NCBI GenBank assembly: GCA_012839865.1
Contig: DUMO01000024.1
Coordinates: forward strand, 19,075 to 83,074
Length of the DNA stretch: 64,000 bases
Reading direction: 5' to 3'
From: Clostridiaceae bacterium
GTDB lineage: Bacteria; Bacillota; Clostridia; CAYPLH01; DUMO01
Part shown: one piece after another, positions 1-64,000 of the stretch
How the letters are laid out: every line of letters starts with the position of its first letter
Numbering within the stretch: the first letter of the stretch is position 1
Notes under the pieces: model-generated
Database searches by the model: none
What the model was told of the DNA's origin: nothing
What the model saw: the letters and a program-made list of their open reading frames with translations, nothing else
Translations under genes and position numbers: made by a program

Positions 1-543
1 CAGGTTGAATGCCATGGCTTTCTCCAAATCACCTTTTTCTATCAAAAGGTAACCCAGGGTACCATAAACCACCGAAGTTTTATATGTTTCAATAATCTCC
101 TCAAGCTCCTTTATTGCTCCGTCCAGGTCTCCCCTTTTCCACATGGCAAGGGCCATATTCGACCTTGCAAACATCTTGTCGTCTTCATTAATATTTGAAT
201 TGATAACACTCTTAAACACTTCTTCAGCCCTGTCGATGTTTCCCATTTTAAGCTCCAGGTACCCGTAGGAAACCATGGTCCTCGGATTTGCGCTCTTGCA
301 GTTGTAAGCTTTGCTATACCAGGCTTTTGCTTCATCAATACAGCCCTTGTAATAATTCATGTTTCCAAACCAGGAGTATATTCCTGCCCTGTTCCTGTAT
401 GCCACGTACGCCAAAAGAAGCAGGAAAAGGCCAAGACCGGCCCATAGACTTACAAACCTTGCCAAAAGGTAAACAGCCAGCAAGGGTATCAAGATCTTCA
501 GAAACACTTTTTGGGTTAGAAATTTTAAAATAAGTCTTATCAT
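1..543 (-). CDS. TPR-repeat protein with N-terminal membrane anchor (N-terminal part only; runs off the window start)
   Basis: Minus-strand ORF with ATG at 541-543. Translation begins MIRLILKFLTQKVFLKILIPLLAVYLLARF (hydrophobic anchor) and continues with TPR-like helical repeats. It is absent from the ORF track because it is open at the window edge. Confidence 0.5.
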   Translation of the reverse strand, partial: MIRLILKFLTQKVFLKILIPLLAVYLLARFVSLWAGLGLFLLLLAYVAYRNRAGIYSWFGNMNYYKGCIDEAKAWYSKAYNCKSANPRTMVSYGYLELKMGNIDRAEEVFKSVINSNINEDDKMFARSNMALAMWKRGDLDGAIKELEEIIETYKTSVVYGTLGYLLIEKGDLEKAMAFNL

Positions 544-599
544 TTAAACCACCCGGATATATTTAATTTTTATTGCATATGATTATTCTATAAAAATTG

Positions 600-3185
600 C
601 TATACAATGACAAGCCCATTGTCATCCGCATCAACAGTTATAGTTTTGTTTTCCCTTATGTCTCCTTTAATTATCCGCTTGCCTATTTGTGTTTCAATGT
701 ACTTTTGCATATATCTTTTTACCGGCCTGGCACCGTATACAGGCGAGTAGGCGGCATTGGCAATGAACTTCTTTGCTTCATTTGTAATTTGAAGTTTGAT
801 ATTCATGTTGCCAAGCCTCTTTTGGATGTCGCAGACAGCCATATCTATAATCCTGATTATTTCATCAATTGACAATGACCTGAACATTACAATTTCATCA
901 ATACGGTTTAAAAATTCAGGCCTGAAATTTCTTCTGAGCTCGCCCATCACTTTTTCACCGGCTTCCGGAGTTATTTCGCCAAAATTTTGAATACTCTCCA
1001 TAATGTAATGACTGCCCAGGTTTGAAGTCATAATTACAACAGTATTCTTGAAATCCACCGTTCGTCCCTTGCTGTCGGTCAACCTGCCGTCATCAAGGAG
1101 CTGAAGCAAAATATTAAAAACATCTGAGTGGGCTTTTTCAATTTCATCAAAGAGTATGACCGAATAAGGCTTCCTGCGCACTGCTTCGGTAAGCTGCCCG
1201 CCTTCCTCGTAGCCCACATACCCTGGAGGAGCCCCGATAAGTCTTGCCACAGAATGTTTTTCCATATACTCGCTCATATCAATTCTGATTATATTTTCCT
1301 CCGAATCAAACAATGCTTCAGAGAGTGCCTTCGCCAACTCTGTTTTGCCGACACCCGTCGGACCCAGGAAAATGAATGAACCTATCGGCCTTCTGATATC
1401 CTTTAAGCCTGACCTGGCCCTTATAACAGCGTCACTCACAGCTGTTACTGCATCATCCTGTCCTACCACCCTCTTATGCAAAATTTCCTCGAGATTCATA
1501 AGTTTTTCCCGTTCAGACTCAACCAGCCTGGTTACAGGTATTCCTGTCCACCTGGAAACTATCTCGGCAATTTCTTCTTCTGTAACCTCCTCCTTGAGAA
1601 GCTGCCTTTTTGTGCTTTTCTGCCTTTCTATTTCCTGTTCAAGCCTTTTTTCTAGTTCAGGAAGTGTGCCGTGTTTCAAAACTGCAAGCTTGTCCAAATC
1701 ATATGACCTTTCGGCTTCCTCTATCTCACGTTTGACCTCTTCTATCTGACTCTTCAGTTCCTTTGCCCTCTTTATGTTCTCTTTTTCAAGCTCCAACTGT
1801 GCTTTCATGGCTTCATAGCGTTCCTTGAATTCAAGTATCTCTGTTTCAATCACCTGCAGCCGCTCTTTTGAAATTGTGTCATTTTCCTTTTTCAATGCCT
1901 GCCTTTCAATTTCCAGTTGCATTATTTTTCTGCTTATCTCATCAAGTTCTGCAGGCATGCTGTCAATCTCCATCCGGATCATTGAAGCTGCTTCATCCAT
2001 CAAGTCAATTGCCTTGTCCGGAAGAAACCTGTCGGATATATATCTGTCTGACAATACAGCACAGGCAATTATTGCATTATCCGTAATCCTGACTCCATGA
2101 TGTATTTCAAACCTTTCCTTTAGACCCCGCAGGATGGATATGGTATCTTCAACTGTAGGCTGGTCAACCATGACAGGTTGAAACCTTCTTTCAAGGGCGG
2201 CATCCTTTTCGATGTATTTGCGGTATTCATCCAGAGTCGTGGCTCCTATGCAATGGAGTTCCCCCCTTGCCAGCATCGGCTTCAGTAGGTTGCCGGCATC
2301 CATAGCCCCTTCAGCCTTCCCTGCACCCACAATATTGTGAAGCTCGTCAATAAAGAGAATGATTCTGCCTTCCGACCTGCTGATTTCCTTGAGTACAGCC
2401 TTCAGTCTCTCTTCAAACTCTCCCCTGTATTTTGCGCCTGCAATCAAAGCCCCCAAATCAAGGGCGTATATAGTTTTATCTTTAAGGCCTTCGGGTACGT
2501 CACCCTTAAGGATACGCTGCGCCAGGCCTTCCACGACAGCCGTCTTTCCTACCCCGGGCTCCCCGATCAATACTGGATTGTTTTTTGTTCTTCTTGACAG
2601 AATTCTGATTACACGCCTTATCTCCGAGTCTCTTCCTATTACAGGATCCAGGCTTCCTTTTCTGGCAAGCTCCACAAGGTCCCTTCCAAAACGGTTAAGG
2701 GCTTCGTATGTCTCTTCAGGATTTTTTGATGTTATCCTTTGATTGCTGCGGACCTTGCTTAAGGCTTCCAGAAATTTTTCAGTATTTATCCCGTATTTTC
2801 TGAATATTCTGGCGGATGGGGTGTTCCGCTCCCTTAATAGCGCCAGATATATGTGCTCGACTCCAACATACTCATCTTTGAACTTTTTTGCTTCATCACC
2901 GGCATAAATAAGGAGCTCGTTAAACCTTCTGGTGGCATAAAGCCCTTCTGAAGCTCCTCCATATACTTTTGGCAGCTTCTCCAATTCTGCCTCTACATCC
3001 CGGGCAACCATTTCAGGATTATATCCCAACACCTCAACAAGCCTTGGTATAAGGCCTTCTTCCTGCTTGAGCAAGGCATAATGCACATGCTCCCCGTCAA
3101 GCTGTTGGTGCCCCATCCTTACAGCCGTCTCCTGAGCTTGTTCTATCATCTGCTGCGCCTTCTCAGTAAATTTGTCAATACCCAT
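600..3185 (-). CDS. clpB: ATP-dependent chaperone ClpB (Hsp100 disaggregase)
   Basis: 861 aa with two AAA+ modules ([16 protein letters not shown] Walker A), a Clp N-terminal domain and a long coiled-coil middle domain. RBS AGGTGA precedes the ATG. Confidence 0.95.
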
Positions 3186-3222
3186 GAAAAATCACCTGTC
3201 TTGCATAAAAATATAATTTAAC

Positions 3223-3241
3223 TTTGACTATCTTTGACTAT
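3223..3241 (-). promoter_or_regulatory. CtsR operator (tandem heptad AGTCAAA-GAT-AGTCAAA) in the clpB promoter
   Basis: The minus strand reads ATAGTCAAAGATAGTCAAAG. This is an exact fit to the CtsR direct-repeat consensus (A/G)GTCAAA-NAN-(A/G)GTCAAA, about 40 bp upstream of the clpB ATG. Confidence 0.6.
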
Positions 3242-3621
3242 TGTATTAATATTACACCCTTTCCAAAGAAAATGCAATAGCGTTGAAAATATTTATGCAA
3301 ATATAACCGGTCTTTTTTATGAAATGTTACAGTTGCCCATGTCAAAGTTCACTTCGCGTAATGGTTCACTCGGTAAAAGGAATGTGTGCAGAATAATAAC
3401 AGTTGGCTTTATTTTGTTAGAAAACCAGGTGAGCTGAAGGCAAAAATGCGAGAAAAAAACTTCCACTCATACAATCAGCCCGATACCTCCTTTCAGCTTT
3501 CTTTCATTGAAGCTTGCATCCTCCATATGGTATACTTTAATTAAACTAAATTGAAAGGGTGGTCTGTGTGGGGTTGAAGATATCTGCCGTGAGATCTGAC
3601 AAGGAGAAAAAGGAGTTTATA

Positions 3622-4695
3622 ATGCTTCCTTTCAGGATATACAAGGATAACAAGTACTGGGTGCCACCTTTAATAAGTGATATGAAAGACACACTTGACG
3701 AGTCAAAAAATCCCCTGTTTTTAAAAGGTGAACATGAGCTATTCATAGCTATTCTTGACGGTAAAACAGTCGGTCGAATCTGCACAGGGTATGATAATAC
3801 GTTATTGGAGCTTAGGCATGATAATTCAGGCTACATAACAATGTTTGAATGCATAGACAATTATGAAGTGGCCAGGGTGCTTTTTGATACGGCAATAAAA
3901 TGGCTGAAGGATAAGGGTTATAGCAGTGTAAGGGGTCCGATTTCCCCAAAAGGCGGAGGAAGCGATGAATGCAGAGGACTCCTTGTCAACGCCTTTGACC
4001 AGTCCCCTGTATTAATGAATTCATATAATCCTGAATACTATGTTGATTTTTTTGATAATTACGGATTCAAAAAATACTTGGATTTATATGCTTATCTTCT
4101 GGATCCAAAGCTCATGTTTGACAAGAATCCCGAGAAAACCATTCTATATGCTCAAAAAAGATACAATTTCAGGGTGGACCCCATCAACCTGAAAAAAATT
4201 GATGATGAAATACATGCAATCAAGTATATTCTTGACCTGGCTGTACCTGAAGAATGGGCAGACATGGCTCCCCCTACCCTTGAAGAGGTCAGGAGCATGG
4301 CGGACCAACTAATGAAATTTGCCGATCCGGATATTATTCCAATTGCACGTTCCGGAGACGAACCAATAGGTTTTGGTATAGCCCTACCTGACTATAACCA
4401 GGTGCTGAAGCATATGAACGGTCGCATGAACCCGTTAAGCATTATGAAATTCTTATGGTATAAACGCAAAATCGATTGTGCCAGATTTTTTGTAATGTTT
4501 GTTATACCATCTTTCAGAAAAAAGGGCGTTTCTTATGCAATATATTATTTTACTTTCGTAAACGGGCTTAAAAAAGGCTACCGGTGGGGTGAAGGGTCCA
4601 CCATAGGGGAAACCAATACAAATATGCGCACTGATATAGAAAACTGTGGCGGCAAGCATTATAAAACCTATAGAATTTATCAACTGGATTTTTAG
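3622..4695 (+). CDS. Conserved hypothetical protein, probable tandem GNAT-fold acyltransferase-like protein
   Basis: 378-aa ORF. The likely true start is the internal MLPFRIYKDNKYW at 3622. It has no signal peptide and no TM segment. The family assignment rests on sequence similarity from memory and is weak. Confidence 0.45.
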   Translation: MLPFRIYKDNKYWVPPLISDMKDTLDESKNPLFLKGEHELFIAILDGKTVGRICTGYDNTLLELRHDNSGYITMFECIDNYEVARVLFDTAIKWLKDKGYSSVRGPISPKGGGSDECRGLLVNAFDQSPVLMNSYNPEYYVDFFDNYGFKKYLDLYAYLLDPKLMFDKNPEKTILYAQKRYNFRVDPINLKKIDDEIHAIKYILDLAVPEEWADMAPPTLEEVRSMADQLMKFADPDIIPIARSGDEPIGFGIALPDYNQVLKHMNGRMNPLSIMKFLWYKRKIDCARFFVMFVIPSFRKKGVSYAIYYFTFVNGLKKGYRWGEGSTIGETNTNMRTDIENCGGKHYKTYRIYQLDF

Positions 4696-4854
4696 TGGAG
4701 CAGGAGGCTAAAACATACTTACCCTTTCGGTTTTCTAATCAGACAAATCTGATCTCAACTCCAAAAGCGGATAGTCCGCAATTTCATGGTGTGGATTGCA
4801 TTTTTAAGCATATTCGGTTCCTGGCATATATTGTGCAGCAATTACAGGCAGAAT

Positions 4855-4886
4855 GGCAGGACAGTCTGAAGATTCCCTGTCCTGCC
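4855..4886. terminator. Stem-loop between convergent genes (10-bp stem GGCAGGACAG/CTGTCCTGCC)
   Basis: Perfect 10-bp inverted repeat with a 12-nt loop, followed by T-rich sequence. It lies in the gap between the plus-strand and minus-strand genes. Confidence 0.4.
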
Positions 4887-4891
4887 TTGTC

Positions 4892-5149
4892 CTAATTTAA
4901 ATCTATATATTTCGCTGTTATTCCTTCCAGCCTGTTGAGCTCATTAACCAAGCCCTCAACGTCCTCTTTATTGCCACATGGCTGCAGTACAATAAGCCCG
5001 TCATTTGAACAATCTTCGTCTCTTACTTCATGCATTCCCAGACGGGTTTTTATTTTACAACCGTTTTTTGTAAGCACCTCCTGAAATTTTACCGCATTGT
5101 CAATTCTGTTGTCCATTCGAACACCAATAATATAATAACAAGACATCAA
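4892..5149 (-). CDS. TM1266-like small ACT-fold protein (putative iron-only hydrogenase system regulator family)
   Basis: 85 aa, beginning YIIGVRMDNRIDNAVKFQEVLTKNGCKIKTRLGMHE with IVLQPCG further on. This matches the TM1266/TIGR03959 pattern recalled from memory (YVLGIVVENR...VLTKFG...GRMG). Confidence 0.55.
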   Translation of the reverse strand: MMSCYYIIGVRMDNRIDNAVKFQEVLTKNGCKIKTRLGMHEVRDEDCSNDGLIVLQPCGNKEDVEGLVNELNRLEGITAKYIDLN

Positions 5150-5299
5150 ACAACCCTCCTCAGCACTAATAGTTAAATTATAATTTCATTTATACCCGGT
5201 TTTTCACTTTTAATACTAACAAAGCCGGCATCCGAAGCTTTGCAATGCAATACATTTACCTGACCCACAGCGGCTTTCAACGTATGGCTGCCAGCCGTG

Positions 5300-5329
5300 G
5301 CCGGGAAAATAAAAAGAGGTTGCCTCTTC
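5300..5329 (-). terminator. Rho-independent terminator after the GT2 gene
   Basis: The minus-strand RNA forms AAGAGGcaaCCUCUU followed by UUUUAUUUU. Confidence 0.55.
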
Positions 5330-5439
5330 AAGACAGCCCCTGCTATTAATCTATTTAATTTTTCCCGTCATTCTGTTTCATTTATTTAAAAATTCAACTT
5401 TTACTCTGTGCTTTTTAACTTTCCACCAAGCAATGTAAA

Positions 5440-6636
5440 TTACTCGTCGTCATCCTCTTCTACCGACAGAACGGAATCGTCAACGGATATTGATGTAATA
5501 TGCCCGCCTTTTTCCACCTCATATTTAATTCCTCTCCATGTGACGGTAGGAGTAGTTTTCATTGCATATAAAAGATAGAAGGTCCCGAAAATGTCAAAAA
5601 ACAAGCCCATGAAAACATCGACAGGGTAAATCTTGTCTCCGACAATATATCGCATCATCAAACCTTGCATTGTTCTTATTGTCATAAAAACAAAACTTGC
5701 AAAAAGCAGGATTTTATTCTGAAGCATGGCTCCTACAATAAAGATGCCCCAATACCAGAACAACATCAATACAAAAGCGGGAAGCTCAAATTGTATATGT
5801 GTTCTGATGCCTATGGCGATGCGCTTTGCATAATTGAGGGATTTTTCAATTCCAAGCTTATCAACGTGACACTCTATAAATGGTCCTAAAACAATTTTGT
5901 ATCCCATTTCATAAAGCGTATTTCCAAGGTACAAATCCTCCAGAAGCGAAGTCCCAAATCGCTCCAGACCGCCAATTTCCTCTATCACTTCTTTTCTCAT
6001 TGCAAAGGCGGCACCGGTTATTCCCACATCCATGCCTAATTTGCAAAGGAAAGCCCAGATAAAATCCGTTTCATTGTTCTGAATAAACGTAAAAAATTTG
6101 GTTGGGAAATCGTGTCCTCCGATATTTATCTGGCCACAGGTGGTTACTCCTACTTTGCTGTCCTTCAACGGCCTGATCATTTTCAGAATAAAATCGCGTT
6201 TTACCCTGGTATCGCTGTCTCCAAAAAGAAGATAATTGTATTTCGCATTTTTTATTCCGTTTACCATATTTGATGTTTTGCCGTTGAGACCGCTTGCTAT
6301 CGGATTCACAATTATCGAAATATCAATATCGGAATACTTTTGCTTAAGATTTTCTACCACTTTAATTGCAGGATCATTGGGGTCCTGAAAGCTGAAAATG
6401 TGCTGAATTGGTCCCTGGTAGTCTTGATTAAGCCATGATTCAAGGTTCTTTTCCAGTTCGTAATCGAGATCCTTTATGGGATGAATTACACTTACTCCTG
6501 TGTCGGCATCGCTATTGTCCGAGTTGATAATTTTATTTGTCCAGTCCAGGTGAATTTTTACAAAAACCAGTTGTGCAACATAGAACGTACAAAAAAGAAT
6601 TCCAAACCCTATAACAAAATACATCATATGCCCCAC
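5440..6636 (-). CDS. Membrane family-2 glycosyltransferase (ceramide-glucosyltransferase-like, GT2/GT21 type)
   Basis: 398 aa with an N-terminal TM helix, a GT-A core with a D-x-D-like GDSD motif, and several C-terminal TM helices. Acidic C-terminal tail. Confidence 0.6.
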   Translation of the reverse strand: MGHMMYFVIGFGILFCTFYVAQLVFVKIHLDWTNKIINSDNSDADTGVSVIHPIKDLDYELEKNLESWLNQDYQGPIQHIFSFQDPNDPAIKVVENLKQKYSDIDISIIVNPIASGLNGKTSNMVNGIKNAKYNYLLFGDSDTRVKRDFILKMIRPLKDSKVGVTTCGQINIGGHDFPTKFFTFIQNNETDFIWAFLCKLGMDVGITGAAFAMRKEVIEEIGGLERFGTSLLEDLYLGNTLYEMGYKIVLGPFIECHVDKLGIEKSLNYAKRIAIGIRTHIQFELPAFVLMLFWYWGIFIVGAMLQNKILLFASFVFMTIRTMQGLMMRYIVGDKIYPVDVFMGLFFDIFGTFYLLYAMKTTPTVTWRGIKYEVEKGGHITSISVDDSVLSVEEDDDE

Positions 6637-6887
6637 CCTTATACTTTAATGTAGTTTACCGCAAAACAAACCTTTATAAAAAACTACCACCATTATGTAA
6701 TATTATATAAGCTTATCTGTAAACATACAACAATTATTTTAGCTTCATACGGCCATCAGCGGAATATGGCAGTTGCTTAAAGACCTCTGTAACTATTTTA
6801 TGAACACTGCAAAGATAATATGGCAAACTTAAAATTTTGTGGCATAAAACCAATCTTACGCATACATATATACTGGGTGATAATATA

Positions 6888-8162
6888 ATGGAAACTTTAA
6901 GATTGGGCATGAGAGGTCCCTATGTGAAGCTCGTCCAAAGCCTGCTTGCCAGAATTGGTTACAATCCCGGACCTGTAGACGGCATTTTTGGTCCGCAAAC
7001 CCAGCAGGCGGTAATTGCCTTTCAAAGAGATAACGGTCTTCTTGCTGACGGTATTGTAGGACCCAATACGTGGAGTGTCTTCAATAGATTCCTTCTTGGA
7101 TATGCAAGATACACAATCCAGCCGGGAGATACCCTATACAACATAGCACCCAGGTTTTTTACAACTGTAAATGCCATATTGACTGCAAATCCCGGTATCA
7201 ATCCGCTTATGCTCAGAGTCGGGCAGCAGATAACCGTTCCATATGGAATTGATGTTGTATTTACAGACGTGGACTATACTTACAGAATTCTTCAAATGGA
7301 CCTGGAAGGGTTGAGAGCCCGCTACCCTTTTCTGGAGATAGGAGTTGCCGGTCAGAGTGTTCTTGGCAAGAACCTTTATTATGTGAGGATAGGCCGTGGA
7401 TCCTGCAGGATTCATTACAACGGGGCACATCATGCCAACGAATGGATTACAACACCTTTGCTCATGAAATTTATTGAAAATTTTTCAAAGGCCTATTCAA
7501 GGGGAGGAAGCATAAGAGGTTACAGCACCACCGACATCTGGAACAGGTGCAGCATCTATATCATACCCATGGTCAACCCGGATGGTGTGGACCTGTCAAT
7601 TGAAGGATTGAGCCCTCAGAATCCTTATTACAATCAGCTGCTGCAATGGAATGATACCGGTCTTCCATTTTCACAGGTCTGGAAAGCCAATATTCGAGGA
7701 GTCGATCTGAATGTAAACTACCCTGCAGAATGGGAGCGAGCAAGGGAAATCGCCCAATCACTAGGAATAACCGGGCCGGGTCCTGAAAGGTACGTAGGTC
7801 CTGAGCCCCTCTCTGAACCTGAAACCCGGGCAATGGCTGAATTTACAAGACAACATGATTTTCAACTGGTTATTGCATACCACACTCAAGGGAGGGTGAT
7901 TTACTATAATTTCAATAACCTTGAACCACCGATTTCTCTCCCGATTGCCCGGCTTTTTGCTCAAGTAAGCGGCTACAGGGTTGCCATAGTACCAGCGATG
8001 GACGCTTATGCGGGATACAAGGATTGGTTCATACAGGAGTTCCGACGCCCGGGATTTACAATGGAAGTAGGGCTTGGCGTTAATCCGTTGCCACTGGCAC
8101 AGTTTAATGCCATATATGAAGATAATGAAGAAGTCATGCTCCTTGCACCATACCAGGTATAA
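6888..8162 (+). CDS. Gamma-D-glutamyl-L-diamino-acid peptidase (M14 zinc carboxypeptidase) with PG-binding and LysM domains
   Basis: A PG_binding_1 motif (GPVDGIFGPQT...ADGIVGPNTW), a LysM motif (YTIQPGDTLYNIA...VGQQITVP) and an M14 catalytic core (HANEW...NPDG). The start was taken at METLRLGM. Confidence 0.8.
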   Translation: METLRLGMRGPYVKLVQSLLARIGYNPGPVDGIFGPQTQQAVIAFQRDNGLLADGIVGPNTWSVFNRFLLGYARYTIQPGDTLYNIAPRFFTTVNAILTANPGINPLMLRVGQQITVPYGIDVVFTDVDYTYRILQMDLEGLRARYPFLEIGVAGQSVLGKNLYYVRIGRGSCRIHYNGAHHANEWITTPLLMKFIENFSKAYSRGGSIRGYSTTDIWNRCSIYIIPMVNPDGVDLSIEGLSPQNPYYNQLLQWNDTGLPFSQVWKANIRGVDLNVNYPAEWERAREIAQSLGITGPGPERYVGPEPLSEPETRAMAEFTRQHDFQLVIAYHTQGRVIYYNFNNLEPPISLPIARLFAQVSGYRVAIVPAMDAYAGYKDWFIQEFRRPGFTMEVGLGVNPLPLAQFNAIYEDNEEVMLLAPYQV

Positions 8163-8276
8163 TTATGCTTTTTATAACAGCAGGACAATAAAGAAGTTGG
8201 TTTTGCGCCCTTTGTTGATTAAATAAATAATAATGAAAGCTCTACTTCCATTGCTGCTTTTTTACCTGTTAAATGT

Positions 8277-10088
8277 TCACTGCTTTTTTTCCGTTGCCGC
8301 TCTTTTCACGGGCTCAAGTATTTCAATAACCAATATGATAATAAGTATTTCTGTTATTAAAAGCCCCCGTGGTGTATAGACAGTACTGAGAGCGAGATTC
8401 AGCAGCCCCCCTGCAGATATTGTAGTAACCAGCATCAGCAAAACAGCCTTTATCGTATCCACCGCTCCCAATTCTCTGAGCAATACCGTAAAAGTGGCTG
8501 TACAGGGGAAATATAGAATAAGAATAATCACCGCTACAAAGGTTTGGGTGCTGTTCAGATTAAGGGGAGCAAGCATGGCAACTGCGGTATCTTTTCTTAT
8601 TATTCCGATAATCAGTGCCAGGACGGCATCCTGAGGCAACCCGAAAACACCGGTTATCAAAGGTTCTGCAAGTTTTCCCATTAGTTTTATGATTCCGGTT
8701 ATCCTGAGCACATTAATGAAAGCAATTCCTCCCAGAACATATGGCATGGCATCTTTGAAAAAACAAGTCATTCGCATTCTGATTTTTTTAAGCTGGGCAT
8801 TAATCCCAGGCAGCCTGTAAGGAGGAACTTCCATGAGTAAGGACGGGGTTATACCTTTTACAGTGCTTTTCAAAAACAATCCAAGTATGCACCAAACAGT
8901 CAGTAATGTACATATAACCAACAAAACAAAAATGCCGTCATTCTCTCCCACCATTCGCATTACCAGCGCTGTTTGCGCCATACATGGAATTGTGATGCCT
9001 GTCAGTACGGCTGTGATGAACCTTTCCCTCCGTGTTTCCAGGTTCCTTACGGCAAGGATTCCCGGGACATTGCAGCCGCAGGCAAGAAACATGGGGATTA
9101 TGGAAAACCCATGAAGTCCGGCTTTTTTAAGCAGCCTGTCAAATATAACTGCAACCCTCGGAAGAAACCCAAGGTCTTCAAGAAAACCGAATACCAAATA
9201 GAAAAGAAAAACATAAGGCAAGACAATTCCGAAAGATACATAAACACCGGTGGTAAGCACCCCCATGGCGGCTTCAAAGTCCACACCTCCTGCACCCGTC
9301 TCACCTATTAAAATTTCGTGCAGGAAGCCTGAACCTCCTAAGAATTTGCTTATGGTGAGAATTACATGGGAATAGTATTTTTCAAAAGCTGAAAGCACTG
9401 TTTTTTCAATCAGCTTTCCCAATCTCATAATTCCGGTAAAGGCAGCATACAGTACACCGCAGGAAAGAACCGGACCAAGCACGGGATTTACAAAAAGATC
9501 CTGTATGTATTCAATTGTTGTGTGTTTCCTGCCGGACAGGTTCTGAACCTTGTCAACAATAAAACCTATTGTCTTCCACCTGTCCTTGTCCATCCAATTT
9601 GTCTCAGGAGCCTGTTTTGCGTTAAGGACAGCATCTGCAAGGCAGGAAATCCCCTCCCCGCTCCGCCCGCTCGTGGGAATCACTTTTATGCCCAGGATGG
9701 CAGAAAGCTTGTCCACATCAATTTGGATGCCTTTATGCTTTGTTTCATCCCACATGTTTAAGGCCATGACAATCGGTTTGCCGATTTTCATAAGCTGCAG
9801 CGTGAGGTTGAGATTTCGCTCAAGATTGGTGGCATCTACCACATTTAAAAGTACATCTCCTGTTGCAATCATTTGGGCGGCAACTTTCTCAGCGGCAGCT
9901 TCAGGATTCAACTGGTAAATTCCAGGCACATCAACTATTTCAATGGTTTTCCCCTTCCAATTCATGGTTCCTGAAAAAAACTCCACGGTAGTTCCGGGGT
10001 AATTGGATGTGGTAACATCAATACCGGTTAATTTTGAAAATATTGCGCTTTTCCCTACATTCGGATTGCCTGTCAGAAGCACTCTCAT
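8277..10088 (-). CDS. feoB: Ferrous iron transporter FeoB
   Basis: N-terminal G-domain (GNPNVGKS, DVPG) followed by a polytopic permease domain. 603 aa. Confidence 0.95.
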   Translation of the reverse strand: MRVLLTGNPNVGKSAIFSKLTGIDVTTSNYPGTTVEFFSGTMNWKGKTIEIVDVPGIYQLNPEAAAEKVAAQMIATGDVLLNVVDATNLERNLNLTLQLMKIGKPIVMALNMWDETKHKGIQIDVDKLSAILGIKVIPTSGRSGEGISCLADAVLNAKQAPETNWMDKDRWKTIGFIVDKVQNLSGRKHTTIEYIQDLFVNPVLGPVLSCGVLYAAFTGIMRLGKLIEKTVLSAFEKYYSHVILTISKFLGGSGFLHEILIGETGAGGVDFEAAMGVLTTGVYVSFGIVLPYVFLFYLVFGFLEDLGFLPRVAVIFDRLLKKAGLHGFSIIPMFLACGCNVPGILAVRNLETRRERFITAVLTGITIPCMAQTALVMRMVGENDGIFVLLVICTLLTVWCILGLFLKSTVKGITPSLLMEVPPYRLPGINAQLKKIRMRMTCFFKDAMPYVLGGIAFINVLRITGIIKLMGKLAEPLITGVFGLPQDAVLALIIGIIRKDTAVAMLAPLNLNSTQTFVAVIILILYFPCTATFTVLLRELGAVDTIKAVLLMLVTTISAGGLLNLALSTVYTPRGLLITEILIIILVIEILEPVKRAATEKKQ

Positions 10089-10277
10089 GCTAAATTACCC
10101 CATTCTCCTTCAACTTTTGTCATACCTTTTAATCTGATGAAAGTAATCCTGTACTGTGACTTTAAAATAAAATTTTCAAGAAATCTCTGTGGTTCCCGGA
10201 TGAATTTGATTGGTCAAAGTATGGCTGCAAACATTTCACCTTTTCTGAAACACCTTAAGCATCTCCGATATCTTTGA

Positions 10278-10523
10278 TTAAACTTCCACCCTGATGATGA
10301 CATTCCGGGCAAGGTCAAATCCGACTGCTATTTCCAAATTTCCAACGGCAGCTATTATGGGTCCCTGCCCCATCTGCTGAACTTTTTTCATCAATACAGT
10401 TCCTTTTCTTATACCAAGCACCTCCAGCCGCTCTCTTACATGCTTGTCCCCAAGCACGGCAATGACTTTGCCTGTTTGCCCCTCTTTACATGAAGCAAGG
10501 GAAATACACCCGGTTCCTTTCAT
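10278..10523 (-). CDS. feoA: FeoA family protein
   Basis: A small SH3-like FeoA pattern (GQTGKVIAV...RLEVLGIRKGTVL...GPIIAAV). The start was taken at the internal MKGTGC, directly upstream of feoB. Confidence 0.75.
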   Translation of the reverse strand: MKGTGCISLASCKEGQTGKVIAVLGDKHVRERLEVLGIRKGTVLMKKVQQMGQGPIIAAVGNLEIAVGFDLARNVIIRVEV

Positions 10524-10613
10524 TGTCAAACTCCCTCGATATACATTAATAAATAGCCAAAAAACATGCCTGGCATAAAGCCTGTACAAAAATATTTATA
10601 TGATATTTCCCGT

Positions 10614-10632
10614 ATGATAATTATTATTAATG
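10614..10632 (-). promoter_or_regulatory. Candidate Fur box upstream of feoA
   Basis: TGATAATTATTATTAATG is an AT-rich 19-mer resembling GATAATGATAATCATTATC. It lies about 90 bp upstream of the feoA start. Confidence 0.3.
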
Positions 10633-10689
10633 TGGTCATCCAAGATGATGCCTTTATTATGGCGGTAGATATTGCAATTTTATTCAAAA

Positions 10690-10708
10690 TGCTGCCTTCC
10701 TGGCAGGT
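10690..10708 (-). terminator. Hairpin terminator after cca (CUGCC-aggaa-GGCAG, then a U-rich run)
   Basis: An inverted repeat immediately after the cca stop on the minus strand. It separates cca from the feoAB promoter. Confidence 0.4.
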
Positions 10709-10748
10709 TGAAAATTTGAAAGTTCCGGTTTTGAATATTTAAAAAAAT

Positions 10749-12188
10749 TTAAGAGTTCCGGTTTTGAGCATTTTCCCCGCGGGGAAAATATTTTGATCTG
10801 ACAATACTGATAAGTGTATCCCTTGTGTTTAGTTCGGGATTTTCAAGCACCAGGTCAAGAATACCCTTTAAAATGTTTCCGATATCCTTTCCTTCCATCA
10901 ATCCCAGGGATATGAGATCATCTCCGTTAATTGCAAGATCGGATATTCCAAGGCATTGTTTTGAATGAACCAATTCCTCATAGGCAATCCTGACTTTTTC
11001 TATTTCTTCGCAATTTTTTTTGTAATTATCCGGGTTTTGAGCCATGGCACCAGCTTTTTTCAGCTTCAGCAACCTTTCAAAATCCCTGTTGCCCATCTTC
11101 TCAAGCCATTTACATATGGACTTTCTGGAATTTTCAATGGCTGCATCATGGTTTTCAACAAGCTTTACTACACTGTTAATCGTATTATTGTCGAATCTTA
11201 AATCCTTTAATATTTTATAACTCAGCCCTGCTGAAATTTCGCCATGTCCGGAAGGTTGAGAAATTCCCTTATGGTCTGCCCTGAGCCCTGTTGAAGGAGT
11301 ATGTGCATCAAAAAACAGAGGATGGGGCATTCCCTGCCTGTCTTCCCCTCCGGTCTCAGGTATCCCGATATCATGCAAAAGTGCTGCAAGACGCAGCACT
11401 ATATCCCTTTCAACATTTTCAATTGTTCTATATGTATGCTCATCCAACGTAAAAGCGCAGCCGGGATACTGTTGTTTGAACCCTATGCACTTTTTGAACT
11501 CAGGCATGATATGGTTCATAAGGCCCAATTCTGCAAGCTCCCTGACCTTTCCGGGAAAGTCTGAAATCAGGATTTTAACAAGCTCCGAGGCCACGCGTTC
11601 CCTACTTACTTTTTGCAGCAAAGCCATATTTTTTATAACAGCCTGCCTTGTATCATCGGATAATTCAAATCCCAACTGTGCGGAAAACCTGACAGCTCTC
11701 ATCATTCTCAGGGCATCCTCCGAAAACCGTTCATCTGCATTGCCTACACAGCGTATTACCTTTTCTTTTAGATCCAGCTGTCCTCCATAAGGGTCAACAA
11801 CCCCCCGGTGGTTGTTGTATGCCATAGCATTAATGGTAAAATCCCTGCGCTTCAAGTCTTCTTCTATGGAATCTGAAAAACTAACCTTGTCCGGCCTCCT
11901 GCTGTCCGAATATTCACCATCCACCCTGTAAGTCGTGATTTCAAAATTTTTTTCCTTTAAAACTACAGTAATGGTACCATGTCTAAGGCCTGTCGGAATT
12001 GTTTTCACATCTGAAAACAATTCCAGAACCTTTTGCGGCAGCGCATTTGTCGCAATATCCCAATCCTCCGGTTCTCTGCCAAGAAGCCGGTCCCTTACAC
12101 AGCCGCCTACTGCAAACCCTTCATATCCGTGTTTATTAAGCCTTTCGATAATATATCCGACTTCTTCAGGCAAATTTATTATCATCAC
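10749..12188 (-). CDS. cca: CCA-adding tRNA nucleotidyltransferase (with HD domain)
   Basis: A PolyA_pol head (GFAVGGCVRDRLLGREPEDWDIAT) followed by an HD domain (HD..IG motifs). Its start codon overlaps the galK stop. Confidence 0.9.
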   Translation of the reverse strand: MMIINLPEEVGYIIERLNKHGYEGFAVGGCVRDRLLGREPEDWDIATNALPQKVLELFSDVKTIPTGLRHGTITVVLKEKNFEITTYRVDGEYSDSRRPDKVSFSDSIEEDLKRRDFTINAMAYNNHRGVVDPYGGQLDLKEKVIRCVGNADERFSEDALRMMRAVRFSAQLGFELSDDTRQAVIKNMALLQKVSRERVASELVKILISDFPGKVRELAELGLMNHIMPEFKKCIGFKQQYPGCAFTLDEHTYRTIENVERDIVLRLAALLHDIGIPETGGEDRQGMPHPLFFDAHTPSTGLRADHKGISQPSGHGEISAGLSYKILKDLRFDNNTINSVVKLVENHDAAIENSRKSICKWLEKMGNRDFERLLKLKKAGAMAQNPDNYKKNCEEIEKVRIAYEELVHSKQCLGISDLAINGDDLISLGLMEGKDIGNILKGILDLVLENPELNTRDTLISIVRSKYFPRGENAQNRNS

Positions 12189-13372
12189 TTTCCTATCTCC
12201 CGTGCACCGTCCCCTGCTTCACAAACATAAAAAGTCGCATTCAAGCCTATACGTTCATAATAATTTTTGCCCACTTTTTCTTTAAACTCATCAACCACAT
12301 CGTCCCGGACAATACTGACCGTGCAGCCTCCAAATCCTGCACCAGTCATCCTGGACCCTGCCACACCGTCGATTTTCAGTGCTTCCTCAACAAGTGTATC
12401 CAGTTCATTTCCGGTTACTTCATATAAATCCCTTAAAGAATTGTGAGACTCTATCATCAGGCGTCCAAATTCTTCAATATTTCCATTGTTCAGTGCCTTA
12501 ACGGATTTTAAGACCCTGTCATCCTCTGAAATTACATGCTCCACCCTGTTTCTTATTGTTTTATTTTCTATAAGATGCTTGTATTCGTTAAACTGTTCAT
12601 AACTGATTTCACCAAGGCAGGTTGCCTCAGGGATTTTCTCATGTAAAATTTCAAAGCCTTTTTCACACTCACTGCGTCTTTCATTGTATTTCGACGCACC
12701 AAGGCTTCTCTTTTTATTGGTATTGGAAATAACAATTTTGTAGCCTTTCATGTGAAGAGGTACGTGTTTGAAGCTTAAATCCCTGCAATTTAAGAAAATG
12801 GCATGGTCCTTCTTGCCCATGGCGGAAGCAAACTGATCCATTATGCCGCAGTTGACGCCTACATAATTATTCTCGGCCCTTTGGCCTATTTTCGCCATTT
12901 CCACAAGGTCAACACAGGTGTTTATGCCTTTTGCTTCGTTTGCAAATGTTGCCAGGGTCAATGCCGTCGCAACTTCAATGGAAGCTGAAGATGACAACCC
13001 TGCCCCATATGGTATGGTACCGTGATACAAAAGATCACAGCCGATTAAATCATATCCCGCTTTCAAAAGTTCGTCAGCGACACCCAGTTGATAATGCCCC
13101 CAGTCAAGATTCTTATACCTGTCCAGTTCATCCAGGGATGCCTTGACTCTGATATCAAGGTCGGTGGCTGCCAGGTTTATCTGCCTGTCATTCCGTTTCC
13201 TTGCAGCAACAATGGTTGACAGGTCTACTGCCACCGGGAATACATAGCCTCCATTGTAGTCGGTGTGTTCACCGATAAGGTTTACCCTTCCCGGAGATGA
13301 AAAAAACCTTATCTCTTCTCCACACTCACCATAAATATCTATAAACCTGTTTTTAAGTTCATCAAGAATCAT
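12185..13372 (-). CDS. galK: Galactokinase
   Basis: The galactokinase signature PGRVNLIGEHTDYNGG and GHMP kinase motifs. Confidence 0.95.
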   Translation of the reverse strand: MILDELKNRFIDIYGECGEEIRFFSSPGRVNLIGEHTDYNGGYVFPVAVDLSTIVAARKRNDRQINLAATDLDIRVKASLDELDRYKNLDWGHYQLGVADELLKAGYDLIGCDLLYHGTIPYGAGLSSSASIEVATALTLATFANEAKGINTCVDLVEMAKIGQRAENNYVGVNCGIMDQFASAMGKKDHAIFLNCRDLSFKHVPLHMKGYKIVISNTNKKRSLGASKYNERRSECEKGFEILHEKIPEATCLGEISYEQFNEYKHLIENKTIRNRVEHVISEDDRVLKSVKALNNGNIEEFGRLMIESHNSLRDLYEVTGNELDTLVEEALKIDGVAGSRMTGAGFGGCTVSIVRDDVVDEFKEKVGKNYYERIGLNATFYVCEAGDGAREIGK

Positions 13373-13442
13373 TAGTTTCTACCTCCTGATTATTAGCATT
13401 TCGGCGATTTGACTTTACCGGCAGGCACCTGGCCTGACTGAA

Positions 13443-14417
13443 TCATTTGCCGGACTCGATATATTTTTTGTATGCTTTTCTCAACTCTTCAGCCTTTTCC
13501 TCCGGTGCCGTAGGATTGCAATGAGCCCATGCTCCTGTTTCGCTGGATGCATTGAACTTCTGTTTTTCCTTCGACCTCATGGGCGGGAAAAATTCTATAT
13601 GAAAATGGTAATAGTCGCTAAAATCTCCGCTATTGACAGGCTCCTGGTGCATACACATCATGTAAGGGAATCGCGTATCAAAGAGGGCATCAAGCATTCC
13701 TGCGGATTCTCTTACCGCCTTTGCCAGGTTGTGTTTTTCCCTTTCGGTAAACTGGGCCAGATTCTGTTTGTGATTTTTGCTTATAATATATACTCCATAA
13801 GGATATTCAACAAAGAATGGCAGGATAACGATAAAGTCGTCGTTTTCAAATATAACCCTTTGCCTGAACTTGATTTCTTCCCTCATCAAGTCACAAATGA
13901 GGCAGGATTTTTTCTCCTCATAATGCTCTTTACATGCCTGAAGTTCCAACTCCAGCTTCTTCGGTATATAGGAATAGCCATATATCTGACCGTGAGGATG
14001 GGGCATCGTGACTCCTACAACCTCTCCCCTGTTTTCAAATATGAAAACATACTTGATCTTCTCATCCTTCTGGAGTTCCAGTAATCTTTCAGTCCATAAA
14101 TCCACCAGTTTTTTTACATGGTCCTCCGAAAGTTCCGGCAAGGTTTTATTATGTTCCGGCGAATAAAGGATAACCTCACACTTGCCATATGCTTCCCTTA
14201 CCTTGAAAAATTCATTGGCCACATCATCAGGAATCGGTGGCTGCTGTGACAATGCGGGAAAATCATTGTCATACTCCAATACATCATAATCTTCGGGTAC
14301 TCTGCCCGATCCGGGGCAGAAGGGACACCAGTCCTTCGGCATCTGAGGCCTGTTCTGTCTGTGGGATGCTATCATTACCCAATCCTTAATAAGTGGATGC
14401 CAACGTAGTTCAGCCAT
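13443..14417 (-). CDS. galT: Galactose-1-phosphate uridylyltransferase (HIT-type)
   Basis: A CPFCPG zinc motif and an HPHGQ active-site motif. It lies upstream of galK on the same strand. Confidence 0.95.
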   Translation of the reverse strand: MAELRWHPLIKDWVMIASHRQNRPQMPKDWCPFCPGSGRVPEDYDVLEYDNDFPALSQQPPIPDDVANEFFKVREAYGKCEVILYSPEHNKTLPELSEDHVKKLVDLWTERLLELQKDEKIKYVFIFENRGEVVGVTMPHPHGQIYGYSYIPKKLELELQACKEHYEEKKSCLICDLMREEIKFRQRVIFENDDFIVILPFFVEYPYGVYIISKNHKQNLAQFTEREKHNLAKAVRESAGMLDALFDTRFPYMMCMHQEPVNSGDFSDYYHFHIEFFPPMRSKEKQKFNASSETGAWAHCNPTAPEEKAEELRKAYKKYIESGK

Positions 14418-14700
14418 ATTCGCACCTCTTTATCTTCTGATATTTTATTGAAATAACGTTGTTTTTGCCGCGACAGCTTGGCAACCGGTAAAATTAAAAA
14501 TCACCCGGCCTCTAAAGACAGGAAACAGCAAACTGCAAATCCGACCTTCCTACCTTCAAAGAAAGGTTTATGAAAAATTTCGAATTTAAGCATCAAAATT
14601 TTTCTAATTATACTTTTTGATTATACCACAGAACCATAGATATTCAAGCTATTATCAAACTGTTTGAAGGATTCATTTCATTCATTCCACTTTTTACCCC

Positions 14701-14752
14701 TTTACAAATCGGAACACATGTTCTATAATAATACGTGCGAACACATGTTCTC
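14701..14752 (+). promoter_or_regulatory. SOS-regulated dinB promoter with two LexA (Cheo) boxes flanking the -10 element
   Basis: TTTACA is followed 17 bp later by TATAAT. GAACACATGTTC sits at 14712-14723 and a second CGAACACATGTTC at 14739-14751. Both fit the Gram-positive LexA consensus CGAAC-N4-GTTCG. Confidence 0.75.
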
Positions 14753-14767
14753 GGCAAAGGTGATTTT

Positions 14768-16012
14768 ATGGACAGAGTTATACTGCATTCGGATTTAAAC
14801 AATTTTTATGCCAGCGTTGAGTGCCTTTACAATCCGGAGCTTCGCGACAAGCCGGTAGCTGTTTGCGGCTCCCAGTCCACCAGACACGGAATTGTACTGG
14901 CAAAAAACTATCATGCCAAATCTGCAGGGGTAAAGACCGGCGAGGCCATATGGGAAGCCCGGAACAAGTGTCCCGGCCTTGTAGTGGTTCCGCCAAACTA
15001 CCTTCTATACCTTAGGTTTTCCATGTCTGCACGGAAGATATACGAGGATTACACAAACCTGGTTGAATCCTTCGGTATTGACGAAAACTGGCTTGATGTA
15101 ACCGAAAGTGCAAGGCTTTTTGGAGACGGGGAAAGAATAGCTTTTCAAATCAAGGAAAGAATCAAGTCCGAGCTGGGTATAACCGCTTCCATAGGTGTAA
15201 GCTATAACAAAATTTTTGCAAAAATAGGCTCGGATTTGAAAAAACCTGACGCTGTAACAGTCATAACCCCTGAAAACTACAAAGAAAAAGTCTGGACCCT
15301 TCCCGTGGGGGATCTTTTATACGTAGGCCGCGTCACCAGGAGAAAGCTGGCCGACATAGGCATATTGACTATCGGCGACCTGGCCGGCGCATCGCCAAAA
15401 TTTCTTGTGAGGAAGCTGGGCAAGTGGGGTGAAATGCTGTGGTCCTTCGCCAACGGCTATGATCAGACACCTGTTGCAAGGACGGATTATGAACTTCCGA
15501 TAAAAGGCATCGGAAATTCCCTTACGACCCACAGGGACCTTACAACCAACGAAGATGTAAAAATTCTTGTTTACGTATTGTCCGACAGTGTGGCAGAGCG
15601 GCTGAGACGGCATCATTTCAAGGGGAAAGCCGTCCAGATATCCATCAGGGACTCAAAGCTTTCCTACATTGAGAGGCAGGGGCAGCTTGACACATATACC
15701 TGCACATGCTCGGAAATTGCGCAAAAAGCCTATGAGATTTTTCTGGATTCCTGGGATTGGTCACAAAATATCAGGGCACTGGGGGTACGGGTTACAAGTC
15801 TGATACCCTCGGACCGCCACGTGCAGTTGTCTTTTCTGGATGATGACAGAAGATTGAAAAGAGAGCTTCTGGACAGGAGCATAGACAAAATAAGATCCCG
15901 CTTCGGCCACTACTCGGTACAGCGGGCGCTGCTCCTTAAGGACAACGGCCTCAACGCCAACCCTGTAGAAGAAAACGTCATCCACCCCGTGGCATACCAC
16001 GTGGGGCAATAG
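14768..16012 (+). CDS. dinB: DNA polymerase IV (Y-family translesion polymerase)
   Basis: MDRVILHSDLNNFYASVE and the Y-family palm, finger and little-finger pattern. The start was taken at MDRV, 14 bp after the second LexA box. Confidence 0.9.
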   Translation: MDRVILHSDLNNFYASVECLYNPELRDKPVAVCGSQSTRHGIVLAKNYHAKSAGVKTGEAIWEARNKCPGLVVVPPNYLLYLRFSMSARKIYEDYTNLVESFGIDENWLDVTESARLFGDGERIAFQIKERIKSELGITASIGVSYNKIFAKIGSDLKKPDAVTVITPENYKEKVWTLPVGDLLYVGRVTRRKLADIGILTIGDLAGASPKFLVRKLGKWGEMLWSFANGYDQTPVARTDYELPIKGIGNSLTTHRDLTTNEDVKILVYVLSDSVAERLRRHHFKGKAVQISIRDSKLSYIERQGQLDTYTCTCSEIAQKAYEIFLDSWDWSQNIRALGVRVTSLIPSDRHVQLSFLDDDRRLKRELLDRSIDKIRSRFGHYSVQRALLLKDNGLNANPVEENVIHPVAYHVGQ

Positions 16013-16303
16013 TAGATTCAACGGGTGCTTCCAAGCGGATTGCGGTGTTTTCAGGCGGATTGCACATGAGAAACTTCCGGCACCAGGCATGCAAAGGGAA
16101 CATTATTTATACCGTGGGCAACCCGGTTATCCATATTATGTGCCATGGCTATTACATGCAAAGAAAACATCGTTCACCTTGTGTGGTTTTCCGCACGGGC
16201 CACCGTTCTTGGATGCTTCTGCGGGATGTGCATCAAAATGACAGGTTTATGAAACTTCACCTTGCTTTTGGGGAATAATCGTAATTCAAGTTAGGGTGAT
16301 TTT

Positions 16304-16540
16304 ATGCGGAAAGTGTTTGTTGACGTAATAGTACAGTATACAAAAGAAGGACAGAAAGTACCTCTCGCCGTCATCTGGGAAGACGGCAGAAGATATGAAA
16401 TAGATAAAGTTACGGATGTAAGACGTGCAGCTTCACTTAAGGTGGGCGGTCAGGGGCTCAGGTATAAATGCCGGATATCAGGCAATGAAACATTTTTATG
16501 GCTGGAGGAAGGCAAATGGTTTGTGGAAGCAAAAAAATAA
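16304..16540 (+). CDS. Small conserved hypothetical protein (78 aa)
   Basis: RBS AGGGTGA precedes the ATG. No domain recognised. It lies downstream of dinB after a 290-bp non-coding spacer. Confidence 0.4.
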   Translation: MRKVFVDVIVQYTKEGQKVPLAVIWEDGRRYEIDKVTDVRRAASLKVGGQGLRYKCRISGNETFLWLEEGKWFVEAKK

Positions 16541-16653
16541 GAAGAAATGTTTGATAAACGGAATCAGTAAGATAAAAGCAATATGGAAGCGGAAACGGAA
16601 CCATATAAATAAACTGGTTCCGGATCAGTAATGTCCCATGCCCGAAAAACAGC

Positions 16654-16690
16654 CAGGCCGGATCTCCATAAATATGGAGTTTTCCGGCCT
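16654..16690. terminator. Long nested hairpin between convergent genes
   Basis: AGGCCGGAtCTCCATAaatATGGAGttTTCCGGCCT. A U-run follows on the minus strand, so it terminates the Fe-S protein gene. Confidence 0.5.
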
Positions 16691-16780
16691 ACTCTCCAAG
16701 ACGCTGCTTTACCTGCAGCGGTTTTCTGCAACATGTAAAAATAACTTCCGGGAATCAGCCAAAATGCATGCATTCCTCAA

Positions 16781-17572
16781 CTAAAGAATACTCCCGTCAG
16801 GTGAAATAATCACTTCATTGTAAGGCACTATAACCTGGGTTTCCAACATGGCTTCCTTTACAGCCCTGACAATTCCGCTGCAGCATGGAACCTGCATTCT
16901 TACTACAGTTATGCTTCTAATGTTATTGTTTGCAAGAATATCGCACAATTTATCCTTGTAGTAATCAATGTCATCCAATTTCGGACAGCCAATTACAGTT
17001 ATGCGCCCCTTAATAAAATCCTTGTGGAAATCAGCATACGCATAAGCGGTACAATCGGCAGCCACAAGCAAATCAGCGTTGTTAAAATATTCCGCCCTGC
17101 TGTTTACAAGGTTAAGCTGAACGGGCCATTGCGAAAGCTCAGATTGCCTTGATTCATACTCAAATGCCGGACGATCCTGCCTTTGGACAGTTTTTCTCTG
17201 TATCATCCTTGCCGCACTGCCGGGGCACCCGCAGGCAAGAGGTTCCGGCCCCGGGCCATGCGTTTCACACCCTGCTCCATGTCCTGTTCCCGCATGTTCT
17301 TCTTCAATATCTGCAGCCCGGTTGTTTCTTTTCATTTCTTCCATCCGCTTTTGAACTTTTTCTTCATCAAAGCTTTTCGCTTCCCTTTCGATTATTTTAA
17401 TCGCACCCGTCGGGCATTCGGGAAGACAATTTCCCAATCCGTCACAATACTCGTCACTGATAAGCCTTGCTTTTCCGTCTATAATTTCTATTGCTCCCTC
17501 ATGGCATGCATTGGCACAAAGTCCGCAGCCATTGCACTTTTCCTCATCAATGCTTATAATCTTTCTTATCAT
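16781..17572 (-). CDS. 4Fe-4S dicluster ferredoxin-domain protein with Cys-rich C-terminal domain
   Basis: Two CxxCxxCxxxCP motifs (CNGCGLCANAC, CDGLGNCLPECP), an additional CGCPG motif, and a C-terminal CPK...CCSG segment. The start was taken at MIRKIIS. Confidence 0.7.
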   Translation of the reverse strand: MIRKIISIDEEKCNGCGLCANACHEGAIEIIDGKARLISDEYCDGLGNCLPECPTGAIKIIEREAKSFDEEKVQKRMEEMKRNNRAADIEEEHAGTGHGAGCETHGPGPEPLACGCPGSAARMIQRKTVQRQDRPAFEYESRQSELSQWPVQLNLVNSRAEYFNNADLLVAADCTAYAYADFHKDFIKGRITVIGCPKLDDIDYYKDKLCDILANNNIRSITVVRMQVPCCSGIVRAVKEAMLETQVIVPYNEVIISPDGSIL

Positions 17573-17854
17573 TATATTCAACCTCCTTGAACAATTAATA
17601 TTTTCACTATCGTTTTAACGCATTTTAATCAAGTTAATATATGAAACTTCCTGGCGAACTTATTTTCAGTTTCAATCATATTATATAAGTCCGGATTAAT
17701 AAAATCGGTACCATATGTTACGTTTTCAAATTTTCACGTACTTGCCAAGTAAAATGTTTTATGTGAAAATATTACTGTACGTGCTATAATAAAAGCTGTC
17801 TCCCCTGCCCTGTGAATACGCATTAAAAAAGTTGCCTGCAAGGAGTATAATTTG

Positions 17855-18535
17855 ATGCAAAAAACATCAGAAGTTTTGAAATTATGTATACTGTTCAGAA
17901 ATTTGAGCGACAATGATGTTGTTAATATTTTAAACACTACAAATTATAAGGTTTCTTCATTTTCAAAAGGGCAAATTGTTGCTACAGAGGACGATGTATG
18001 CTCAAGCATTGGCATTATTCTGGAAGGCAGCGCAGAAATACGGAAAATTTACGAGTCCGGCAAGCTGGTAACGATTGACCGGTTGAAACCGGGAGAAATT
18101 TTCGGTGAAGTAATAATATTTTCTTCCATGAACAAATACCCTTCCACAGTAGTTTCTACAGGAGAAACGCAGATTATGTTCATACACCGTGAGGAAATAC
18201 TGAAGGCTTGCAAAACGAATACAAAACTTTTGACCAACATAATGGAACTGTTGTCAAACAAGATACTGACTCTCAATAAAAAGTTAAAAAGTCTTTCCTA
18301 CCATACTTTGCGGCAAAAAATTGCAAGTTTTCTTTTGGAAGAGTATAAAAAGCAAGGCAGCCTGAATATTGCCCTGGACTGTACCAGAACTGAAATGGCT
18401 GAGCAGTTGGGGATACCCAGGCCTTCTCTTTCAAGGGAACTGATAAACATGAGGGAAGACGGCCTTATAACCTTCAAAGGTAGAAGTATAAAAATTCTGG
18501 ATCTGATTTCACTTGAAGATACACTTTTTGATTAA
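17855..18535 (+). CDS. Crp/Fnr family transcriptional regulator
   Basis: A cNMP-binding beta-barrel (GEIFGEV) and a C-terminal HTH (MAEQLGIPRPSLSRELINMREDGLI). RBS AAGGAG lies 8 nt before the ATG at 17855. Confidence 0.85.
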   Translation: MQKTSEVLKLCILFRNLSDNDVVNILNTTNYKVSSFSKGQIVATEDDVCSSIGIILEGSAEIRKIYESGKLVTIDRLKPGEIFGEVIIFSSMNKYPSTVVSTGETQIMFIHREEILKACKTNTKLLTNIMELLSNKILTLNKKLKSLSYHTLRQKIASFLLEEYKKQGSLNIALDCTRTEMAEQLGIPRPSLSRELINMREDGLITFKGRSIKILDLISLEDTLFD

Positions 18536-18636
18536 ATAAAAATCCAACCCGGTGATTTTTATAAAATCATAAGAACTGCTACACTAAAAAATCTGATCGT
18601 CCCACCGGATAAAAACTAAACTTGAGGTGATTTGGC

Positions 18637-19806
18637 ATGAAAAGTAAAATTAAAAGAAGAAAATTTGGAAATACCGGACTTTATGTTTCAGAATTAAGCT
18701 TTGGATCTATGAATTTAAGGTTGCTGGATTCTCCGGAGCAAGCCTATGAACTTCTGGACTATGTACTGGACCAGGGCATTAATCTTATAGATACGGCAAG
18801 AGAATATTGCAAAATGAATAAAGACGGTTACCTTATGGAAAGTGAGTACTTCGTCGGTCAGGCAATTGAAAAGCGTACCGGCCTGGATGAACCGATTGTA
18901 ATTGTTACAAAAGGACATGGGTATACATTGCCTGAGCTTGATGCCGACCTGGGAACAAGCCTTGAAAAGCTGAAAATCCGCGGAAAGGGCAACCTTAAAA
19001 TAGGAAAAAATGATATCAAGCTTGTATATTTTCTGCACGGTATAAATGAAGCAAGATGGGAAAGCATCAAAAACTCCGGAGTACTGGACAAACTTAAGGA
19101 ACTTAAATCCGAAGGGGTTATCAATTATATAGGCTTCTCAAGCCATTACAGAAATGTGAAGGAAATCAGGGAAGCTGCAGATACAGGAATTTTTGAGGTT
19201 GCAGAGCTCCCATACAATGTCTTCAACCGCTCCCTTGGAGAAGACGGCCAGATTAACTTCCTGAAATACTTTAATGATAAAGGCATTGCCCTTATCAACA
19301 TGAAAGCATTTGGCGGCAATGGAATGGTTCCTGTTATGAAAATACTCAGGGACTATGTTGATATTGACTACTCTGTAATGCTTAATTTCTGTCTTTCAAA
19401 TCCCTATATTTCAACTGTAGATGCCGGTGCCCGATATATACACGAGTTTGAAGCTGATATCAACACTGCGCTGGCTCCCCGGTTTGATGACAGTCAACTG
19501 ATGAAATTAAAGCAGGAAGCCGACAAGGTTTCCGGCCTCTTTCAGAACATATGCAGGGAGTGTATGCACTGCCTTGAAAAATTCAGTTGTCCACAGGAAA
19601 TTGATTTTCCGGGCATACTTTCAGTTTATTCAAGATATAATGTCAATGAAAAGCTTGGCCGGAGCACTTCCGAGTTTTTCGAGCAATACAGAAAATTTGA
19701 GCTGAATGCCGAAAATTGCCTTGAATGCGGAGAGTGCAGCAAGTGGTGCGAGTATGGCCTGAATATACCGGTAATGCTGAGAGAAGCCCATAATATCTTG
19801 AAATAA
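18637..19806 (+). CDS. Aldo/keto reductase fused to a C-terminal 2x[4Fe-4S] ferredoxin-like domain
   Basis: An AKR TIM-barrel N-terminal region. The C-terminal region carries CRECMHCLEKFSCP and CLECGECSKWCEYG cysteine clusters. Confidence 0.8.
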   Translation: MKSKIKRRKFGNTGLYVSELSFGSMNLRLLDSPEQAYELLDYVLDQGINLIDTAREYCKMNKDGYLMESEYFVGQAIEKRTGLDEPIVIVTKGHGYTLPELDADLGTSLEKLKIRGKGNLKIGKNDIKLVYFLHGINEARWESIKNSGVLDKLKELKSEGVINYIGFSSHYRNVKEIREAADTGIFEVAELPYNVFNRSLGEDGQINFLKYFNDKGIALINMKAFGGNGMVPVMKILRDYVDIDYSVMLNFCLSNPYISTVDAGARYIHEFEADINTALAPRFDDSQLMKLKQEADKVSGLFQNICRECMHCLEKFSCPQEIDFPGILSVYSRYNVNEKLGRSTSEFFEQYRKFELNAENCLECGECSKWCEYGLNIPVMLREAHNILK

Positions 19807-19857
19807 GCTAAATACCCGTATTCCGGGGTGTCCTGAATCTTAAACCGGTTTCCCGGA

Positions 19858-20226
19858 TTAAGCCGGTAATTTGGCGTCAGGCTCATGTTCCGGGATATCT
19901 CGAATCTCCAGCCGGTTGCCGGTTTTAATCCCGCCAATCAAACCCTGCCCTGATTCCAACACCATACAGGCACCTTTGATTGGCGGAATTATTCTCCCGG
20001 GTTTTACACCATCAATTTTCCTGATTATCTCCATATTTTCACCAATAAAAAGCACATCAATGTCAAACCTCATAAAAAAGGTATGGATGCTCCTGCAGGG
20101 CTTTATAAGTATGGCTTCATGGTGCGGTTTTTTGCGGAACATGTATCCCGTGAGCCTTTTTAAAAAAGTATCTGCAATATAAACCTCCGCCACCTTCACT
20201 GATTCATAAATCAACGCTTTTTTCAC
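19858..20226 (-). CDS. DUF192 (COG1430) family protein, last gene of the Tad operon
   Basis: IADTFLKRLTGYMFR...IHTFFMRFDIDVLFIGENMEII matches the DUF192 pattern recalled from memory (ADTPEERxxGLMFR...FWMKNTxIPLDIIFID). Confidence 0.6.
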   Translation of the reverse strand: MKKALIYESVKVAEVYIADTFLKRLTGYMFRKKPHHEAILIKPCRSIHTFFMRFDIDVLFIGENMEIIRKIDGVKPGRIIPPIKGACMVLESGQGLIGGIKTGNRLEIRDIPEHEPDAKLPA

Positions 20227-20268
20227 ATTATCACCCTTAAGCGAAAATTTGCTGCCTTCAATGAACCG

Positions 20269-21216
20269 TCATCTGCTGAAAAATTGTATTAGCTGAATAA
20301 CGGCCGGTCCCAATATTATAATGAAAATAGCAGGAAAAATGAAAAATATCAGAGGAAACAACATTTTTACAGGAGCTTTCATTGCTTTTTCCCTGGCTGC
20401 ATGTTTTCGGTTTTCCCTTATTTGTGCTGCCTCTATCTTCAAAACCCTGCCCAGACCCACTCCAAGTTCATCGGACTGAATAACTGATGTTATAAACGTG
20501 CTCAATTCTTTTATTTCACAGCGTTCACACATGTTTTTCAAAGCTGTTTTACGCTCGAGCCCCATTCTTATTTCCTTAAGGCTTTTTGCAAACTCATCGC
20601 TGAGTTCTCCGTTTATATTGCCTACAACCCTTGACATAGCACCATCAAAGGACAATCCCGCTTCAACACTTGCAGTTATTAAATCAAGGGTATATGGCAG
20701 GTCCTTTAAAATTTTTCGCTTTCTGATTTCTATTTTCCTTGACAGAAAGAAGTTGAAGAAGAATGCGGTATACAACATGGAAATCCCCATAAGGACAAAG
20801 GATGCCAACAGGTTCCTGCCGGTTATAAACGAAAACAGACCTGCTGAAGCGGAAAAAAACAATATCACCATGCTTCTAAGGTACAGCCATTGTTCTTTTG
20901 TTCTGTTTTTCAATAGCCCGGCCTTCTCCAGTTTACTGTAAAATCGCTCTAATTTTTTATCTGTTATGACTTTGGACAAAATAAAATTAAAAACCTTGTA
21001 AAAAAGCATGCGCAATGTTTCCAGCAAATGCGTGCCATCTTCATTTTGCGGTTTAACGTCCCCTAAAATTCTAATTTTCCCTATTCTGTTCTCTACCAGA
21101 ATCCTGTTTTTAAATAAAATCACTGAAACTGCATAAGCTAGTAAAAATATTACCGCAAATGACAGCAATACAATGAACAGCAACAAACCTACCGCCCCCA
21201 AAAGCAAATCTTGCAC
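20269..21216 (-). CDS. tadC: Tad pilus assembly inner-membrane protein TadC (T2SS-F domain)
   Basis: N-terminal TM helix, a T2SSF domain and a C-terminal TM helix (LFPLIFFIFPAIFIIILGPAVIQ). Confidence 0.8.
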   Translation of the reverse strand: MQDLLLGAVGLLLFIVLLSFAVIFLLAYAVSVILFKNRILVENRIGKIRILGDVKPQNEDGTHLLETLRMLFYKVFNFILSKVITDKKLERFYSKLEKAGLLKNRTKEQWLYLRSMVILFFSASAGLFSFITGRNLLASFVLMGISMLYTAFFFNFFLSRKIEIRKRKILKDLPYTLDLITASVEAGLSFDGAMSRVVGNINGELSDEFAKSLKEIRMGLERKTALKNMCERCEIKELSTFITSVIQSDELGVGLGRVLKIEAAQIRENRKHAAREKAMKAPVKMLFPLIFFIFPAIFIIILGPAVIQLIQFFSR

Positions 21217-21424
21217 CTATAGGCCTCATGTCCTGTGCAATTACCATGCCACATTTCGCTTTCCGCGATTTGACACTTAAACCCGTTAAGGGACCTGTCT
21301 CTTTACATTTCAATGTTGACAATTTTTCTTATCATCAAAAATCCAAACAATTCACTCACTATGCCTGTGACTACCATAGCCAGACCTACAGGTGTGGTAA
21401 ATAAAAGAAGCATATAGCTTTTGT

Positions 21425-22273
21425 TCAGAACAAAAAAACAGCACATAAAAAAACCGGTATCAACATGACAACAACTCCGGACAATCTTCCCTGAGCTGTC
21501 AATGTTTTGAGCTCATTTTTAATTTTTTGCCTATCCCTGATCATTTCTGAAATATTGTCCAGGATCCCTGAGAGATTTCCCCCAACATCCTTTTGTATTA
21601 AAACAACATTTACCATCAGTTTTAAATCTTCTGATTCCACTCGAAACAACAAATTCTTCAAAGCGTCTTCTTCAGCTATGCCCAGGCTGATTTCTTTCAG
21701 CAGTTTCCTGAATTCCTTTGACAGAGGCTCCTTTGTTTCCTCAACCACTATGGATAATGATTGCAAAAATGAGTAGCCCGCTTTTAATGAACTTGATAAT
21801 ATGATAATTCCTTCATTCAACTGTTCATCAAATAGTTTTAATCTCTCTTTTTTCTTATATGAGATAATTATCCGGGGCGAATAATATGCAAATAAAGATG
21901 AAAGAATAGCAAAAATTGTGCTTCCTGCTGCATAATGGGAAAATATAGCAGCAATTAATGATAGTATCATTTTTATGGTTAGAACTTCTCGTACCGGAAT
22001 TGGTATGTCAGCCTTTATAAGGTCCGCTTCAAGCCTTTTTGCCCCCTTGCTGTTTGCAACTGCATCCGGTACAAGGCTTGATAAAAACTTTATAAGCCCT
22101 GTTTTGTCGTTTTTTGGGTTTTCATCATTCCCGGCATTTTTATCATCCCTGTCAAAAAATTTGATCTTGTCAATGGGTTTTTCCCTGCCGAAAATTTTCA
22201 TTAAAACAGCACTCATAAAGACCCATGCAAATATGAAAGTTAAAATGCCTGCAAAATACAGCATCCATATCAC
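21425..22273 (-). CDS. tadB: Tad pilus assembly protein TadB (T2SS-F domain); C-terminus probably truncated by a frameshift
   Basis: T2SSF domain protein. A 36-codon ORF in another frame (21303-21413) carries the expected C-terminal TM helix and IRKIVNIEM tail. See the finding on the A7/T7 tract at 21432-21438. Confidence 0.75.
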   Translation of the reverse strand: MIWMLYFAGILTFIFAWVFMSAVLMKIFGREKPIDKIKFFDRDDKNAGNDENPKNDKTGLIKFLSSLVPDAVANSKGAKRLEADLIKADIPIPVREVLTIKMILSLIAAIFSHYAAGSTIFAILSSLFAYYSPRIIISYKKKERLKLFDEQLNEGIIILSSSLKAGYSFLQSLSIVVEETKEPLSKEFRKLLKEISLGIAEEDALKNLLFRVESEDLKLMVNVVLIQKDVGGNLSGILDNISEMIRDRQKIKNELKTLTAQGRLSGVVVMLIPVFLCAVFLF

Positions 22274-22422
22274 CTTTACACATTTAATAAAGCTTCAGAA
22301 AGCCTCGGAATCAGTCAGGCTGCACCTGTGTCGTTTACAAGAAGAATTGCAAAATTCATAATTCCTGTGTCAGAGGATTTGCAAAATTATATTAAAGACA
22401 ACGGCTTAACACAAAACAATAA

Positions 22423-23760
22423 TCAATTGAAAATGCTTTGAGGTATGTTGATCCCCTTTTCCTTCAACTTTTTTACAAATCCGGGTACAATGCCTGTATA
22501 AACAAACTCACCTTTTACCTTTCCCCTGTTATCCACACCTTTTTGCTGAAACCTGAATATATCCTGCAGTGTTATTACATCTCCTTCCATTCCTTGCACC
22601 TCGGTTATATATGTAATCTTCCTGCTGCCATCCATAAGCCTTGACTGGTGAATAACAAGGTCAATGGCTGATGCAATCTGGTCCCTTATAGCCTTTAAAG
22701 GCAAGTTGAACCCCGACATCAACACCATTGTTTCAAGTCTTGCCAGCATGTCCCTTGGGGAGTTTGCGTGTCCTGTCGTAAGGGAACCGTCGTGACCCGT
22801 GTTCATTGCCTGAAGCATGTCCAGTGCTTCTCCTGACCTGACCTCTCCTACAATAATCCTGTCAGGACGCATTCTTAAGCTGTTTTTCACAAGATCACGG
22901 ATTGTTATTTCACCTTTCCCCTCCAGGCTTGCCGGTCTTGTCTCAAGCCTTATTACATGCTCCTGGGAAAGCTGAAGCTCTGCTGCATCTTCTATTGTTA
23001 TGATTCGCTCATCATTTGGTATAAAAGATGACAGTACATTCAGGGTTGTTGTCTTACCGCTTCCGGTCCCTCCCGAAACAATTATGTTCAGCCTTCCTTC
23101 GACGCAGTACCTTATAAGCTCTGCCATCTTTGAATTTAGAGTGTTAAAGCTGATCAAGTCCTCCATTTTAAAGGGGTCTTCAGAAAATTTTCTAATCGTA
23201 ATTGAAGGGCCATCTATGGCAAGTGGAGGAATAATGGCATTTACCCTGGATCCGTTAGGGAGCCTTGCGTCAACCATGGGAGAGCTTTCATCAATTCTCC
23301 TGCCAATAGGTGCTACAATCTTTTTTATTACATGCATCACATGGCTGTTGTTTTTGAATTTTACATCTGTCAGTACCAATTTCCCTTCCTTCTCAATATA
23401 TACCTGGTTATATCCGTTTACCATGATTTCAGTAACTTTATCGTCTCCAAGGAACCCGGTAATCGGTCCAATCCCGACAATTTCATCCAAAAGTTCCTCC
23501 CGGATTTTACTTTTCTGACTGGTTGTCAAGTTAAGGGCTTCCTGTTCGATATGCTTCGTAAGAATGGAATGAATTTTCTTTTTCAGTTCCTCGTTCTTAT
23601 CGGAGATTTCATCAAAATTAATATCCAGTTCATCAATTACCTTGTTATGTATCTTCATTTTTAAAATTGTATAAGGATCTGCTTTTTTTTCATTATACCT
23701 GCCAAATTTTCTGTCTGCATTTACCTCTTCCAGTCTTTTTACAAGAGACATTACCTTCAC
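22423..23760 (-). CDS. cpaF: Tad/Flp pilus assembly ATPase CpaF/TadA
   Basis: A VirB11/GspE-family secretion ATPase with Walker A SGGTGSGKTT and an Asp box. Confidence 0.9.
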   Translation of the reverse strand: MKVMSLVKRLEEVNADRKFGRYNEKKADPYTILKMKIHNKVIDELDINFDEISDKNEELKKKIHSILTKHIEQEALNLTTSQKSKIREELLDEIVGIGPITGFLGDDKVTEIMVNGYNQVYIEKEGKLVLTDVKFKNNSHVMHVIKKIVAPIGRRIDESSPMVDARLPNGSRVNAIIPPLAIDGPSITIRKFSEDPFKMEDLISFNTLNSKMAELIRYCVEGRLNIIVSGGTGSGKTTTLNVLSSFIPNDERIITIEDAAELQLSQEHVIRLETRPASLEGKGEITIRDLVKNSLRMRPDRIIVGEVRSGEALDMLQAMNTGHDGSLTTGHANSPRDMLARLETMVLMSGFNLPLKAIRDQIASAIDLVIHQSRLMDGSRKITYITEVQGMEGDVITLQDIFRFQQKGVDNRGKVKGEFVYTGIVPGFVKKLKEKGINIPQSIFN

Positions 23761-23761
23761 C

Positions 23762-24916
23762 TCACACCGTCAATTTGCTGCACATTTCTTCAATTGCCTT
23801 GCATACTTTTATTTTGTTGTATTTGTCGCTGTCGCATATAGGTTGTCCTCTATTGACTGACAAACCCACAATTTTGTCTTTTCTGGGTATCATTGCAAGC
23901 AAATTGTCCTTGAAGGTTTCTTCCACATCATTCTTGCTTACGCCATAACCTGCATCCATTTTATTAATAACAAGTTTCACCTTGCTTTTATCATAGCCCA
24001 GGGAACGCATTACATTTAACCCCAGTTTGGTATTTTTCAATGCTGTTATCTCCATGGTGGAAACAAATATAATCGTATGGGAGTAATCCAGAATAAAAAG
24101 AGTATTATCGTTGAAGTTGATGCCTGTATCAATTACCAGCACATCATAATGCTTCTGACAGGCTTTAATAATTTTTTCAATATCATTCCTTCCGATGTAC
24201 TCTGCAGCTTCCGGTTTCCCCGGGGCAAACATCATATGAAGGTTTTCATTGTAAATATACAGATATGGTATTATATTTTCATAAGAATCCAACTGGCCTT
24301 CATCCACCAGGTCCAGAATGCTTTTGTGATTAATCTGGTTGGTTAATATGGAGATATCGCCAAATTGCAAATCCATATCAATTAAAAGTACTTTTTTGTT
24401 CGGATTTTTACTTAACATGACAGCGCAGTTCAATGCCAAAACAGATTTTCCGACACCGCCCTTGGAGCTGAAAAAGGTTATGACTTTCCCTTCCCTGTCC
24501 TTCTCCTGACGGCTCAACATTTTTATCTGCCTGTCCCTGTATTTGGTATATGTAACCCGGATGGTCTCAATCAAATCGTCCACATTGAAAGGTTTTATTA
24601 TATATTCCTTGGCTCCGTTCAGCATCGCCTTTTTCAGGTATTCGCTTTCTCCCTGCACCGACATGATTATAACTATTACATTGGGAAAAGTATTTGTAAT
24701 CTGTTCGGTAGCCTCAAGCCCGTTTAATACAGGCATGTTTATATCCATAAGAACTACATCGGGATTTACTTTTGGTATAAGCTCCAGTACTTCTTCGCCG
24801 TTTGTGGCTTCCCCTACAACTTCAAAAATGTCGGACTCCATCAGTAATATCCTTTTAATCAGGGTGATAGTATCTATAATATCGTCCGCAATTAATACTT
24901 TGATTTTATTATTCAT
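23762..24916 (-). CDS. Response-regulator receiver domain fused to CpaE/TadZ-like ParA/MinD ATPase
   Basis: The REC domain is intact: an acidic pocket (LIADDII), the phospho-acceptor Asp in LMDINMP, and the conserved Lys in IIKPF. The P-loop is a deviant Walker A (SSKGGVGKS). Confidence 0.8.
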   Translation of the reverse strand: MNNKIKVLIADDIIDTITLIKRILLMESDIFEVVGEATNGEEVLELIPKVNPDVVLMDINMPVLNGLEATEQITNTFPNVIVIIMSVQGESEYLKKAMLNGAKEYIIKPFNVDDLIETIRVTYTKYRDRQIKMLSRQEKDREGKVITFFSSKGGVGKSVLALNCAVMLSKNPNKKVLLIDMDLQFGDISILTNQINHKSILDLVDEGQLDSYENIIPYLYIYNENLHMMFAPGKPEAAEYIGRNDIEKIIKACQKHYDVLVIDTGINFNDNTLFILDYSHTIIFVSTMEITALKNTKLGLNVMRSLGYDKSKVKLVINKMDAGYGVSKNDVEETFKDNLLAMIPRKDKIVGLSVNRGQPICDSDKYNKIKVCKAIEEMCSKLTV

Positions 24917-24929
24917 TGTGCCACCCCTG

Positions 24930-25895
24930 TCAATTCAATACTGGAATTTTAAGTACCTGTCCGGTTATGATAATATTCGGATCTTCAATATTGTTTGCTT
25001 CCATAATCAACTTGTAATTTTCATCGTTACCATAGAATTCCCGGCTGATTTTAACCAGGGTATCACCGCTTTTAACAGTATAATTTATATATTCAGTGCT
25101 GTTTGTTGCGTTATTGTCGTCTTCACAAGGTGTATCAGCATCTGTTTGGGAAGGTTCATCATAAGCCGGTATTGAAATCTCCTTCCATATTACTCCTTGG
25201 GTTTCTATTACACTGTCATCTTTCAAAGGCCTCAGGGCAAGCGTTATATTGCCTATGTTGTCAGCCAGTACAATCTTTTCCACATCAGTTGCGGCAACTG
25301 ACAAAGTAACTAAAAACATCGACGGAACATTTTCTGAAGACTTTTCTGTTTCATCCCTGTTTAACAGTTTATCAATTGCCAGGACTTCAATATTCTGAAG
25401 CAGCATCTTTGAAGAGTCATACCTGACAATCTCCGAATCCTCTGTTTTCTCGTCAAAAGTAGCGACTATATCAACAAAGTCACCAGGTTTGATTAATTGG
25501 GAAACCCCTGTGCTTCCTAATACGCTGATTGAAATTGCTCTATGGTTTTCCCTTACTCTAAGGCTCAATTCCGTTTCCAGGGCATCCAATAGCTTGTCAT
25601 GATGAAAGCCTTCATTTTTCAGTATGGTTTCCCTGGTGTACTTGCCTTCAATCTGGCTGTAATCACGCAAATAATCCGCAAAGATTGGATTATCTTCAAC
25701 TTCGATTTCTCGAATCATGTTCCTTTTAATTAAAGTTCTAGGAGGTATTACATCCGCGGCAACAAGAATTTTTGTCAAAGGAACTTCCTTTTCCGGCTCC
25801 TTTAAAGTTCTTAGATATACAAAAACAGCCACTGCAGCAATTGCAGCCAGCACAAATGATATTAAAACCAGTTTCTGTTCCGTACTTTTCATCAT
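24930..25895 (-). CDS. cpaB: Flp pilus assembly protein CpaB/RcpC with C-terminal LysM domain
   Basis: N-terminal TM helix, a SAF/CpaB core and a C-terminal LysM (YTVKSGDTLVKISREFYGN...TGQVLKIP). Confidence 0.8.
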   Translation of the reverse strand: MMKSTEQKLVLISFVLAAIAAVAVFVYLRTLKEPEKEVPLTKILVAADVIPPRTLIKRNMIREIEVEDNPIFADYLRDYSQIEGKYTRETILKNEGFHHDKLLDALETELSLRVRENHRAISISVLGSTGVSQLIKPGDFVDIVATFDEKTEDSEIVRYDSSKMLLQNIEVLAIDKLLNRDETEKSSENVPSMFLVTLSVAATDVEKIVLADNIGNITLALRPLKDDSVIETQGVIWKEISIPAYDEPSQTDADTPCEDDNNATNSTEYINYTVKSGDTLVKISREFYGNDENYKLIMEANNIEDPNIIITGQVLKIPVLN

Positions 25896-25902
25896 GATAC
25901 TC

Positions 25903-26880
25903 CTACCTTGACAGTTTTACACCGTATGCTCCCGTATCATTCAAACTCATATCTATTACACCTTTTGTAACGTATTGCACAAATCTGCCAACCAGCTCTG
26001 CATTTCCTCCGCTATTGCGCACTTCCTCAACATAAAACTGTGCAAAGCCCACCACCTGCACCTGGCCTCTTCCATTAACCTCAAGGGTATCCACCAACGG
26101 AAGTGTCCATAAGCGGATGGAATCTCTGCTGAAATTGTTAAAGGTGCTGTTCTCCTGCTGTATATAATCCCTTATTGCATTGATGGCGCCTGACATGTTT
26201 CCTGTTTCAGTATCAATATAATCTCCGACTGATAATGTACCGCTGAAACCATAAAGGGCATTGTTCCTGTAAGTGCTTTGCCCGGTGCCTCCAAGGGCAA
26301 CGGTGCCATAATTGCCGCAATAACCGTCTCCTGCGCCTTTTTTGAGTATTACGACATCACCATAGGTATAATCAAAAATTTCAACTGCAAAAGGTCTTAT
26401 TCCCCCATTCACAGTTTTTATTGGTCCTATAACCGCCTTTGTCGCAGCAGCCACATCACTGTTATATATGCCCAGTATGGGGGCGAACAAGTGGTTCACG
26501 CTCAAATTGCCTTCTATTTCAATGCTTTTATTGTCAGGGCTTATTTTAATTACGGTATTGTCAGGATCAATATTGTTTTTAATAAGATATTCCAAAGCGA
26601 CACTTCTTGCCTTCGCTTCACCGGCAGGCAGCTCAAGAGCCGCTGCCAGGGCTGCTGCATCAATGGCATTGTACAATCTGGCTTTTTCTATATATACCAT
26701 CCCGACATCAACAGAAAGGGCCATAAACCCCAACAAAGCGCTTAGCAGCAGGCATGTAATAATTGAGACGCTTCCTTTTTTGCCTTTAAACAGCAGCAGC
26801 TTCTTATGACTCCTTGCCTGTACCATTCCGGATAAGGCAAGCAATTCAAAAACTGAATGTTCCACTGTCATCACCTTCAT
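25903..26880 (-). CDS. TadG-like (TadE/G-like N-terminal domain) pilus-associated protein
   Basis: KGSVSIITCLLLSALLGFMALSVDVGMVYIEKARLYNAIDAAALAAA is the TadE/G-like N-terminal motif. The remainder is a large Gly-rich extracellular domain. Confidence 0.6.
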   Translation of the reverse strand: MKVMTVEHSVFELLALSGMVQARSHKKLLLFKGKKGSVSIITCLLLSALLGFMALSVDVGMVYIEKARLYNAIDAAALAAALELPAGEAKARSVALEYLIKNNIDPDNTVIKISPDNKSIEIEGNLSVNHLFAPILGIYNSDVAAATKAVIGPIKTVNGGIRPFAVEIFDYTYGDVVILKKGAGDGYCGNYGTVALGGTGQSTYRNNALYGFSGTLSVGDYIDTETGNMSGAINAIRDYIQQENSTFNNFSRDSIRLWTLPLVDTLEVNGRGQVQVVGFAQFYVEEVRNSGGNAELVGRFVQYVTKGVIDMSLNDTGAYGVKLSR

Positions 26881-27206
26881 TCAATTCTCATGGAGACTTT
26901 GGCATGCAGTACAATTGTGTCGTTGAACAATAGATTAATTACAGGTACTGTAAGTTGATAATTATAATTTGCTTCCACGGTAAGAGTATTTCCTGATATC
27001 CTGCTACCCGGAAGCGGTGTTATATTAATTTCCAGATGGCTTTCATCCAGGACAGGAGAGGCAGACATCATCAAATGCATTATTTCAGCATCTGAACTAC
27101 CTGTAATGCCTGCCCTGGCTCCTTCCCGGACTGCGTTGTTAAGTGCAAGATATGCATTTAAAACCATACCAAATTGCGCAATTCCCATAACAATTATCAG
27201 CAGCAA
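26877..27206 (-). CDS. TadE-like pseudopilin (N-terminus probably extends upstream to about 27266; start codon unclear)
   Basis: In-frame upstream codons read GGQSLAEFAVVLPLLLIIVMGIAQFG. This is the classic TadE-like processed N-terminus. RBS AGGAGG is present at about 27240. Confidence 0.6.
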   Translation of the reverse strand: MLLIIVMGIAQFGMVLNAYLALNNAVREGARAGITGSSDAEIMHLMMSASPVLDESHLEINITPLPGSRISGNTLTVEANYNYQLTVPVINLLFNDTIVLHAKVSMRIE

Positions 27207-27288
27207 GGGTAGGACAACTGCAAATTCAGCAAGGGATTGCCCTCCTGGTAGATATAAAAAGTCACATTATGTAAAGTAATTAGGTCAT

Positions 27289-27383
27289 AAAAAAACAGGG
27301 ACTTTGGTCCCTGTTTCTACTGTTCAGAAAGACATAAAAAATGAACAGCAGCCCTGACAATGCTGTTTACAGCCGTTGTTCAT
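27289..27383 (-). terminator. Tandem rho-independent terminators after the degS/degU-like operon
   Basis: The first is CAGGGACcaaaGUCCCUG followed by U7. The second is a long imperfect hairpin (AUGAACAaCgGC...GCuGcUGUUCAU) followed by U6. Confidence 0.6.
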
Positions 27384-27395
27384 CTTGCGGGATTA

Positions 27396-27477
27396 GTGAC
27401 GTACTCCCTCCTACGCTCTCACTAAAGTGAGCAAGGCGGCTTAGAAGCGGAAGACTTCTTGCTGCTATATGTTAAAC
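27396..27477. repeat. Copy A of a structured ~80-bp intergenic repeat, immediately 3' of the response-regulator stop
   Basis: It shares GACGTACTCCC and CTTCTTGCTGCTATATGTTAAAC blocks with copies at 32566-32640 and 60847-60906. It contains an internal hairpin CTCAC-TAAA-GTGAG. Confidence 0.7.
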
Positions 27478-27480
27478 TTT

Positions 27481-28155
27481 CTATTCCTTGTTGCCAAACT
27501 TCGACTTATAATAATCTTCGATATTATTCTCAATGGAAAAGATGGTTGCCTGGACACGATGGCTTACGTTCAGCTTCCTGAAGATATTGGTAATGTAGTT
27601 TTTCACCGTCTTTTCCGATATATACAGGGCATCCGCTATTTCCTTGTTGCTCAAACCTCTCGATATATTAAGCAAAATTTCAATTTCCCTCTGTGAAAGA
27701 CAGTCAAAAACACCTTCGGCATTTTTATTTTTTATTTCTGAGAACAGCAAAGATATCAGCGCTTTATCAATATACTTTTCTCCATTATAGACTGTTCGAA
27801 TTGCACTCACAATCTGAGTTCCTGCAGAATCCTTCAGTACATATCCGTCTGCTCCTATATTAATTGCCTTGTTAATCGTCAGCCTGTCATTCTCTATGGT
27901 AAGCATAATCACTTTGACATTCTCATATTGCTGCTTTATTTTTTGGAGCAATGTAATACCGTCAATAACCGGCATATTTACATCCAGCAGCAATACATCA
28001 GGCTGATACCTTTTCAGCATGACCATTACTTCTTCTCCGTTTTTTGCTTCACCATAAATGGCAATATCATCTTCCATGCTTATAATTCTTCTTAAACCCT
28101 GTAGTATCAGGTCATGATCATCTGCAATCGAAACTCTAATTTCCTTTTTTTTCAT
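27481..28155 (-). CDS. DegU-like response regulator (NarL/LuxR family)
   Basis: A REC domain (ADDHDL, LLLDVNMP) and a C-terminal LuxR-type HTH (LSQREIEILLNISRGLSNKEIADALYISEKTVKNY). Confidence 0.85.
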   Translation of the reverse strand: MKKKEIRVSIADDHDLILQGLRRIISMEDDIAIYGEAKNGEEVMVMLKRYQPDVLLLDVNMPVIDGITLLQKIKQQYENVKVIMLTIENDRLTINKAINIGADGYVLKDSAGTQIVSAIRTVYNGEKYIDKALISLLFSEIKNKNAEGVFDCLSQREIEILLNISRGLSNKEIADALYISEKTVKNYITNIFRKLNVSHRVQATIFSIENNIEDYYKSKFGNKE

Positions 28156-29185
28156 CCTTAATCACCTCTCGATTAACCGGCAGCTTTATGGTATATGTGG
28201 TCCCTTTCCCTTTTTCAGACTGTATCTTTAAACTGCCCCTCAGTTGATTTACCCTGTCCTCTATACCTATCAATCCATAAGAAATCCCCTTGTTTCTTGC
28301 GTTTATCAAGGTTTCCTCCACGTCAAACCCAATACCGTCATCAGATATAACCAGCATTAAATATTTCGTGCCATAATCAAGCTTGATTTGAGCATGGCTT
28401 GCCCTGGCATGCTTTTTTATATTATTAAAAGCTTCCTGGATAATACGATAAACTGCAACTTGTATGATAGGCTCAATTTCTTTATGTACTGGCTTCATTT
28501 TTATGTCCAGTTCTATTCCTGTCTCGTGCATTATCATTTTTACGGTCTCGGAAATTGTTTCATTCAAACCCAAATCATCCAGCGCCATGGGTCTTAAATC
28601 AAAAATGATATCCCTTACTTCCTTAAGGGCCCTTTTGACACTTTGTTTCAGGTCTTCCAATTCTTTAAGGCCTTCGTTGAAATCCCTTTCAATCACCATC
28701 TTGCAAATATCTGCCTTCATTACTGCATTGGCCATATGCTGCGCCGGCCCGTCATGAACATCCCTTGCAATTCTCTTTCTTTCGTTTTCCTGGGCCTCCA
28801 ATATCTTTATGCTCAATTGTATTTCGGAATGGGCCTCAGCACCTTCCAGGGCTGTAACAACATCCCCCTCCAGGTACATTAAAGCAACACTCATCTGACT
28901 CATCACTTTTTCAGCACTTTCAATATTCTGCAATGATTTTTTCAATGCTATTTCTATTATTGACCTCCTTTTTAACAGTTCCTTCTCTTTGTTTTTTTCG
29001 ATAATCAGTGCTATTCGAGTGTCTTCTGCGTTTTTATAGGCAGCTTTAATATCTTCTTCCGTAAATGTATCAAACTTTTTTGAAACCTCTGCAAGTTTTT
29101 GTCTCGCAACTTTATCCTGCTTTTCCAGTTCATCCACCCTTGCAATAGTCTGCTTGATATCCTGTTTAATTGCAGCCAACTCCAT
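28136..29185 (-). CDS. DegS-like cytoplasmic sensor histidine kinase
   Basis: No TM segment. An N-terminal DegS-type coiled-coil sensor domain and the H-box [18 protein letters not shown] (compare DegS IHDGPAQMLANVMMRSEL). HATPase_c follows. The gene overlaps the regulator start by 20 bp. Confidence 0.85.
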
Positions 29186-31212
29186 TTCAAGATTCTCGGA
29201 GACGGAGTCGGTGACGGTGTCGGTGTCGGAGTCGGTGTCGGAGTTGGCGTCGGTGTCGGAGTCGGTGTCGGAGACGGTGTCGGTGTCGGACTCGGGCTCG
29301 GACTCGGGCTCGGGCTCGGCGACGATGTCGGCGTCGGGCTCGGGCTCGGACTCGGCGACGGACTCGGGCTCGGGCTCGGGCTCGGACTCGGACTCGGGCT
29401 CGGACTCGGGCTCGGCGACGGACTCGGCGACGGACTCGGGCTCGGTGACGGAGTCAATTCAGCCGGGTTTATAACAGCGCTGATTACCCTGACTTCCTGG
29501 GTTACCGTAAAGGTTACGGGAAGCATATTATCTGCCGAAATTTCCACGTTTGCCGTATATACTCCGGCCGGCAGCCCGTCTTTTGCCCTTATGGTAAATG
29601 TGGTGGAAGGTGTCACCTCATCAAGATTTTTAGCTTCAGGCTGGGTGATTTCAAAGGCATCCGCATCATCCCCGCTCAAGGTTACCGTAAGATTTGCAAT
29701 ATCCTCAGTTGCCTCCCTTGTCACTGTTATACTCCTTGTCTCCTGCATACCGGAAGCATAACCTATACCAAGTATCGTCATAACCTGATCGTCGATAGGT
29801 ACTATACTGCCTGTTGCCCACCTGGCATAAAGCGTGACGTTACTGTCACCCATGACAAGGGTCGAGCCTTGCAAATAATCCGCTCCTTTTCCATCGGCTT
29901 TGGTGTTCCAGCCTTTAAAGACATGACCTGTTTTTGACAGTTCATTGATGTTACCCGTGACAGTAACAGTTTGTCCCGGCTTATATACATTGGTGTCAAC
30001 GGGCACATCGCCCCCGGTATTCCCGTTCCCGTCATAGGTTACAGTGTAAAAGTCAACTTCCGCAACATTGAAGGTGTATCCATTAGGCAGCTTGCCGGGT
30101 GCAGTTATGTTGAGATCTATTGTAAAGTTCTCTTCACCCGTCAGTGTCAGCAAATAAGGCTGACCGTTCTCCACCTGCTCATCGTTTATGGTAATAATCG
30201 CGCCTTCCAGTGAAACTTCCGGTATAATGCTGAAACTCTCCAGTTCTTTTGGTATTTCCAGTACATAGTCGCTTATGTCCTTATTGAATGAAGGCATCAG
30301 ATCAAACCCGGGCAGTCCTTCAAATATCACGTTGTCTATATATGCCGGTGCAATGGCGGAGGACTCTACAGGCGCAGGATACATATCCACTACAAACATG
30401 TCTTTAAATTTATAGCTGTCATTTACCTTTATTTCAGCTGCCAGTACACACTGCCCTGCCTTCAGCGCTTTAAGGTATCCATCCTCTAACACTGCATTTT
30501 GGTCATCGGAGGCCATCCATATACCCGCTGCTTCGTCATTTTCGCCTGTTATTCTCAGAATTCCGCCTCCGAGATAAACCGGGTTTTCCTTTGGTATAAC
30601 CGAATATACATCCAAAGTATCATCAGATGAAACCTTCTGGATATCTCCCGTTATGCGCATAAGTTCCTTCTCACCCTGGGGTACCACAGGTTGCTGGTTG
30701 CCTTTAAAATGATAAATATAGTTCTTTATAATTGTAATCGGCTCATCGCCAAACCCATACACAATTTCATTCTTGCTTGTAATCAAAAGGGTGCCGAACC
30801 CCCGCCTCATATAAGCCGGATTATCCGTTATTTCAATGGCATTTTCCCTGTAAAAACCCTCGATGAGATTATGCCGTATTCCAAGGCCATAAGTACCCGG
30901 CCAGAGGAACGTGGTTTCCCCGTCAATTTTAAAGTGTGTCGGGACGGTGACGTATATGGTTGAATCATCTTCCACATTTACATTCTGGTAACCGATTATA
31001 TATTCATTACCTCCCGCGTCTTTCAGATACACTTCCCACTGGTCCGGATCATCCCTGAGGTAGCTTAGGTTGTCCCCCTTTATCTGAATAACCCTGTATT
31101 TGTCTTCATGATACAATTTGTTGGGAGAAATATATGAATATTGTACATTCGGCATATCCACAAAGGACGGCATGGCAACCACGTAGGCTTTTAAGTATGA
31201 CGTATGATTCAC
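29011..31212 (-). CDS. Cell-surface-type protein with cadherin-like and Listeria-Bacteroides repeat domains, ending in an SP/TP linker; probably a fragment or fusion
   Basis: A cadherin-like beta-sandwich ([10 protein letters not shown]...SFSIIPEV), a Listeria/Bacteroides repeat ([13 protein letters not shown]...[12 protein letters not shown]) and a C-terminal (SP)n(TP)n tract. There is no signal peptide. The last about 60 codons are an out-of-frame read through the degS-like start. Confidence 0.5.
29186..29460. repeat. Tandem 12-bp repeat array (GAGTCGGTGTCG-like units) encoding an (SP/TP)n linker on the minus strand
   Basis: A direct read shows about 22 near-identical hexamer and dodecamer units. 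They translate to PSPSPS...TPTPTP in the frame of the upstream surface-protein gene. Confidence 0.9.
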
Positions 31213-31361
31213 TCTTTTTACCGATACTACAAAATCGTATACGTTTACGTCATTGAGAGCTGTGGGTACAAATTTCCAATGAATAAGTTCCGTATATCAG
31301 GGATGAAGAAATGCACATGTTTGTAGGACAAGTTTATCTTAAGTAGAAAGGAGGTGCAAAC

Positions 31362-31529
31362 ATGCGGAAATTTAAAAAGTCCTATGATGCGGGAAAAGTA
31401 AATATATCTTATTCTTCAGGCGGAAAGATGATATTCTTTAAAAAATTACTGGCTGCGATCTTGTCAATACTTATATGCGCTACACTTCCGGTTTGTATTT
31501 TTTACGAAAGTCTGAGGGCGAGCAGGTGA
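31362..31529 (+). CDS. Small (55 aa) predicted membrane protein
   Basis: A strong RBS AAAGGAGG lies 7 nt before the ATG. It has a basic N-terminus and one TM helix (IFFKKLLAAILSILICATLPVCIFY). It falls below the ORF-track length cutoff. Confidence 0.35.
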   Translation: MRKFKKSYDAGKVNISYSSGGKMIFFKKLLAAILSILICATLPVCIFYESLRASR

Positions 31530-31564
31530 AGTATTGCTTAAAATGCTTGATCAGGTATTTTGGA

Positions 31565-32344
31565 TCAGAAAACCCGCATTCCAACGAAATATCTATCACC
31601 TTTTTTTGTGCCCAGAAGCAACTTGGCGGCATGTTCACACCTGCTGTAATATAGCATGTTCAAAAAGGTTGAACCGAATTTTTCTTTAATGTCGTGGGAT
31701 AAATGGTAAAGACTTATATCAAGCTCTTCTGCAATATCTTTAAGACTTGGATTCAACTCAAATTTGCTCCCCAGGCAATTTATAATTTTTCTGAGCCTTT
31801 GCACCAGCTTTTCATCGAAGGCTTCAGTGCCGTATCCCCAGCGTAAAAAGTCGAAATTGTATGTAACATGAACAAGAAGTTCTGTTAAATTATTCTTTAT
31901 GCTTGCCGAATACCCGGGTTGGAGCCTGTCGCCATTTACCGCCAGAACGAGCCTGGCGACATGCTCTTTGAGTTCATTGTACCTTTGGGGCAGTTCCCCT
32001 TCGAAATAGGCGGAACAGCAATAGATATACAAGTACTTGTTATCCGGAAAAAGGTTTCGAAAAAATTCCCCTGAAATCTGTATAATCAGCGTTTCATTAT
32101 TTTCGCTTTGACTAATGCAATGCAGCTCGTTAACATTTACAAGTGCTATATCGTTTTCTTTTAATTGAATTTTTTCATCACCGATGACCATATTGACTGA
32201 ACCCTTCCGGACTTGCACAATTTCCATAGTATCATGCCAATGATAGGGATACTTCCCAACATAACCGGAAAACATTTTTACAGGCAGTCCTTCGGAAAAA
32301 TCAAATAACTCAGGACGCATACATTCCCCCGTTATATAAAGCAA
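31565..32344 (-). CDS. AraC family transcriptional regulator (cupin sensor + AraC HTH)
   Basis: An N-terminal cupin-like domain and a C-terminal AraC-type HTH pair. Confidence 0.8.
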   Translation of the reverse strand: MLYITGECMRPELFDFSEGLPVKMFSGYVGKYPYHWHDTMEIVQVRKGSVNMVIGDEKIQLKENDIALVNVNELHCISQSENNETLIIQISGEFFRNLFPDNKYLYIYCCSAYFEGELPQRYNELKEHVARLVLAVNGDRLQPGYSASIKNNLTELLVHVTYNFDFLRWGYGTEAFDEKLVQRLRKIINCLGSKFELNPSLKDIAEELDISLYHLSHDIKEKFGSTFLNMLYYSRCEHAAKLLLGTKKGDRYFVGMRVF

Positions 32345-32565
32345 TGTTATAAAACATTTTATCCATTAATAGAGAAACCGTCAATTGATTTTAGAAAGCT
32401 GCAGTTGAAAATTGTCGAAATTTTTTCATTTCAGTAGTAGTTTTTGCAAACAATCAGCTCTGGTGAATTAATAAAATGTCAGTTTTTTGAACAGATGAAA
32501 TGAATACAGAACAATAACAATTAGCTTTATATTGTTAGAAAGCCAGGTACATGCCTGGCAATTCA

Positions 32566-32640
32566 TCTCCCGCCTACGCTCCCGCTAAAGTGGGCAAGGT
32601 GGCTTAGAGGCGGGAGACTTCTTGCCTCTATATGTTAAAA
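32566..32640. repeat. Copy B of the structured intergenic repeat
   Basis: TCTCCCGCCT...AGGCGGGAGA forms a perfect 10-bp outer stem. The inner hairpin CCCGC-TAAA-GTGGG shows compensatory changes relative to copy A. It ends in CTTCTTGCCTCTATATGTTAAAA. Confidence 0.7.
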
Positions 32641-32715
32641 TTGTTACAGTGTTTTGCAAATGCCTTAAAGCTTCAGACCAAAATCGGTCATATACTCATT
32701 CTAATTGCGAGTTCC

Positions 32716-33813
32716 TTAGAAATATACGGGTTTTCCGGTCCTGGAAGATTCATAGATAGCTTCAAGAATCTGTGTCACCACATAAGCTTCCTCTGGTTTT
32801 ACAACCGGTTCTGTGTCTTTCAGTATACACTCAATCCATAACCTTGCTTCCCTGTCCCCGGCACTTTCTGATCTTCCTTCATAATAGTCGGCACCTTTTG
32901 CCTGCAGAGAAATATTTTTGGTATACAGTCTTCCTTTATCCTCACCGTTGATTCTCAGGCCTTCTTCCATGTCTGCGCCGCCTTCGGTGCCGCACAAGGT
33001 TGTCTTTGCTTCTTTAACATCCAATGTATTGAGGGCCCAGCTGGACTCAAGTATTATGGTAGCACCGTTTTTCATTGTTACAAACCCAAAGGCGGAATCC
33101 TCAACTGTGAATTTTTCAGGATCCCAGGGACCCCATGCATTTGCTGCATTTTTCCTTCCGGAGAGTTTATGGTATACATTCCCAACTGCGTAATTGGGCT
33201 CATAATTATTCATCATCCATAATGTAAGGTCCAGTGCATGGGTGCCTATGTCAATCAACGGACCTCCACCCTGAAGCTCTTCATTCAGGAACACTCCCCA
33301 GGTAGGCACGGCACGTCGGCGAACGGCATGAGCCTTCGCAAAATAAATCTCGCCTAAATCTCCCCTGTCACATACTTCTTTCAGATAAAGTGAATCTGTT
33401 CTGAATCTGTTTTGATAAGCTATTGATAGTTTCTTACCTGTCTTTCTTGCTGTGTCGCACATAAGCTTGGCTTCTTTTGAATTCATGGCCATGGGTTTTT
33501 CACACATGACGTGTTTCCCTGCTTCAAGGGCTGCCACTGTCATTTCAGCATGAAATTTGTTTGGAGTGCAAATATGTACCACATCAATACTTTTGTCAGC
33601 AAGCAACTCCTCATAGGATTGGTACACCTTTGAATTCTCACAACCAAACTCCTTTGCCGCTTTTATTGCATTGCCGTTAACACTGTCATAAAACGCCACC
33701 ATTTCAACACTATCCAATTTTTTCAGAGCGGGCATGTGCTTTCCAAAAGCAATACCTCCGCAACCGATAACACCTGCTTTCAATTTTTTACCCAAGTTTT
33801 CCACTCCTCTCAA
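32716..33813 (-). CDS. Gfo/Idh/MocA family NAD(P)-dependent oxidoreductase
   Basis: An N-terminal Rossmann motif (GVIGCGGIAFGKHMPAL) and the Gfo/Idh/MocA C-terminal domain. Confidence 0.9.
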   Translation of the reverse strand: MRGVENLGKKLKAGVIGCGGIAFGKHMPALKKLDSVEMVAFYDSVNGNAIKAAKEFGCENSKVYQSYEELLADKSIDVVHICTPNKFHAEMTVAALEAGKHVMCEKPMAMNSKEAKLMCDTARKTGKKLSIAYQNRFRTDSLYLKEVCDRGDLGEIYFAKAHAVRRRAVPTWGVFLNEELQGGGPLIDIGTHALDLTLWMMNNYEPNYAVGNVYHKLSGRKNAANAWGPWDPEKFTVEDSAFGFVTMKNGATIILESSWALNTLDVKEAKTTLCGTEGGADMEEGLRINGEDKGRLYTKNISLQAKGADYYEGRSESAGDREARLWIECILKDTEPVVKPEEAYVVTQILEAIYESSRTGKPVYF

Positions 33814-33964
33814 TTTTAAATTTTATTGTTTTGCATAATCAAAAAATATAATTAAACAGGCCTCGATACATGTAGTAAGCAGTCAGCCTTATTAAAGTCA
33901 TTTTTTACTCTGCAATGTTTCGCATATACAGGCTAACAATTCTAAAAATCGTCAGTAATATTCC

Positions 33965-34687
33965 TTAAATCTTCTCCAGCGGTTCAACCTTGGGAGCTTC
34001 AATCTTATCCAGCCATATTGTTGGTTTTGACCATTTTACGGCGTTGGTAATTACTCTTTGAATTTGCTCATTGTAATATATGGGAAAAGTTTCATGCCCG
34101 GGCTGGAAGTAAAATACCTTGCCATAACCTCTCTTAAAGCAGCATCCGCTTCTGAAAACATCTCCTCCTTTGAACCAACCGATAAACACCAGCTCATCGG
34201 GAGTTGGTATATCAAACCTTTCACCATACATTTCCTCGTGTTCAAGTTCAATATATGGCCCTATCCCGTCTGCAATCGGATGATTAGGCTCTACAACCCA
34301 CAAGCGTTCACTTTCTTCAATTTCTCGCCATCTTAAAGTGCATGCGGTTCCCATCAGTCTTTTAAAGACTTTTGAAAAGTGTGCGGAGTGCAGGGCAATA
34401 AAGCCCATCCCCTTAAGAACCTTCGTGCATACCTTCTCAACAATATCATCTCTCACCTCGCTGTGAGCCATGTGCCCCCACCAGATAAGCACATCCGTAT
34501 TGTCAAGGACTTCATCCGTCAAACCGTGCTCCGGTTCATCCAATGTAGCTGTCCGCACTGTAATTTCCGGATCTTTCCCTAAAAAGTCCGCAATAGCCCC
34601 ATGAATTCCTTTAGGGTAAATTTCAGAAACCCTTGCTTCACTTTTTTCATGACGATACTCATTCCATACAGTAACCCTGATTCCCAT
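33965..34687 (-). CDS. ThuA-like (trehalose-utilisation) class-I glutamine-amidotransferase-like protein
   Basis: The ThuA family pattern ([11 protein letters not shown]...VLIWWGH...). The start was taken at MGIRVTVW. Confidence 0.8.
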
Positions 34688-34768
34688 ATCATCCTCTCCC
34701 TTTCTTGTAATAGTCAATATTAAACATAATCTGCCACTTACATTTGAGGTGCAAGTATTCATAAACCG

Positions 34769-35761
34769 TCATCCAAGTGTAGACTCCCTGATAATTAACT
34801 CGTGCTCCAGATAAATTGTTTGAGGTTCAATTATTTCTCCGCCAATCACTTTAAGCAGAAGTTCCATGGATACGCATCCCAAATCATATTGCGGCTGTGC
34901 TATGGTGGTAAGCCCCGGGCTGTACATTGATGCAAAATTAATATCATCAAACCCCATAACTGCTATGTCTTTGGGTACTTTAAGCCCTTTTGCCCAAATT
35001 GATTTGATTGCTCCTATTGCCATTGAATCAGAAATACAGAAAACCGCCGTAGGCACATTATTTTCTATAAAAAATTGATTCATTGCCCTTATTCCGCTTC
35101 TAAACCCATAATCCCCATGTTTAATCAATGACAAATCAACCAGAATTCCTTCTTCCTCCAAGGCTATTTTATAGCCTTCTTCTCTTTGTTTTGTTGAAAT
35201 GAAGCTGTTTTCGCAGCTTATTAGCCCGATTTTCCTGTGTCCCTGCTTTATAAGATGCTTAACGGCCATATAGGCTGCAGCTTTATTGTCTATGGAAACA
35301 TGAGAAGCCCTGGCTTCCTCCTTATATTCACAGCATTGAACCACCGGAAACCGCATTGCAATTTGGGAAAGTTCCTCTTCGCTCATTTCAGATGCAAGAA
35401 AGATCACTCCGTCAGCAAGCCTGTTTTTCATAAGTTCGAGGTATACCTTTTCCCGGGAAACATCTGAATTGGTATTGCAAAGCATGACATTATAGCCGTT
35501 TTTGTGAGCAACATCTTCCATGCCCTTAACGATCATCGAGTAAAAGGGGTTTGATATGGTAGGCAAAAGAACCAGCGCCATTTTTGTCTGCATCAGCCGT
35601 AAATTTCTTCCGAGCAGGTTAGGCTGGTAGTTTAGCTGCCTGATTGCGTCAAGGACTGCTTTCCTGGCTTTTGGAGAAACTTTTGAACTGCCGTTGATAA
35701 CCCTTGAAACTGTTGCCACTGAAACACCGGCTTCCTTTGCAACATCCTGTATTGTAGCCAT
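34769..35761 (-). CDS. LacI family transcriptional regulator
   Basis: An N-terminal HTH (MATIQDVAKEAGVSVATVSRVING) and a periplasmic-binding-protein-like sugar-binding core. Confidence 0.85.
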   Translation of the reverse strand: MATIQDVAKEAGVSVATVSRVINGSSKVSPKARKAVLDAIRQLNYQPNLLGRNLRLMQTKMALVLLPTISNPFYSMIVKGMEDVAHKNGYNVMLCNTNSDVSREKVYLELMKNRLADGVIFLASEMSEEELSQIAMRFPVVQCCEYKEEARASHVSIDNKAAAYMAVKHLIKQGHRKIGLISCENSFISTKQREEGYKIALEEEGILVDLSLIKHGDYGFRSGIRAMNQFFIENNVPTAVFCISDSMAIGAIKSIWAKGLKVPKDIAVMGFDDINFASMYSPGLTTIAQPQYDLGCVSMELLLKVIGGEIIEPQTIYLEHELIIRESTLG

Positions 35762-35807
35762 CCTGCACCTTCCTTCGTCACTAATAAAGCTATGAGGATT
35801 AATCATA

Positions 35808-35821
35808 TGTAATCGATTACA
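35808..35821. promoter_or_regulatory. Perfect 14-bp palindrome TGTAATCGATTACA, a candidate LacI-family operator
   Basis: It matches the LacI/CcpA-type operator architecture TG-N-AA-N-CG-N-TT-N-CA. It lies about 47 bp upstream of the LacI start. Confidence 0.55.
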
Positions 35822-36291
35822 GTATTGCTGTCATTCACTATGAAATGTAACACTTACTAATATAAGCTTATTCAATATGCCATGCCAGGTTGAATTGCTT
35901 TGTTGTAATTTAAAAATGTAATGGATTACATGAAATATTATAGTCAATGGAATTGTTAATTTCAATAGATTAATTGAAATTTTATGCACATGATGTGCTG
36001 ATAAATTACTGCTCAAATAAACAATCAAGCAACCAGCTATATAAGTCAGGGGTTGGATGAATGAAATGTATGCAGAACACCTGCCAGGGTAAGACAATAT
36101 TACTTCATGCATATAATGTTTTGCCTGGAGACTGGTGTGTGTACGTAAAACAGCATAAAAAAGCTGAACAGTAACTGCACGGGTTACTGTTCAAAAGTAT
36201 TTGTCTCTTTTAATTATCACACTGACTCAGTGTAATTCCCTTATTTAATTTCATCATTTATAAACCTGCCGGCTCATGATGACATATATAA

Positions 36292-37071
36292 TCACGCCAG
36301 TTCTATAAACTCCTTCAATGCCCTGGCATCTTCAATAAATTGCTCATCAGTTTCGCCCATTACAAATTCTATCATTGCAAAACGGTCTTCCTTAAGCTCC
36401 TTTATAACTTTAAAATACTCAACCCAGTTTTCCTTCCCGTCTTTAAGAGGTTGCCTGCCTGCTTCTGAAACATGATGCACATGTACATTTTCAAGCCATG
36501 GAAGTATATCCTTGAGACTGCTGATTCTTTCTTCAACAGTCATGGTTTTAAGGGGTTGCCAGTAAGACCGCATGTTTGCATGATTAACTCTTTCCAAAAG
36601 CTTTACAGCGGATTTGGAAGTGTCCGTAAGTGTATTGTTATGGTATTCATATGCAACCTTTATTCCGTATTCCCAGGCCAGTTCAGCAATATCATATGAT
36701 TCCTTCACACATTTATCCCACCATTCGTCGTCTGCAACCTCCGAAGCTTTATTGCCTGCCCAAACCCTTATAACTGGAGCATCCAGCTCCTTTGCAGAAT
36801 CAATTACCCGTTTGAAAGCACTCACACCGTCATTTTCCGTGCCAATACGATGGTAGGAACCGTAAGATGCAACCTTTAACCCGCTATCCTCTGTCATTTT
36901 GCGAACTTCACGGGCGAGCTTCGTGTCGCCGTGGGGGACATGCACGTCTCCGCCCCATTCAATTCCGTCCAAACCTGCTCTTTTTGTAAGCTCAATAATT
37001 TCCTTCGGAGTTTTTTTCCTGAATGTAACAGACACAATACCTGTATAAATCATTTGTGTTTCTCCTTTCAA
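36292..37071 (-). CDS. Sugar phosphate isomerase/epimerase (xylose-isomerase-like TIM barrel)
   Basis: An AP_endonuc_2 / xylose isomerase-like TIM-barrel pattern. It is the first gene upstream of the LacI-ThuA-oxidoreductase cluster. Confidence 0.8.
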   Translation of the reverse strand: MKGETQMIYTGIVSVTFRKKTPKEIIELTKRAGLDGIEWGGDVHVPHGDTKLAREVRKMTEDSGLKVASYGSYHRIGTENDGVSAFKRVIDSAKELDAPVIRVWAGNKASEVADDEWWDKCVKESYDIAELAWEYGIKVAYEYHNNTLTDTSKSAVKLLERVNHANMRSYWQPLKTMTVEERISSLKDILPWLENVHVHHVSEAGRQPLKDGKENWVEYFKVIKELKEDRFAMIEFVMGETDEQFIEDARALKEFIELA

Positions 37072-37544
37072 AATAAAAGTAATAAAAACCTGTTTATGTG
37101 AATACTATGGAATACTGAAAAAGTATTTTATTTGAACTTGCAACAGTATGTCTGATAAACCGCTGTAGTATTTGAGCATCATCTGACACAACAAATGCGG
37201 TGTCAATGACAGCTACTGGATAAATGAATAGTAACCGGATTTGAAATTTAACACAGGATGACAGTGGTAAAAAACAATGTTTCCAAAGATGTTTTGCAGG
37301 CTGTTTTTTAGAAGTATTTTAAGGTAAACCTCTGCAGCAGCCTTACAGGGAGCATGATTATTGCTATTAAAATGAGTATTGTGGCTTCAGCAATCATTTC
37401 TAAAAGGCAAATAAGCCTTTTCAAGAATAAACACCTCCGTTTTTTAATATTCATATATATTATTCCCACTTTATCCCCATAATATAATATGAATTTAACT
37501 AAAAAACGGTTACAGCCACAAAGCAGGCAAAAATCAATTTTATT

Positions 37545-38867
37545 TTAAAACATCTCTACTTTATCCCTGCTTACCCGCGCATATATCGAAGCTTTTTTTG
37601 GGGGGCGTTCGGAACTTGTTGAAATTGCTTTTCTTAAAATATTCTCTGCAGTTTCCACTGAATTTTCCCTGGATGTATAAAGAACTGCCAAAGGATCCCC
37701 TTCATTCACCCAGTCTCCCGGTTTTACTTCCAACACAATTCCTGCGCTGTGATCAATCATATCCTCCTTGCTCTCGCGTCCGGCTCCAAGTACTACCGAA
37801 GCAATGCCGCATTGCTCGGTATTCATGGATGAAATCCAACCGCTGCCTTTTGCTTTAACAACATGAGAGATTGGCGCTTTTCTAAAAAGAGCGGTTTTAT
37901 CAATTACCGTTACATCACCTCCCTGGGATATAACCATTTCTCTGAATTTTTCCAAAGCTGCACCACTTGCAAGGGCTTGCCTTGCAAGATGCATGCATTC
38001 CTCCAGGCTGCCCTTTTGCGCCAGATACAGCATATTTGCGGCAAGATGGATGCATATTTCGGTAAAATCGGAAGGGCCATGACTATTCAAGGTATCAACA
38101 GCCTCCGCCACTTCCAATGAATTTCCAATGGCTTTACCCAGTGGTTTGTCCATATCTGTGATTAAAGCAACTGTTTTTCTCCCAGCATGCTCACCTATTG
38201 CCACCATTTCCTGCGCCAGCCTGATGGAATCCTCTATAGTTTTCATAAAGGCTCCGCTGCCTGTTTTAACATCAAGTAAAATCGCATCAGAACCAGCGGC
38301 GATTTTTTTACTCATTATGCTGGCTGCAATCAGTGAAATATTATCTACAGTTGCAGTTACATCTCTCAGTGCGTAGAGTTTTTTATCTGCGGGAGCCAGG
38401 TTGGCGGTCTGGCCAATGATACACAGGCCGATTCTTTTTACTATGTCCACAAACCGTTCTGAAGAAATAGTCGTAGAAAAACCAGGAATTGATTCAAGCT
38501 TGTCCAGTGTACCGCCGGTATGCCCAAGACCCCGTCCGGACATCTTTGCAACTGGTACCCCGCAGGAGGCAACAATCGGAGCAACAACCATGGTGGTTTT
38601 ATCCCCGACCCCGCCTGTGCTGTGCTTGTCAACCTTGATGCCGGGAATGGAGGAAAGGTCCACCATATCTCCCGATTGCGCCATGTATTTTGTCAGTGTG
38701 GCGGTTTCAAAACTTGACATACCTCGAAAATAAACAGCCATCATCAGGGCAGATGCCTGATAGTCGGGAATCTGTCCATGGGTATATCCTTCAACAAAGT
38801 ACTTTATTTCCTCATCACTAAGCTCTCCACCGTTTCTCTTTTTCAAGATAATGTCATACATCCTCAT
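37545..38867 (-). CDS. pdp: Pyrimidine-nucleoside (thymidine) phosphorylase
   Basis: MRMYDIILKKRNGGELSDEEI and the glycosyltransferase family 3 pattern, including a TGGVGDKT motif. Confidence 0.9.
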   Translation of the reverse strand: MRMYDIILKKRNGGELSDEEIKYFVEGYTHGQIPDYQASALMMAVYFRGMSSFETATLTKYMAQSGDMVDLSSIPGIKVDKHSTGGVGDKTTMVVAPIVASCGVPVAKMSGRGLGHTGGTLDKLESIPGFSTTISSERFVDIVKRIGLCIIGQTANLAPADKKLYALRDVTATVDNISLIAASIMSKKIAAGSDAILLDVKTGSGAFMKTIEDSIRLAQEMVAIGEHAGRKTVALITDMDKPLGKAIGNSLEVAEAVDTLNSHGPSDFTEICIHLAANMLYLAQKGSLEECMHLARQALASGAALEKFREMVISQGGDVTVIDKTALFRKAPISHVVKAKGSGWISSMNTEQCGIASVVLGAGRESKEDMIDHSAGIVLEVKPGDWVNEGDPLAVLYTSRENSVETAENILRKAISTSSERPPKKASIYARVSRDKVEMF

Positions 38868-39063
38868 TTTGATAACCACCCACTCCAGATTTTAAAATAA
38901 ACCCTATTTTTCACAGGACCAAACCTTTTCCCGTTATTGTTTATTTCTGCACTGACTTCTAAAACCTTTTGCAGTGAATTTTTCATTTATTAAGTAAGAA
39001 GTTGCAAGTCAAGTATAAAATATATTTTAAGTCAAGATAATTCTTCATCCCCGGCAGCTAAAG

Positions 39064-39762
39064 TTATGGACTTTTGGTCAAACTCCTGTAATTTTCTTTA
39101 ATATACTTTACAAGGGAGCTTGTTCCCAGCCTGGAGGCCCCAAGATTGATAAAGTCCATGGCATCATCAAGTGTTTTTATACCGCCGGCTGCTTTTATTT
39201 TCACATTGCCTCCCACATTTTCAGAAAACAACCTGATATCCTCCCTTGTCGCACCTCCTGTTGAAAATCCTGTCGACGTCTTTATAAAATCCGCACCTGC
39301 ATTTGTGACAACTTTGCACATTTTAATTTTCTCTTCCCGGGTAAGAACACAGGTTTCAATAATGACCTTCAAGATTTTGCTTCCTATTGCTGATTTTACA
39401 GATTTTATTTCATCTTCCACAGCCTTGAATTCACCTGACTTAACCAGCCCGATATTAACCACCATGTCAATTTCGTCGGCTCTGTTTCTTATTGCATCCT
39501 CCGCTTCAAAAATTTTTGCTTCTGTGGTGCTGTAACCGTTTGGGAAACCAACCACTGTGCATATAGCCAGACGGTTTCCCACATACTCCTTTGCCTTTGC
39601 AACATATGCCGGAGGAATACACACAGAGGCAACATCATACAAAATTCCTTCGTCGCATAATGCTTTGATTTCATTCCATGTTGCCGCTACATTGAGCAGG
39701 GTATGATCAACCAACTTTAATACTTTTTGAATTTCCAAGCTTGATTCTCCTTTATGCCACAT
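39064..39762 (-). CDS. deoC: Deoxyribose-phosphate aldolase
   Basis: A DeoC TIM barrel with the Schiff-base lysine region ([10 protein letters not shown]). The start was taken at the internal MWHKG. Confidence 0.85.
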
Positions 39763-39823
39763 TCTATTTCCGCTTCTCCTGCGAGCTGCTTTTTTGACAC
39801 ACTCTGATTCTTGCTTTCTCTGG

Positions 39824-40777
39824 TTACACTCTGTTCCTTGCTTCACCCTTTAGGAATGCTTCAATATTGAGGTAAATTTCATAAACCAGTTTTTTTCTGG
39901 CTTCAACGCTTGCCCAGGCAATATGCGGAGTTATAAGCAGCCTGTCGGGATTTTTAATTTTAAGAAGCGGATTATTCTCTTTTATTGGTTCGTTCTCCAG
40001 CACATCCAATGCTGCACCCAAAATAAGTCCTTCATCAAGCGCCCTGGCCAGGCCGGCTTCATTTACAATAAATCCCCTGCCTAAGTTCAGCAAGATCCCG
40101 GTGTTTTTCATTAATTTCAATTTCTCATATGTTATAAGATTTCTTGTTTTGTCATTTAAAGGGGCATGAATTGAGACAATATCCGATGTTTTCAAAAGTT
40201 CATCCAATTCAACCTGTGGGTAATCAGGGCTGTTATTTCTGCCTGAAGTTGAATAGTAAATAACCTTGCACCCAAAGGTTGATGCAATTGAAGCTACTGC
40301 TTTGCCTATTGTGCCCAATCCGATAATTCCCCACGTTTTGCCTTTTATCTCCCAGAAGGGTCTGGAAATGTTCGTGAAGATATCACTTTTAGCATATTCC
40401 CCTGACTTTACAAAGCTGTCATAATAAGAAAGCTGTTCAAGCAGGTAAAAAAGCATTGCAAATGTGTGTTGAACAACGCTGTTTGTGGAATAGCCTGATA
40501 CATTGGTTACGGCAATTCCTCTTGACTTTGTGTACTCCAGATCAACATTGTTTGTTCCTGTTGCTGCAATGCAAATGAGCTTCAGCCTGTCTGCATTTGC
40601 CAGGCTTTTTTCATTCATCAGAACTTTGTTGGATATTACAATATCCATATCCTTAACTCTCTCCAGAGTTTCATCCGGTGCGGTTGTCTTATATACTGCC
40701 ACATTGCCGAATTTGTTAAAAATTGAAAGATCAACGTCATCTCCCAGGGTTTTTGCATCAAGAATACAAATATTCAT
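39824..40777 (-). CDS. D-isomer-specific 2-hydroxyacid dehydrogenase (glycerate/hydroxypyruvate reductase-like)
   Basis: An NAD-binding motif ([13 protein letters not shown]) and the catalytic R/E/H arrangement of the 2-Hacid_dh family. Confidence 0.85.
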
Positions 40778-41091
40778 ACTTTACACATCCTTTACTGCAT
40801 TTTTTATTTTAGTATTTACGATATAAAAAAATGTTGTCAACAGACAGTTAAATTGTACCACAAATTGGATACCATGACCAGAGCAAACCTGTACAGCTGA
40901 ACAGGTACCCTGTACCGGTTTCCTTTATGAAAAATCATATGAAATAAACTTGGAAGAAGAGAAATAGTAATAATAGAACAGGGTAACCGGAAAATACGGT
41001 TACCCTAAAAAAATTATGAGGTAAGAATTTGTTTGTAAACTTGATATATACACAGGTCGAAATCTAGTCCACAAAGTGTTGTTTTCAATTG

Positions 41092-41137
41092 ATCTGACAG
41101 AAATAATGCATAACCCATGCTGTTATTTCTGTCAGAT
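41092..41137 (-). terminator. Perfect 15-bp-arm hairpin 3' of the lyase gene
   Basis: ATCTGACAGAAATAA, a 16-nt loop, then TTATTTCTGTCAGAT. It lies 40 bp after the lyase stop and has no strong U-tail. Confidence 0.45.
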
Positions 41138-41176
41138 GAATAAATATCAATCAGGTTTGGTATTTGCAAAGCAGTG

Positions 41177-44100
41177 TTATTCTGCAGTGCTGTTTATTAC
41201 CACCTTGCTGAGGTTGATTGACCAATATGGTGCAGCAGGCGGATCATTACCGTCATGGACGGTTTTATTGAGTGCGTTTACTTCACCGGTCGGTCTGATC
41301 TTGATCTTATATATACCATCGCTCAGCACAGGGCTTGTGTATATGAGCACATCCGAGGTTTTAGCTTCCGCATACACATCTACAAGCTGCTCTGCAATAA
41401 CAACTTTATCATTTGCATCAAGGATGCTGATTGCAACGATACCTCCATATGGGGCGTTCTCTGCGTATACCGATATGCCAATGCCCTTGAATTTGTAAAC
41501 TACATACGCATCTGTGGCACCCCTGTCATTGTATATAGTCTTAGCCCCGCTAACTGCCCATTTGGTTGTTGCCTTGCCATGTAAATTCATGGCAGTACCG
41601 TCGGAAAATGTATATTGGTTAAGTTCATCGCCTTGATTTGCCTTGTCAAAATTCAGTGTCACCTCAGTCGCTACTGGTGCTGTGGCTTTGTTTATAACTG
41701 TAATTTTGAAGAGGTTGACAGACCAGTACGGTGCAGTCGGAGGATCATTGCCATCGTTGACGGTTTTGTTATTTGTATTTACTTCGCCTGTAGGTCTGAT
41801 CTTGAGCACGTAGACACCCTTGGCAAGTTCGGGGCTGGTGTACACAAGGGCATTGGCTTCCTTGGCCTCAGCATACAGGTCCACAAGCTCTTCTGCCTGT
41901 ACAACCTTTCCGTTTTCGTCAAGTATGCTTATTGCAACAATTCCGCTGTACGGAGCCCGTTCAGCATACAGCATGACCTGAGTGCCTTCAAATTTGTAAG
42001 CCACGTAAGCATCTGCCGCACTCCTGTCGTTGTACAGGCTCTTTCCTCCACTGACGGCCCATTTGGTTGTTGCCTTGCCATACAAGTTACCGGCAGTACC
42101 GTCGGAGAATGTGTACTGATTTACTTCTGTGCCCTGGTTTGCTTTATCGAAGTCCAGAGTCAGCTCTTCCGGGGTCTCCTGCTGGGCAGGTGTCGGTGTC
42201 GGCGTAGGTGTTGGTGTAGGTGTGGGTGTAGGTGTGGGATCAGGTGCCTTGCTGGCAATGGTGACTTTACTTAAATTGATAGACCAGTAAGGTGCCGTCG
42301 GAGGATCATTGCCATCGTTAACGGTTTTGTTGTTTGCATTTACTTCACCGGTAGGTCTTACATTGAGCACATAAATACCCCTGGCAAGTTCCGGACTGGT
42401 AAATACAAGAACATTAGCCTCTTTGGGGTCTGCATACAGATCCACAATCTCATTGTGTACAACGCTGCCATTTGCATCAAGTACGCTTATTTCAACTTTA
42501 CCGCTATATGGTGCGCGTTCAGCATACAGGGAAATCTGTGTACCCTCAAACTTGTAAGCAACATAGGAATCTGTTGCACCCCTGTCGTTGTACAGGGTCT
42601 TTCCTCCACTGACTGTCCACTTGGTTGTTCCTTTGCCATACAAAGTAGCTGCAGTACCATCGGAGTATGTGTACTGGTTGACATCGGTACCCTGGTTGGC
42701 CTTGTCAAAATCCAGAGTCAGTTCTGCCGGTATTGCAGGTGTAGGTTCAGGTGTCGGCTCAGGTGTCGGTAAAGCCGTTCCTTTAACAGCAACACCAACT
42801 CTGCTCACATTCACAGACCAGTATGGAGCAGTCGGAGGATCATTGCCATCGTTAACAGTCAGGTTGTTCTTATTGACTTCACCTGTAGGTCTTATCTTTA
42901 GCTTATATGTGCCCAAATCAAGTCTGGGGCTTGTGTAAACAAGTACATTCTGTTTTCTTGCTTCTCCATAAAGATCAATTATTTCTTCTGCATGTATGAC
43001 TTTGTCATTTGCATCCAGTATGCTTACGGCTGCCTGACCGCTGTAAGGAGCATTTTCACCAAACAGCAATATCTGTGTACCGGTGAAGGTAAATATAACA
43101 TAGCTGTCCGGTGCGGCTCTGTCATTATACAAGCTATTGGCTGAACTTATTGTCCAGTTGGTAGTTCCTTTACCGAATATTGTGGTTCCAGTTCCGTTAT
43201 CATAGGTAAACTGGTTAATTCCGGTACCATGGTTGTCTTTGCCGAAATTGTAATATTCAATTACTTCACCGGGCCATGGAGTCGGTGACGGGTCTGGAGC
43301 GGGTGTAGGTGTAGGAGTCGGAGTCGGTGATGCATCCGGTACGGGTGTCGGTGTCGGTGCTGCGGGTACAGGTATCGGGGTAGGCATCGGTATTATACCC
43401 CAGTAAAGGTTTTCAAGGAAACGGATATCCGGGGCGGCGCCAGAAGCAAGCCTGGAATTTCCGCTTGCACTTAAAGTCCTGGATACGGCATAACCTTGAA
43501 TATCAGAATTGCCACCCAGCGCGAGTTCTGCATTCGGTGCATAGATAACACCTGCATCAACTTTTACATTTCCATCAGCTTTCACTGAACTTCCACCTGC
43601 TACGAGATTGCCAACCAGTTTGCTGTTCCCGCCAAATTCAACATCAGCCTTCTGAGCATATATGGAGCCGTAAATTGCAGTATTCCCGCCAATAGTTACC
43701 TTATTGCTTCCCAGATAGTAAATTATAGCATCGTCGGGGTTGCCTCCTGCATTGATTCCCATGCCTTCAATCTCAATACTGTCTTTTACAAACAGAATCA
43801 ATTTGCCATTCCCTGTTTTGTTTATTTTTATGCTTCCATTCTGGGCTATTTTTAATGTATTGCAGGTTATAATTATATCCTCGTCGCCAATATCCACCCA
43901 TAACGGCTTCCTTATCAGTACATTGCCATAGGCAGCACTTTCGCTTATGGCAGCTTTTCCTACAGCTAATGGACTGGTGGCCAGGTCTCCCCTGTTCTCG
44001 AGAACGGGAACATCAGGAGCATTCGGCATGCGATAATCTCTGCCTGCTGATGCAAAGGTCTCACCCTTCACAGTTGCAGAACCGGAAACAGATATGCCAT

Positions 44101-46462
44101 CATTGCCTGCATTCGTACCCAGGTTACCGGTTATGCTTGCTGAACCTTGCAATTTGATATTGCCCAGTGAGAAAATCATATCCACCTTTGGTACACTGAA
44201 ATGTACCGTTCCATTTACAAGGCTGATATCAAAAGTACCCTGTGGAACATTAACTGTTACCCATCCATCACCTTTTGCCTTAACATTGGCGGTCTCGCTT
44301 CCGAGTTTTACTCCGGATATTCCGGGGTAATAGAAGGTCACATCTGTTCCGGGAGATACAATACAGCCATTTTTATCGTTCATGTAGATACTTACATTAT
44401 CATTCGAAGTAAAGCCCTGTTTCAGGGAAGATCCATCGCTGAAGCTCTTTCCGCTTCTTACAAAATAGAAGCCTGTTGAGCCCTTATCGTTGCGATACAT
44501 TGCAGCAAGACCCTGGAACGCGAAGTTGTCATATTTAACTTCTTTTGCTCCTGAAGATTCCAGAGCATAGTCTATTGCATTGCTGTTATGATATATAATT
44601 GCACCGGAGTAATCATTTCCGGAAATGCTTATCATGTCTGCTTTCTTATGATTGGCATCACTTGGGAAGAGTACTGTAACAATATTCTTCTTCCCTGTTG
44701 TTGCATCAGTTGAATATGTTGAATACAAGTACCTTGCAATAAATGAATTGCCATAACTTCCGATGGCGCCCTTCTTAATTTCGGTATAATCAGGCGCAGT
44801 GCCCAGGAAAATGTTTAAATCGACGTTTTTTCCGGTTATCTTGTTCACAGTCCATTTATACTCTTTGTCGGGGTGAACCACAGTGTAACTGTCAGACGGC
44901 GGATGCAGTGCAACATGCGCTGTCTTCCCGGGAGTTTTTGCCGTCAGCTCATCAAAGAGAACCCAATACCCGTTGTTAACACCATCAGAAGATATTGAAA
45001 CGAGGTTCCTGATATGCTTGCCATTTGCCAGGGCTCCTCCTGAATCTCCTGATGCGTAGCTCAAAAGGTCGGATACAAAACCTTCAGATATTCCGGCGCC
45101 ATATTTGGCTACATGGTCATTTGTTGCCGGCGGGTTGTATTCATTTGTAAATTTATAATCTATAAGCGCTGTATTGCCTGATACAGCCCTGTTGCTTATG
45201 TAATCCCATGTAAAGTCTTCTACTCCGCTTCCCCAGTTGTTGTAGCCCGAGTTAACCAGCAGAAGTTCACCGTATGCAGCAGTATTTATGGCATTGACTT
45301 CCTTATGGCTGTGACCATCGTCAGATTTGGGATTCCACAAAACTGCTCTCAGAGCGTTGGGATCATCAGTGTGCTCAAAAAGGTATGCACCGCCGTCATA
45401 GTAAATCTTGCTCTTTGCAGGTTCTGCTTCAGGCATGTCGGTATCAAGGAGAACATAATTCAGGAAGCGGCCGTTCGGGAGACTGTAGCCCTCCATAATC
45501 CATGCTGCATATTTTGCGGCATCTTCAGAAAATCTGCCTGCCTTGAATATGGAGTATCTGCGGGCCATTGTATTGTTATAGACCGAATCTCCAAATACCC
45601 ACATACGTTTATTTGCAGTTACTGCATGACCATAAAGCCATTCATAGAAACTTTTGATCTGGTAGTTATTGTAGGTATCATAAAGTCCCGTATAGGCCAA
45701 TACGTCCATAAAATACTGCTTGGCATGCCTGTCTGAATTGAACCTGGCGTTTCCGTAACCTGGCCCCGGCAGGCTCACACCGTCTGCTGACAAATAGCGT
45801 GTAACACTGTAAACACCGCTGTTGATAACCTGATTAAGACGTTTAGTGTCATTTTTATAGACCGTCCAAATTCCCCGGGCTCCCCAGAGGGCTGAATCCC
45901 AGCTGAAATCATATGCCCAGAACCAGTCATTCATCTTTTGAAGAATTTCTTCAGCAGTGGTCAACTGTTCCTGGGTAAGTTCAGGATGAATAACATCCAG
46001 GGCAATAACTGCGGCAAAAAATGCAGTACTTGGCATAACGGCATACGTCCAGTTGTTGCTTGCCAATTCATCATATATATTGCCTTCCACACCGCTCTTG
46101 AAATACTTCATTGTGTCAAGTATTTTGGCGATATACTTATCCTTGTTAACTGGATCCAATATGTATGCCAGTGCACAGGTATCCATGATGTCAGCTATCC
46201 TGAAGCACTTGTTTGTGTAGTTGTCAGCCACACTATACACAAGATTGTTTGCATCGCTGATTGCTGTAGTCTTAAGTGACTTCCAGGGTTCCCTGGCAGC
46301 ACGGCTTCTGAGTTCTTCAAACTCTGAAGACTTTACCAACAAAAAAGGGTGCACTTGTTCCGAAGCGCTGATACTTTCAGGAACGACTAAAACTGTCGAA
46401 ACCGTGAAAATAATAACCAACATTAATGTTGATAATATTTTCAAGAATCCCTTTTTACTCAT
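41177..46462 (-). CDS. Secreted multidomain polysaccharide lyase (heparinase II/III-like catalytic region, beta-helix region, and 4 tandem ~165-aa modules joined by PT linkers)
   Basis: A signal peptide (MSKKGFLKILSTLMLVIIFTVSTVLV). The N-terminal 650 aa has an alpha/alpha-toroid plus heparinase II/III-like beta-sandwich character. Gly-rich GGN repeats suggest a beta-helix. PT linkers occur, and four repeats of a W/Y-rich module each end in NDGNDPPTAPYWS. No dockerin or SLH domain. Confidence 0.8.
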   Translation of the reverse strand: MSKKGFLKILSTLMLVIIFTVSTVLVVPESISASEQVHPFLLVKSSEFEELRSRAAREPWKSLKTTAISDANNLVYSVADNYTNKCFRIADIMDTCALAYILDPVNKDKYIAKILDTMKYFKSGVEGNIYDELASNNWTYAVMPSTAFFAAVIALDVIHPELTQEQLTTAEEILQKMNDWFWAYDFSWDSALWGARGIWTVYKNDTKRLNQVINSGVYSVTRYLSADGVSLPGPGYGNARFNSDRHAKQYFMDVLAYTGLYDTYNNYQIKSFYEWLYGHAVTANKRMWVFGDSVYNNTMARRYSIFKAGRFSEDAAKYAAWIMEGYSLPNGRFLNYVLLDTDMPEAEPAKSKIYYDGGAYLFEHTDDPNALRAVLWNPKSDDGHSHKEVNAINTAAYGELLLVNSGYNNWGSGVEDFTWDYISNRAVSGNTALIDYKFTNEYNPPATNDHVAKYGAGISEGFVSDLLSYASGDSGGALANGKHIRNLVSISSDGVNNGYWVLFDELTAKTPGKTAHVALHPPSDSYTVVHPDKEYKWTVNKITGKNVDLNIFLGTAPDYTEIKKGAIGSYGNSFIARYLYSTYSTDATTGKKNIVTVLFPSDANHKKADMISISGNDYSGAIIYHNSNAIDYALESSGAKEVKYDNFAFQGLAAMYRNDKGSTGFYFVRSGKSFSDGSSLKQGFTSNDNVSIYMNDKNGCIVSPGTDVTFYYPGISGVKLGSETANVKAKGDGWVTVNVPQGTFDISLVNGTVHFSVPKVDMIFSLGNIKLQGSASITGNLGTNAGNDGISVSGSATVKGETFASAGRDYRMPNAPDVPVLENRGDLATSPLAVGKAAISESAAYGNVLIRKPLWVDIGDEDIIITCNTLKIAQNGSIKINKTGNGKLILFVKDSIEIEGMGINAGGNPDDAIIYYLGSNKVTIGGNTAIYGSIYAQKADVEFGGNSKLVGNLVAGGSSVKADGNVKVDAGVIYAPNAELALGGNSDIQGYAVSRTLSASGNSRLASGAAPDIRFLENLYWGIIPMPTPIPVPAAPTPTPVPDASPTPTPTPTPAPDPSPTPWPGEVIEYYNFGKDNHGTGINQFTYDNGTGTTIFGKGTTNWTISSANSLYNDRAAPDSYVIFTFTGTQILLFGENAPYSGQAAVSILDANDKVIHAEEIIDLYGEARKQNVLVYTSPRLDLGTYKLKIRPTGEVNKNNLTVNDGNDPPTAPYWSVNVSRVGVAVKGTALPTPEPTPEPTPAIPAELTLDFDKANQGTDVNQYTYSDGTAATLYGKGTTKWTVSGGKTLYNDRGATDSYVAYKFEGTQISLYAERAPYSGKVEISVLDANGSVVHNEIVDLYADPKEANVLVFTSPELARGIYVLNVRPTGEVNANNKTVNDGNDPPTAPYWSINLSKVTIASKAPDPTPTPTPTPTPTPTPTPAQQETPEELTLDFDKANQGTEVNQYTFSDGTAGNLYGKATTKWAVSGGKSLYNDRSAADAYVAYKFEGTQVMLYAERAPYSGIVAISILDENGKVVQAEELVDLYAEAKEANALVYTSPELAKGVYVLKIRPTGEVNTNNKTVNDGNDPPTAPYWSVNLFKITVINKATAPVATEVTLNFDKANQGDELNQYTFSDGTAMNLHGKATTKWAVSGAKTIYNDRGATDAYVVYKFKGIGISVYAENAPYGGIVAISILDANDKVVIAEQLVDVYAEAKTSDVLIYTSPVLSDGIYKIKIRPTGEVNALNKTVHDGNDPPAAPYWSINLSKVVINSTAE

Positions 46463-46618
46463 TCAACACACACTCCTTGCTTAAGTACTTGTGAACAATT
46501 TCAGGCATAAAACACTTGTTGCAGGGTTTCTTACGCAAGTTTAACACTTTGCATATACTTAATAATAAGTACTAAAAAAAATATTGATATATAATTTGTT
46601 TGATTTTACTCGTCTCGC

Positions 46619-47485
46619 CTAACCTTTTATCGAGCCAATCATTACACCCTTTACAAAATATTTCTGCAAGAAGGGGTATACACAAACAATTGGTACAACT
46701 GAGACAATAATAGTTGCGAATTTTAATGAATCTTCATATACTTCAGATTGCCCGCCTGCATACTCAGTATCAAGAGAAGTACCCTGAAGTACAATACTCC
46801 TGAGTATGACCTGCAGAGGCCATTTTGACTCGCTTCTTAAATACAAATACGGTTCCATGAATGAATTCCAATACCCAACTGCATGAAACAGGCTCATGGT
46901 GGCCAGTATTGCAGTGGAAGTCGGCAGTACAAGGTAGAAAAGTATCCCAAGGTCATTAAGACCGTCAATACTTCCGGACTGTTCAATTTCTTCAGGATAA
47001 TTCAGGAAAAAGGATCTCATAACAAAAAGATTCCATGCACCTACTGAAGAAGGCAGTATAATTGCCCAGATCTTATCAATAAGTCCAAGAGCATTAACTA
47101 CAAGAAATTTGGGTATCATACCTCCGCCGAAAAACATTGTTATTACTATTAAAATGTTGAAAAACTTATAACCGAACAACCTGTTTTTCTTGCTTAAAGC
47201 GTAAGCTCCAAGGGTTGTAAGGAGCATTGATGTAAATGTACCCAATACGACATAGATAATCGTATTTTTATATGCGGTATATATCCTTTTATCCCTGAAA
47301 ACAAACTTATATGCTTCAAGACTGAAATCTTTAGGGAAAAGATAAACCTCTCCCCGCATAACACTAAGTTTGCCGGATAAAGATACTGATATCATATAAA
47401 TAAACGGATATATGGTGATTATCACCATAAACACCAAAAAAGCTACTTTCAATACTGTCCAAAAGGAAACTCTTTTTTTGCTCAA
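46619..47485 (-). CDS. ABC sugar transporter permease (LplC/YtcP-like)
   Basis: A binding-protein-dependent transport inner-membrane component with six TM helices and an EAA-like loop. Confidence 0.9.
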   Translation of the reverse strand: MSKKRVSFWTVLKVAFLVFMVIITIYPFIYMISVSLSGKLSVMRGEVYLFPKDFSLEAYKFVFRDKRIYTAYKNTIIYVVLGTFTSMLLTTLGAYALSKKNRLFGYKFFNILIVITMFFGGGMIPKFLVVNALGLIDKIWAIILPSSVGAWNLFVMRSFFLNYPEEIEQSGSIDGLNDLGILFYLVLPTSTAILATMSLFHAVGYWNSFMEPYLYLRSESKWPLQVILRSIVLQGTSLDTEYAGGQSEVYEDSLKFATIIVSVVPIVCVYPFLQKYFVKGVMIGSIKG

Positions 47486-47500
47486 CTAATTCCCTCCTGT

Positions 47501-48451
47501 CTACCACAGACTTGTTTCATTAACGCTCCTGGAAATATAATTGGCTGCAAATAAAAATGATATATTCACTATGGAATTAAGGAGTCCTATCGCAGTGCCA
47601 TAACTATATTGCAGGTTTCTAAGACCGTTTGTATATACATATGTCTGAATGACCTCAGATACTTCAAGATTTACCGCTCCTTGCAGCAAATATACTTTTT
47701 CAAAACCAACCGACATCAGCTGGCCTGTTCTTAAAATCAACATCGTTATGATCGTAGGTGCTATACAGGGAATGTTAATATGAATAATCTTTTGGAAGGT
47801 ATTTGCCCCATCCATAATTGCTGATTCATATAATGTTGGATCAATATTAGTTAATGCAGCAAGATATAGAATTGATCCCCAACCGACTCCTGACCATATG
47901 CCTGAACTGATATAGATGGTTCTCCAATATTTGGGACTCCCCATAAAGTTTACTTTATTTAAGCCCAGGGATTTAATGAATGTATTGAGAATACCTGTGC
48001 TGGGCGATAAAAACATGGTTACCATGCTGACAATAACAACAGTAGATATAAAATGCGGCAAATAAGTTACAGTTTGAACAAATCTCTTCCCACGCTCGTT
48101 TTTTACCTCATTCAATATCAGAGCAAAAATAATCGGAGCAGGGAATCCCCATATAAGTGAATAGAACGACAGCAAAAATGTGTTTCTTACCATTCTCCAA
48201 ACATAGGGATACTTAAATAACGTTCTGAAATGTTTCAGACCAACCCAACTGCTGGCGAAATAACCTTTGAAGGGCTTATAATCCTTGAAGGCTATGGTTA
48301 CCCCATACATCGGCAGATAGTGGAATATTATGAAATATAATATCGCCGGAGCAATCATAATCAGAAGATATTTGCTGTCCTTCAACTTTTTCCAGCGATT
48401 GTTATTTTTCTTTACTGCAGCCATCGAAACGCTTGTTGCCAGTTTTGCCAA
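47501..48451 (-). CDS. ABC sugar transporter permease (LplB-like)
   Basis: A BPD_transp_1 permease with six TM helices. Confidence 0.9.
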   Translation of the reverse strand: MAKLATSVSMAAVKKNNNRWKKLKDSKYLLIMIAPAILYFIIFHYLPMYGVTIAFKDYKPFKGYFASSWVGLKHFRTLFKYPYVWRMVRNTFLLSFYSLIWGFPAPIIFALILNEVKNERGKRFVQTVTYLPHFISTVVIVSMVTMFLSPSTGILNTFIKSLGLNKVNFMGSPKYWRTIYISSGIWSGVGWGSILYLAALTNIDPTLYESAIMDGANTFQKIIHINIPCIAPTIITMLILRTGQLMSVGFEKVYLLQGAVNLEVSEVIQTYVYTNGLRNLQYSYGTAIGLLNSIVNISFLFAANYISRSVNETSLW

Positions 48452-48643
48452 TTAAGCCTCACCTCCGCAAGCTAACGCAAAAACATTTAGCCCTTTCTAA
48501 CTTTTCTTTTTAACTTTATTGAATATTTTTTTTACCTGATGGGTAAATCCATTGATTATTGTTTTTTCCAGTCTCAAAAAAATAACGGTAATTATTATTG
48601 GAGCCAGGCACATTCGCAATGTGCCTGGCACGGTAAGTTAATG

Positions 48644-50194
48644 TCAGGATCCTCCTGTCTGTCTCTTGAATGCAACATTGAGCATATCAAGGTATTCATC
48701 AAGGCCAAGAGTCTTCATTTCCTGAACGTACATATCCCACTCTTCCAACGGTCTTTCGCCAAGGATAAACTTGGAGGCTTCTCCTCTGTAATGGTTTCTT
48801 ATTGCAGCTCCTGTTGTTGCATCTATCGAAGCTTCATCCTGGTTAAGTGATACAGTTGGAATCTGTATATCCTGATACTGCTGAGCCAAACGGTCTGCCT
48901 CTTTCAACTGTTCGCTGGCAAGAGATATGTGAGCATCATAATTAAACCTGGCAAACATTCCGTTTGTTGACAATCCGTATCTCTGACGAATAGTGGTAAC
49001 ATTCACTTTTCCATCATCTCCAGGTATCCATTTGCGCTGGTTGTTAGCGATTTCATAAGTAACTCCTTCTTCTCCCCAGGACAGGACATCAATTCCCTCA
49101 TCGGAATACATCCAATCCATGAACTTCAATGTATTGGCAAGATTGGAATTAATTGAAACAGACATTACTGTATTTTCCTCACAGGAAAATCTTAATTTGG
49201 ACTGCCCGTTTTTACCGAAAGCCGGTGGAGGCATGTACCGAATATCGACTGTAGGGTCAGCCTGCCTCATCTCATCGCCCCAGGTATCAACACGTGCAAT
49301 ATAGTCCAGTGTTAAAAATGCATTATGTGTAGTGAAAATTTGTGACCATTGTTGAGTTGTAAGAGTGTTCCAGTCGGGCGGAATGAGTTCTTCCTGGTAC
49401 AGTTTCTTATAGTATGCCAGCATATCTCTGAAGTTGTCCTCTATCGGCCCAAACTTCCAGACTTTTGCATTCCAGTCATAATATTCTGTGTTGCATGTTC
49501 CCCATGCTGTTGCTGCCATTTTGAAATGGTTGAGATTTTCTCTGAAAACAAGAGGATAGCTTTCCGGATAAAGTTCTTTCAGCTGTTTCAGGACATTATA
49601 GAATTCGTTTTCATCCTTTGGAATCTGAATATTATGTTTTTCGAATATGTCCTTCCTGTACAGCCAACCTCTGAGATTGGTGTTGCCCAAACCCACAACC
49701 GGGAAGCTGTAAAGTCCACCGTCTGCACCCATTTTGCTTATTACAGCAGATTGGTTCTGTTCATAGTATTTTTTAAAATTCGGCAGTTTGTCCATATGTT
49801 CAAGCAGGTTTGCAAATGCCCCGTCAGCGCCGTGTGTATTTGCGTAGGCAGAAGTCCAGTCCCAAACGATATCGGGCAGGCTGTGTGTCGTCAGCAACGT
49901 ATTGTACCTGTCATAATAACCGGTGGACGCAACTGCATCCATTACGTATGTAACATTAGTCTTTCTTTTAATAAGGTCAAGTACATACCAATCTTCCTGA
50001 AAGGGCCATGTGTCATGATAAGGTGCCAATACTGTAATGGTGACAGGCTCATCAAACAGTGTGGAAGAAACCTTTCCTGTTTCATTTGTTCCCGGTGCGT
50101 TGGTAGGAGTGGTGGCCGAGCTTTCTTTCACTGCACATGATGCAAGTGAAAGAACCATGATTAACATTAAAGTTACTGCCAAAAGTCTTTTCAT
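48644..50194 (-). CDS. Extracellular solute-binding lipoprotein (LplA-like, family 1, long type)
   Basis: Start taken at MKRLLAVTLMLIMVLSLASC. This is a lipoprotein signal with an LASC lipobox, and an AGGAGG RBS precedes it. An SBP_bac_1 fold of about 515 aa. Confidence 0.85.
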   Translation of the reverse strand: MKRLLAVTLMLIMVLSLASCAVKESSATTPTNAPGTNETGKVSSTLFDEPVTITVLAPYHDTWPFQEDWYVLDLIKRKTNVTYVMDAVASTGYYDRYNTLLTTHSLPDIVWDWTSAYANTHGADGAFANLLEHMDKLPNFKKYYEQNQSAVISKMGADGGLYSFPVVGLGNTNLRGWLYRKDIFEKHNIQIPKDENEFYNVLKQLKELYPESYPLVFRENLNHFKMAATAWGTCNTEYYDWNAKVWKFGPIEDNFRDMLAYYKKLYQEELIPPDWNTLTTQQWSQIFTTHNAFLTLDYIARVDTWGDEMRQADPTVDIRYMPPPAFGKNGQSKLRFSCEENTVMSVSINSNLANTLKFMDWMYSDEGIDVLSWGEEGVTYEIANNQRKWIPGDDGKVNVTTIRQRYGLSTNGMFARFNYDAHISLASEQLKEADRLAQQYQDIQIPTVSLNQDEASIDATTGAAIRNHYRGEASKFILGERPLEEWDMYVQEMKTLGLDEYLDMLNVAFKRQTGGS

Positions 50195-50570
50195 ATTAAC
50201 ACTTTCCTCCTGTACATTTAATTTTATTAGATGTGAACTCTGCAGAGCATCCGATTTTATTCTATTCACGCCTGGTTTTAAAAACAATAGACATTGTTTA
50301 TGAAAGTGGACATTTAGCATACTATTGCAATTTAACTTCAGGTGCAATTTTATGCTTTTCTTGCTGTAATAACGGTTTAGCTGCACTTCGGATAGACACT
50401 TTTTTTGTTTGTAGACATTTTTATAAATTTGCTGTTCTTATGAATTTACATTTATAAAAAGGAACATAATTGTTCCAATGTCTGATAAAGTGTACTAAAC
50501 ATCATCAAGTTATATGGCAACAGAAAGGCCTTATTGCAATTTTTATGAACATCATGCCCGGTAAGACCTT

Positions 50571-52850
50571 TTATGAAAGACTGCGCCTGTATTCATTCGG
50601 AGATTTTCCGGTGTACTTCTTGAAAGACCTGTTGAAAGATCTTATGTTTGGAATACCGACTTTTATTGCGACATCCTTTATCATTGTGGACGAATCTTCA
50701 AGAAGTTTGGTAGCTTTTCTTATCCTGTAAGAGTTCAGATAATCAACAAAGTTCATACCTGTTTTTTCTTTAAAGTAAGAAGAAAGATAAGTTTTTGATA
50801 TATTTAGCTTTTCCGAAAGCAAATCAAGAAATATTTCCTTCTCGTAATTTTTATCGACATAATCTTTAATATAGTCCACAATATAATCATTTTCTTTTCT
50901 ATATGCATTTATATAGTTTACACAAACAGACAGAAAATTCAAACATGCTACTTTATAATCTTCAATAGTAGTGCATTGGTTGAAAGAAGCATATGTATCA
51001 GCCAGTTTTATCCTGTTGGGTATACGGTTGTACAACTCCATAAATATGGTGCTGCAGCAACTGACTATCTTATTGCACAGAAGTTTCATATAGAAATTGT
51101 TGACATCTTTTTTAAAATTGAATTCAAGTATCTCAGTTATAAGTTTTATTGATTCCTCCATTTTTCCATTTTGAACCAGATTGACAAACTGATCCTGCTG
51201 CTCTTTAGTAAAGTAGTAGCTGTTTTGCTCATGAACCAAAGTTTCCTCGGTTATAAGCTGGTTTCCCGTCGTCAGAATTCTATGGTCCGCCATTTCCATA
51301 ACCCTGTTGTAGGCATTTTTCAATTCGGTTATATCTCTGTATTTTTTTGTGCATGCCACAGTAAAAAAGACAAAATCTTCTTCTGTCTCCAACCTCTTAA
51401 TAATTTCATTTACTGTATCATGGACATCTTTTATCATGCTTTCAACACTTACAACAGAAACAATCTGATCGCTGCCCACCTGAAATGTAATTGAATCATC
51501 AAAATATTCGTCAACATAGTTTTCAATCAATTCCCTTAAAAAGAATGTTCCTTTTCCCTTGGATTCGAAAATGTGGTCATAAAAAGAGGATTTATAATGA
51601 GCTTTGAAATATATCACAACATAATCTTTAAAATTACCGAGATTGCCTAATTCTTCAATGGAAGCTGAGCTGTCCACAAAGATATCCAACATCTTCACCT
51701 GATATGAAAACCTCTGCAGCAGAGAATCCTTTTTACTGATATTTTTTTCGTAAGAACAATTCTTTTCAATCAAACTCTTAATATTGCTGGCTATGCTTTT
51801 GAAGTCCGAAGAAATGCTAAATTCAGGATTCTTTTCCTGCATTTTAATGAGTTCCACTATCTGCCTGACAGGATTGTTTATTCTCTTTACGATGTAAATA
51901 GCAATGAGTACACTCAACGCAACAGAGCACAAAATTATTAACTTCACTACGGATGAAATCCTGTTCATTTGCTCCTCTATATGAACAATAGAATAAAATT
52001 TAATATATTTAAGGCCGGTGGTATTACCTTCCTGAATAAAAATATAACCATCTTCAATTTGGGTTAAGGAGTTGCCGCTATTTATCAATTCTTCAGTTAT
52101 TATTTCCCTGTTAATATCCATGGGAAACAAAAGGTCATTATCTTTGGTAAATACATATAAATCCTCTGTAAATCCTGATCTTGCAGTTTTCATTAATAAA
52201 TCCACATTAATCAATGCCGCCATTATAAAGTTTGATTTTCCTTTGGTTATAGCAGTCTTAAAAGCTACAGGCATCAGATAATTTTTTCTCTTGGTCGCAA
52301 GAACTGAAAAATCATAAAAATCATCCGCAGGATAAAATTTAAAATAAAAGTTCTCGTTTATCTGGTTTATCCAAAAGTCTTTAGTGTATGTATTATTGCA
52401 GAAAAAGGTATTGAACTGCAAATCATTGGGGGTAAAAATGCCATTGGGCGTCTTTATTATACAAAAAATTTCAGCTATATAGTTTTCTTTTTCCGGCATT
52501 AACCTTTCGGTTGTAATAAATTCATCAAGCTTTCCTTCTATAATCCCGTATGTATATTTCGACAATTGCGGATTATTCATATCATGATAATATTCTAAAT
52601 AGGTATTCATGAAAACATCATGCTGCAATCTGTAAAATCTGCTTTCCAGTTCACTGACCAGCAATTGCAGCCGCGAACTGACATTTGTAGTTATTTCAGC
52701 CTCTATATTCTTTAAATATACCTTGTTTGTTAAAATATGAGAAGAAGATATGAATATTATAATGAATATAAAACTAATCAAAAGCCTGACAAGAAGTGCA
52801 TTCATCCTTAGAAATTCCTTAAATCTCTTAAGCATTATAAACTCCCCCAT
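50571..52850 (-). CDS. YtdP-like membrane-anchored AraC-family sensor/regulator
   Basis: Two TM segments flank an extracytoplasmic sensor domain. A cytoplasmic region and a C-terminal AraC HTH (IKDVAIKVGIPNIRSFNRSFKKYTG) follow. This is the same architecture as the regulator of B. subtilis lplABC. Confidence 0.8.
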   Translation of the reverse strand: MGEFIMLKRFKEFLRMNALLVRLLISFIFIIIFISSSHILTNKVYLKNIEAEITTNVSSRLQLLVSELESRFYRLQHDVFMNTYLEYYHDMNNPQLSKYTYGIIEGKLDEFITTERLMPEKENYIAEIFCIIKTPNGIFTPNDLQFNTFFCNNTYTKDFWINQINENFYFKFYPADDFYDFSVLATKRKNYLMPVAFKTAITKGKSNFIMAALINVDLLMKTARSGFTEDLYVFTKDNDLLFPMDINREIITEELINSGNSLTQIEDGYIFIQEGNTTGLKYIKFYSIVHIEEQMNRISSVVKLIILCSVALSVLIAIYIVKRINNPVRQIVELIKMQEKNPEFSISSDFKSIASNIKSLIEKNCSYEKNISKKDSLLQRFSYQVKMLDIFVDSSASIEELGNLGNFKDYVVIYFKAHYKSSFYDHIFESKGKGTFFLRELIENYVDEYFDDSITFQVGSDQIVSVVSVESMIKDVHDTVNEIIKRLETEEDFVFFTVACTKKYRDITELKNAYNRVMEMADHRILTTGNQLITEETLVHEQNSYYFTKEQQDQFVNLVQNGKMEESIKLITEILEFNFKKDVNNFYMKLLCNKIVSCCSTIFMELYNRIPNRIKLADTYASFNQCTTIEDYKVACLNFLSVCVNYINAYRKENDYIVDYIKDYVDKNYEKEIFLDLLSEKLNISKTYLSSYFKEKTGMNFVDYLNSYRIRKATKLLEDSSTMIKDVAIKVGIPNIRSFNRSFKKYTGKSPNEYRRSLS

Positions 52851-53146
52851 ACATTAGCAGCAATACAGAAAGCTTATGATATTAACTTTATCTTGTATTG
52901 ATTATTTCAAAAAGAACTGTTAATAAGCTGCGAACAATTACCTGTATATATATTTTATATATAATTATATCATATCATTTATAAAGATAATATTATCACA
53001 TATTTCATAAAGAGTGAACAAAAAAACTGCTTTTCCTGCGTATTATTTATCCTTGAGACAGTAATATAGATTGGTGCAGCTCACAATTAATTTGACAACC
53101 GGTAGTTGTTTATTATTAAGTAAACCTTCGAAATAACACAACAAAA

Positions 53147-53171
53147 CCCTACAAATCGCTTGTTTGTAGGG
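53147..53171 (-). terminator. Terminator downstream of tRNA-Arg
   Basis: CCCTACAAA-tcgcttg-TTTGTAGGG. On the minus strand it is followed by UUUUGUU. Confidence 0.5.
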
Positions 53172-53177
53172 TCCTTC

Positions 53178-53254
<77 letters not shown>

Positions 53255-53291
53255 ATAATGTAAAAAAGGTGGCCATGCCACATTATTTTAT

Positions 53292-53365
53292 TGGAGCGGG
53301 TGAAGGGAATCGAACCCTCGCAATCAGCTTGGAAGGCTGATGTTCTACCATTGAACTACACCCGC
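53292..53365 (-). tRNA. tRNA-Gly (anticodon TCC), CCA encoded
   Basis: Minus-strand sequence GCGGGTGTAGTTCAATGGTAGAACATCAGCCTTCCAAGCTGATTGCGAGGGTTCGATTCCCTTCACCCGCTCCA. The anticodon loop is CTTCCAA. Confidence 0.85.
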
Positions 53366-53526
53366 AAATGCTTATCACGAGCTGACTTAAGTAATTATAC
53401 AAGGTGATTTTTATTTTGTCAACACTATTTTTATCCCAATTTTATTGCCATTAAATAGCAAGCCCGGAAGAAATTCATCTTCACCATCTTACATAACCGT
53501 ACATGAACCTCCCGTTTGATACGGTA

Positions 53527-54402
53527 TTATTCCTTAAGCATCATCTCGATTTTCTTCTGGATACTCTCTGCCGATTCCCTTGCATTTATTTTGCCGCTTA
53601 GAAATTCATTAATCCCGTCTGTAACAACCTTATTCATGTCTGTTGTAAAAGTCCATTCCTTTGCATTATCCAATATAAACTCATACACATCATCAAGCTG
53701 CTCACTATCAATGAACTTGGAACCTCTGACTTTATCATCAGGTTTTACATAAATGCTTTTATCTTTATAAAAGCCATCTGAAAAGAAGTTTTTGGATACT
53801 TCCCTGGATGCATATATTCCTAAAAACTTTGCAGCAAGCAATTTATTGCTTGATTTTTTGTTTATACATAATTTGGCGCTTTCTGCCTTATAACAGTATC
53901 CTGCTTTATTCATCGGATAATTCAAGTATATAAAATCTTCACCATATACAGATTCAGTAATAAAAGAAACAAGACTCTCTGTCATTCCAATATTATCGTT
54001 GGTAATATTTGTGCCCGCATTGCCTATTAGTATCAGATTTCTATCAATAAGATTCTTTAAATAATTAATCATCGAAATAAACTCTTCTGTGTTGAAGTAA
54101 CATTGTTTCTTGTTAATATCAACAAAATCCTTTCCCCAACTTTGCAGCAAACTGAATATTATTCTATTGGTGGAACTGGCTTTATATAAATATATATCAT
54201 TTATCCCATCAGAATTTATATCTCTGGAAAATTGCAAGGCAATATTATAAAAATCATCCCAGTTCCATTCTTTTGACGGCAATGGGATATTTAATCTTTC
54301 AAAAAGAGGCTTATTAACCTTCAAGCCAACTACGCTAACTTCTTTTGGAAGACCGTATAAGTAATTTTCCCGGGAGCAAATCCGGATTATTTGAGGATAC
54401 AT
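53527..54402 (-). pseudogene. N-terminally truncated ABC solute-binding protein remnant
   Basis: The translation aligns to the middle and C-terminal portion of family-1 SBPs. There is no signal peptide or lipobox and no RBS, and an in-frame stop lies 13 codons upstream. It is flanked by AT-rich DNA and lies next to two tRNA genes. Confidence 0.45.
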
Positions 54403-54804
54403 CCCATTTAAAAATTTATAGCGACCAGTAAATTTTATTTATCTTAATTGGGCTCCTCATCATATAAATTAGATAATTTCACTCTTTTGTTTATTTTATT
54501 TATGTGCTGATTCAATGTTGCCATTGATAAAATGAATTCCCAGGCATTTTACTTGATATAAGGCTGGGATTTATCTTCGAATCTGCGGTATTGAAATGTG
54601 ATAATTTTAATAGCAATATTTGCATACCTGGCTTGTATTACATATATTACCATATAATAAGATACAAGTCAATGTCACTTATGAGCATTTTTACCCTATC
54701 TCTTAAATAAATTGATGTATCATTTCAAAAGCAATCAGCTCCAACACTGCCATACAGCAATATCAGAGCTGATCATGCTGAGACTTATAAAAAATTTGCT
54801 TAAT

Positions 54805-55395
54805 CTATCTTTCCCGGAGCTTTTTCACCAATTCTGCAAGGGCTTTCCCCCTATGGCTGATTTTGTGTTTATGCTCAGGCTCCAATTCGGCCATTGAAAC
54901 CCCATTTTCATGTAAATAGAATATCGGGTCATAGCCAAAGCCATTACTGCCCCTTAACTCAAAACCAATATACCCGTCACAAATGCCTTTTACCGTCAGA
55001 TTGCTGCCATCCGGAAAGCATACTGCAATGGCGCATACAAACCTGGCTGTTCTTTTTTCCCAGGGAACTCCCTCAAGAAGATTTAAAAGCTTATTTATTC
55101 TCTCCAGGTCGGTGGCACCTTCACCGGCAAATCTGGATGTATATATACCCGGTGCTCCGCCAAGGTAGTCAACTTCAAGGCCGGAATCATCCGCCATAAC
55201 CATTTCATTTGTCAGTTTGAAAATTTCTCTTGCTTTTATAAGAGCATTTTCCTCAAAGGAATTTCCGGTTTCTTCAATTTCTTTTCCAATGCCTGCCTGG
55301 TCCATTGAAATTACATTGAAATTGAAATCCTTCAAAATCTCTTTTATTTCCTCAAGTTTGCCCTTATTCCTCGTCGCAACGATGAACTTCCTCAT
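54805..55395 (-). CDS. rdgB: Non-canonical purine NTP pyrophosphatase (RdgB/HAM1 family)
   Basis: The Ham1 family pattern ([21 protein letters not shown]). It overlaps the 3' end of rph, the classic rph-rdgB operon arrangement. Confidence 0.9.
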
Positions 55396-56140
55396 TCTTT
55401 GTTACTCTCCCCACTCTATCTGCAATTGAACCCAATGCTTCCTTCTGTATTTCAATCAATTCTTTTATGCCTTGCTGAGCCATGCTCAGAAGTTTGTTAA
55501 ACTGTTTTCTTTTAAAAGGGGCTTGTTCTCCGGTGCACTGTATCTCAACAAATTCGCCATTTCCTGTCATAACCACGTTCATGTCAAGCTCTGCATTGGA
55601 ATCCTCAACATAGCACAAATCCAACATTTCAATGCCATCAATTATTCCTACGCTTGTTGCCGCCACAAAATCAGTGATTGGGATTTTTTCAATCTGGCCT
55701 GTTTGTACAAGGTAATCCATTGCATCAACAAGGGCTACAAAGGACCCGGTAATTGATGCAGTCCTTGTGCCGCCGTCAGCCTGTATGACATCGCAATCAA
55801 TAATTATTTGCCTTTCGCCAAGTAAATTCATATTTACAACCGACCTTAAGGACCTTCCGATCAATCTTTGTATTTCCTGGCTTCTTCCTGCAAGTTTAAG
55901 TTTGCTTATATCCCGGGGATTTCTGACCTGGGTTGACCTGGGTAGCATGGAATACTCACAAGTTACCCAGCCTGTACCTGTATTTTTTTTGAAAGGAGGT
56001 ACCTTGTCATCAACCGTAGCGGTGCAAATCACCTTTGTATCTCCGGTTTCAATAAGCACGGAGCCTTCCGCATGCTTTATATAATTTCGTGTAATTTTCA
56101 CTTTCCTAAGTTCGGAATAATTTCTGCCGTCCACTCTCAT
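55364..56140 (-). CDS. rph: Ribonuclease PH
   Basis: RNase_PH domain: MRVDGR, a [12 protein letters not shown]-type motif, and [18 protein letters not shown]. Confidence 0.95.
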
Positions 56141-56283
56141 ATTCTCACCTTATTCAATAAATTTGGGAACATCATAAAACACATCAAGGCTGCAACCCCC
56201 GGATTGTGATCCTCGCTGCTTTAAAATGTGGTGAATTATATTATGTTACATTATTATAAAAAAATAACCCCCATATTAAAGCA

Positions 56284-56308
56284 AGGCGATGTGCCTGTCC
56301 CATCGCCT
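56284..56308 (-). terminator. Hairpin downstream of the AraC regulator gene
   Basis: GGCGATG-tgcctgtcc-CATCGCC, with the T-run TGTTTTC on the plus side. It may terminate transcription in either direction. Confidence 0.35.
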
Positions 56309-56452
56309 GTTTTCATCTTATATTATCATTAACAAATTGTCAAATTTTATCCGTGACAATGTAGCTTATATAAATGAGTTGCAGCAGGGATTACAATTGG
56401 CCTTGTTTTGCATAAAAACCAACCTTCATTTTCATCTGCCGCCTTGCCATGC

Positions 56453-57367
56453 TTAAAACTGCATGTTTCTGAACTGCTTTGGGGACATGCCCACATGGTT
56501 CCTGAATGTATATATAAAGTTGGACACACTTGAAAAACCTGCATTAATGGCAATCTCTTTTATACTTAAATCTGTCTTTTTCAATAAAATTTTTGAATTA
56601 TCTATCCGTGTTTTAATAATAAACTCATATGGAGAGTACCCCGTTTCCTTTTTAAAAAGCCTTGAAAAATAAAAGGAACTCAGGGAAACACTTGATGCAA
56701 GACCTGCAATGGTTAATTTTCTCCCGTAATTGTTCTGAATATAATTAATAACATCAGCTATCTGGTTGATGCTTTCATTTTTATTCCCTGCAGGCTGCAC
56801 ATTGTATCCAGGTTCGGCCACAGGCGTAAACTTTCCACTGATTCTTTTTTCCATGCCAAGTTCAGAAGACAGCATCATCAAATCGGACAGTATCATATGA
56901 ATATAGGCGGAAATAAGAGCCTCCGAACTTTGACCGGATGTTTTCATCTCTTCAATTATAGATGTCAGCAGCCTTTTAACCAGTATTGTATTGCTGGTGC
57001 TTATTACATATCCCAACCTGCTGTTTATCAGCTCAACAAATTGCCTGCTGCAGTTTCCGTCAAAGTGCATCCATAGTATCTCCCACCCCTCCCTGGTAAA
57101 ATACTCATGGGGTTTGTAGCAATCCAGCAATATAATGTCATTGGCTTTTGCACTGTATTTTTTACCATTATAATCTACATAACCCAAGCCGTTTTTTATA
57201 TAAATGAGCAGATAACTGTTATAACTGTTTCGCTTAACATGATAATTTCCATTGCAATAAAAATGCCCCACACACCTTAAATAATAAAACATTTCATATG
57301 CCATGCTGCCCGGGGTGTTAAAATAGGTATTTGAATTAGGTAGTACTCCCTTTTCCGGAATGTACAA
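56453..57367 (-). CDS. AraC family transcriptional regulator (cupin + HTH)
   Basis: A C-terminal AraC HTH (IKEIAINAGFSSVSNFIYTFRNHVGMSPKQFR) and an N-terminal cupin sensor. It is divergent from the plus-strand hydrolase cluster. Confidence 0.8.
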   Translation of the reverse strand: MYIPEKGVLPNSNTYFNTPGSMAYEMFYYLRCVGHFYCNGNYHVKRNSYNSYLLIYIKNGLGYVDYNGKKYSAKANDIILLDCYKPHEYFTREGWEILWMHFDGNCSRQFVELINSRLGYVISTSNTILVKRLLTSIIEEMKTSGQSSEALISAYIHMILSDLMMLSSELGMEKRISGKFTPVAEPGYNVQPAGNKNESINQIADVINYIQNNYGRKLTIAGLASSVSLSSFYFSRLFKKETGYSPYEFIIKTRIDNSKILLKKTDLSIKEIAINAGFSSVSNFIYTFRNHVGMSPKQFRNMQF

Positions 57368-57585
57368 TTTTCAACATCTCCTGCCTGCTAAATATAGCAA
57401 TTTTCTTATATAAGTAAGCAAATTCCTATAATGAAAAGCTCTTTACTATATAATATAATAACAATATAAGATAGCGCAAGATTATTAAATTCAATATATG
57501 CGTTAAGTTCACCAAAGTCCGGCTATCATGTTCACATACAAGATCAACAACTGCCAGTAAACAATTTTTTTCAAGGAGGTTCTAT

Positions 57586-58845
57586 ATGACTTCAAGGCAA
57601 AGGGTGGTAGATGCCATTAACCACAGAAAACCTGACAGAGTTCCTGTGGATCTGGGTTCAACGGGTCAAACGGGAATCAGCGCCAGTACTTTATACAGGC
57701 TTAGAAAAGCACTTAACATGGATTCAGGTCCGATTAAAGTTCATGAGCCTTTTCAAATGCTGGGTGAAGTTGACAAGGAGCTGGTCAGAGCTTTTAATGT
57801 TGACATCATTGGGCTATGGAGCCCGACAAACATGCTGGGAATAAAAAATGAAAACTGGAAACCCTGGCAAATGCCTGACGGTACCCCTGTATTAATGGCA
57901 CAAGGTTTCGAATACGATGTAGGTGATGACGGTTCAATATACGCATATCCGCAGGGAGACAGAACTGCCATGCCAAGTGTCAGACTGCCAAAGGGTGGTT
58001 TCTTTTTTGACAATATTGAGCGAAGCGGAGATTTTGATGAAGATGACCTGGATGCAGAAAGAGACTTCGGAGAGTCCTTTCAGGTCATGGATGATGAGAC
58101 TGCAAATTATCTTGAAAAGGAGTCCATCAGGTTGTTTGAGGAAACGGATCTCGCAATAGTTGGAAACTGGGGTGGCGGCGGGTTTGGAGATGTTGCATTA
58201 ATTCCGGGGCCCTCCCTGAAAAATCCCAGAGGTATCAGGAAAATAGAGGATTGGCTGGTTGCCCACATTTTGTATCCGGACTACATTATGGAAGTTTTTG
58301 AATTACAGGCGGAATCAGCCCTTAAAAATCTGGAAATATATAAGCAGGCAGTAGGCAACAGAATCCAGGTGATAAACGTCAGTGGAACAGATTTTGGCAC
58401 CCAAAACGGAGCGTTTATTTCGCCTGAAGTTTTCAGAAAGCTATACAAACCTTTCTACAGGAAGATAAATGACTGGATTCATAAAAACACAGAATGGAAA
58501 ACCTTTTATCACTCCTGCGGTTCCATAATCAGCCTGCTGGATGATTTGATTGATTCAGGAGTTGATATTATCAATCCTGTTCAATGTTCAGCTTATGGTA
58601 TGGACCCGGAAGTCTTAAAGCAGAAATACGGCGACAAAATCGTATTTTGGGGAGGCGGTGTTGATACTCAAAAAATACTTCCTTTTGGAACTCCTGAGGA
58701 CGTACAAACGCAAGTCAAAGAAAGGCTGAAGACATTCTCCGCCGGAGGTGGTTATGTTTTCTGTACAATACATAATATTGTTGCAAAAACACCGGTTGAA
58801 AACATTATTGCAATGTTTGATGCCATAAGGGAATTCAATGATTAG
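57586..58845 (+). CDS. Uroporphyrinogen-decarboxylase (URO-D) family protein of unknown substrate
   Basis: A URO-D/MtaA-like TIM-barrel pattern that is common in Firmicute glycan-utilisation loci. RBS AGGAGG precedes the ATG. Confidence 0.75.
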   Translation: MTSRQRVVDAINHRKPDRVPVDLGSTGQTGISASTLYRLRKALNMDSGPIKVHEPFQMLGEVDKELVRAFNVDIIGLWSPTNMLGIKNENWKPWQMPDGTPVLMAQGFEYDVGDDGSIYAYPQGDRTAMPSVRLPKGGFFFDNIERSGDFDEDDLDAERDFGESFQVMDDETANYLEKESIRLFEETDLAIVGNWGGGGFGDVALIPGPSLKNPRGIRKIEDWLVAHILYPDYIMEVFELQAESALKNLEIYKQAVGNRIQVINVSGTDFGTQNGAFISPEVFRKLYKPFYRKINDWIHKNTEWKTFYHSCGSIISLLDDLIDSGVDIINPVQCSAYGMDPEVLKQKYGDKIVFWGGGVDTQKILPFGTPEDVQTQVKERLKTFSAGGGYVFCTIHNIVAKTPVENIIAMFDAIREFND

Positions 58846-58977
58846 CGTTTGAGCCTGATGCGTATGATTTGACCAAAAGGAACCCGGGAACTTATAATTA
58901 AACAGTGAGGGTGTAACAGATTTTCGGATTCCATAAGGGCAATAATCAGATATAATTGATTAGCATCCAGGTTGTGC

Positions 58978-59005
58978 TTTTCTCCGGGCTGCCCCGGAGA
59001 AAAAC
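58978..59005 (+). terminator. Symmetric T-run / hairpin / A-run (TCTCCGGG-ctgc-CCCGGAGA)
   Basis: Read from the sequence. It is a possible bidirectional terminator or attenuator between the URO-D-like and GH genes. Confidence 0.35.
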
Positions 59006-59048
59006 GGTTTGTTCATAGATATTGAAAATAAATTATGGAGGAGTAATT

Positions 59049-60596
59049 ATGGAAACTAGCAATTGCGATAAAAAAGGCCGATGGTCCAGGGAAAAAGCCT
59101 GGTTATGGTACAATAGCCGGCCATGGATATGCGGATTTAATTATTTGCCCAGCACTGCGGTAAACTCAACGGAAATGTGGCAGAAGGACAGTTTTGATGA
59201 AGCAACCATTGACAAAGAGTTAAGGTGGGCTTCTGAATACGGATATAACAGCTGCAGAGTCTTCCTTCAGTTTATTGTCTGGAACCACGATCCGGAGGGC
59301 TACAAAAAGCGTATGGGAAGATTTTTGGAAATTGCAGATTCCCATGGCATATCAACCACATTTATATTATTTGATGATTGTGCCTTCTCAGGAAAGGAAC
59401 CTTACCTTGGCAAGCAAAACGACCCAATCCCGGGAGTACATAACAGCGGTTGGACACCCAGTCCGGGGCCTTCCATTGCAGATGATGAAAGCATGCAGGG
59501 CAAATTGGAAGCATATGTAAAGGATATTCTGTCTGGTTTCTCGGATGACAAAAGGGTTCTTATGTGGGATCTGTATAACGAACCCGGAAACTCCGACAGA
59601 AAAGAAAAAAGCTTGGATCTTTTGAAAAACGCATTTTTATGGGCAAGAGAAGTCTGTCCCTGTCAACCTTTAACCAGCGGTGTCTGGAATTGCCAGGCAA
59701 CGGAAAAAGCTTGCATAGAAAACTCAGATATCATTACCTTCCACTGCTATGAAAATTACGATAAGACAACAGAAAAAATCAAAAAATTCAAATCCGAGGG
59801 GTACCCTGTAATCAACACAGAGTGGATGGCACGTAAATTTGACAGCCTGATAAAAACACATCTTCCGCTTTTTAAGGAGGAAAATGTGGGCTGCTATCAA
59901 TGGGGTCTTGTACAGGGAAAAACCCAGACATACTATCCATGGGGCAGTGTTCCCGGCTCACCTGTTCCTGAAGTCTGGTTTCATGATGTTTTGACGCCTG
60001 ACGGTACACCTTATGATCAGGAGGAAATGGAAGTGGTTAAAGAAATTATGGGAAAGAATATTATTCAGCTGAAACTTGAAGCAAAGGAAATGACACCTGA
60101 AATAATGCAGGACCTGGAGGACAGAGGATTAATATACAGGCTGTGCCCCGGACATGATGAATTAAACCCCAAACAGGGTGAAACTTCGGTTGAACAAATT
60201 TATGCCTGCGACAGCAAATACGGAGCTCACATGCTTATAACGGTAACAGTAAACAGAACAGAATTTTCAGCCTTTGGGACACATCCGGACAATGAAGATG
60301 TTTTCCTGATTGGAGATGCAAATTGCAAGCCAATGTATTTCCTTTTCGGATTGTGCAAAAAAGATGAGTTTGTGCAAAAGATAAACAACGGCAGTCTCAC
60401 AGAAAAGGACCTTATAGTTTTTGTTGCAAAATACAATGACCCGCAGGTTAGTTTCTTCACTGTATTAAAGGATGCCCCCCACGGGGAAGCAGTAGCCGGT
60501 GCGGAGGGCAAACCACCGTCCTTCTACGTGACCGAACCAACAAGCATGCCACTGGATATAATAGATTTCAAGAATTATAAAATCAGTGTAAGCTAG
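59049..60596 (+). CDS. Clan GH-A (TIM-barrel, GH5-like) glycoside hydrolase, cytoplasmic
   Basis: The LYNEPG motif is the acid/base NEP motif of clan GH-A. The NTEWMA motif is taken as the nucleophile region. There is no signal peptide. The start was taken at METSNC, which has an RBS GGAGGAG. Confidence 0.7.
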   Translation: METSNCDKKGRWSREKAWLWYNSRPWICGFNYLPSTAVNSTEMWQKDSFDEATIDKELRWASEYGYNSCRVFLQFIVWNHDPEGYKKRMGRFLEIADSHGISTTFILFDDCAFSGKEPYLGKQNDPIPGVHNSGWTPSPGPSIADDESMQGKLEAYVKDILSGFSDDKRVLMWDLYNEPGNSDRKEKSLDLLKNAFLWAREVCPCQPLTSGVWNCQATEKACIENSDIITFHCYENYDKTTEKIKKFKSEGYPVINTEWMARKFDSLIKTHLPLFKEENVGCYQWGLVQGKTQTYYPWGSVPGSPVPEVWFHDVLTPDGTPYDQEEMEVVKEIMGKNIIQLKLEAKEMTPEIMQDLEDRGLIYRLCPGHDELNPKQGETSVEQIYACDSKYGAHMLITVTVNRTEFSAFGTHPDNEDVFLIGDANCKPMYFLFGLCKKDEFVQKINNGSLTEKDLIVFVAKYNDPQVSFFTVLKDAPHGEAVAGAEGKPPSFYVTEPTSMPLDIIDFKNYKISVS

Positions 60597-60641
60597 AAAC
60601 TGAATAAGGAACCGAGGCTTTTGAAAAGTCTGTATAACTTG

Positions 60642-60673
60642 TGCCGGTGAACACACCGGCATAAGTTTTTTAT
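60642..60673 (+). terminator. Rho-independent terminator after the GH gene
   Basis: TGCCGGTG-aaca-CACCGGCA followed by TAAGTTTTTTATT. Confidence 0.7.
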
Positions 60674-60846
60674 TCTTCAAAAGCAAAGCAATATTTTCAA
60701 TATTGATGCATACAACATGTAAAAACTCGCGGCTAGTTTCAGTACAGGCGACATAAAAGGCCTCCCGGCGATTTGCCGGCAGGCTTTTGGGAAATGTCTT
60801 TTATAATTTCTTTGTGATAAAGCTGAGTGAACATTACATCATACAG

Positions 60847-60906
60847 TACATGACGTACTCCCGCCGCCTAAAAGGCAGGAGGTTTCTTGCTGCCATATGT
60901 TAAACA
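60847..60906. repeat. Copy C (short form) of the structured intergenic repeat; it contains the sulfatase stop codon
   Basis: CATGACGTACTCCCGCCGCCTAAAAGGCAGGAGGTTTCTTGCTGCCATATGTTAAAC. It shares both end blocks with copy A. Confidence 0.65.
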
Positions 60907-62306
60907 TCCGCCAATCCCTGACCCTCGGGTATTTCCCCGTCCACTTCATCAACCCAGTTCATCAGTTCCTTATGATGCTTTTTCAGTTGGTCCTTATGTT
61001 TTTCCGCCAGATTGTTCAACTCTGATTCGTCATTTTCCAGATTGTACAGCTCTGCAGAGGAATTGTCCAGATACTCGATGAGCTTCCAGTTCCCATTGCG
61101 CAATGCAGCAGATGAGCGGCCGCCTAAAAAGTGATTCTTTTTAAGGGGATAATGCCAGAAAAATTTACGCCCCTGCATGTTTCCTCCATTATTCTGACCG
61201 GTAAGCACAGGATAAATGGAAATACCGTCAACAATATGGTTTTCAGGAATTTTATAACCGATTATTTCAGCAAATGTAGGATAAAAATCAAGATTAATTG
61301 TCGGAGCCTTGCATACACTGTTTCCGGGGATGACACCAGGCCATGACATTACAAGCGATACCCTTAAGCCCCCCTCATATGTCATGGATTTACCTCCCCG
61401 TAAGTGTCCGTTAACCGTAACTCTGGCTTCTCCTCCATTGTCACTGGTAAAGACGATTATTGTGTCCTTTGATAGTCCAAGCTCCTCCAGTGTGTTTTTA
61501 ATCATGCCCACACCGTCATCAATGCTCTTTAGCATGGCTGCAAGAACCGGGTTGTCTCTTTTGGTCCATTCTGTTTTTTCAGCAAGGTCCTCCCGGTTGC
61601 CGCGCTTTTTGAGGAAATATTCCACATATTCCGGTTTCCCCGCCAGGGTCGTATGTACGGCATAATGGCTGAGATATAAAAAGAATGGTTCTTTTTTGTT
61701 TCTCTTTATGAATTCCACAGCTTCATAATTCATCCTGTCCACCAGATACTCGTTTTCACCCAGAACAGGTTCAATTGATGGATCCACACAGGTATACGGG
61801 TGGAAATAACTTCCATCGCCTATAAATACCCTCTCCGACATGATGACTTCATCAAATCCGTATTTTTCAGGTCCATATTTGGTTCCCTTTTCATCGTAAC
61901 CTGAAAGATGCCATTTTCCAACGATTCCTGTCCTGTATCCCTTGGTTTTGAACATCTGTGACAATGTGACCATGTTGGGGTCAAAATGAAAATCCGTATC
62001 TTCAGGCAGTTCATTGTCTGCAAAGGATGTGAACTCAGGATTCATCGGCAGGTACCATTCGGTATCTGGTCTGAGATAGTCGGTTATTCCATTTCTCACA
62101 GGTGTTTGTCCTGTAAGAATCCCTGCCCGGGAAGGGCTGCAAACAGGCGCGCTTGCATATGCTGTATAAAAAAGCATCCCTTCTTTTGCCAGATTATCAA
62201 TGTTTGGTGTTTCATTGAAGCTGTTTCCGTAACAACCCGGTTCTCCCCACCCCAGGTCATCAACCAGTATAAAAACTACATTAGGCAGTCTTTTCTCTGA
62301 CAACAT
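60900..62306 (-). CDS. Cys-type (formylglycine) sulfatase
   Basis: The sulfatase signature PVCSPSRAGILTG (C-x-P-x-R) and an N-terminal metal-binding DD motif (VFILVDDLGWG). No signal peptide. Confidence 0.9.
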   Translation of the reverse strand: MLSEKRLPNVVFILVDDLGWGEPGCYGNSFNETPNIDNLAKEGMLFYTAYASAPVCSPSRAGILTGQTPVRNGITDYLRPDTEWYLPMNPEFTSFADNELPEDTDFHFDPNMVTLSQMFKTKGYRTGIVGKWHLSGYDEKGTKYGPEKYGFDEVIMSERVFIGDGSYFHPYTCVDPSIEPVLGENEYLVDRMNYEAVEFIKRNKKEPFFLYLSHYAVHTTLAGKPEYVEYFLKKRGNREDLAEKTEWTKRDNPVLAAMLKSIDDGVGMIKNTLEELGLSKDTIIVFTSDNGGEARVTVNGHLRGGKSMTYEGGLRVSLVMSWPGVIPGNSVCKAPTINLDFYPTFAEIIGYKIPENHIVDGISIYPVLTGQNNGGNMQGRKFFWHYPLKKNHFLGGRSSAALRNGNWKLIEYLDNSSAELYNLENDESELNNLAEKHKDQLKKHHKELMNWVDEVDGEIPEGQGLADV

Positions 62307-62395
62307 TTTGGTTCATCCTTTCATTGAAATTATTCCCGTCCTGGCATGCTGCAAAAAACTTGCGGGTTCATCTAAATTGTTCATGTTTCATAAAT

Positions 62396-63814
62396 TTAAA
62401 TATAATCATAATATTCAGTGTCAATAAGCCAGTCCAGAATATGGCCTTTCAGCTTGCAGATTACCTCTTTATACCTGTCGTCATTTGCAAGGTTGACAAG
62501 CTCAAATGGGTCTGACTCAATGTTATACAGTTCTGTCACGTCATTGGGTGTTATGCACAACTTCCATTTTTCCGTTCGTACACCCTTGGTTCTGCCTTTG
62601 TAAACTTCATCGCAAAGATGCAAATTTCCGCTGTTCTTCAATCTTTTTTGATCATCCGGGGATAATTCCCCCAGCTGCAATACTGTACCCGGGCCACCAT
62701 GTTCCATAAAAACCATTTCCCTGTGTTTGTTGCTTTTGCCCATAACCACATCATAAAAACTTCTGCCATTAATACCATCTGGCTGCTCTAAATTAATAAT
62801 ATTAAACAATGTAGGGAAAATGTCAATGTTGCTTACCAGGCAATCTGCAACTTGTTGCTTGATTTTTCCCGGAAAGCTGAAAATTAGGGGAACACGGGTA
62901 AGAGAATCGTAAAGGTGCGGCCCCTTTCTTATCATCTTATGGTCGCCAAGATAATCTCCATGGTCAGAGGTAAATACAATAATAGTATTTTCAAACAGCC
63001 CCTCTTCTTTCAGAAAGCCCAGTAACAGCCCCACCTGTTGGTCAATGCAGCTTACCATGCCATAATAAATACTTACGAGTTTTTGAAAATCCTTTTTCGT
63101 CGGATAATCAGCCGTCAATTTATCCATTTCCACCACCATTCGCTGGCGGTAAGGCTTGTTGGCCATCTCATCTTCTCCATAAACCGGACCTGGAAAATCA
63201 ACATCCCTGTACATACTTGCAAAGGGCTCCGAAACCATATACGGTGGGTGCGGGTCAGGTATTGAAAGCCACAAAAAGAATGGCTGCTCATTGCTTTCTT
63301 TAATAAATTGCTTTCCCCGGTTAAATATGGATGCCGTTAAGTTTTTCTCTGCCGGAAACGGATCTTCACAAAAGGGTACGGTAAATTTACCGGTTCTGTA
63401 TTTGTTTATTGCGACTTCATCTTCACTTGCCGGTTCTTTAAAACCTAAGTGGGATGCTTCCCATACAAAATCAAAACTTTCAGAAAGCCGCCTTCCAAAA
63501 CAATGGTCTTTTCCGGACAGCCCTGTCCTGTAACCGGTTTTCCTGAGATACCCTGCAAAATCCATTTGATTGTCACAAATCAAACGGCTGTTGTTATAGC
63601 TCAAGTTTGCATGATTATATTTTCCAGTAAATAAAGATATCCGGGAAGGTACACATATCGGACATGTGACAAATGCATTGGTGAACAACGTCCCGCTATT
63701 GGCCAGTTGATCCAAATTTGGGGTTTTAATATATGCATTCCCGGTAACGCCTAAAGTGTCATATCTTTGCTGATCCGTATAAATTATAATGATATTTGGT
63801 TTTTTAGCATTCAT
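62396..63814 (-). CDS. Cys-type (formylglycine) sulfatase
   Basis: The signature CVPSRISLFTG and an N-terminal IIIIYTDQQRYD. No signal peptide. Confidence 0.9.
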   Translation of the reverse strand: MNAKKPNIIIIYTDQQRYDTLGVTGNAYIKTPNLDQLANSGTLFTNAFVTCPICVPSRISLFTGKYNHANLSYNNSRLICDNQMDFAGYLRKTGYRTGLSGKDHCFGRRLSESFDFVWEASHLGFKEPASEDEVAINKYRTGKFTVPFCEDPFPAEKNLTASIFNRGKQFIKESNEQPFFLWLSIPDPHPPYMVSEPFASMYRDVDFPGPVYGEDEMANKPYRQRMVVEMDKLTADYPTKKDFQKLVSIYYGMVSCIDQQVGLLLGFLKEEGLFENTIIVFTSDHGDYLGDHKMIRKGPHLYDSLTRVPLIFSFPGKIKQQVADCLVSNIDIFPTLFNIINLEQPDGINGRSFYDVVMGKSNKHREMVFMEHGGPGTVLQLGELSPDDQKRLKNSGNLHLCDEVYKGRTKGVRTEKWKLCITPNDVTELYNIESDPFELVNLANDDRYKEVICKLKGHILDWLIDTEYYDYI

Positions 63815-63887
63815 GCTCAGGGCTCCTCAAATTAGTATACTTGGGATGAACTATTTTTTCAATACAACTTATCAACTTAAAAATTAT

Positions 63888-63927
63888 ACTTAGTAAGAGT
63901 ACGGTAAAGCTCGTACTCTTACTAAGT
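63888..63927. repeat. Perfect 16-bp-arm inverted repeat (ACTTAGTAAGAGTACG-gtaaagct-CGTACTCTTACTAAGT) upstream of the sulfatase gene
   Basis: Read from the sequence. It is flanked by two copies of TTTTGCAAAAT at 63935-63947 and 63985-63997. Confidence 0.8.
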
Positions 63928-64000
63928 CTCAGTGCTTTTTGCAAAATACTGATGCTGTCTGATTCATTCCTATTCTATCAGCAATTTTGCAAAATTTTTG

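Follow-up and report, generated by a model that had tools for sequence, protein, structure and literature searches.

A predicted LacI-linked operon of ThuA and a DgpA-type oxidoreductase for glycoside 3-oxidation in a biogas-reactor Clostridium

Does a small gene set that groups a LacI-family repressor, a ThuA-like protein, a Gfo/Idh/MocA oxidoreductase and a TIM-barrel enzyme encode an oxidative route of glycoside cleavage, in which a 3-keto intermediate is formed and the glycosidic bond is broken without a hydrolase? This question is raised by positions 32716 to 37071 of the 64-kb stretch of DNA analyzed here (64,000 nucleotides, hereafter the window), whose host is a biogas-reactor Clostridium.

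Gene content and transcription units

The four genes reported in the initial annotation were found at the same coordinates, all on the minus strand, and the Pfam families agree. Better-supported, shorter starts were taken from the genes called on a metagenome contig of identical sequence and are given as revised starts.

32716–33813, minus strand: gfo open reading frame (Pfam GFO_IDH_MocA and C-terminal domains, E 1e-31); with the revised start at 33795, a predicted DgpA-family Gfo/Idh/MocA glycoside 3-oxidoreductase of 359 aa, with DgpA1 and DgpA matches in the PDB
33965–34762, minus strand: thuA open reading frame (Pfam ThuA, PF06283, E 7e-34); with the revised start at 34687, a ThuA-family protein of 240 aa with a GATase1-like fold
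34769–35806, minus strand: lacI open reading frame (Pfam LacI HTH and Peripla_BP_1/3, E 1e-31); with the revised start at 35761, a LacI-family repressor of 330 aa, first gene of the operon
36164–36194, minus strand: intrinsic-terminator-like hairpin of the TIM-c transcript, a 12-bp stem followed by a T run
36292–37071, minus strand: TIM-barrel open reading frame (Pfam AP_endonuc_2, xylose-isomerase-like TIM barrel, E 4e-21); with the revised start at 37053, TIM-c, an AsbF-like protein of 253 aa in the xylose-isomerase-like superfamily

The region forms two transcription units rather than one. The first, lacI-thuA-gfo, extends from 35761 to 32716 on the minus strand and has a predicted promoter and two operator-like sites; the second is the TIM-barrel gene (37053 to 36292, minus strand), with promoter-like sites of its own and a strong terminator (−15.2 kcal/mol, z = −3.0 against shuffles) located upstream of the lacI promoter. 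Since the TIM-barrel gene lies beyond this terminator and no operator-like site was found upstream of it, LacI control is supported for thuA and gfo only, and the LacI-controlled gene set proposed at first has to be narrowed to these two genes. The lacI-thuA-gfo cassette was also found, with unrelated flanks, in P. thermosuccinogenes and in three further loci of relatives (L001, L002 and L004), the cultured P. thermosuccinogenes carrying this minimal three-gene cassette in several assemblies. No transporter was found within 10 kb of the locus, as had been stated, and because the locus has neither transporter nor glycosidase, the substrate is not readable from it.

The AsbF-like TIM-barrel protein

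For TIM-c, a placement against DgpB/CarB-type C-deglycosylases and 3-keto-glucoside lyases had been suggested, and an assignment to such types is not supported. A profile of its family matched AsbF (3dx5, E 1e-20, over the full length) and then the inosose isomerase IolI (1e-4) in the PDB, and gave no match to OGE, DgpC or the hydratase; the DgpC/CarB, OGE and hydratase types were thus rejected, leaving AsbF as the sole clear sequence relative with a structure. Foldseek searches with TIM-c, whose AF2 model has a pLDDT of 96, did not tell TIM subfamilies apart, the best TM-score being to AsbF (0.81). TIM-c shares with AsbF, the 3-dehydroshikimate dehydratase of Bacillus anthracis, the E-x-H-x-NTLTDT motif, and its residues E136, H138, H191, E229 and R96 align with E142, H144, H198, E253 and R102 of AsbF. 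However, the two proteins are only about 21% identical, an invariant Gln takes the place of AsbF D172, conservation does not extend to K200, and the petrobactin context of AsbF is missing around TIM-c, the neighbors being often Gfo oxidoreductases.

We see even odds that TIM-c has no functional tie to the ThuA/Gfo operon and serves a different pathway as an AsbF-like dehydratase or isomerase. Its own promoter-like sites, the lack of an operator and the terminator ahead of the lacI promoter are in line with such independence, and its nearest characterized relative is a 3-dehydroshikimate dehydratase and no 3-keto-glycoside enzyme. In P. thermosuccinogenes, L002 and L004 the cassette has no TIM-c beside it, TIM-c homologs stand alone or beside a 2-hydroxyacid dehydrogenase in L092 and L097–L100, and a 2-hydroxyacid dehydrogenase gene is located three genes upstream in the window. 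On the other hand, the window, L001 and L091 come from three different genomes and share the order TIM-c, lacI, DgpA-like gene, with TIM-c proteins that are only 59–68% identical, and other homologs occur inside Gfo/TIM clusters; neighborhoods are mixed, with a Gfo gene nearby in five of ten homolog contexts. AsbF chemistry is an elimination beta to a ring ketone, which would correspond to the reaction needed after C3 oxidation. The trio is a plausible but unproven functional unit, and any role of TIM-c in it is likewise unproven. The original view of the trio as a 3-keto-glycoside route is upheld for the oxidase pair, through its DgpA kinship and the clusters of relatives, but not for TIM-c, which is AsbF-like and belongs to a separate unit.

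The oxidoreductase, ThuA and the module of the relatives

Sequence comparisons support a 3-keto reading for ThuA and the DgpA-like oxidase as a pair. Gfo, in which no signal peptide was detected, matched DgpA1 (9m3d, 430 bits) and DgpA (7xr9, 423 bits) over the full length, the next PDB match reaching 121 bits and inositol dehydrogenases 60–90 bits, so that identification as an inositol dehydrogenase was rejected. Clustering with inositol or sugar-alcohol dehydrogenases, which had been named as the adverse outcome, was not found, DgpA-type scores being far higher, and scores against the NCBIfam IolG, LgdA and BT_2158 models fell far below the cut-offs. Gfo is 56.5% and 55% identical (range 55–57%) to the two characterized DgpAs, DgpA1 and DgpA, which share 57.6% identity with each other. 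Using the pocket residues listed in PMC9939296, six of the seven that could be mapped are identical in Gfo (K100, R159, W166, D182, H186 and E264), F223 being replaced by W. As judged from these comparisons, Gfo is close kin of the characterized glycoside 3-oxidoreductases of the DgpA family.

ThuA is 61–66% identical to PDB 1t0b and 55% identical to the ThuA of the thuR-thuEFGK-thuAB locus on S. meliloti pSymB, and has homologs of 62–82% identity across many phyla. The ThuAB arrangement recognized earlier therefore stands as regards gene order and family: as in the S. meliloti/Agrobacterium locus, thuA is followed by a Gfo/Idh/MocA gene and accompanied by a LacI-type regulator. Nevertheless, identity between Gfo and S. 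meliloti ThuB is no more than 28%, which places Gfo in a different subfamily and led us to reject it as a ThuB ortholog. Other differences from the thu locus are the lack of an ABC transporter, a LacI protein 29% identical to S. meliloti ThuR whose gene is co-transcribed and not divergent, and a host that is an anaerobic Firmicute, unlike the rhizobial thu hosts. 3-Keto-disaccharides are formed by ThuAB (PMC8121099), and we found no definition of the biochemical function of ThuA in the literature. ThuA is absent from authentic dgp clusters and from L091, indicating that it is not universally required by DgpA-type enzymes. We infer both the role of ThuA in the pathway and the substrate class of Gfo.

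A five-enzyme module is widespread among relatives and comprises a DgpA-like enzyme, an OGE-like eliminase (TIM-a; PDB 8bvk, E 1e-21, the identity of 8BVK being taken from PMC10628242), ThuA, a TIM barrel resembling 2-hydroxy-3-keto-glucal hydratase (TIM-b; 8ro4, E 1e-7) and a second, DgpF/DgpA2-like Gfo, a reductase. DgpF-like and DgpG-like genes occur in the relatives of the window cluster at 39–44% identity, and the content of these clusters is that of oxidation-elimination-hydration-reduction routes. The window locus is a trimmed version of this module, having two of its enzymes only, ThuA and the DgpA-like protein; TIM-a, TIM-b, DgpB and DgpC were not found in the window. We consider, with a probability of about 0.6, that lacI-thuA-gfo is an autoregulated operon for DgpA-type C3 oxidation of an imported glucoside, derived by such trimming.

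Among known systems, DgpA and DgpA1 (dgpA-H cluster of strain PUE and strain W974-1, gut Clostridia) are C-/O-glycoside 3-oxidoreductases of the same Gfo/Idh/MocA subfamily, but their clusters carry DgpB (PF19906), DgpC and an MFS transporter, all missing from the window, and have an AraC/GH39-like regulator and no ThuA where the window has a LacI repressor and ThuA. The pathway logic is shared with the four-step operons GlycDH-AtOGE-AtHYD-Gfo of A. tumefaciens and LgdA-B1-B2-C of B. smithii (PMC10628242, a text in which ThuA does not occur). AtOGE-like and AtHYD-like TIM barrels lie beside the Gfo/ThuA genes of relatives but are lacking in the window, whose oxidase is NAD-dependent and DgpA-type, whereas A. 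tumefaciens GlycDH is a flavoenzyme. The broad-specificity BT2156-2160/AL1-5 systems of gut Bacteroidota also combine a Gfo-type 3-dehydrogenase with a sugar-phosphate-isomerase-fold enzyme in non-hydrolytic 3-keto cleavage; these systems, however, are periplasmic (Tat and lipoprotein signals), include a lyase of the DUF1080 family and are governed by a SusR-type regulator, and Gfo scored 53 and 43 bits against the BT_2158 and BT_2159 models (cut-offs 750 and 650). The locus represents a variant form of a pathway type already known, being a trimmed copy of a still uncharacterized module that would break glycosides through oxidation and elimination in place of hydrolysis.

It is unlikely that the pair acts instead on a free monosaccharide-like molecule, as a sugar 3-dehydrogenase/reductase unit without bond cleavage, for which glucose, 3-keto-glucose (in the reductive direction), 1,5-anhydroglucitol and levoglucosan would be candidates. 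DgpA binds beta-D-glucose with the C1 hydroxyl alone unrecognized and oxidizes free glucose (PMC9939296), which leaves room for a physiological substrate other than a glycoside. No eliminase gene occurs in the operon, and in Enterococcus the full module adjoins a monosaccharide-type ABC transporter (Peripla_BP_4, BPD_transp_2). Gfo also matches the levoglucosan dehydrogenase (LgdA) model in part, but its 105 bits are far under the cut-off of 650 and cover the N-terminal half only. Moreover, an OGE-like beta-eliminase gene stands beside the Gfo ortholog in most relatives, including the closest one, L001 (TIM-a, 247 aa), which implies a leaving group at C1. Characterized members of the family act on glycosides: according to PMC11239390, D3dgpA oxidizes many C- and O-glycosides, the O-glycosides then yielding the aglycone and a hexose enediolone.

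Operators, repressor and downstream flank

35808–35821, no strand: putative operator O1, perfect palindrome TGTAATCGATTACA, motif conserved upstream of lacI orthologs
35917–35930, no strand: putative operator O2, TGTAATGGATTACA, one mismatch to the palindrome
35937–35965, minus strand: predicted lacI-thuA-gfo promoter (TTGAAA, 17 nt, TATAAT), sigma-70-like consensus match of 11/12

The palindrome O1 is exactly where it had been reported, with 46 bp between it and the downstream lacI start codon. A single perfect 14-bp palindrome is not unusual by itself, the window containing nine against 4.8 ± 2.0 in shuffles. O1 is significant because a second copy, O2, follows the promoter, because the pattern TGTAANNNNTTACA has only these two sites in the 64 kb, both at the lacI promoter, and because seven other loci have the motif ahead of their lacI orthologs, TGTAA[AT]C[CG][AG]TTACA being kept at the same position in L001, L002, L004, L082-84 and L091. 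O2 overlaps the predicted transcription start, directly downstream of the best sigma-70-like promoter, which ranks first in 10.5 kb as a consensus match alone. The centers of O1 and O2 are 109 bp apart, hence roughly in helical phase, and in L001 the two corresponding sites are spaced by 111 bp. In L001, L002, L004 and L091, a lacI ortholog (63–74% identity) comes ahead of thuA, the DgpA-like gene or both. The lacI gene is presumably autoregulated; its product reached no cut-off among NCBIfam equivalogs, the best matches being CytR, CcpA, PurR and RbsR.

In the scheme that we propose, the repressor would bind both operators when no inducer is present, with O2 covering the transcription start and O1 lying within the leader, and would be released by a sugar or glycoside inducer. 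The cytoplasmic Gfo, with enzyme-bound NAD, would then oxidize an imported glucoside at the C3 hydroxyl of its glucosyl unit, giving a 3-keto-glycoside, and as C3 oxidation acidifies C2-H, beta-elimination would free the aglycone with no need for a hydrolase. ThuA, ortholog of the partner of rhizobial ThuB in 3-keto-disaccharide formation, would act together with the oxidoreductase. Later steps would have to proceed by spontaneous elimination, through genes elsewhere in the genome or through the adjoining TIM-c, which has the catalytic layout of a metal-dependent enolizing dehydratase or eliminase.

We infer repression by the local LacI; more doubtful than the free-sugar reading is that the palindromes are, instead or in addition, catabolite-responsive elements (cre) bound by CcpA. 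The cre consensus is TGWNANCGNTNWCA, which O1 (TGTAATCGATTACA) fits, and the local LacI scored 278 bits against the CcpA model, high yet under the cut-off of 442. However, at the center of orthologous sites CG is often replaced by CC or GG, which breaks the cre core (TGTAATCCATTACA in L002 and L082-84, TGTAAACCATTACA in L001 and L091, and also O2), and the sites travel with the lacI gene across different genomic contexts.

31495–32320, minus strand: frameshifted AraC-family regulator gene, recovered by tblastn with the L001 AraC in two pieces, frames −1 and −2
32567–32639, minus strand: structured repeat element (−41 kcal/mol, z = −2.95) in the 371-bp spacer after gfo

The neighboring AraC gene is frameshifted in a homopolymer run (an A-run near 31607–31625; the L001 copy is intact, 283 aa), so the locus could be decaying, and the repeat-bearing spacer sits where L001 has its TIM-a gene, but a remnant with a lost eliminase gene, an inactivated AraC and no working pathway is very unlikely, given that the three genes of the operon are undamaged and strongly conserved, both operators are intact, cultured P. 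thermosuccinogenes retains the minimal cassette, and the frameshift may be an assembly error. The repeat element, of which a second copy lies at about 27404–27476, may end the operon. In L004, L042 and Listeria, too, the module is bordered by AraC genes.

The oxidoreductase as a DgpA-type enzyme

The genes of the locus are listed below, with likelier starts taken from gene calls on a 100% identical stretch of a biogas-fermenter metagenome contig.

32716-33813, minus strand: Gfo/Idh/MocA oxidoreductase gene (gfo; Pfam), likelier start 33795
33965-34762, minus strand: ThuA protein gene (Pfam PF06283), likelier start 34687
34769-35806, minus strand: LacI-family regulator gene (Pfam), likelier start 35761
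36292-37071, minus strand: TIM-c, xylose-isomerase-like TIM barrel gene (AP_endonuc_2; Pfam), likelier start 37053
37545-40777, minus strand: pyrimidine-nucleoside phosphorylase, deoC (deoxyribose-phosphate aldolase) and D-2-hydroxyacid dehydrogenase genes, a nucleoside-catabolism group directly upstream of TIM-c

Cleavage of glycosides without hydrolysis, via 3-keto intermediates, has come to be seen as a general route only in recent years; C-glycosides, thioglycosides, levoglucosan and unusual disaccharides are all attacked in this way. The locus is a variant of this already known pathway type and holds nothing surprising to a specialist. Its central enzyme, the Gfo product, gives full-length PDB matches to DgpA1 of strain W974-1 (9m3d, 430 bits) and DgpA of strain PUE (7xr9, 423 bits), while the next-best entry reaches 121 bits, glucose-fructose oxidoreductase 98 and levoglucosan dehydrogenase (6a3f) 79. 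The Gfo product shares 56.5% identity with DgpA1 and 55% with DgpA, against 57.6% between those two enzymes, and this full-length similarity, clearly above that to other Gfo/Idh/MocA subfamilies, places the protein among the DgpA-type oxidoreductases. The literature searched yielded no publication on strain W974-1 or on DgpA1.

The glucose pocket of DgpA has been defined by crystallography and mutagenesis as K100, R159, W166, D182, H186, F223 and E264 (PMC9939296). In a comparison of these seven residues, F189 of the same list not being mappable onto the sequence, K100, R159, W166, D182, H186 and E264 are identical in the Gfo product, which has W in place of F223. This exchange, with the other six residues kept, occurs in most ThuA-linked orthologs, F being retained in the closest relative (L001) and in Trichococcus (L073). 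Puerarin is reported to be oxidised by DgpA at C3'' with 3-oxo-glucose present, and a close DgpA homolog oxidises many C- and O-glycosides, the O-glycosides then yielding the aglycone and a hexose enediolone (PMC11239390).

Other Gfo/Idh/MocA functions fit the protein poorly, and none of the NCBIfam equivalog cut-offs is approached. Assignment as levoglucosan dehydrogenase LgdA (105 bits against a cut-off of 650) or as a 3-dehydrogenase of the BT_2158 or BT_2159 type (53 against 750 and 43 against 650) is dismissed on these scores. Kinship with inositol or sugar-alcohol dehydrogenases, which the initial annotation had set against its own reading of the locus as a candidate 3-keto glycoside-cleavage pathway, is ruled out likewise, since the protein reaches 117 bits with the IolG model (TIGR04380), whose cut-off is 355, and inositol dehydrogenases in the PDB score 60-90 bits against 423-430 for the DgpA enzymes.

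Operator and transcription units

The lacI, thuA and gfo genes form the operon lacI-thuA-gfo (35761 to 32716), for which two operator-like sites were found; a terminator-like hairpin lies upstream of its promoter.

35808-35821: O1, perfect palindrome TGTAATCGATTACA
35917-35930: O2, TGTAATGGATTACA, immediately downstream of the best promoter-like match of the region (TTGAAA, 17 nt, TATAAT; 11/12 positions)
36194-36164, minus strand: terminator-like hairpin with a 12-bp stem and a T run (-15.2 kcal/mol, z = -3.0), between the TIM-c stop codon (36292) and the lacI promoter

A 14-bp palindrome is by itself unremarkable, as the window holds nine of them against 4.8 +/- 2.0 in shuffled sequence. The real evidence for a putative operator is instead the phylogenetic footprint, since the motif TGTAA[AT]C[CG][AG]TTACA also appears upstream of the lacI orthologs of L001, L002, L004, L091 and three Pseudoclostridium thermosuccinogenes assemblies (L082-84). 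The closest relative carries two copies 111 bp apart, and the centres of O1 and O2 lie 109 bp apart. Within the 64 kb, TGTAANNNNTTACA occurs at O1 and O2 and nowhere else, and a search allowing up to three mismatches returned no further operator in the window or upstream of TIM-c. A predicted operator of the palindromic TGnAAnCGnTTnCA type, located at the promoter and conserved together with the regulator gene, is the arrangement of an autoregulated LacI-family operon, and the proposal that the palindrome at O1 serves as operator thus gained a second site at the promoter and conservation upstream of the orthologs. O1 also matches the cre consensus, but that consensus is broken in the orthologous sites whose central pair is CC or GG, and a local repressor is therefore the more economical reading.

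The predicted LacI control, which had been extended to the whole gene set, is supported for lacI-thuA-gfo only. TIM-c possesses promoter-like sites of its own and no operator, and these sites together with the hairpin point to two separate transcription units.

ThuA and the five-enzyme module

The ThuA protein of the window scores 118 bits against the PF06283 cut-off of 33, matches the structural-genomics ThuA-like protein 1t0b at 61-66% identity and shares 55% identity over 241 residues with ThuA of the Sinorhizobium meliloti pSymB locus thuR-thuEFGK-thuAB, which makes it a ThuA ortholog. Work linking thuAB to trehalose use reportedly dates back to 2013 or earlier. The likeness to that system, which the initial annotation had recognised as a ThuAB arrangement, extends to the gene order, thuA being followed by a Gfo gene, but not to the partner: the window Gfo is only 28% identical to ThuB (280/360 residues) and belongs to a different subfamily, which rules out a true thuAB locus. 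Likewise, the regulator is of the LacI type but only 29% identical to ThuR, and the thuEFGK ABC transporter has no counterpart within 10 kb. No transporter of any kind lies within 10 kb, in keeping with the initial annotation, which saw none linked, and inspection of the Gfo and ThuA sequences by eye revealed no N-terminal signal sequence.

As judged from the sequences compared, conservation of ThuA is very strong. Homologs 62-82% identical to the window protein occur across Bacillota, Chloroflexota, Planctomycetota, Verrucomicrobiota, Deinococcota and two archaeal MAGs (Brockarchaeota, Bathyarchaeia), and the Gfo proteins encoded beside them range from undetectable similarity or 28% up to 76% identity to the window Gfo. 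The predicted structure of ThuA gave no functional clue in Foldseek, which returned only structural-genomics ThuA-like entries and GATase1 folds, and the literature searched holds no biochemical definition of ThuA chemistry.

The comparison of eighty genome loci with ThuA (L001-L080) and several metagenome contigs shows that many Firmicutes, among them Listeria, Enterococcus, Paenibacillus and cellulolytic Clostridia, pair a DgpA-type oxidase with ThuA within a conserved five-enzyme module. The gene orders below include TIMa (O-glycoside eliminase-like TIM barrel), TIMb (hydratase-like TIM barrel), TIMc (the TIM-c type) and Gfo2 (second Gfo).

Gene orders at compared loci
P. thermosuccinogenes: lacI-thuA-gfo only; unrelated flanks
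L002: lacI-thuA-gfo-TIMa
L004: lacI-thuA-gfo-Gfo2-TIMa-TIMb
L091: TIMc-lacI-gfo-TIMb; no ThuA
Paenibacillus, Enterococcus, Terrilactibacillus, Anaerobacillus, Listeria monocytogenes: AraC; gfo-TIMa-thuA-TIMb-Gfo2 (in L072 and L079, TIMa a few kb upstream)
Trichococcus (L073): lacI-gfo-thuA-TIMb-Gfo2; no TIMa detected

TIMa of the relatives matches the O-glycoside beta-eliminase AtOGE (8bvk, E 1e-21), TIMb matches 2-hydroxy-3-keto-glucal hydratase (8ro4, E 1e-7), with 43-44% identity to DgpG in the clostridial loci L004 and L091, and Gfo2 resembles DgpA2 and DgpF. Strain PUE, B. smithii and A. tumefaciens are described as having routes of oxidation, elimination, hydration and reduction (PMC10628242); the modules of the relatives hold an equivalent gene set plus ThuA. 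Authentic dgp clusters (DgpA 98% and 82%), by contrast, have the order DgpA-CGDB-DgpC-MFS, with DgpB (PF19906), DgpC and an MFS transporter and no ThuA. Both DgpB and DgpC, respectively the beta subunit and the TIM-barrel alpha subunit of the C-deglycosidase, stand beside dgpA there, whereas the 64-kb window holds no DgpB homolog at E < 1, and a dgp C-deglycosylation cluster is ruled out.

Transporters beside the ThuA modules differ, being CUT1 with GH66 in Paenibacillus, a monosaccharide-type ABC system in Enterococcus and none in Clostridia, so that the substrate cannot be read from this context. In Paenibacillus timonensis (L042, 3518-6844), the ThuA/DgpA-like module adjoins a GH66 (dextranase-family) gene and a CUT1 ABC transporter, neighbours that hint at alpha-1,6-glucoside substrates in that organism. 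The five-gene module with an AraC regulator was also observed in Listeria monocytogenes NCTC7974 (L101, 6161-10760), as well as in Enterococcus, Paenibacillus and others (loci L042 and L078 included). Judging by product names alone, the Listeria copy is presumably the lmo2159-2163 region, on which the literature searched offered only a proteomics table naming Lmo2160 and Lmo2161. In that literature we found no functional study of the five-enzyme module, this region included, nor any description of a DgpA-type oxidase with ThuA under a LacI repressor.

The window locus is reduced in comparison with these modules. The 64 kb hold no gene resembling TIMa, TIMb, DgpB or DgpC, and DgpG gives no significant match anywhere in it. 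In L001, whose ThuA is 82% identical, gfo is followed by a 247-aa TIMa gene and then by an AraC gene that is intact at 283 aa (5594-6445); in place of the TIMa gene the window has only a 371-bp spacer holding a structured repeat element.

About 32567-32639, minus strand: structured repeat of about 75 nt after gfo (121-nt stretch folded, -41 kcal/mol, z = -2.95)
About 27404-27476, minus strand: second, intergenic sequence copy of the repeat, after a response-regulator gene
31495-32320, minus strand: AraC-family gene, downstream neighbour of gfo, split between two reading frames at an A-run near 31607-31625

The core of the repeat is AAGAAGTCTCCCGCCTCTAAGCC...AGCGTAGGCGGGAG, and an Rfam scan of 30000-41500, which covers the copy after gfo and leaves the second outside, gave no match at E <= 1. 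The AraC gene could be a true pseudogene, or its frameshift could stem from misassembly of the homopolymer.

The minimal LacI-ThuA-DgpA cassette offers a compact and clean handle on ThuA function and could reveal which plant or microbial glycosides are dismantled by this route in anaerobic biomass degraders; its practical value, which is moderate, lies in finding enzymes for deglycosylation and for making glycoside derivatives.

The TIM-c protein and a possible route

The TIM-c protein is only 20-24% identical to TIM-a and TIM-b (24% over 177 residues to TIM-a) and on sequence grounds represents a third TIM-barrel type apart from both. A profile of its 34-sequence family matches AsbF, a 3-dehydroshikimate dehydratase, over the full length (E 1e-20), followed by IolI (1e-4) and ketose 3-epimerases (about 1e-3); OGE, DgpC and the hydratase are not matched by it at all. 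Despite an identity of about 21%, TIM-c and AsbF share the motif E-x-H-x-NTLTDT and conserve the equivalents of AsbF E142, H144, H198, E253 and R102, with AsbF D172 replaced by an invariant Gln in the TIM-c family. Metal ligands and the catalytic His of AsbF fall among these positions. The AF2 model of TIM-c is confident (pLDDT 96) but uninformative on the subfamily, since DgpC, AsbF and ketose 3-epimerases come out level in Foldseek, at about E 1e-13.

A C-deglycosidase of the DgpBC/CarBC type was rejected for TIM-c, as DgpB is lacking, the likeness to DgpC stays at the fold level (E 0.013, 22% identity) and the fold itself does not discriminate. A 2-hydroxy-3-keto-glucal hydratase (AtHYD/DgpG-like) is rejected, as 8ro4 is not matched and DgpG reaches TIM-c at E 0.78 only, and so is an OGE, neither the protein nor the family profile matching 8bvk at E < 0.1. 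The initial annotation had also named hydroxypyruvate or inosose isomerases as kin that would speak against its proposal; the former finds no NCBIfam or PDB match and is dismissed, and IolI does appear but well behind AsbF. Membership of the upstream pdp-deoC nucleoside cluster is rejected too, this adjacency being seen in no other locus compared.

A Gfo gene lies within three genes of TIM-c homologs in 5/10 distinct contexts, and in three genomes among these the order TIMc-lacI-DgpA-like gene recurs; other homologs stand alone or, in L097 and L098, adjoin a 2-hydroxyacid dehydrogenase. Plausibly, TIM-c enolises a ring ketone and so drives an elimination, a reaction of the kind that must follow C3 oxidation, though we put its participation in the pathway of this locus at slightly under an even chance.

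In the route that we propose, LacI would repress its own operon from O2, at the transcription start, and from O1, in the leader, until relieved by an imported sugar or glycoside. The DgpA-like enzyme would then oxidise C3 of a glucosyl unit, ThuA assisting in some undefined manner, and the 3-keto-glycoside would shed its aglycone via beta-elimination. This elimination might proceed unaided where the leaving group is good, or it might be catalysed by TIM-c or by proteins whose genes lie in other parts of the genome. The enediolone would next be hydrated and reduced back to glucose, a task that may again fall to the DgpA-type enzyme.

A bolder proposal, which we regard as improbable, would make ThuA a generic component of NAD-locked Gfo-type sugar 3-dehydrogenases, recycling the bound cofactor or processing a common 3-keto product (2-hydroxy-3-keto-glucal or 3-keto-glucose). 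ThuA and the DgpA-like enzyme would then constitute a self-sufficient hydrolase-free deglycosylation unit, and TIM-c a new, third class of 3-keto-glycoside eliminase/dehydratase replacing a lost OGE-type enzyme. From rhizobia to Clostridia, Chloroflexota and archaea, ThuA remains 55-82% identical, with the identity of the Gfo partner spanning 28% to 76%, a pattern easier to reconcile with ThuA acting on a small molecule common to these systems than with a structural subunit that evolves together with its partner.

Several further features were observed around the locus. A 38-codon ORF with a good ribosome-binding site (37308-37424, minus strand), located between pdp and TIM-c, encodes the hydrophobic peptide MKRLICLLEMIAEATILILIAIIMLPVRLLQRFTLKYF. 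Two large proteins without Pfam match flank the region, one of 1761 aa (41177-46462, minus strand) and one of 723-733 aa (29011-31212, minus strand), the latter with long Pro-Ser/Pro-Thr linker repeats of the sort that characterise the surface proteins of cellulolytic Clostridia.
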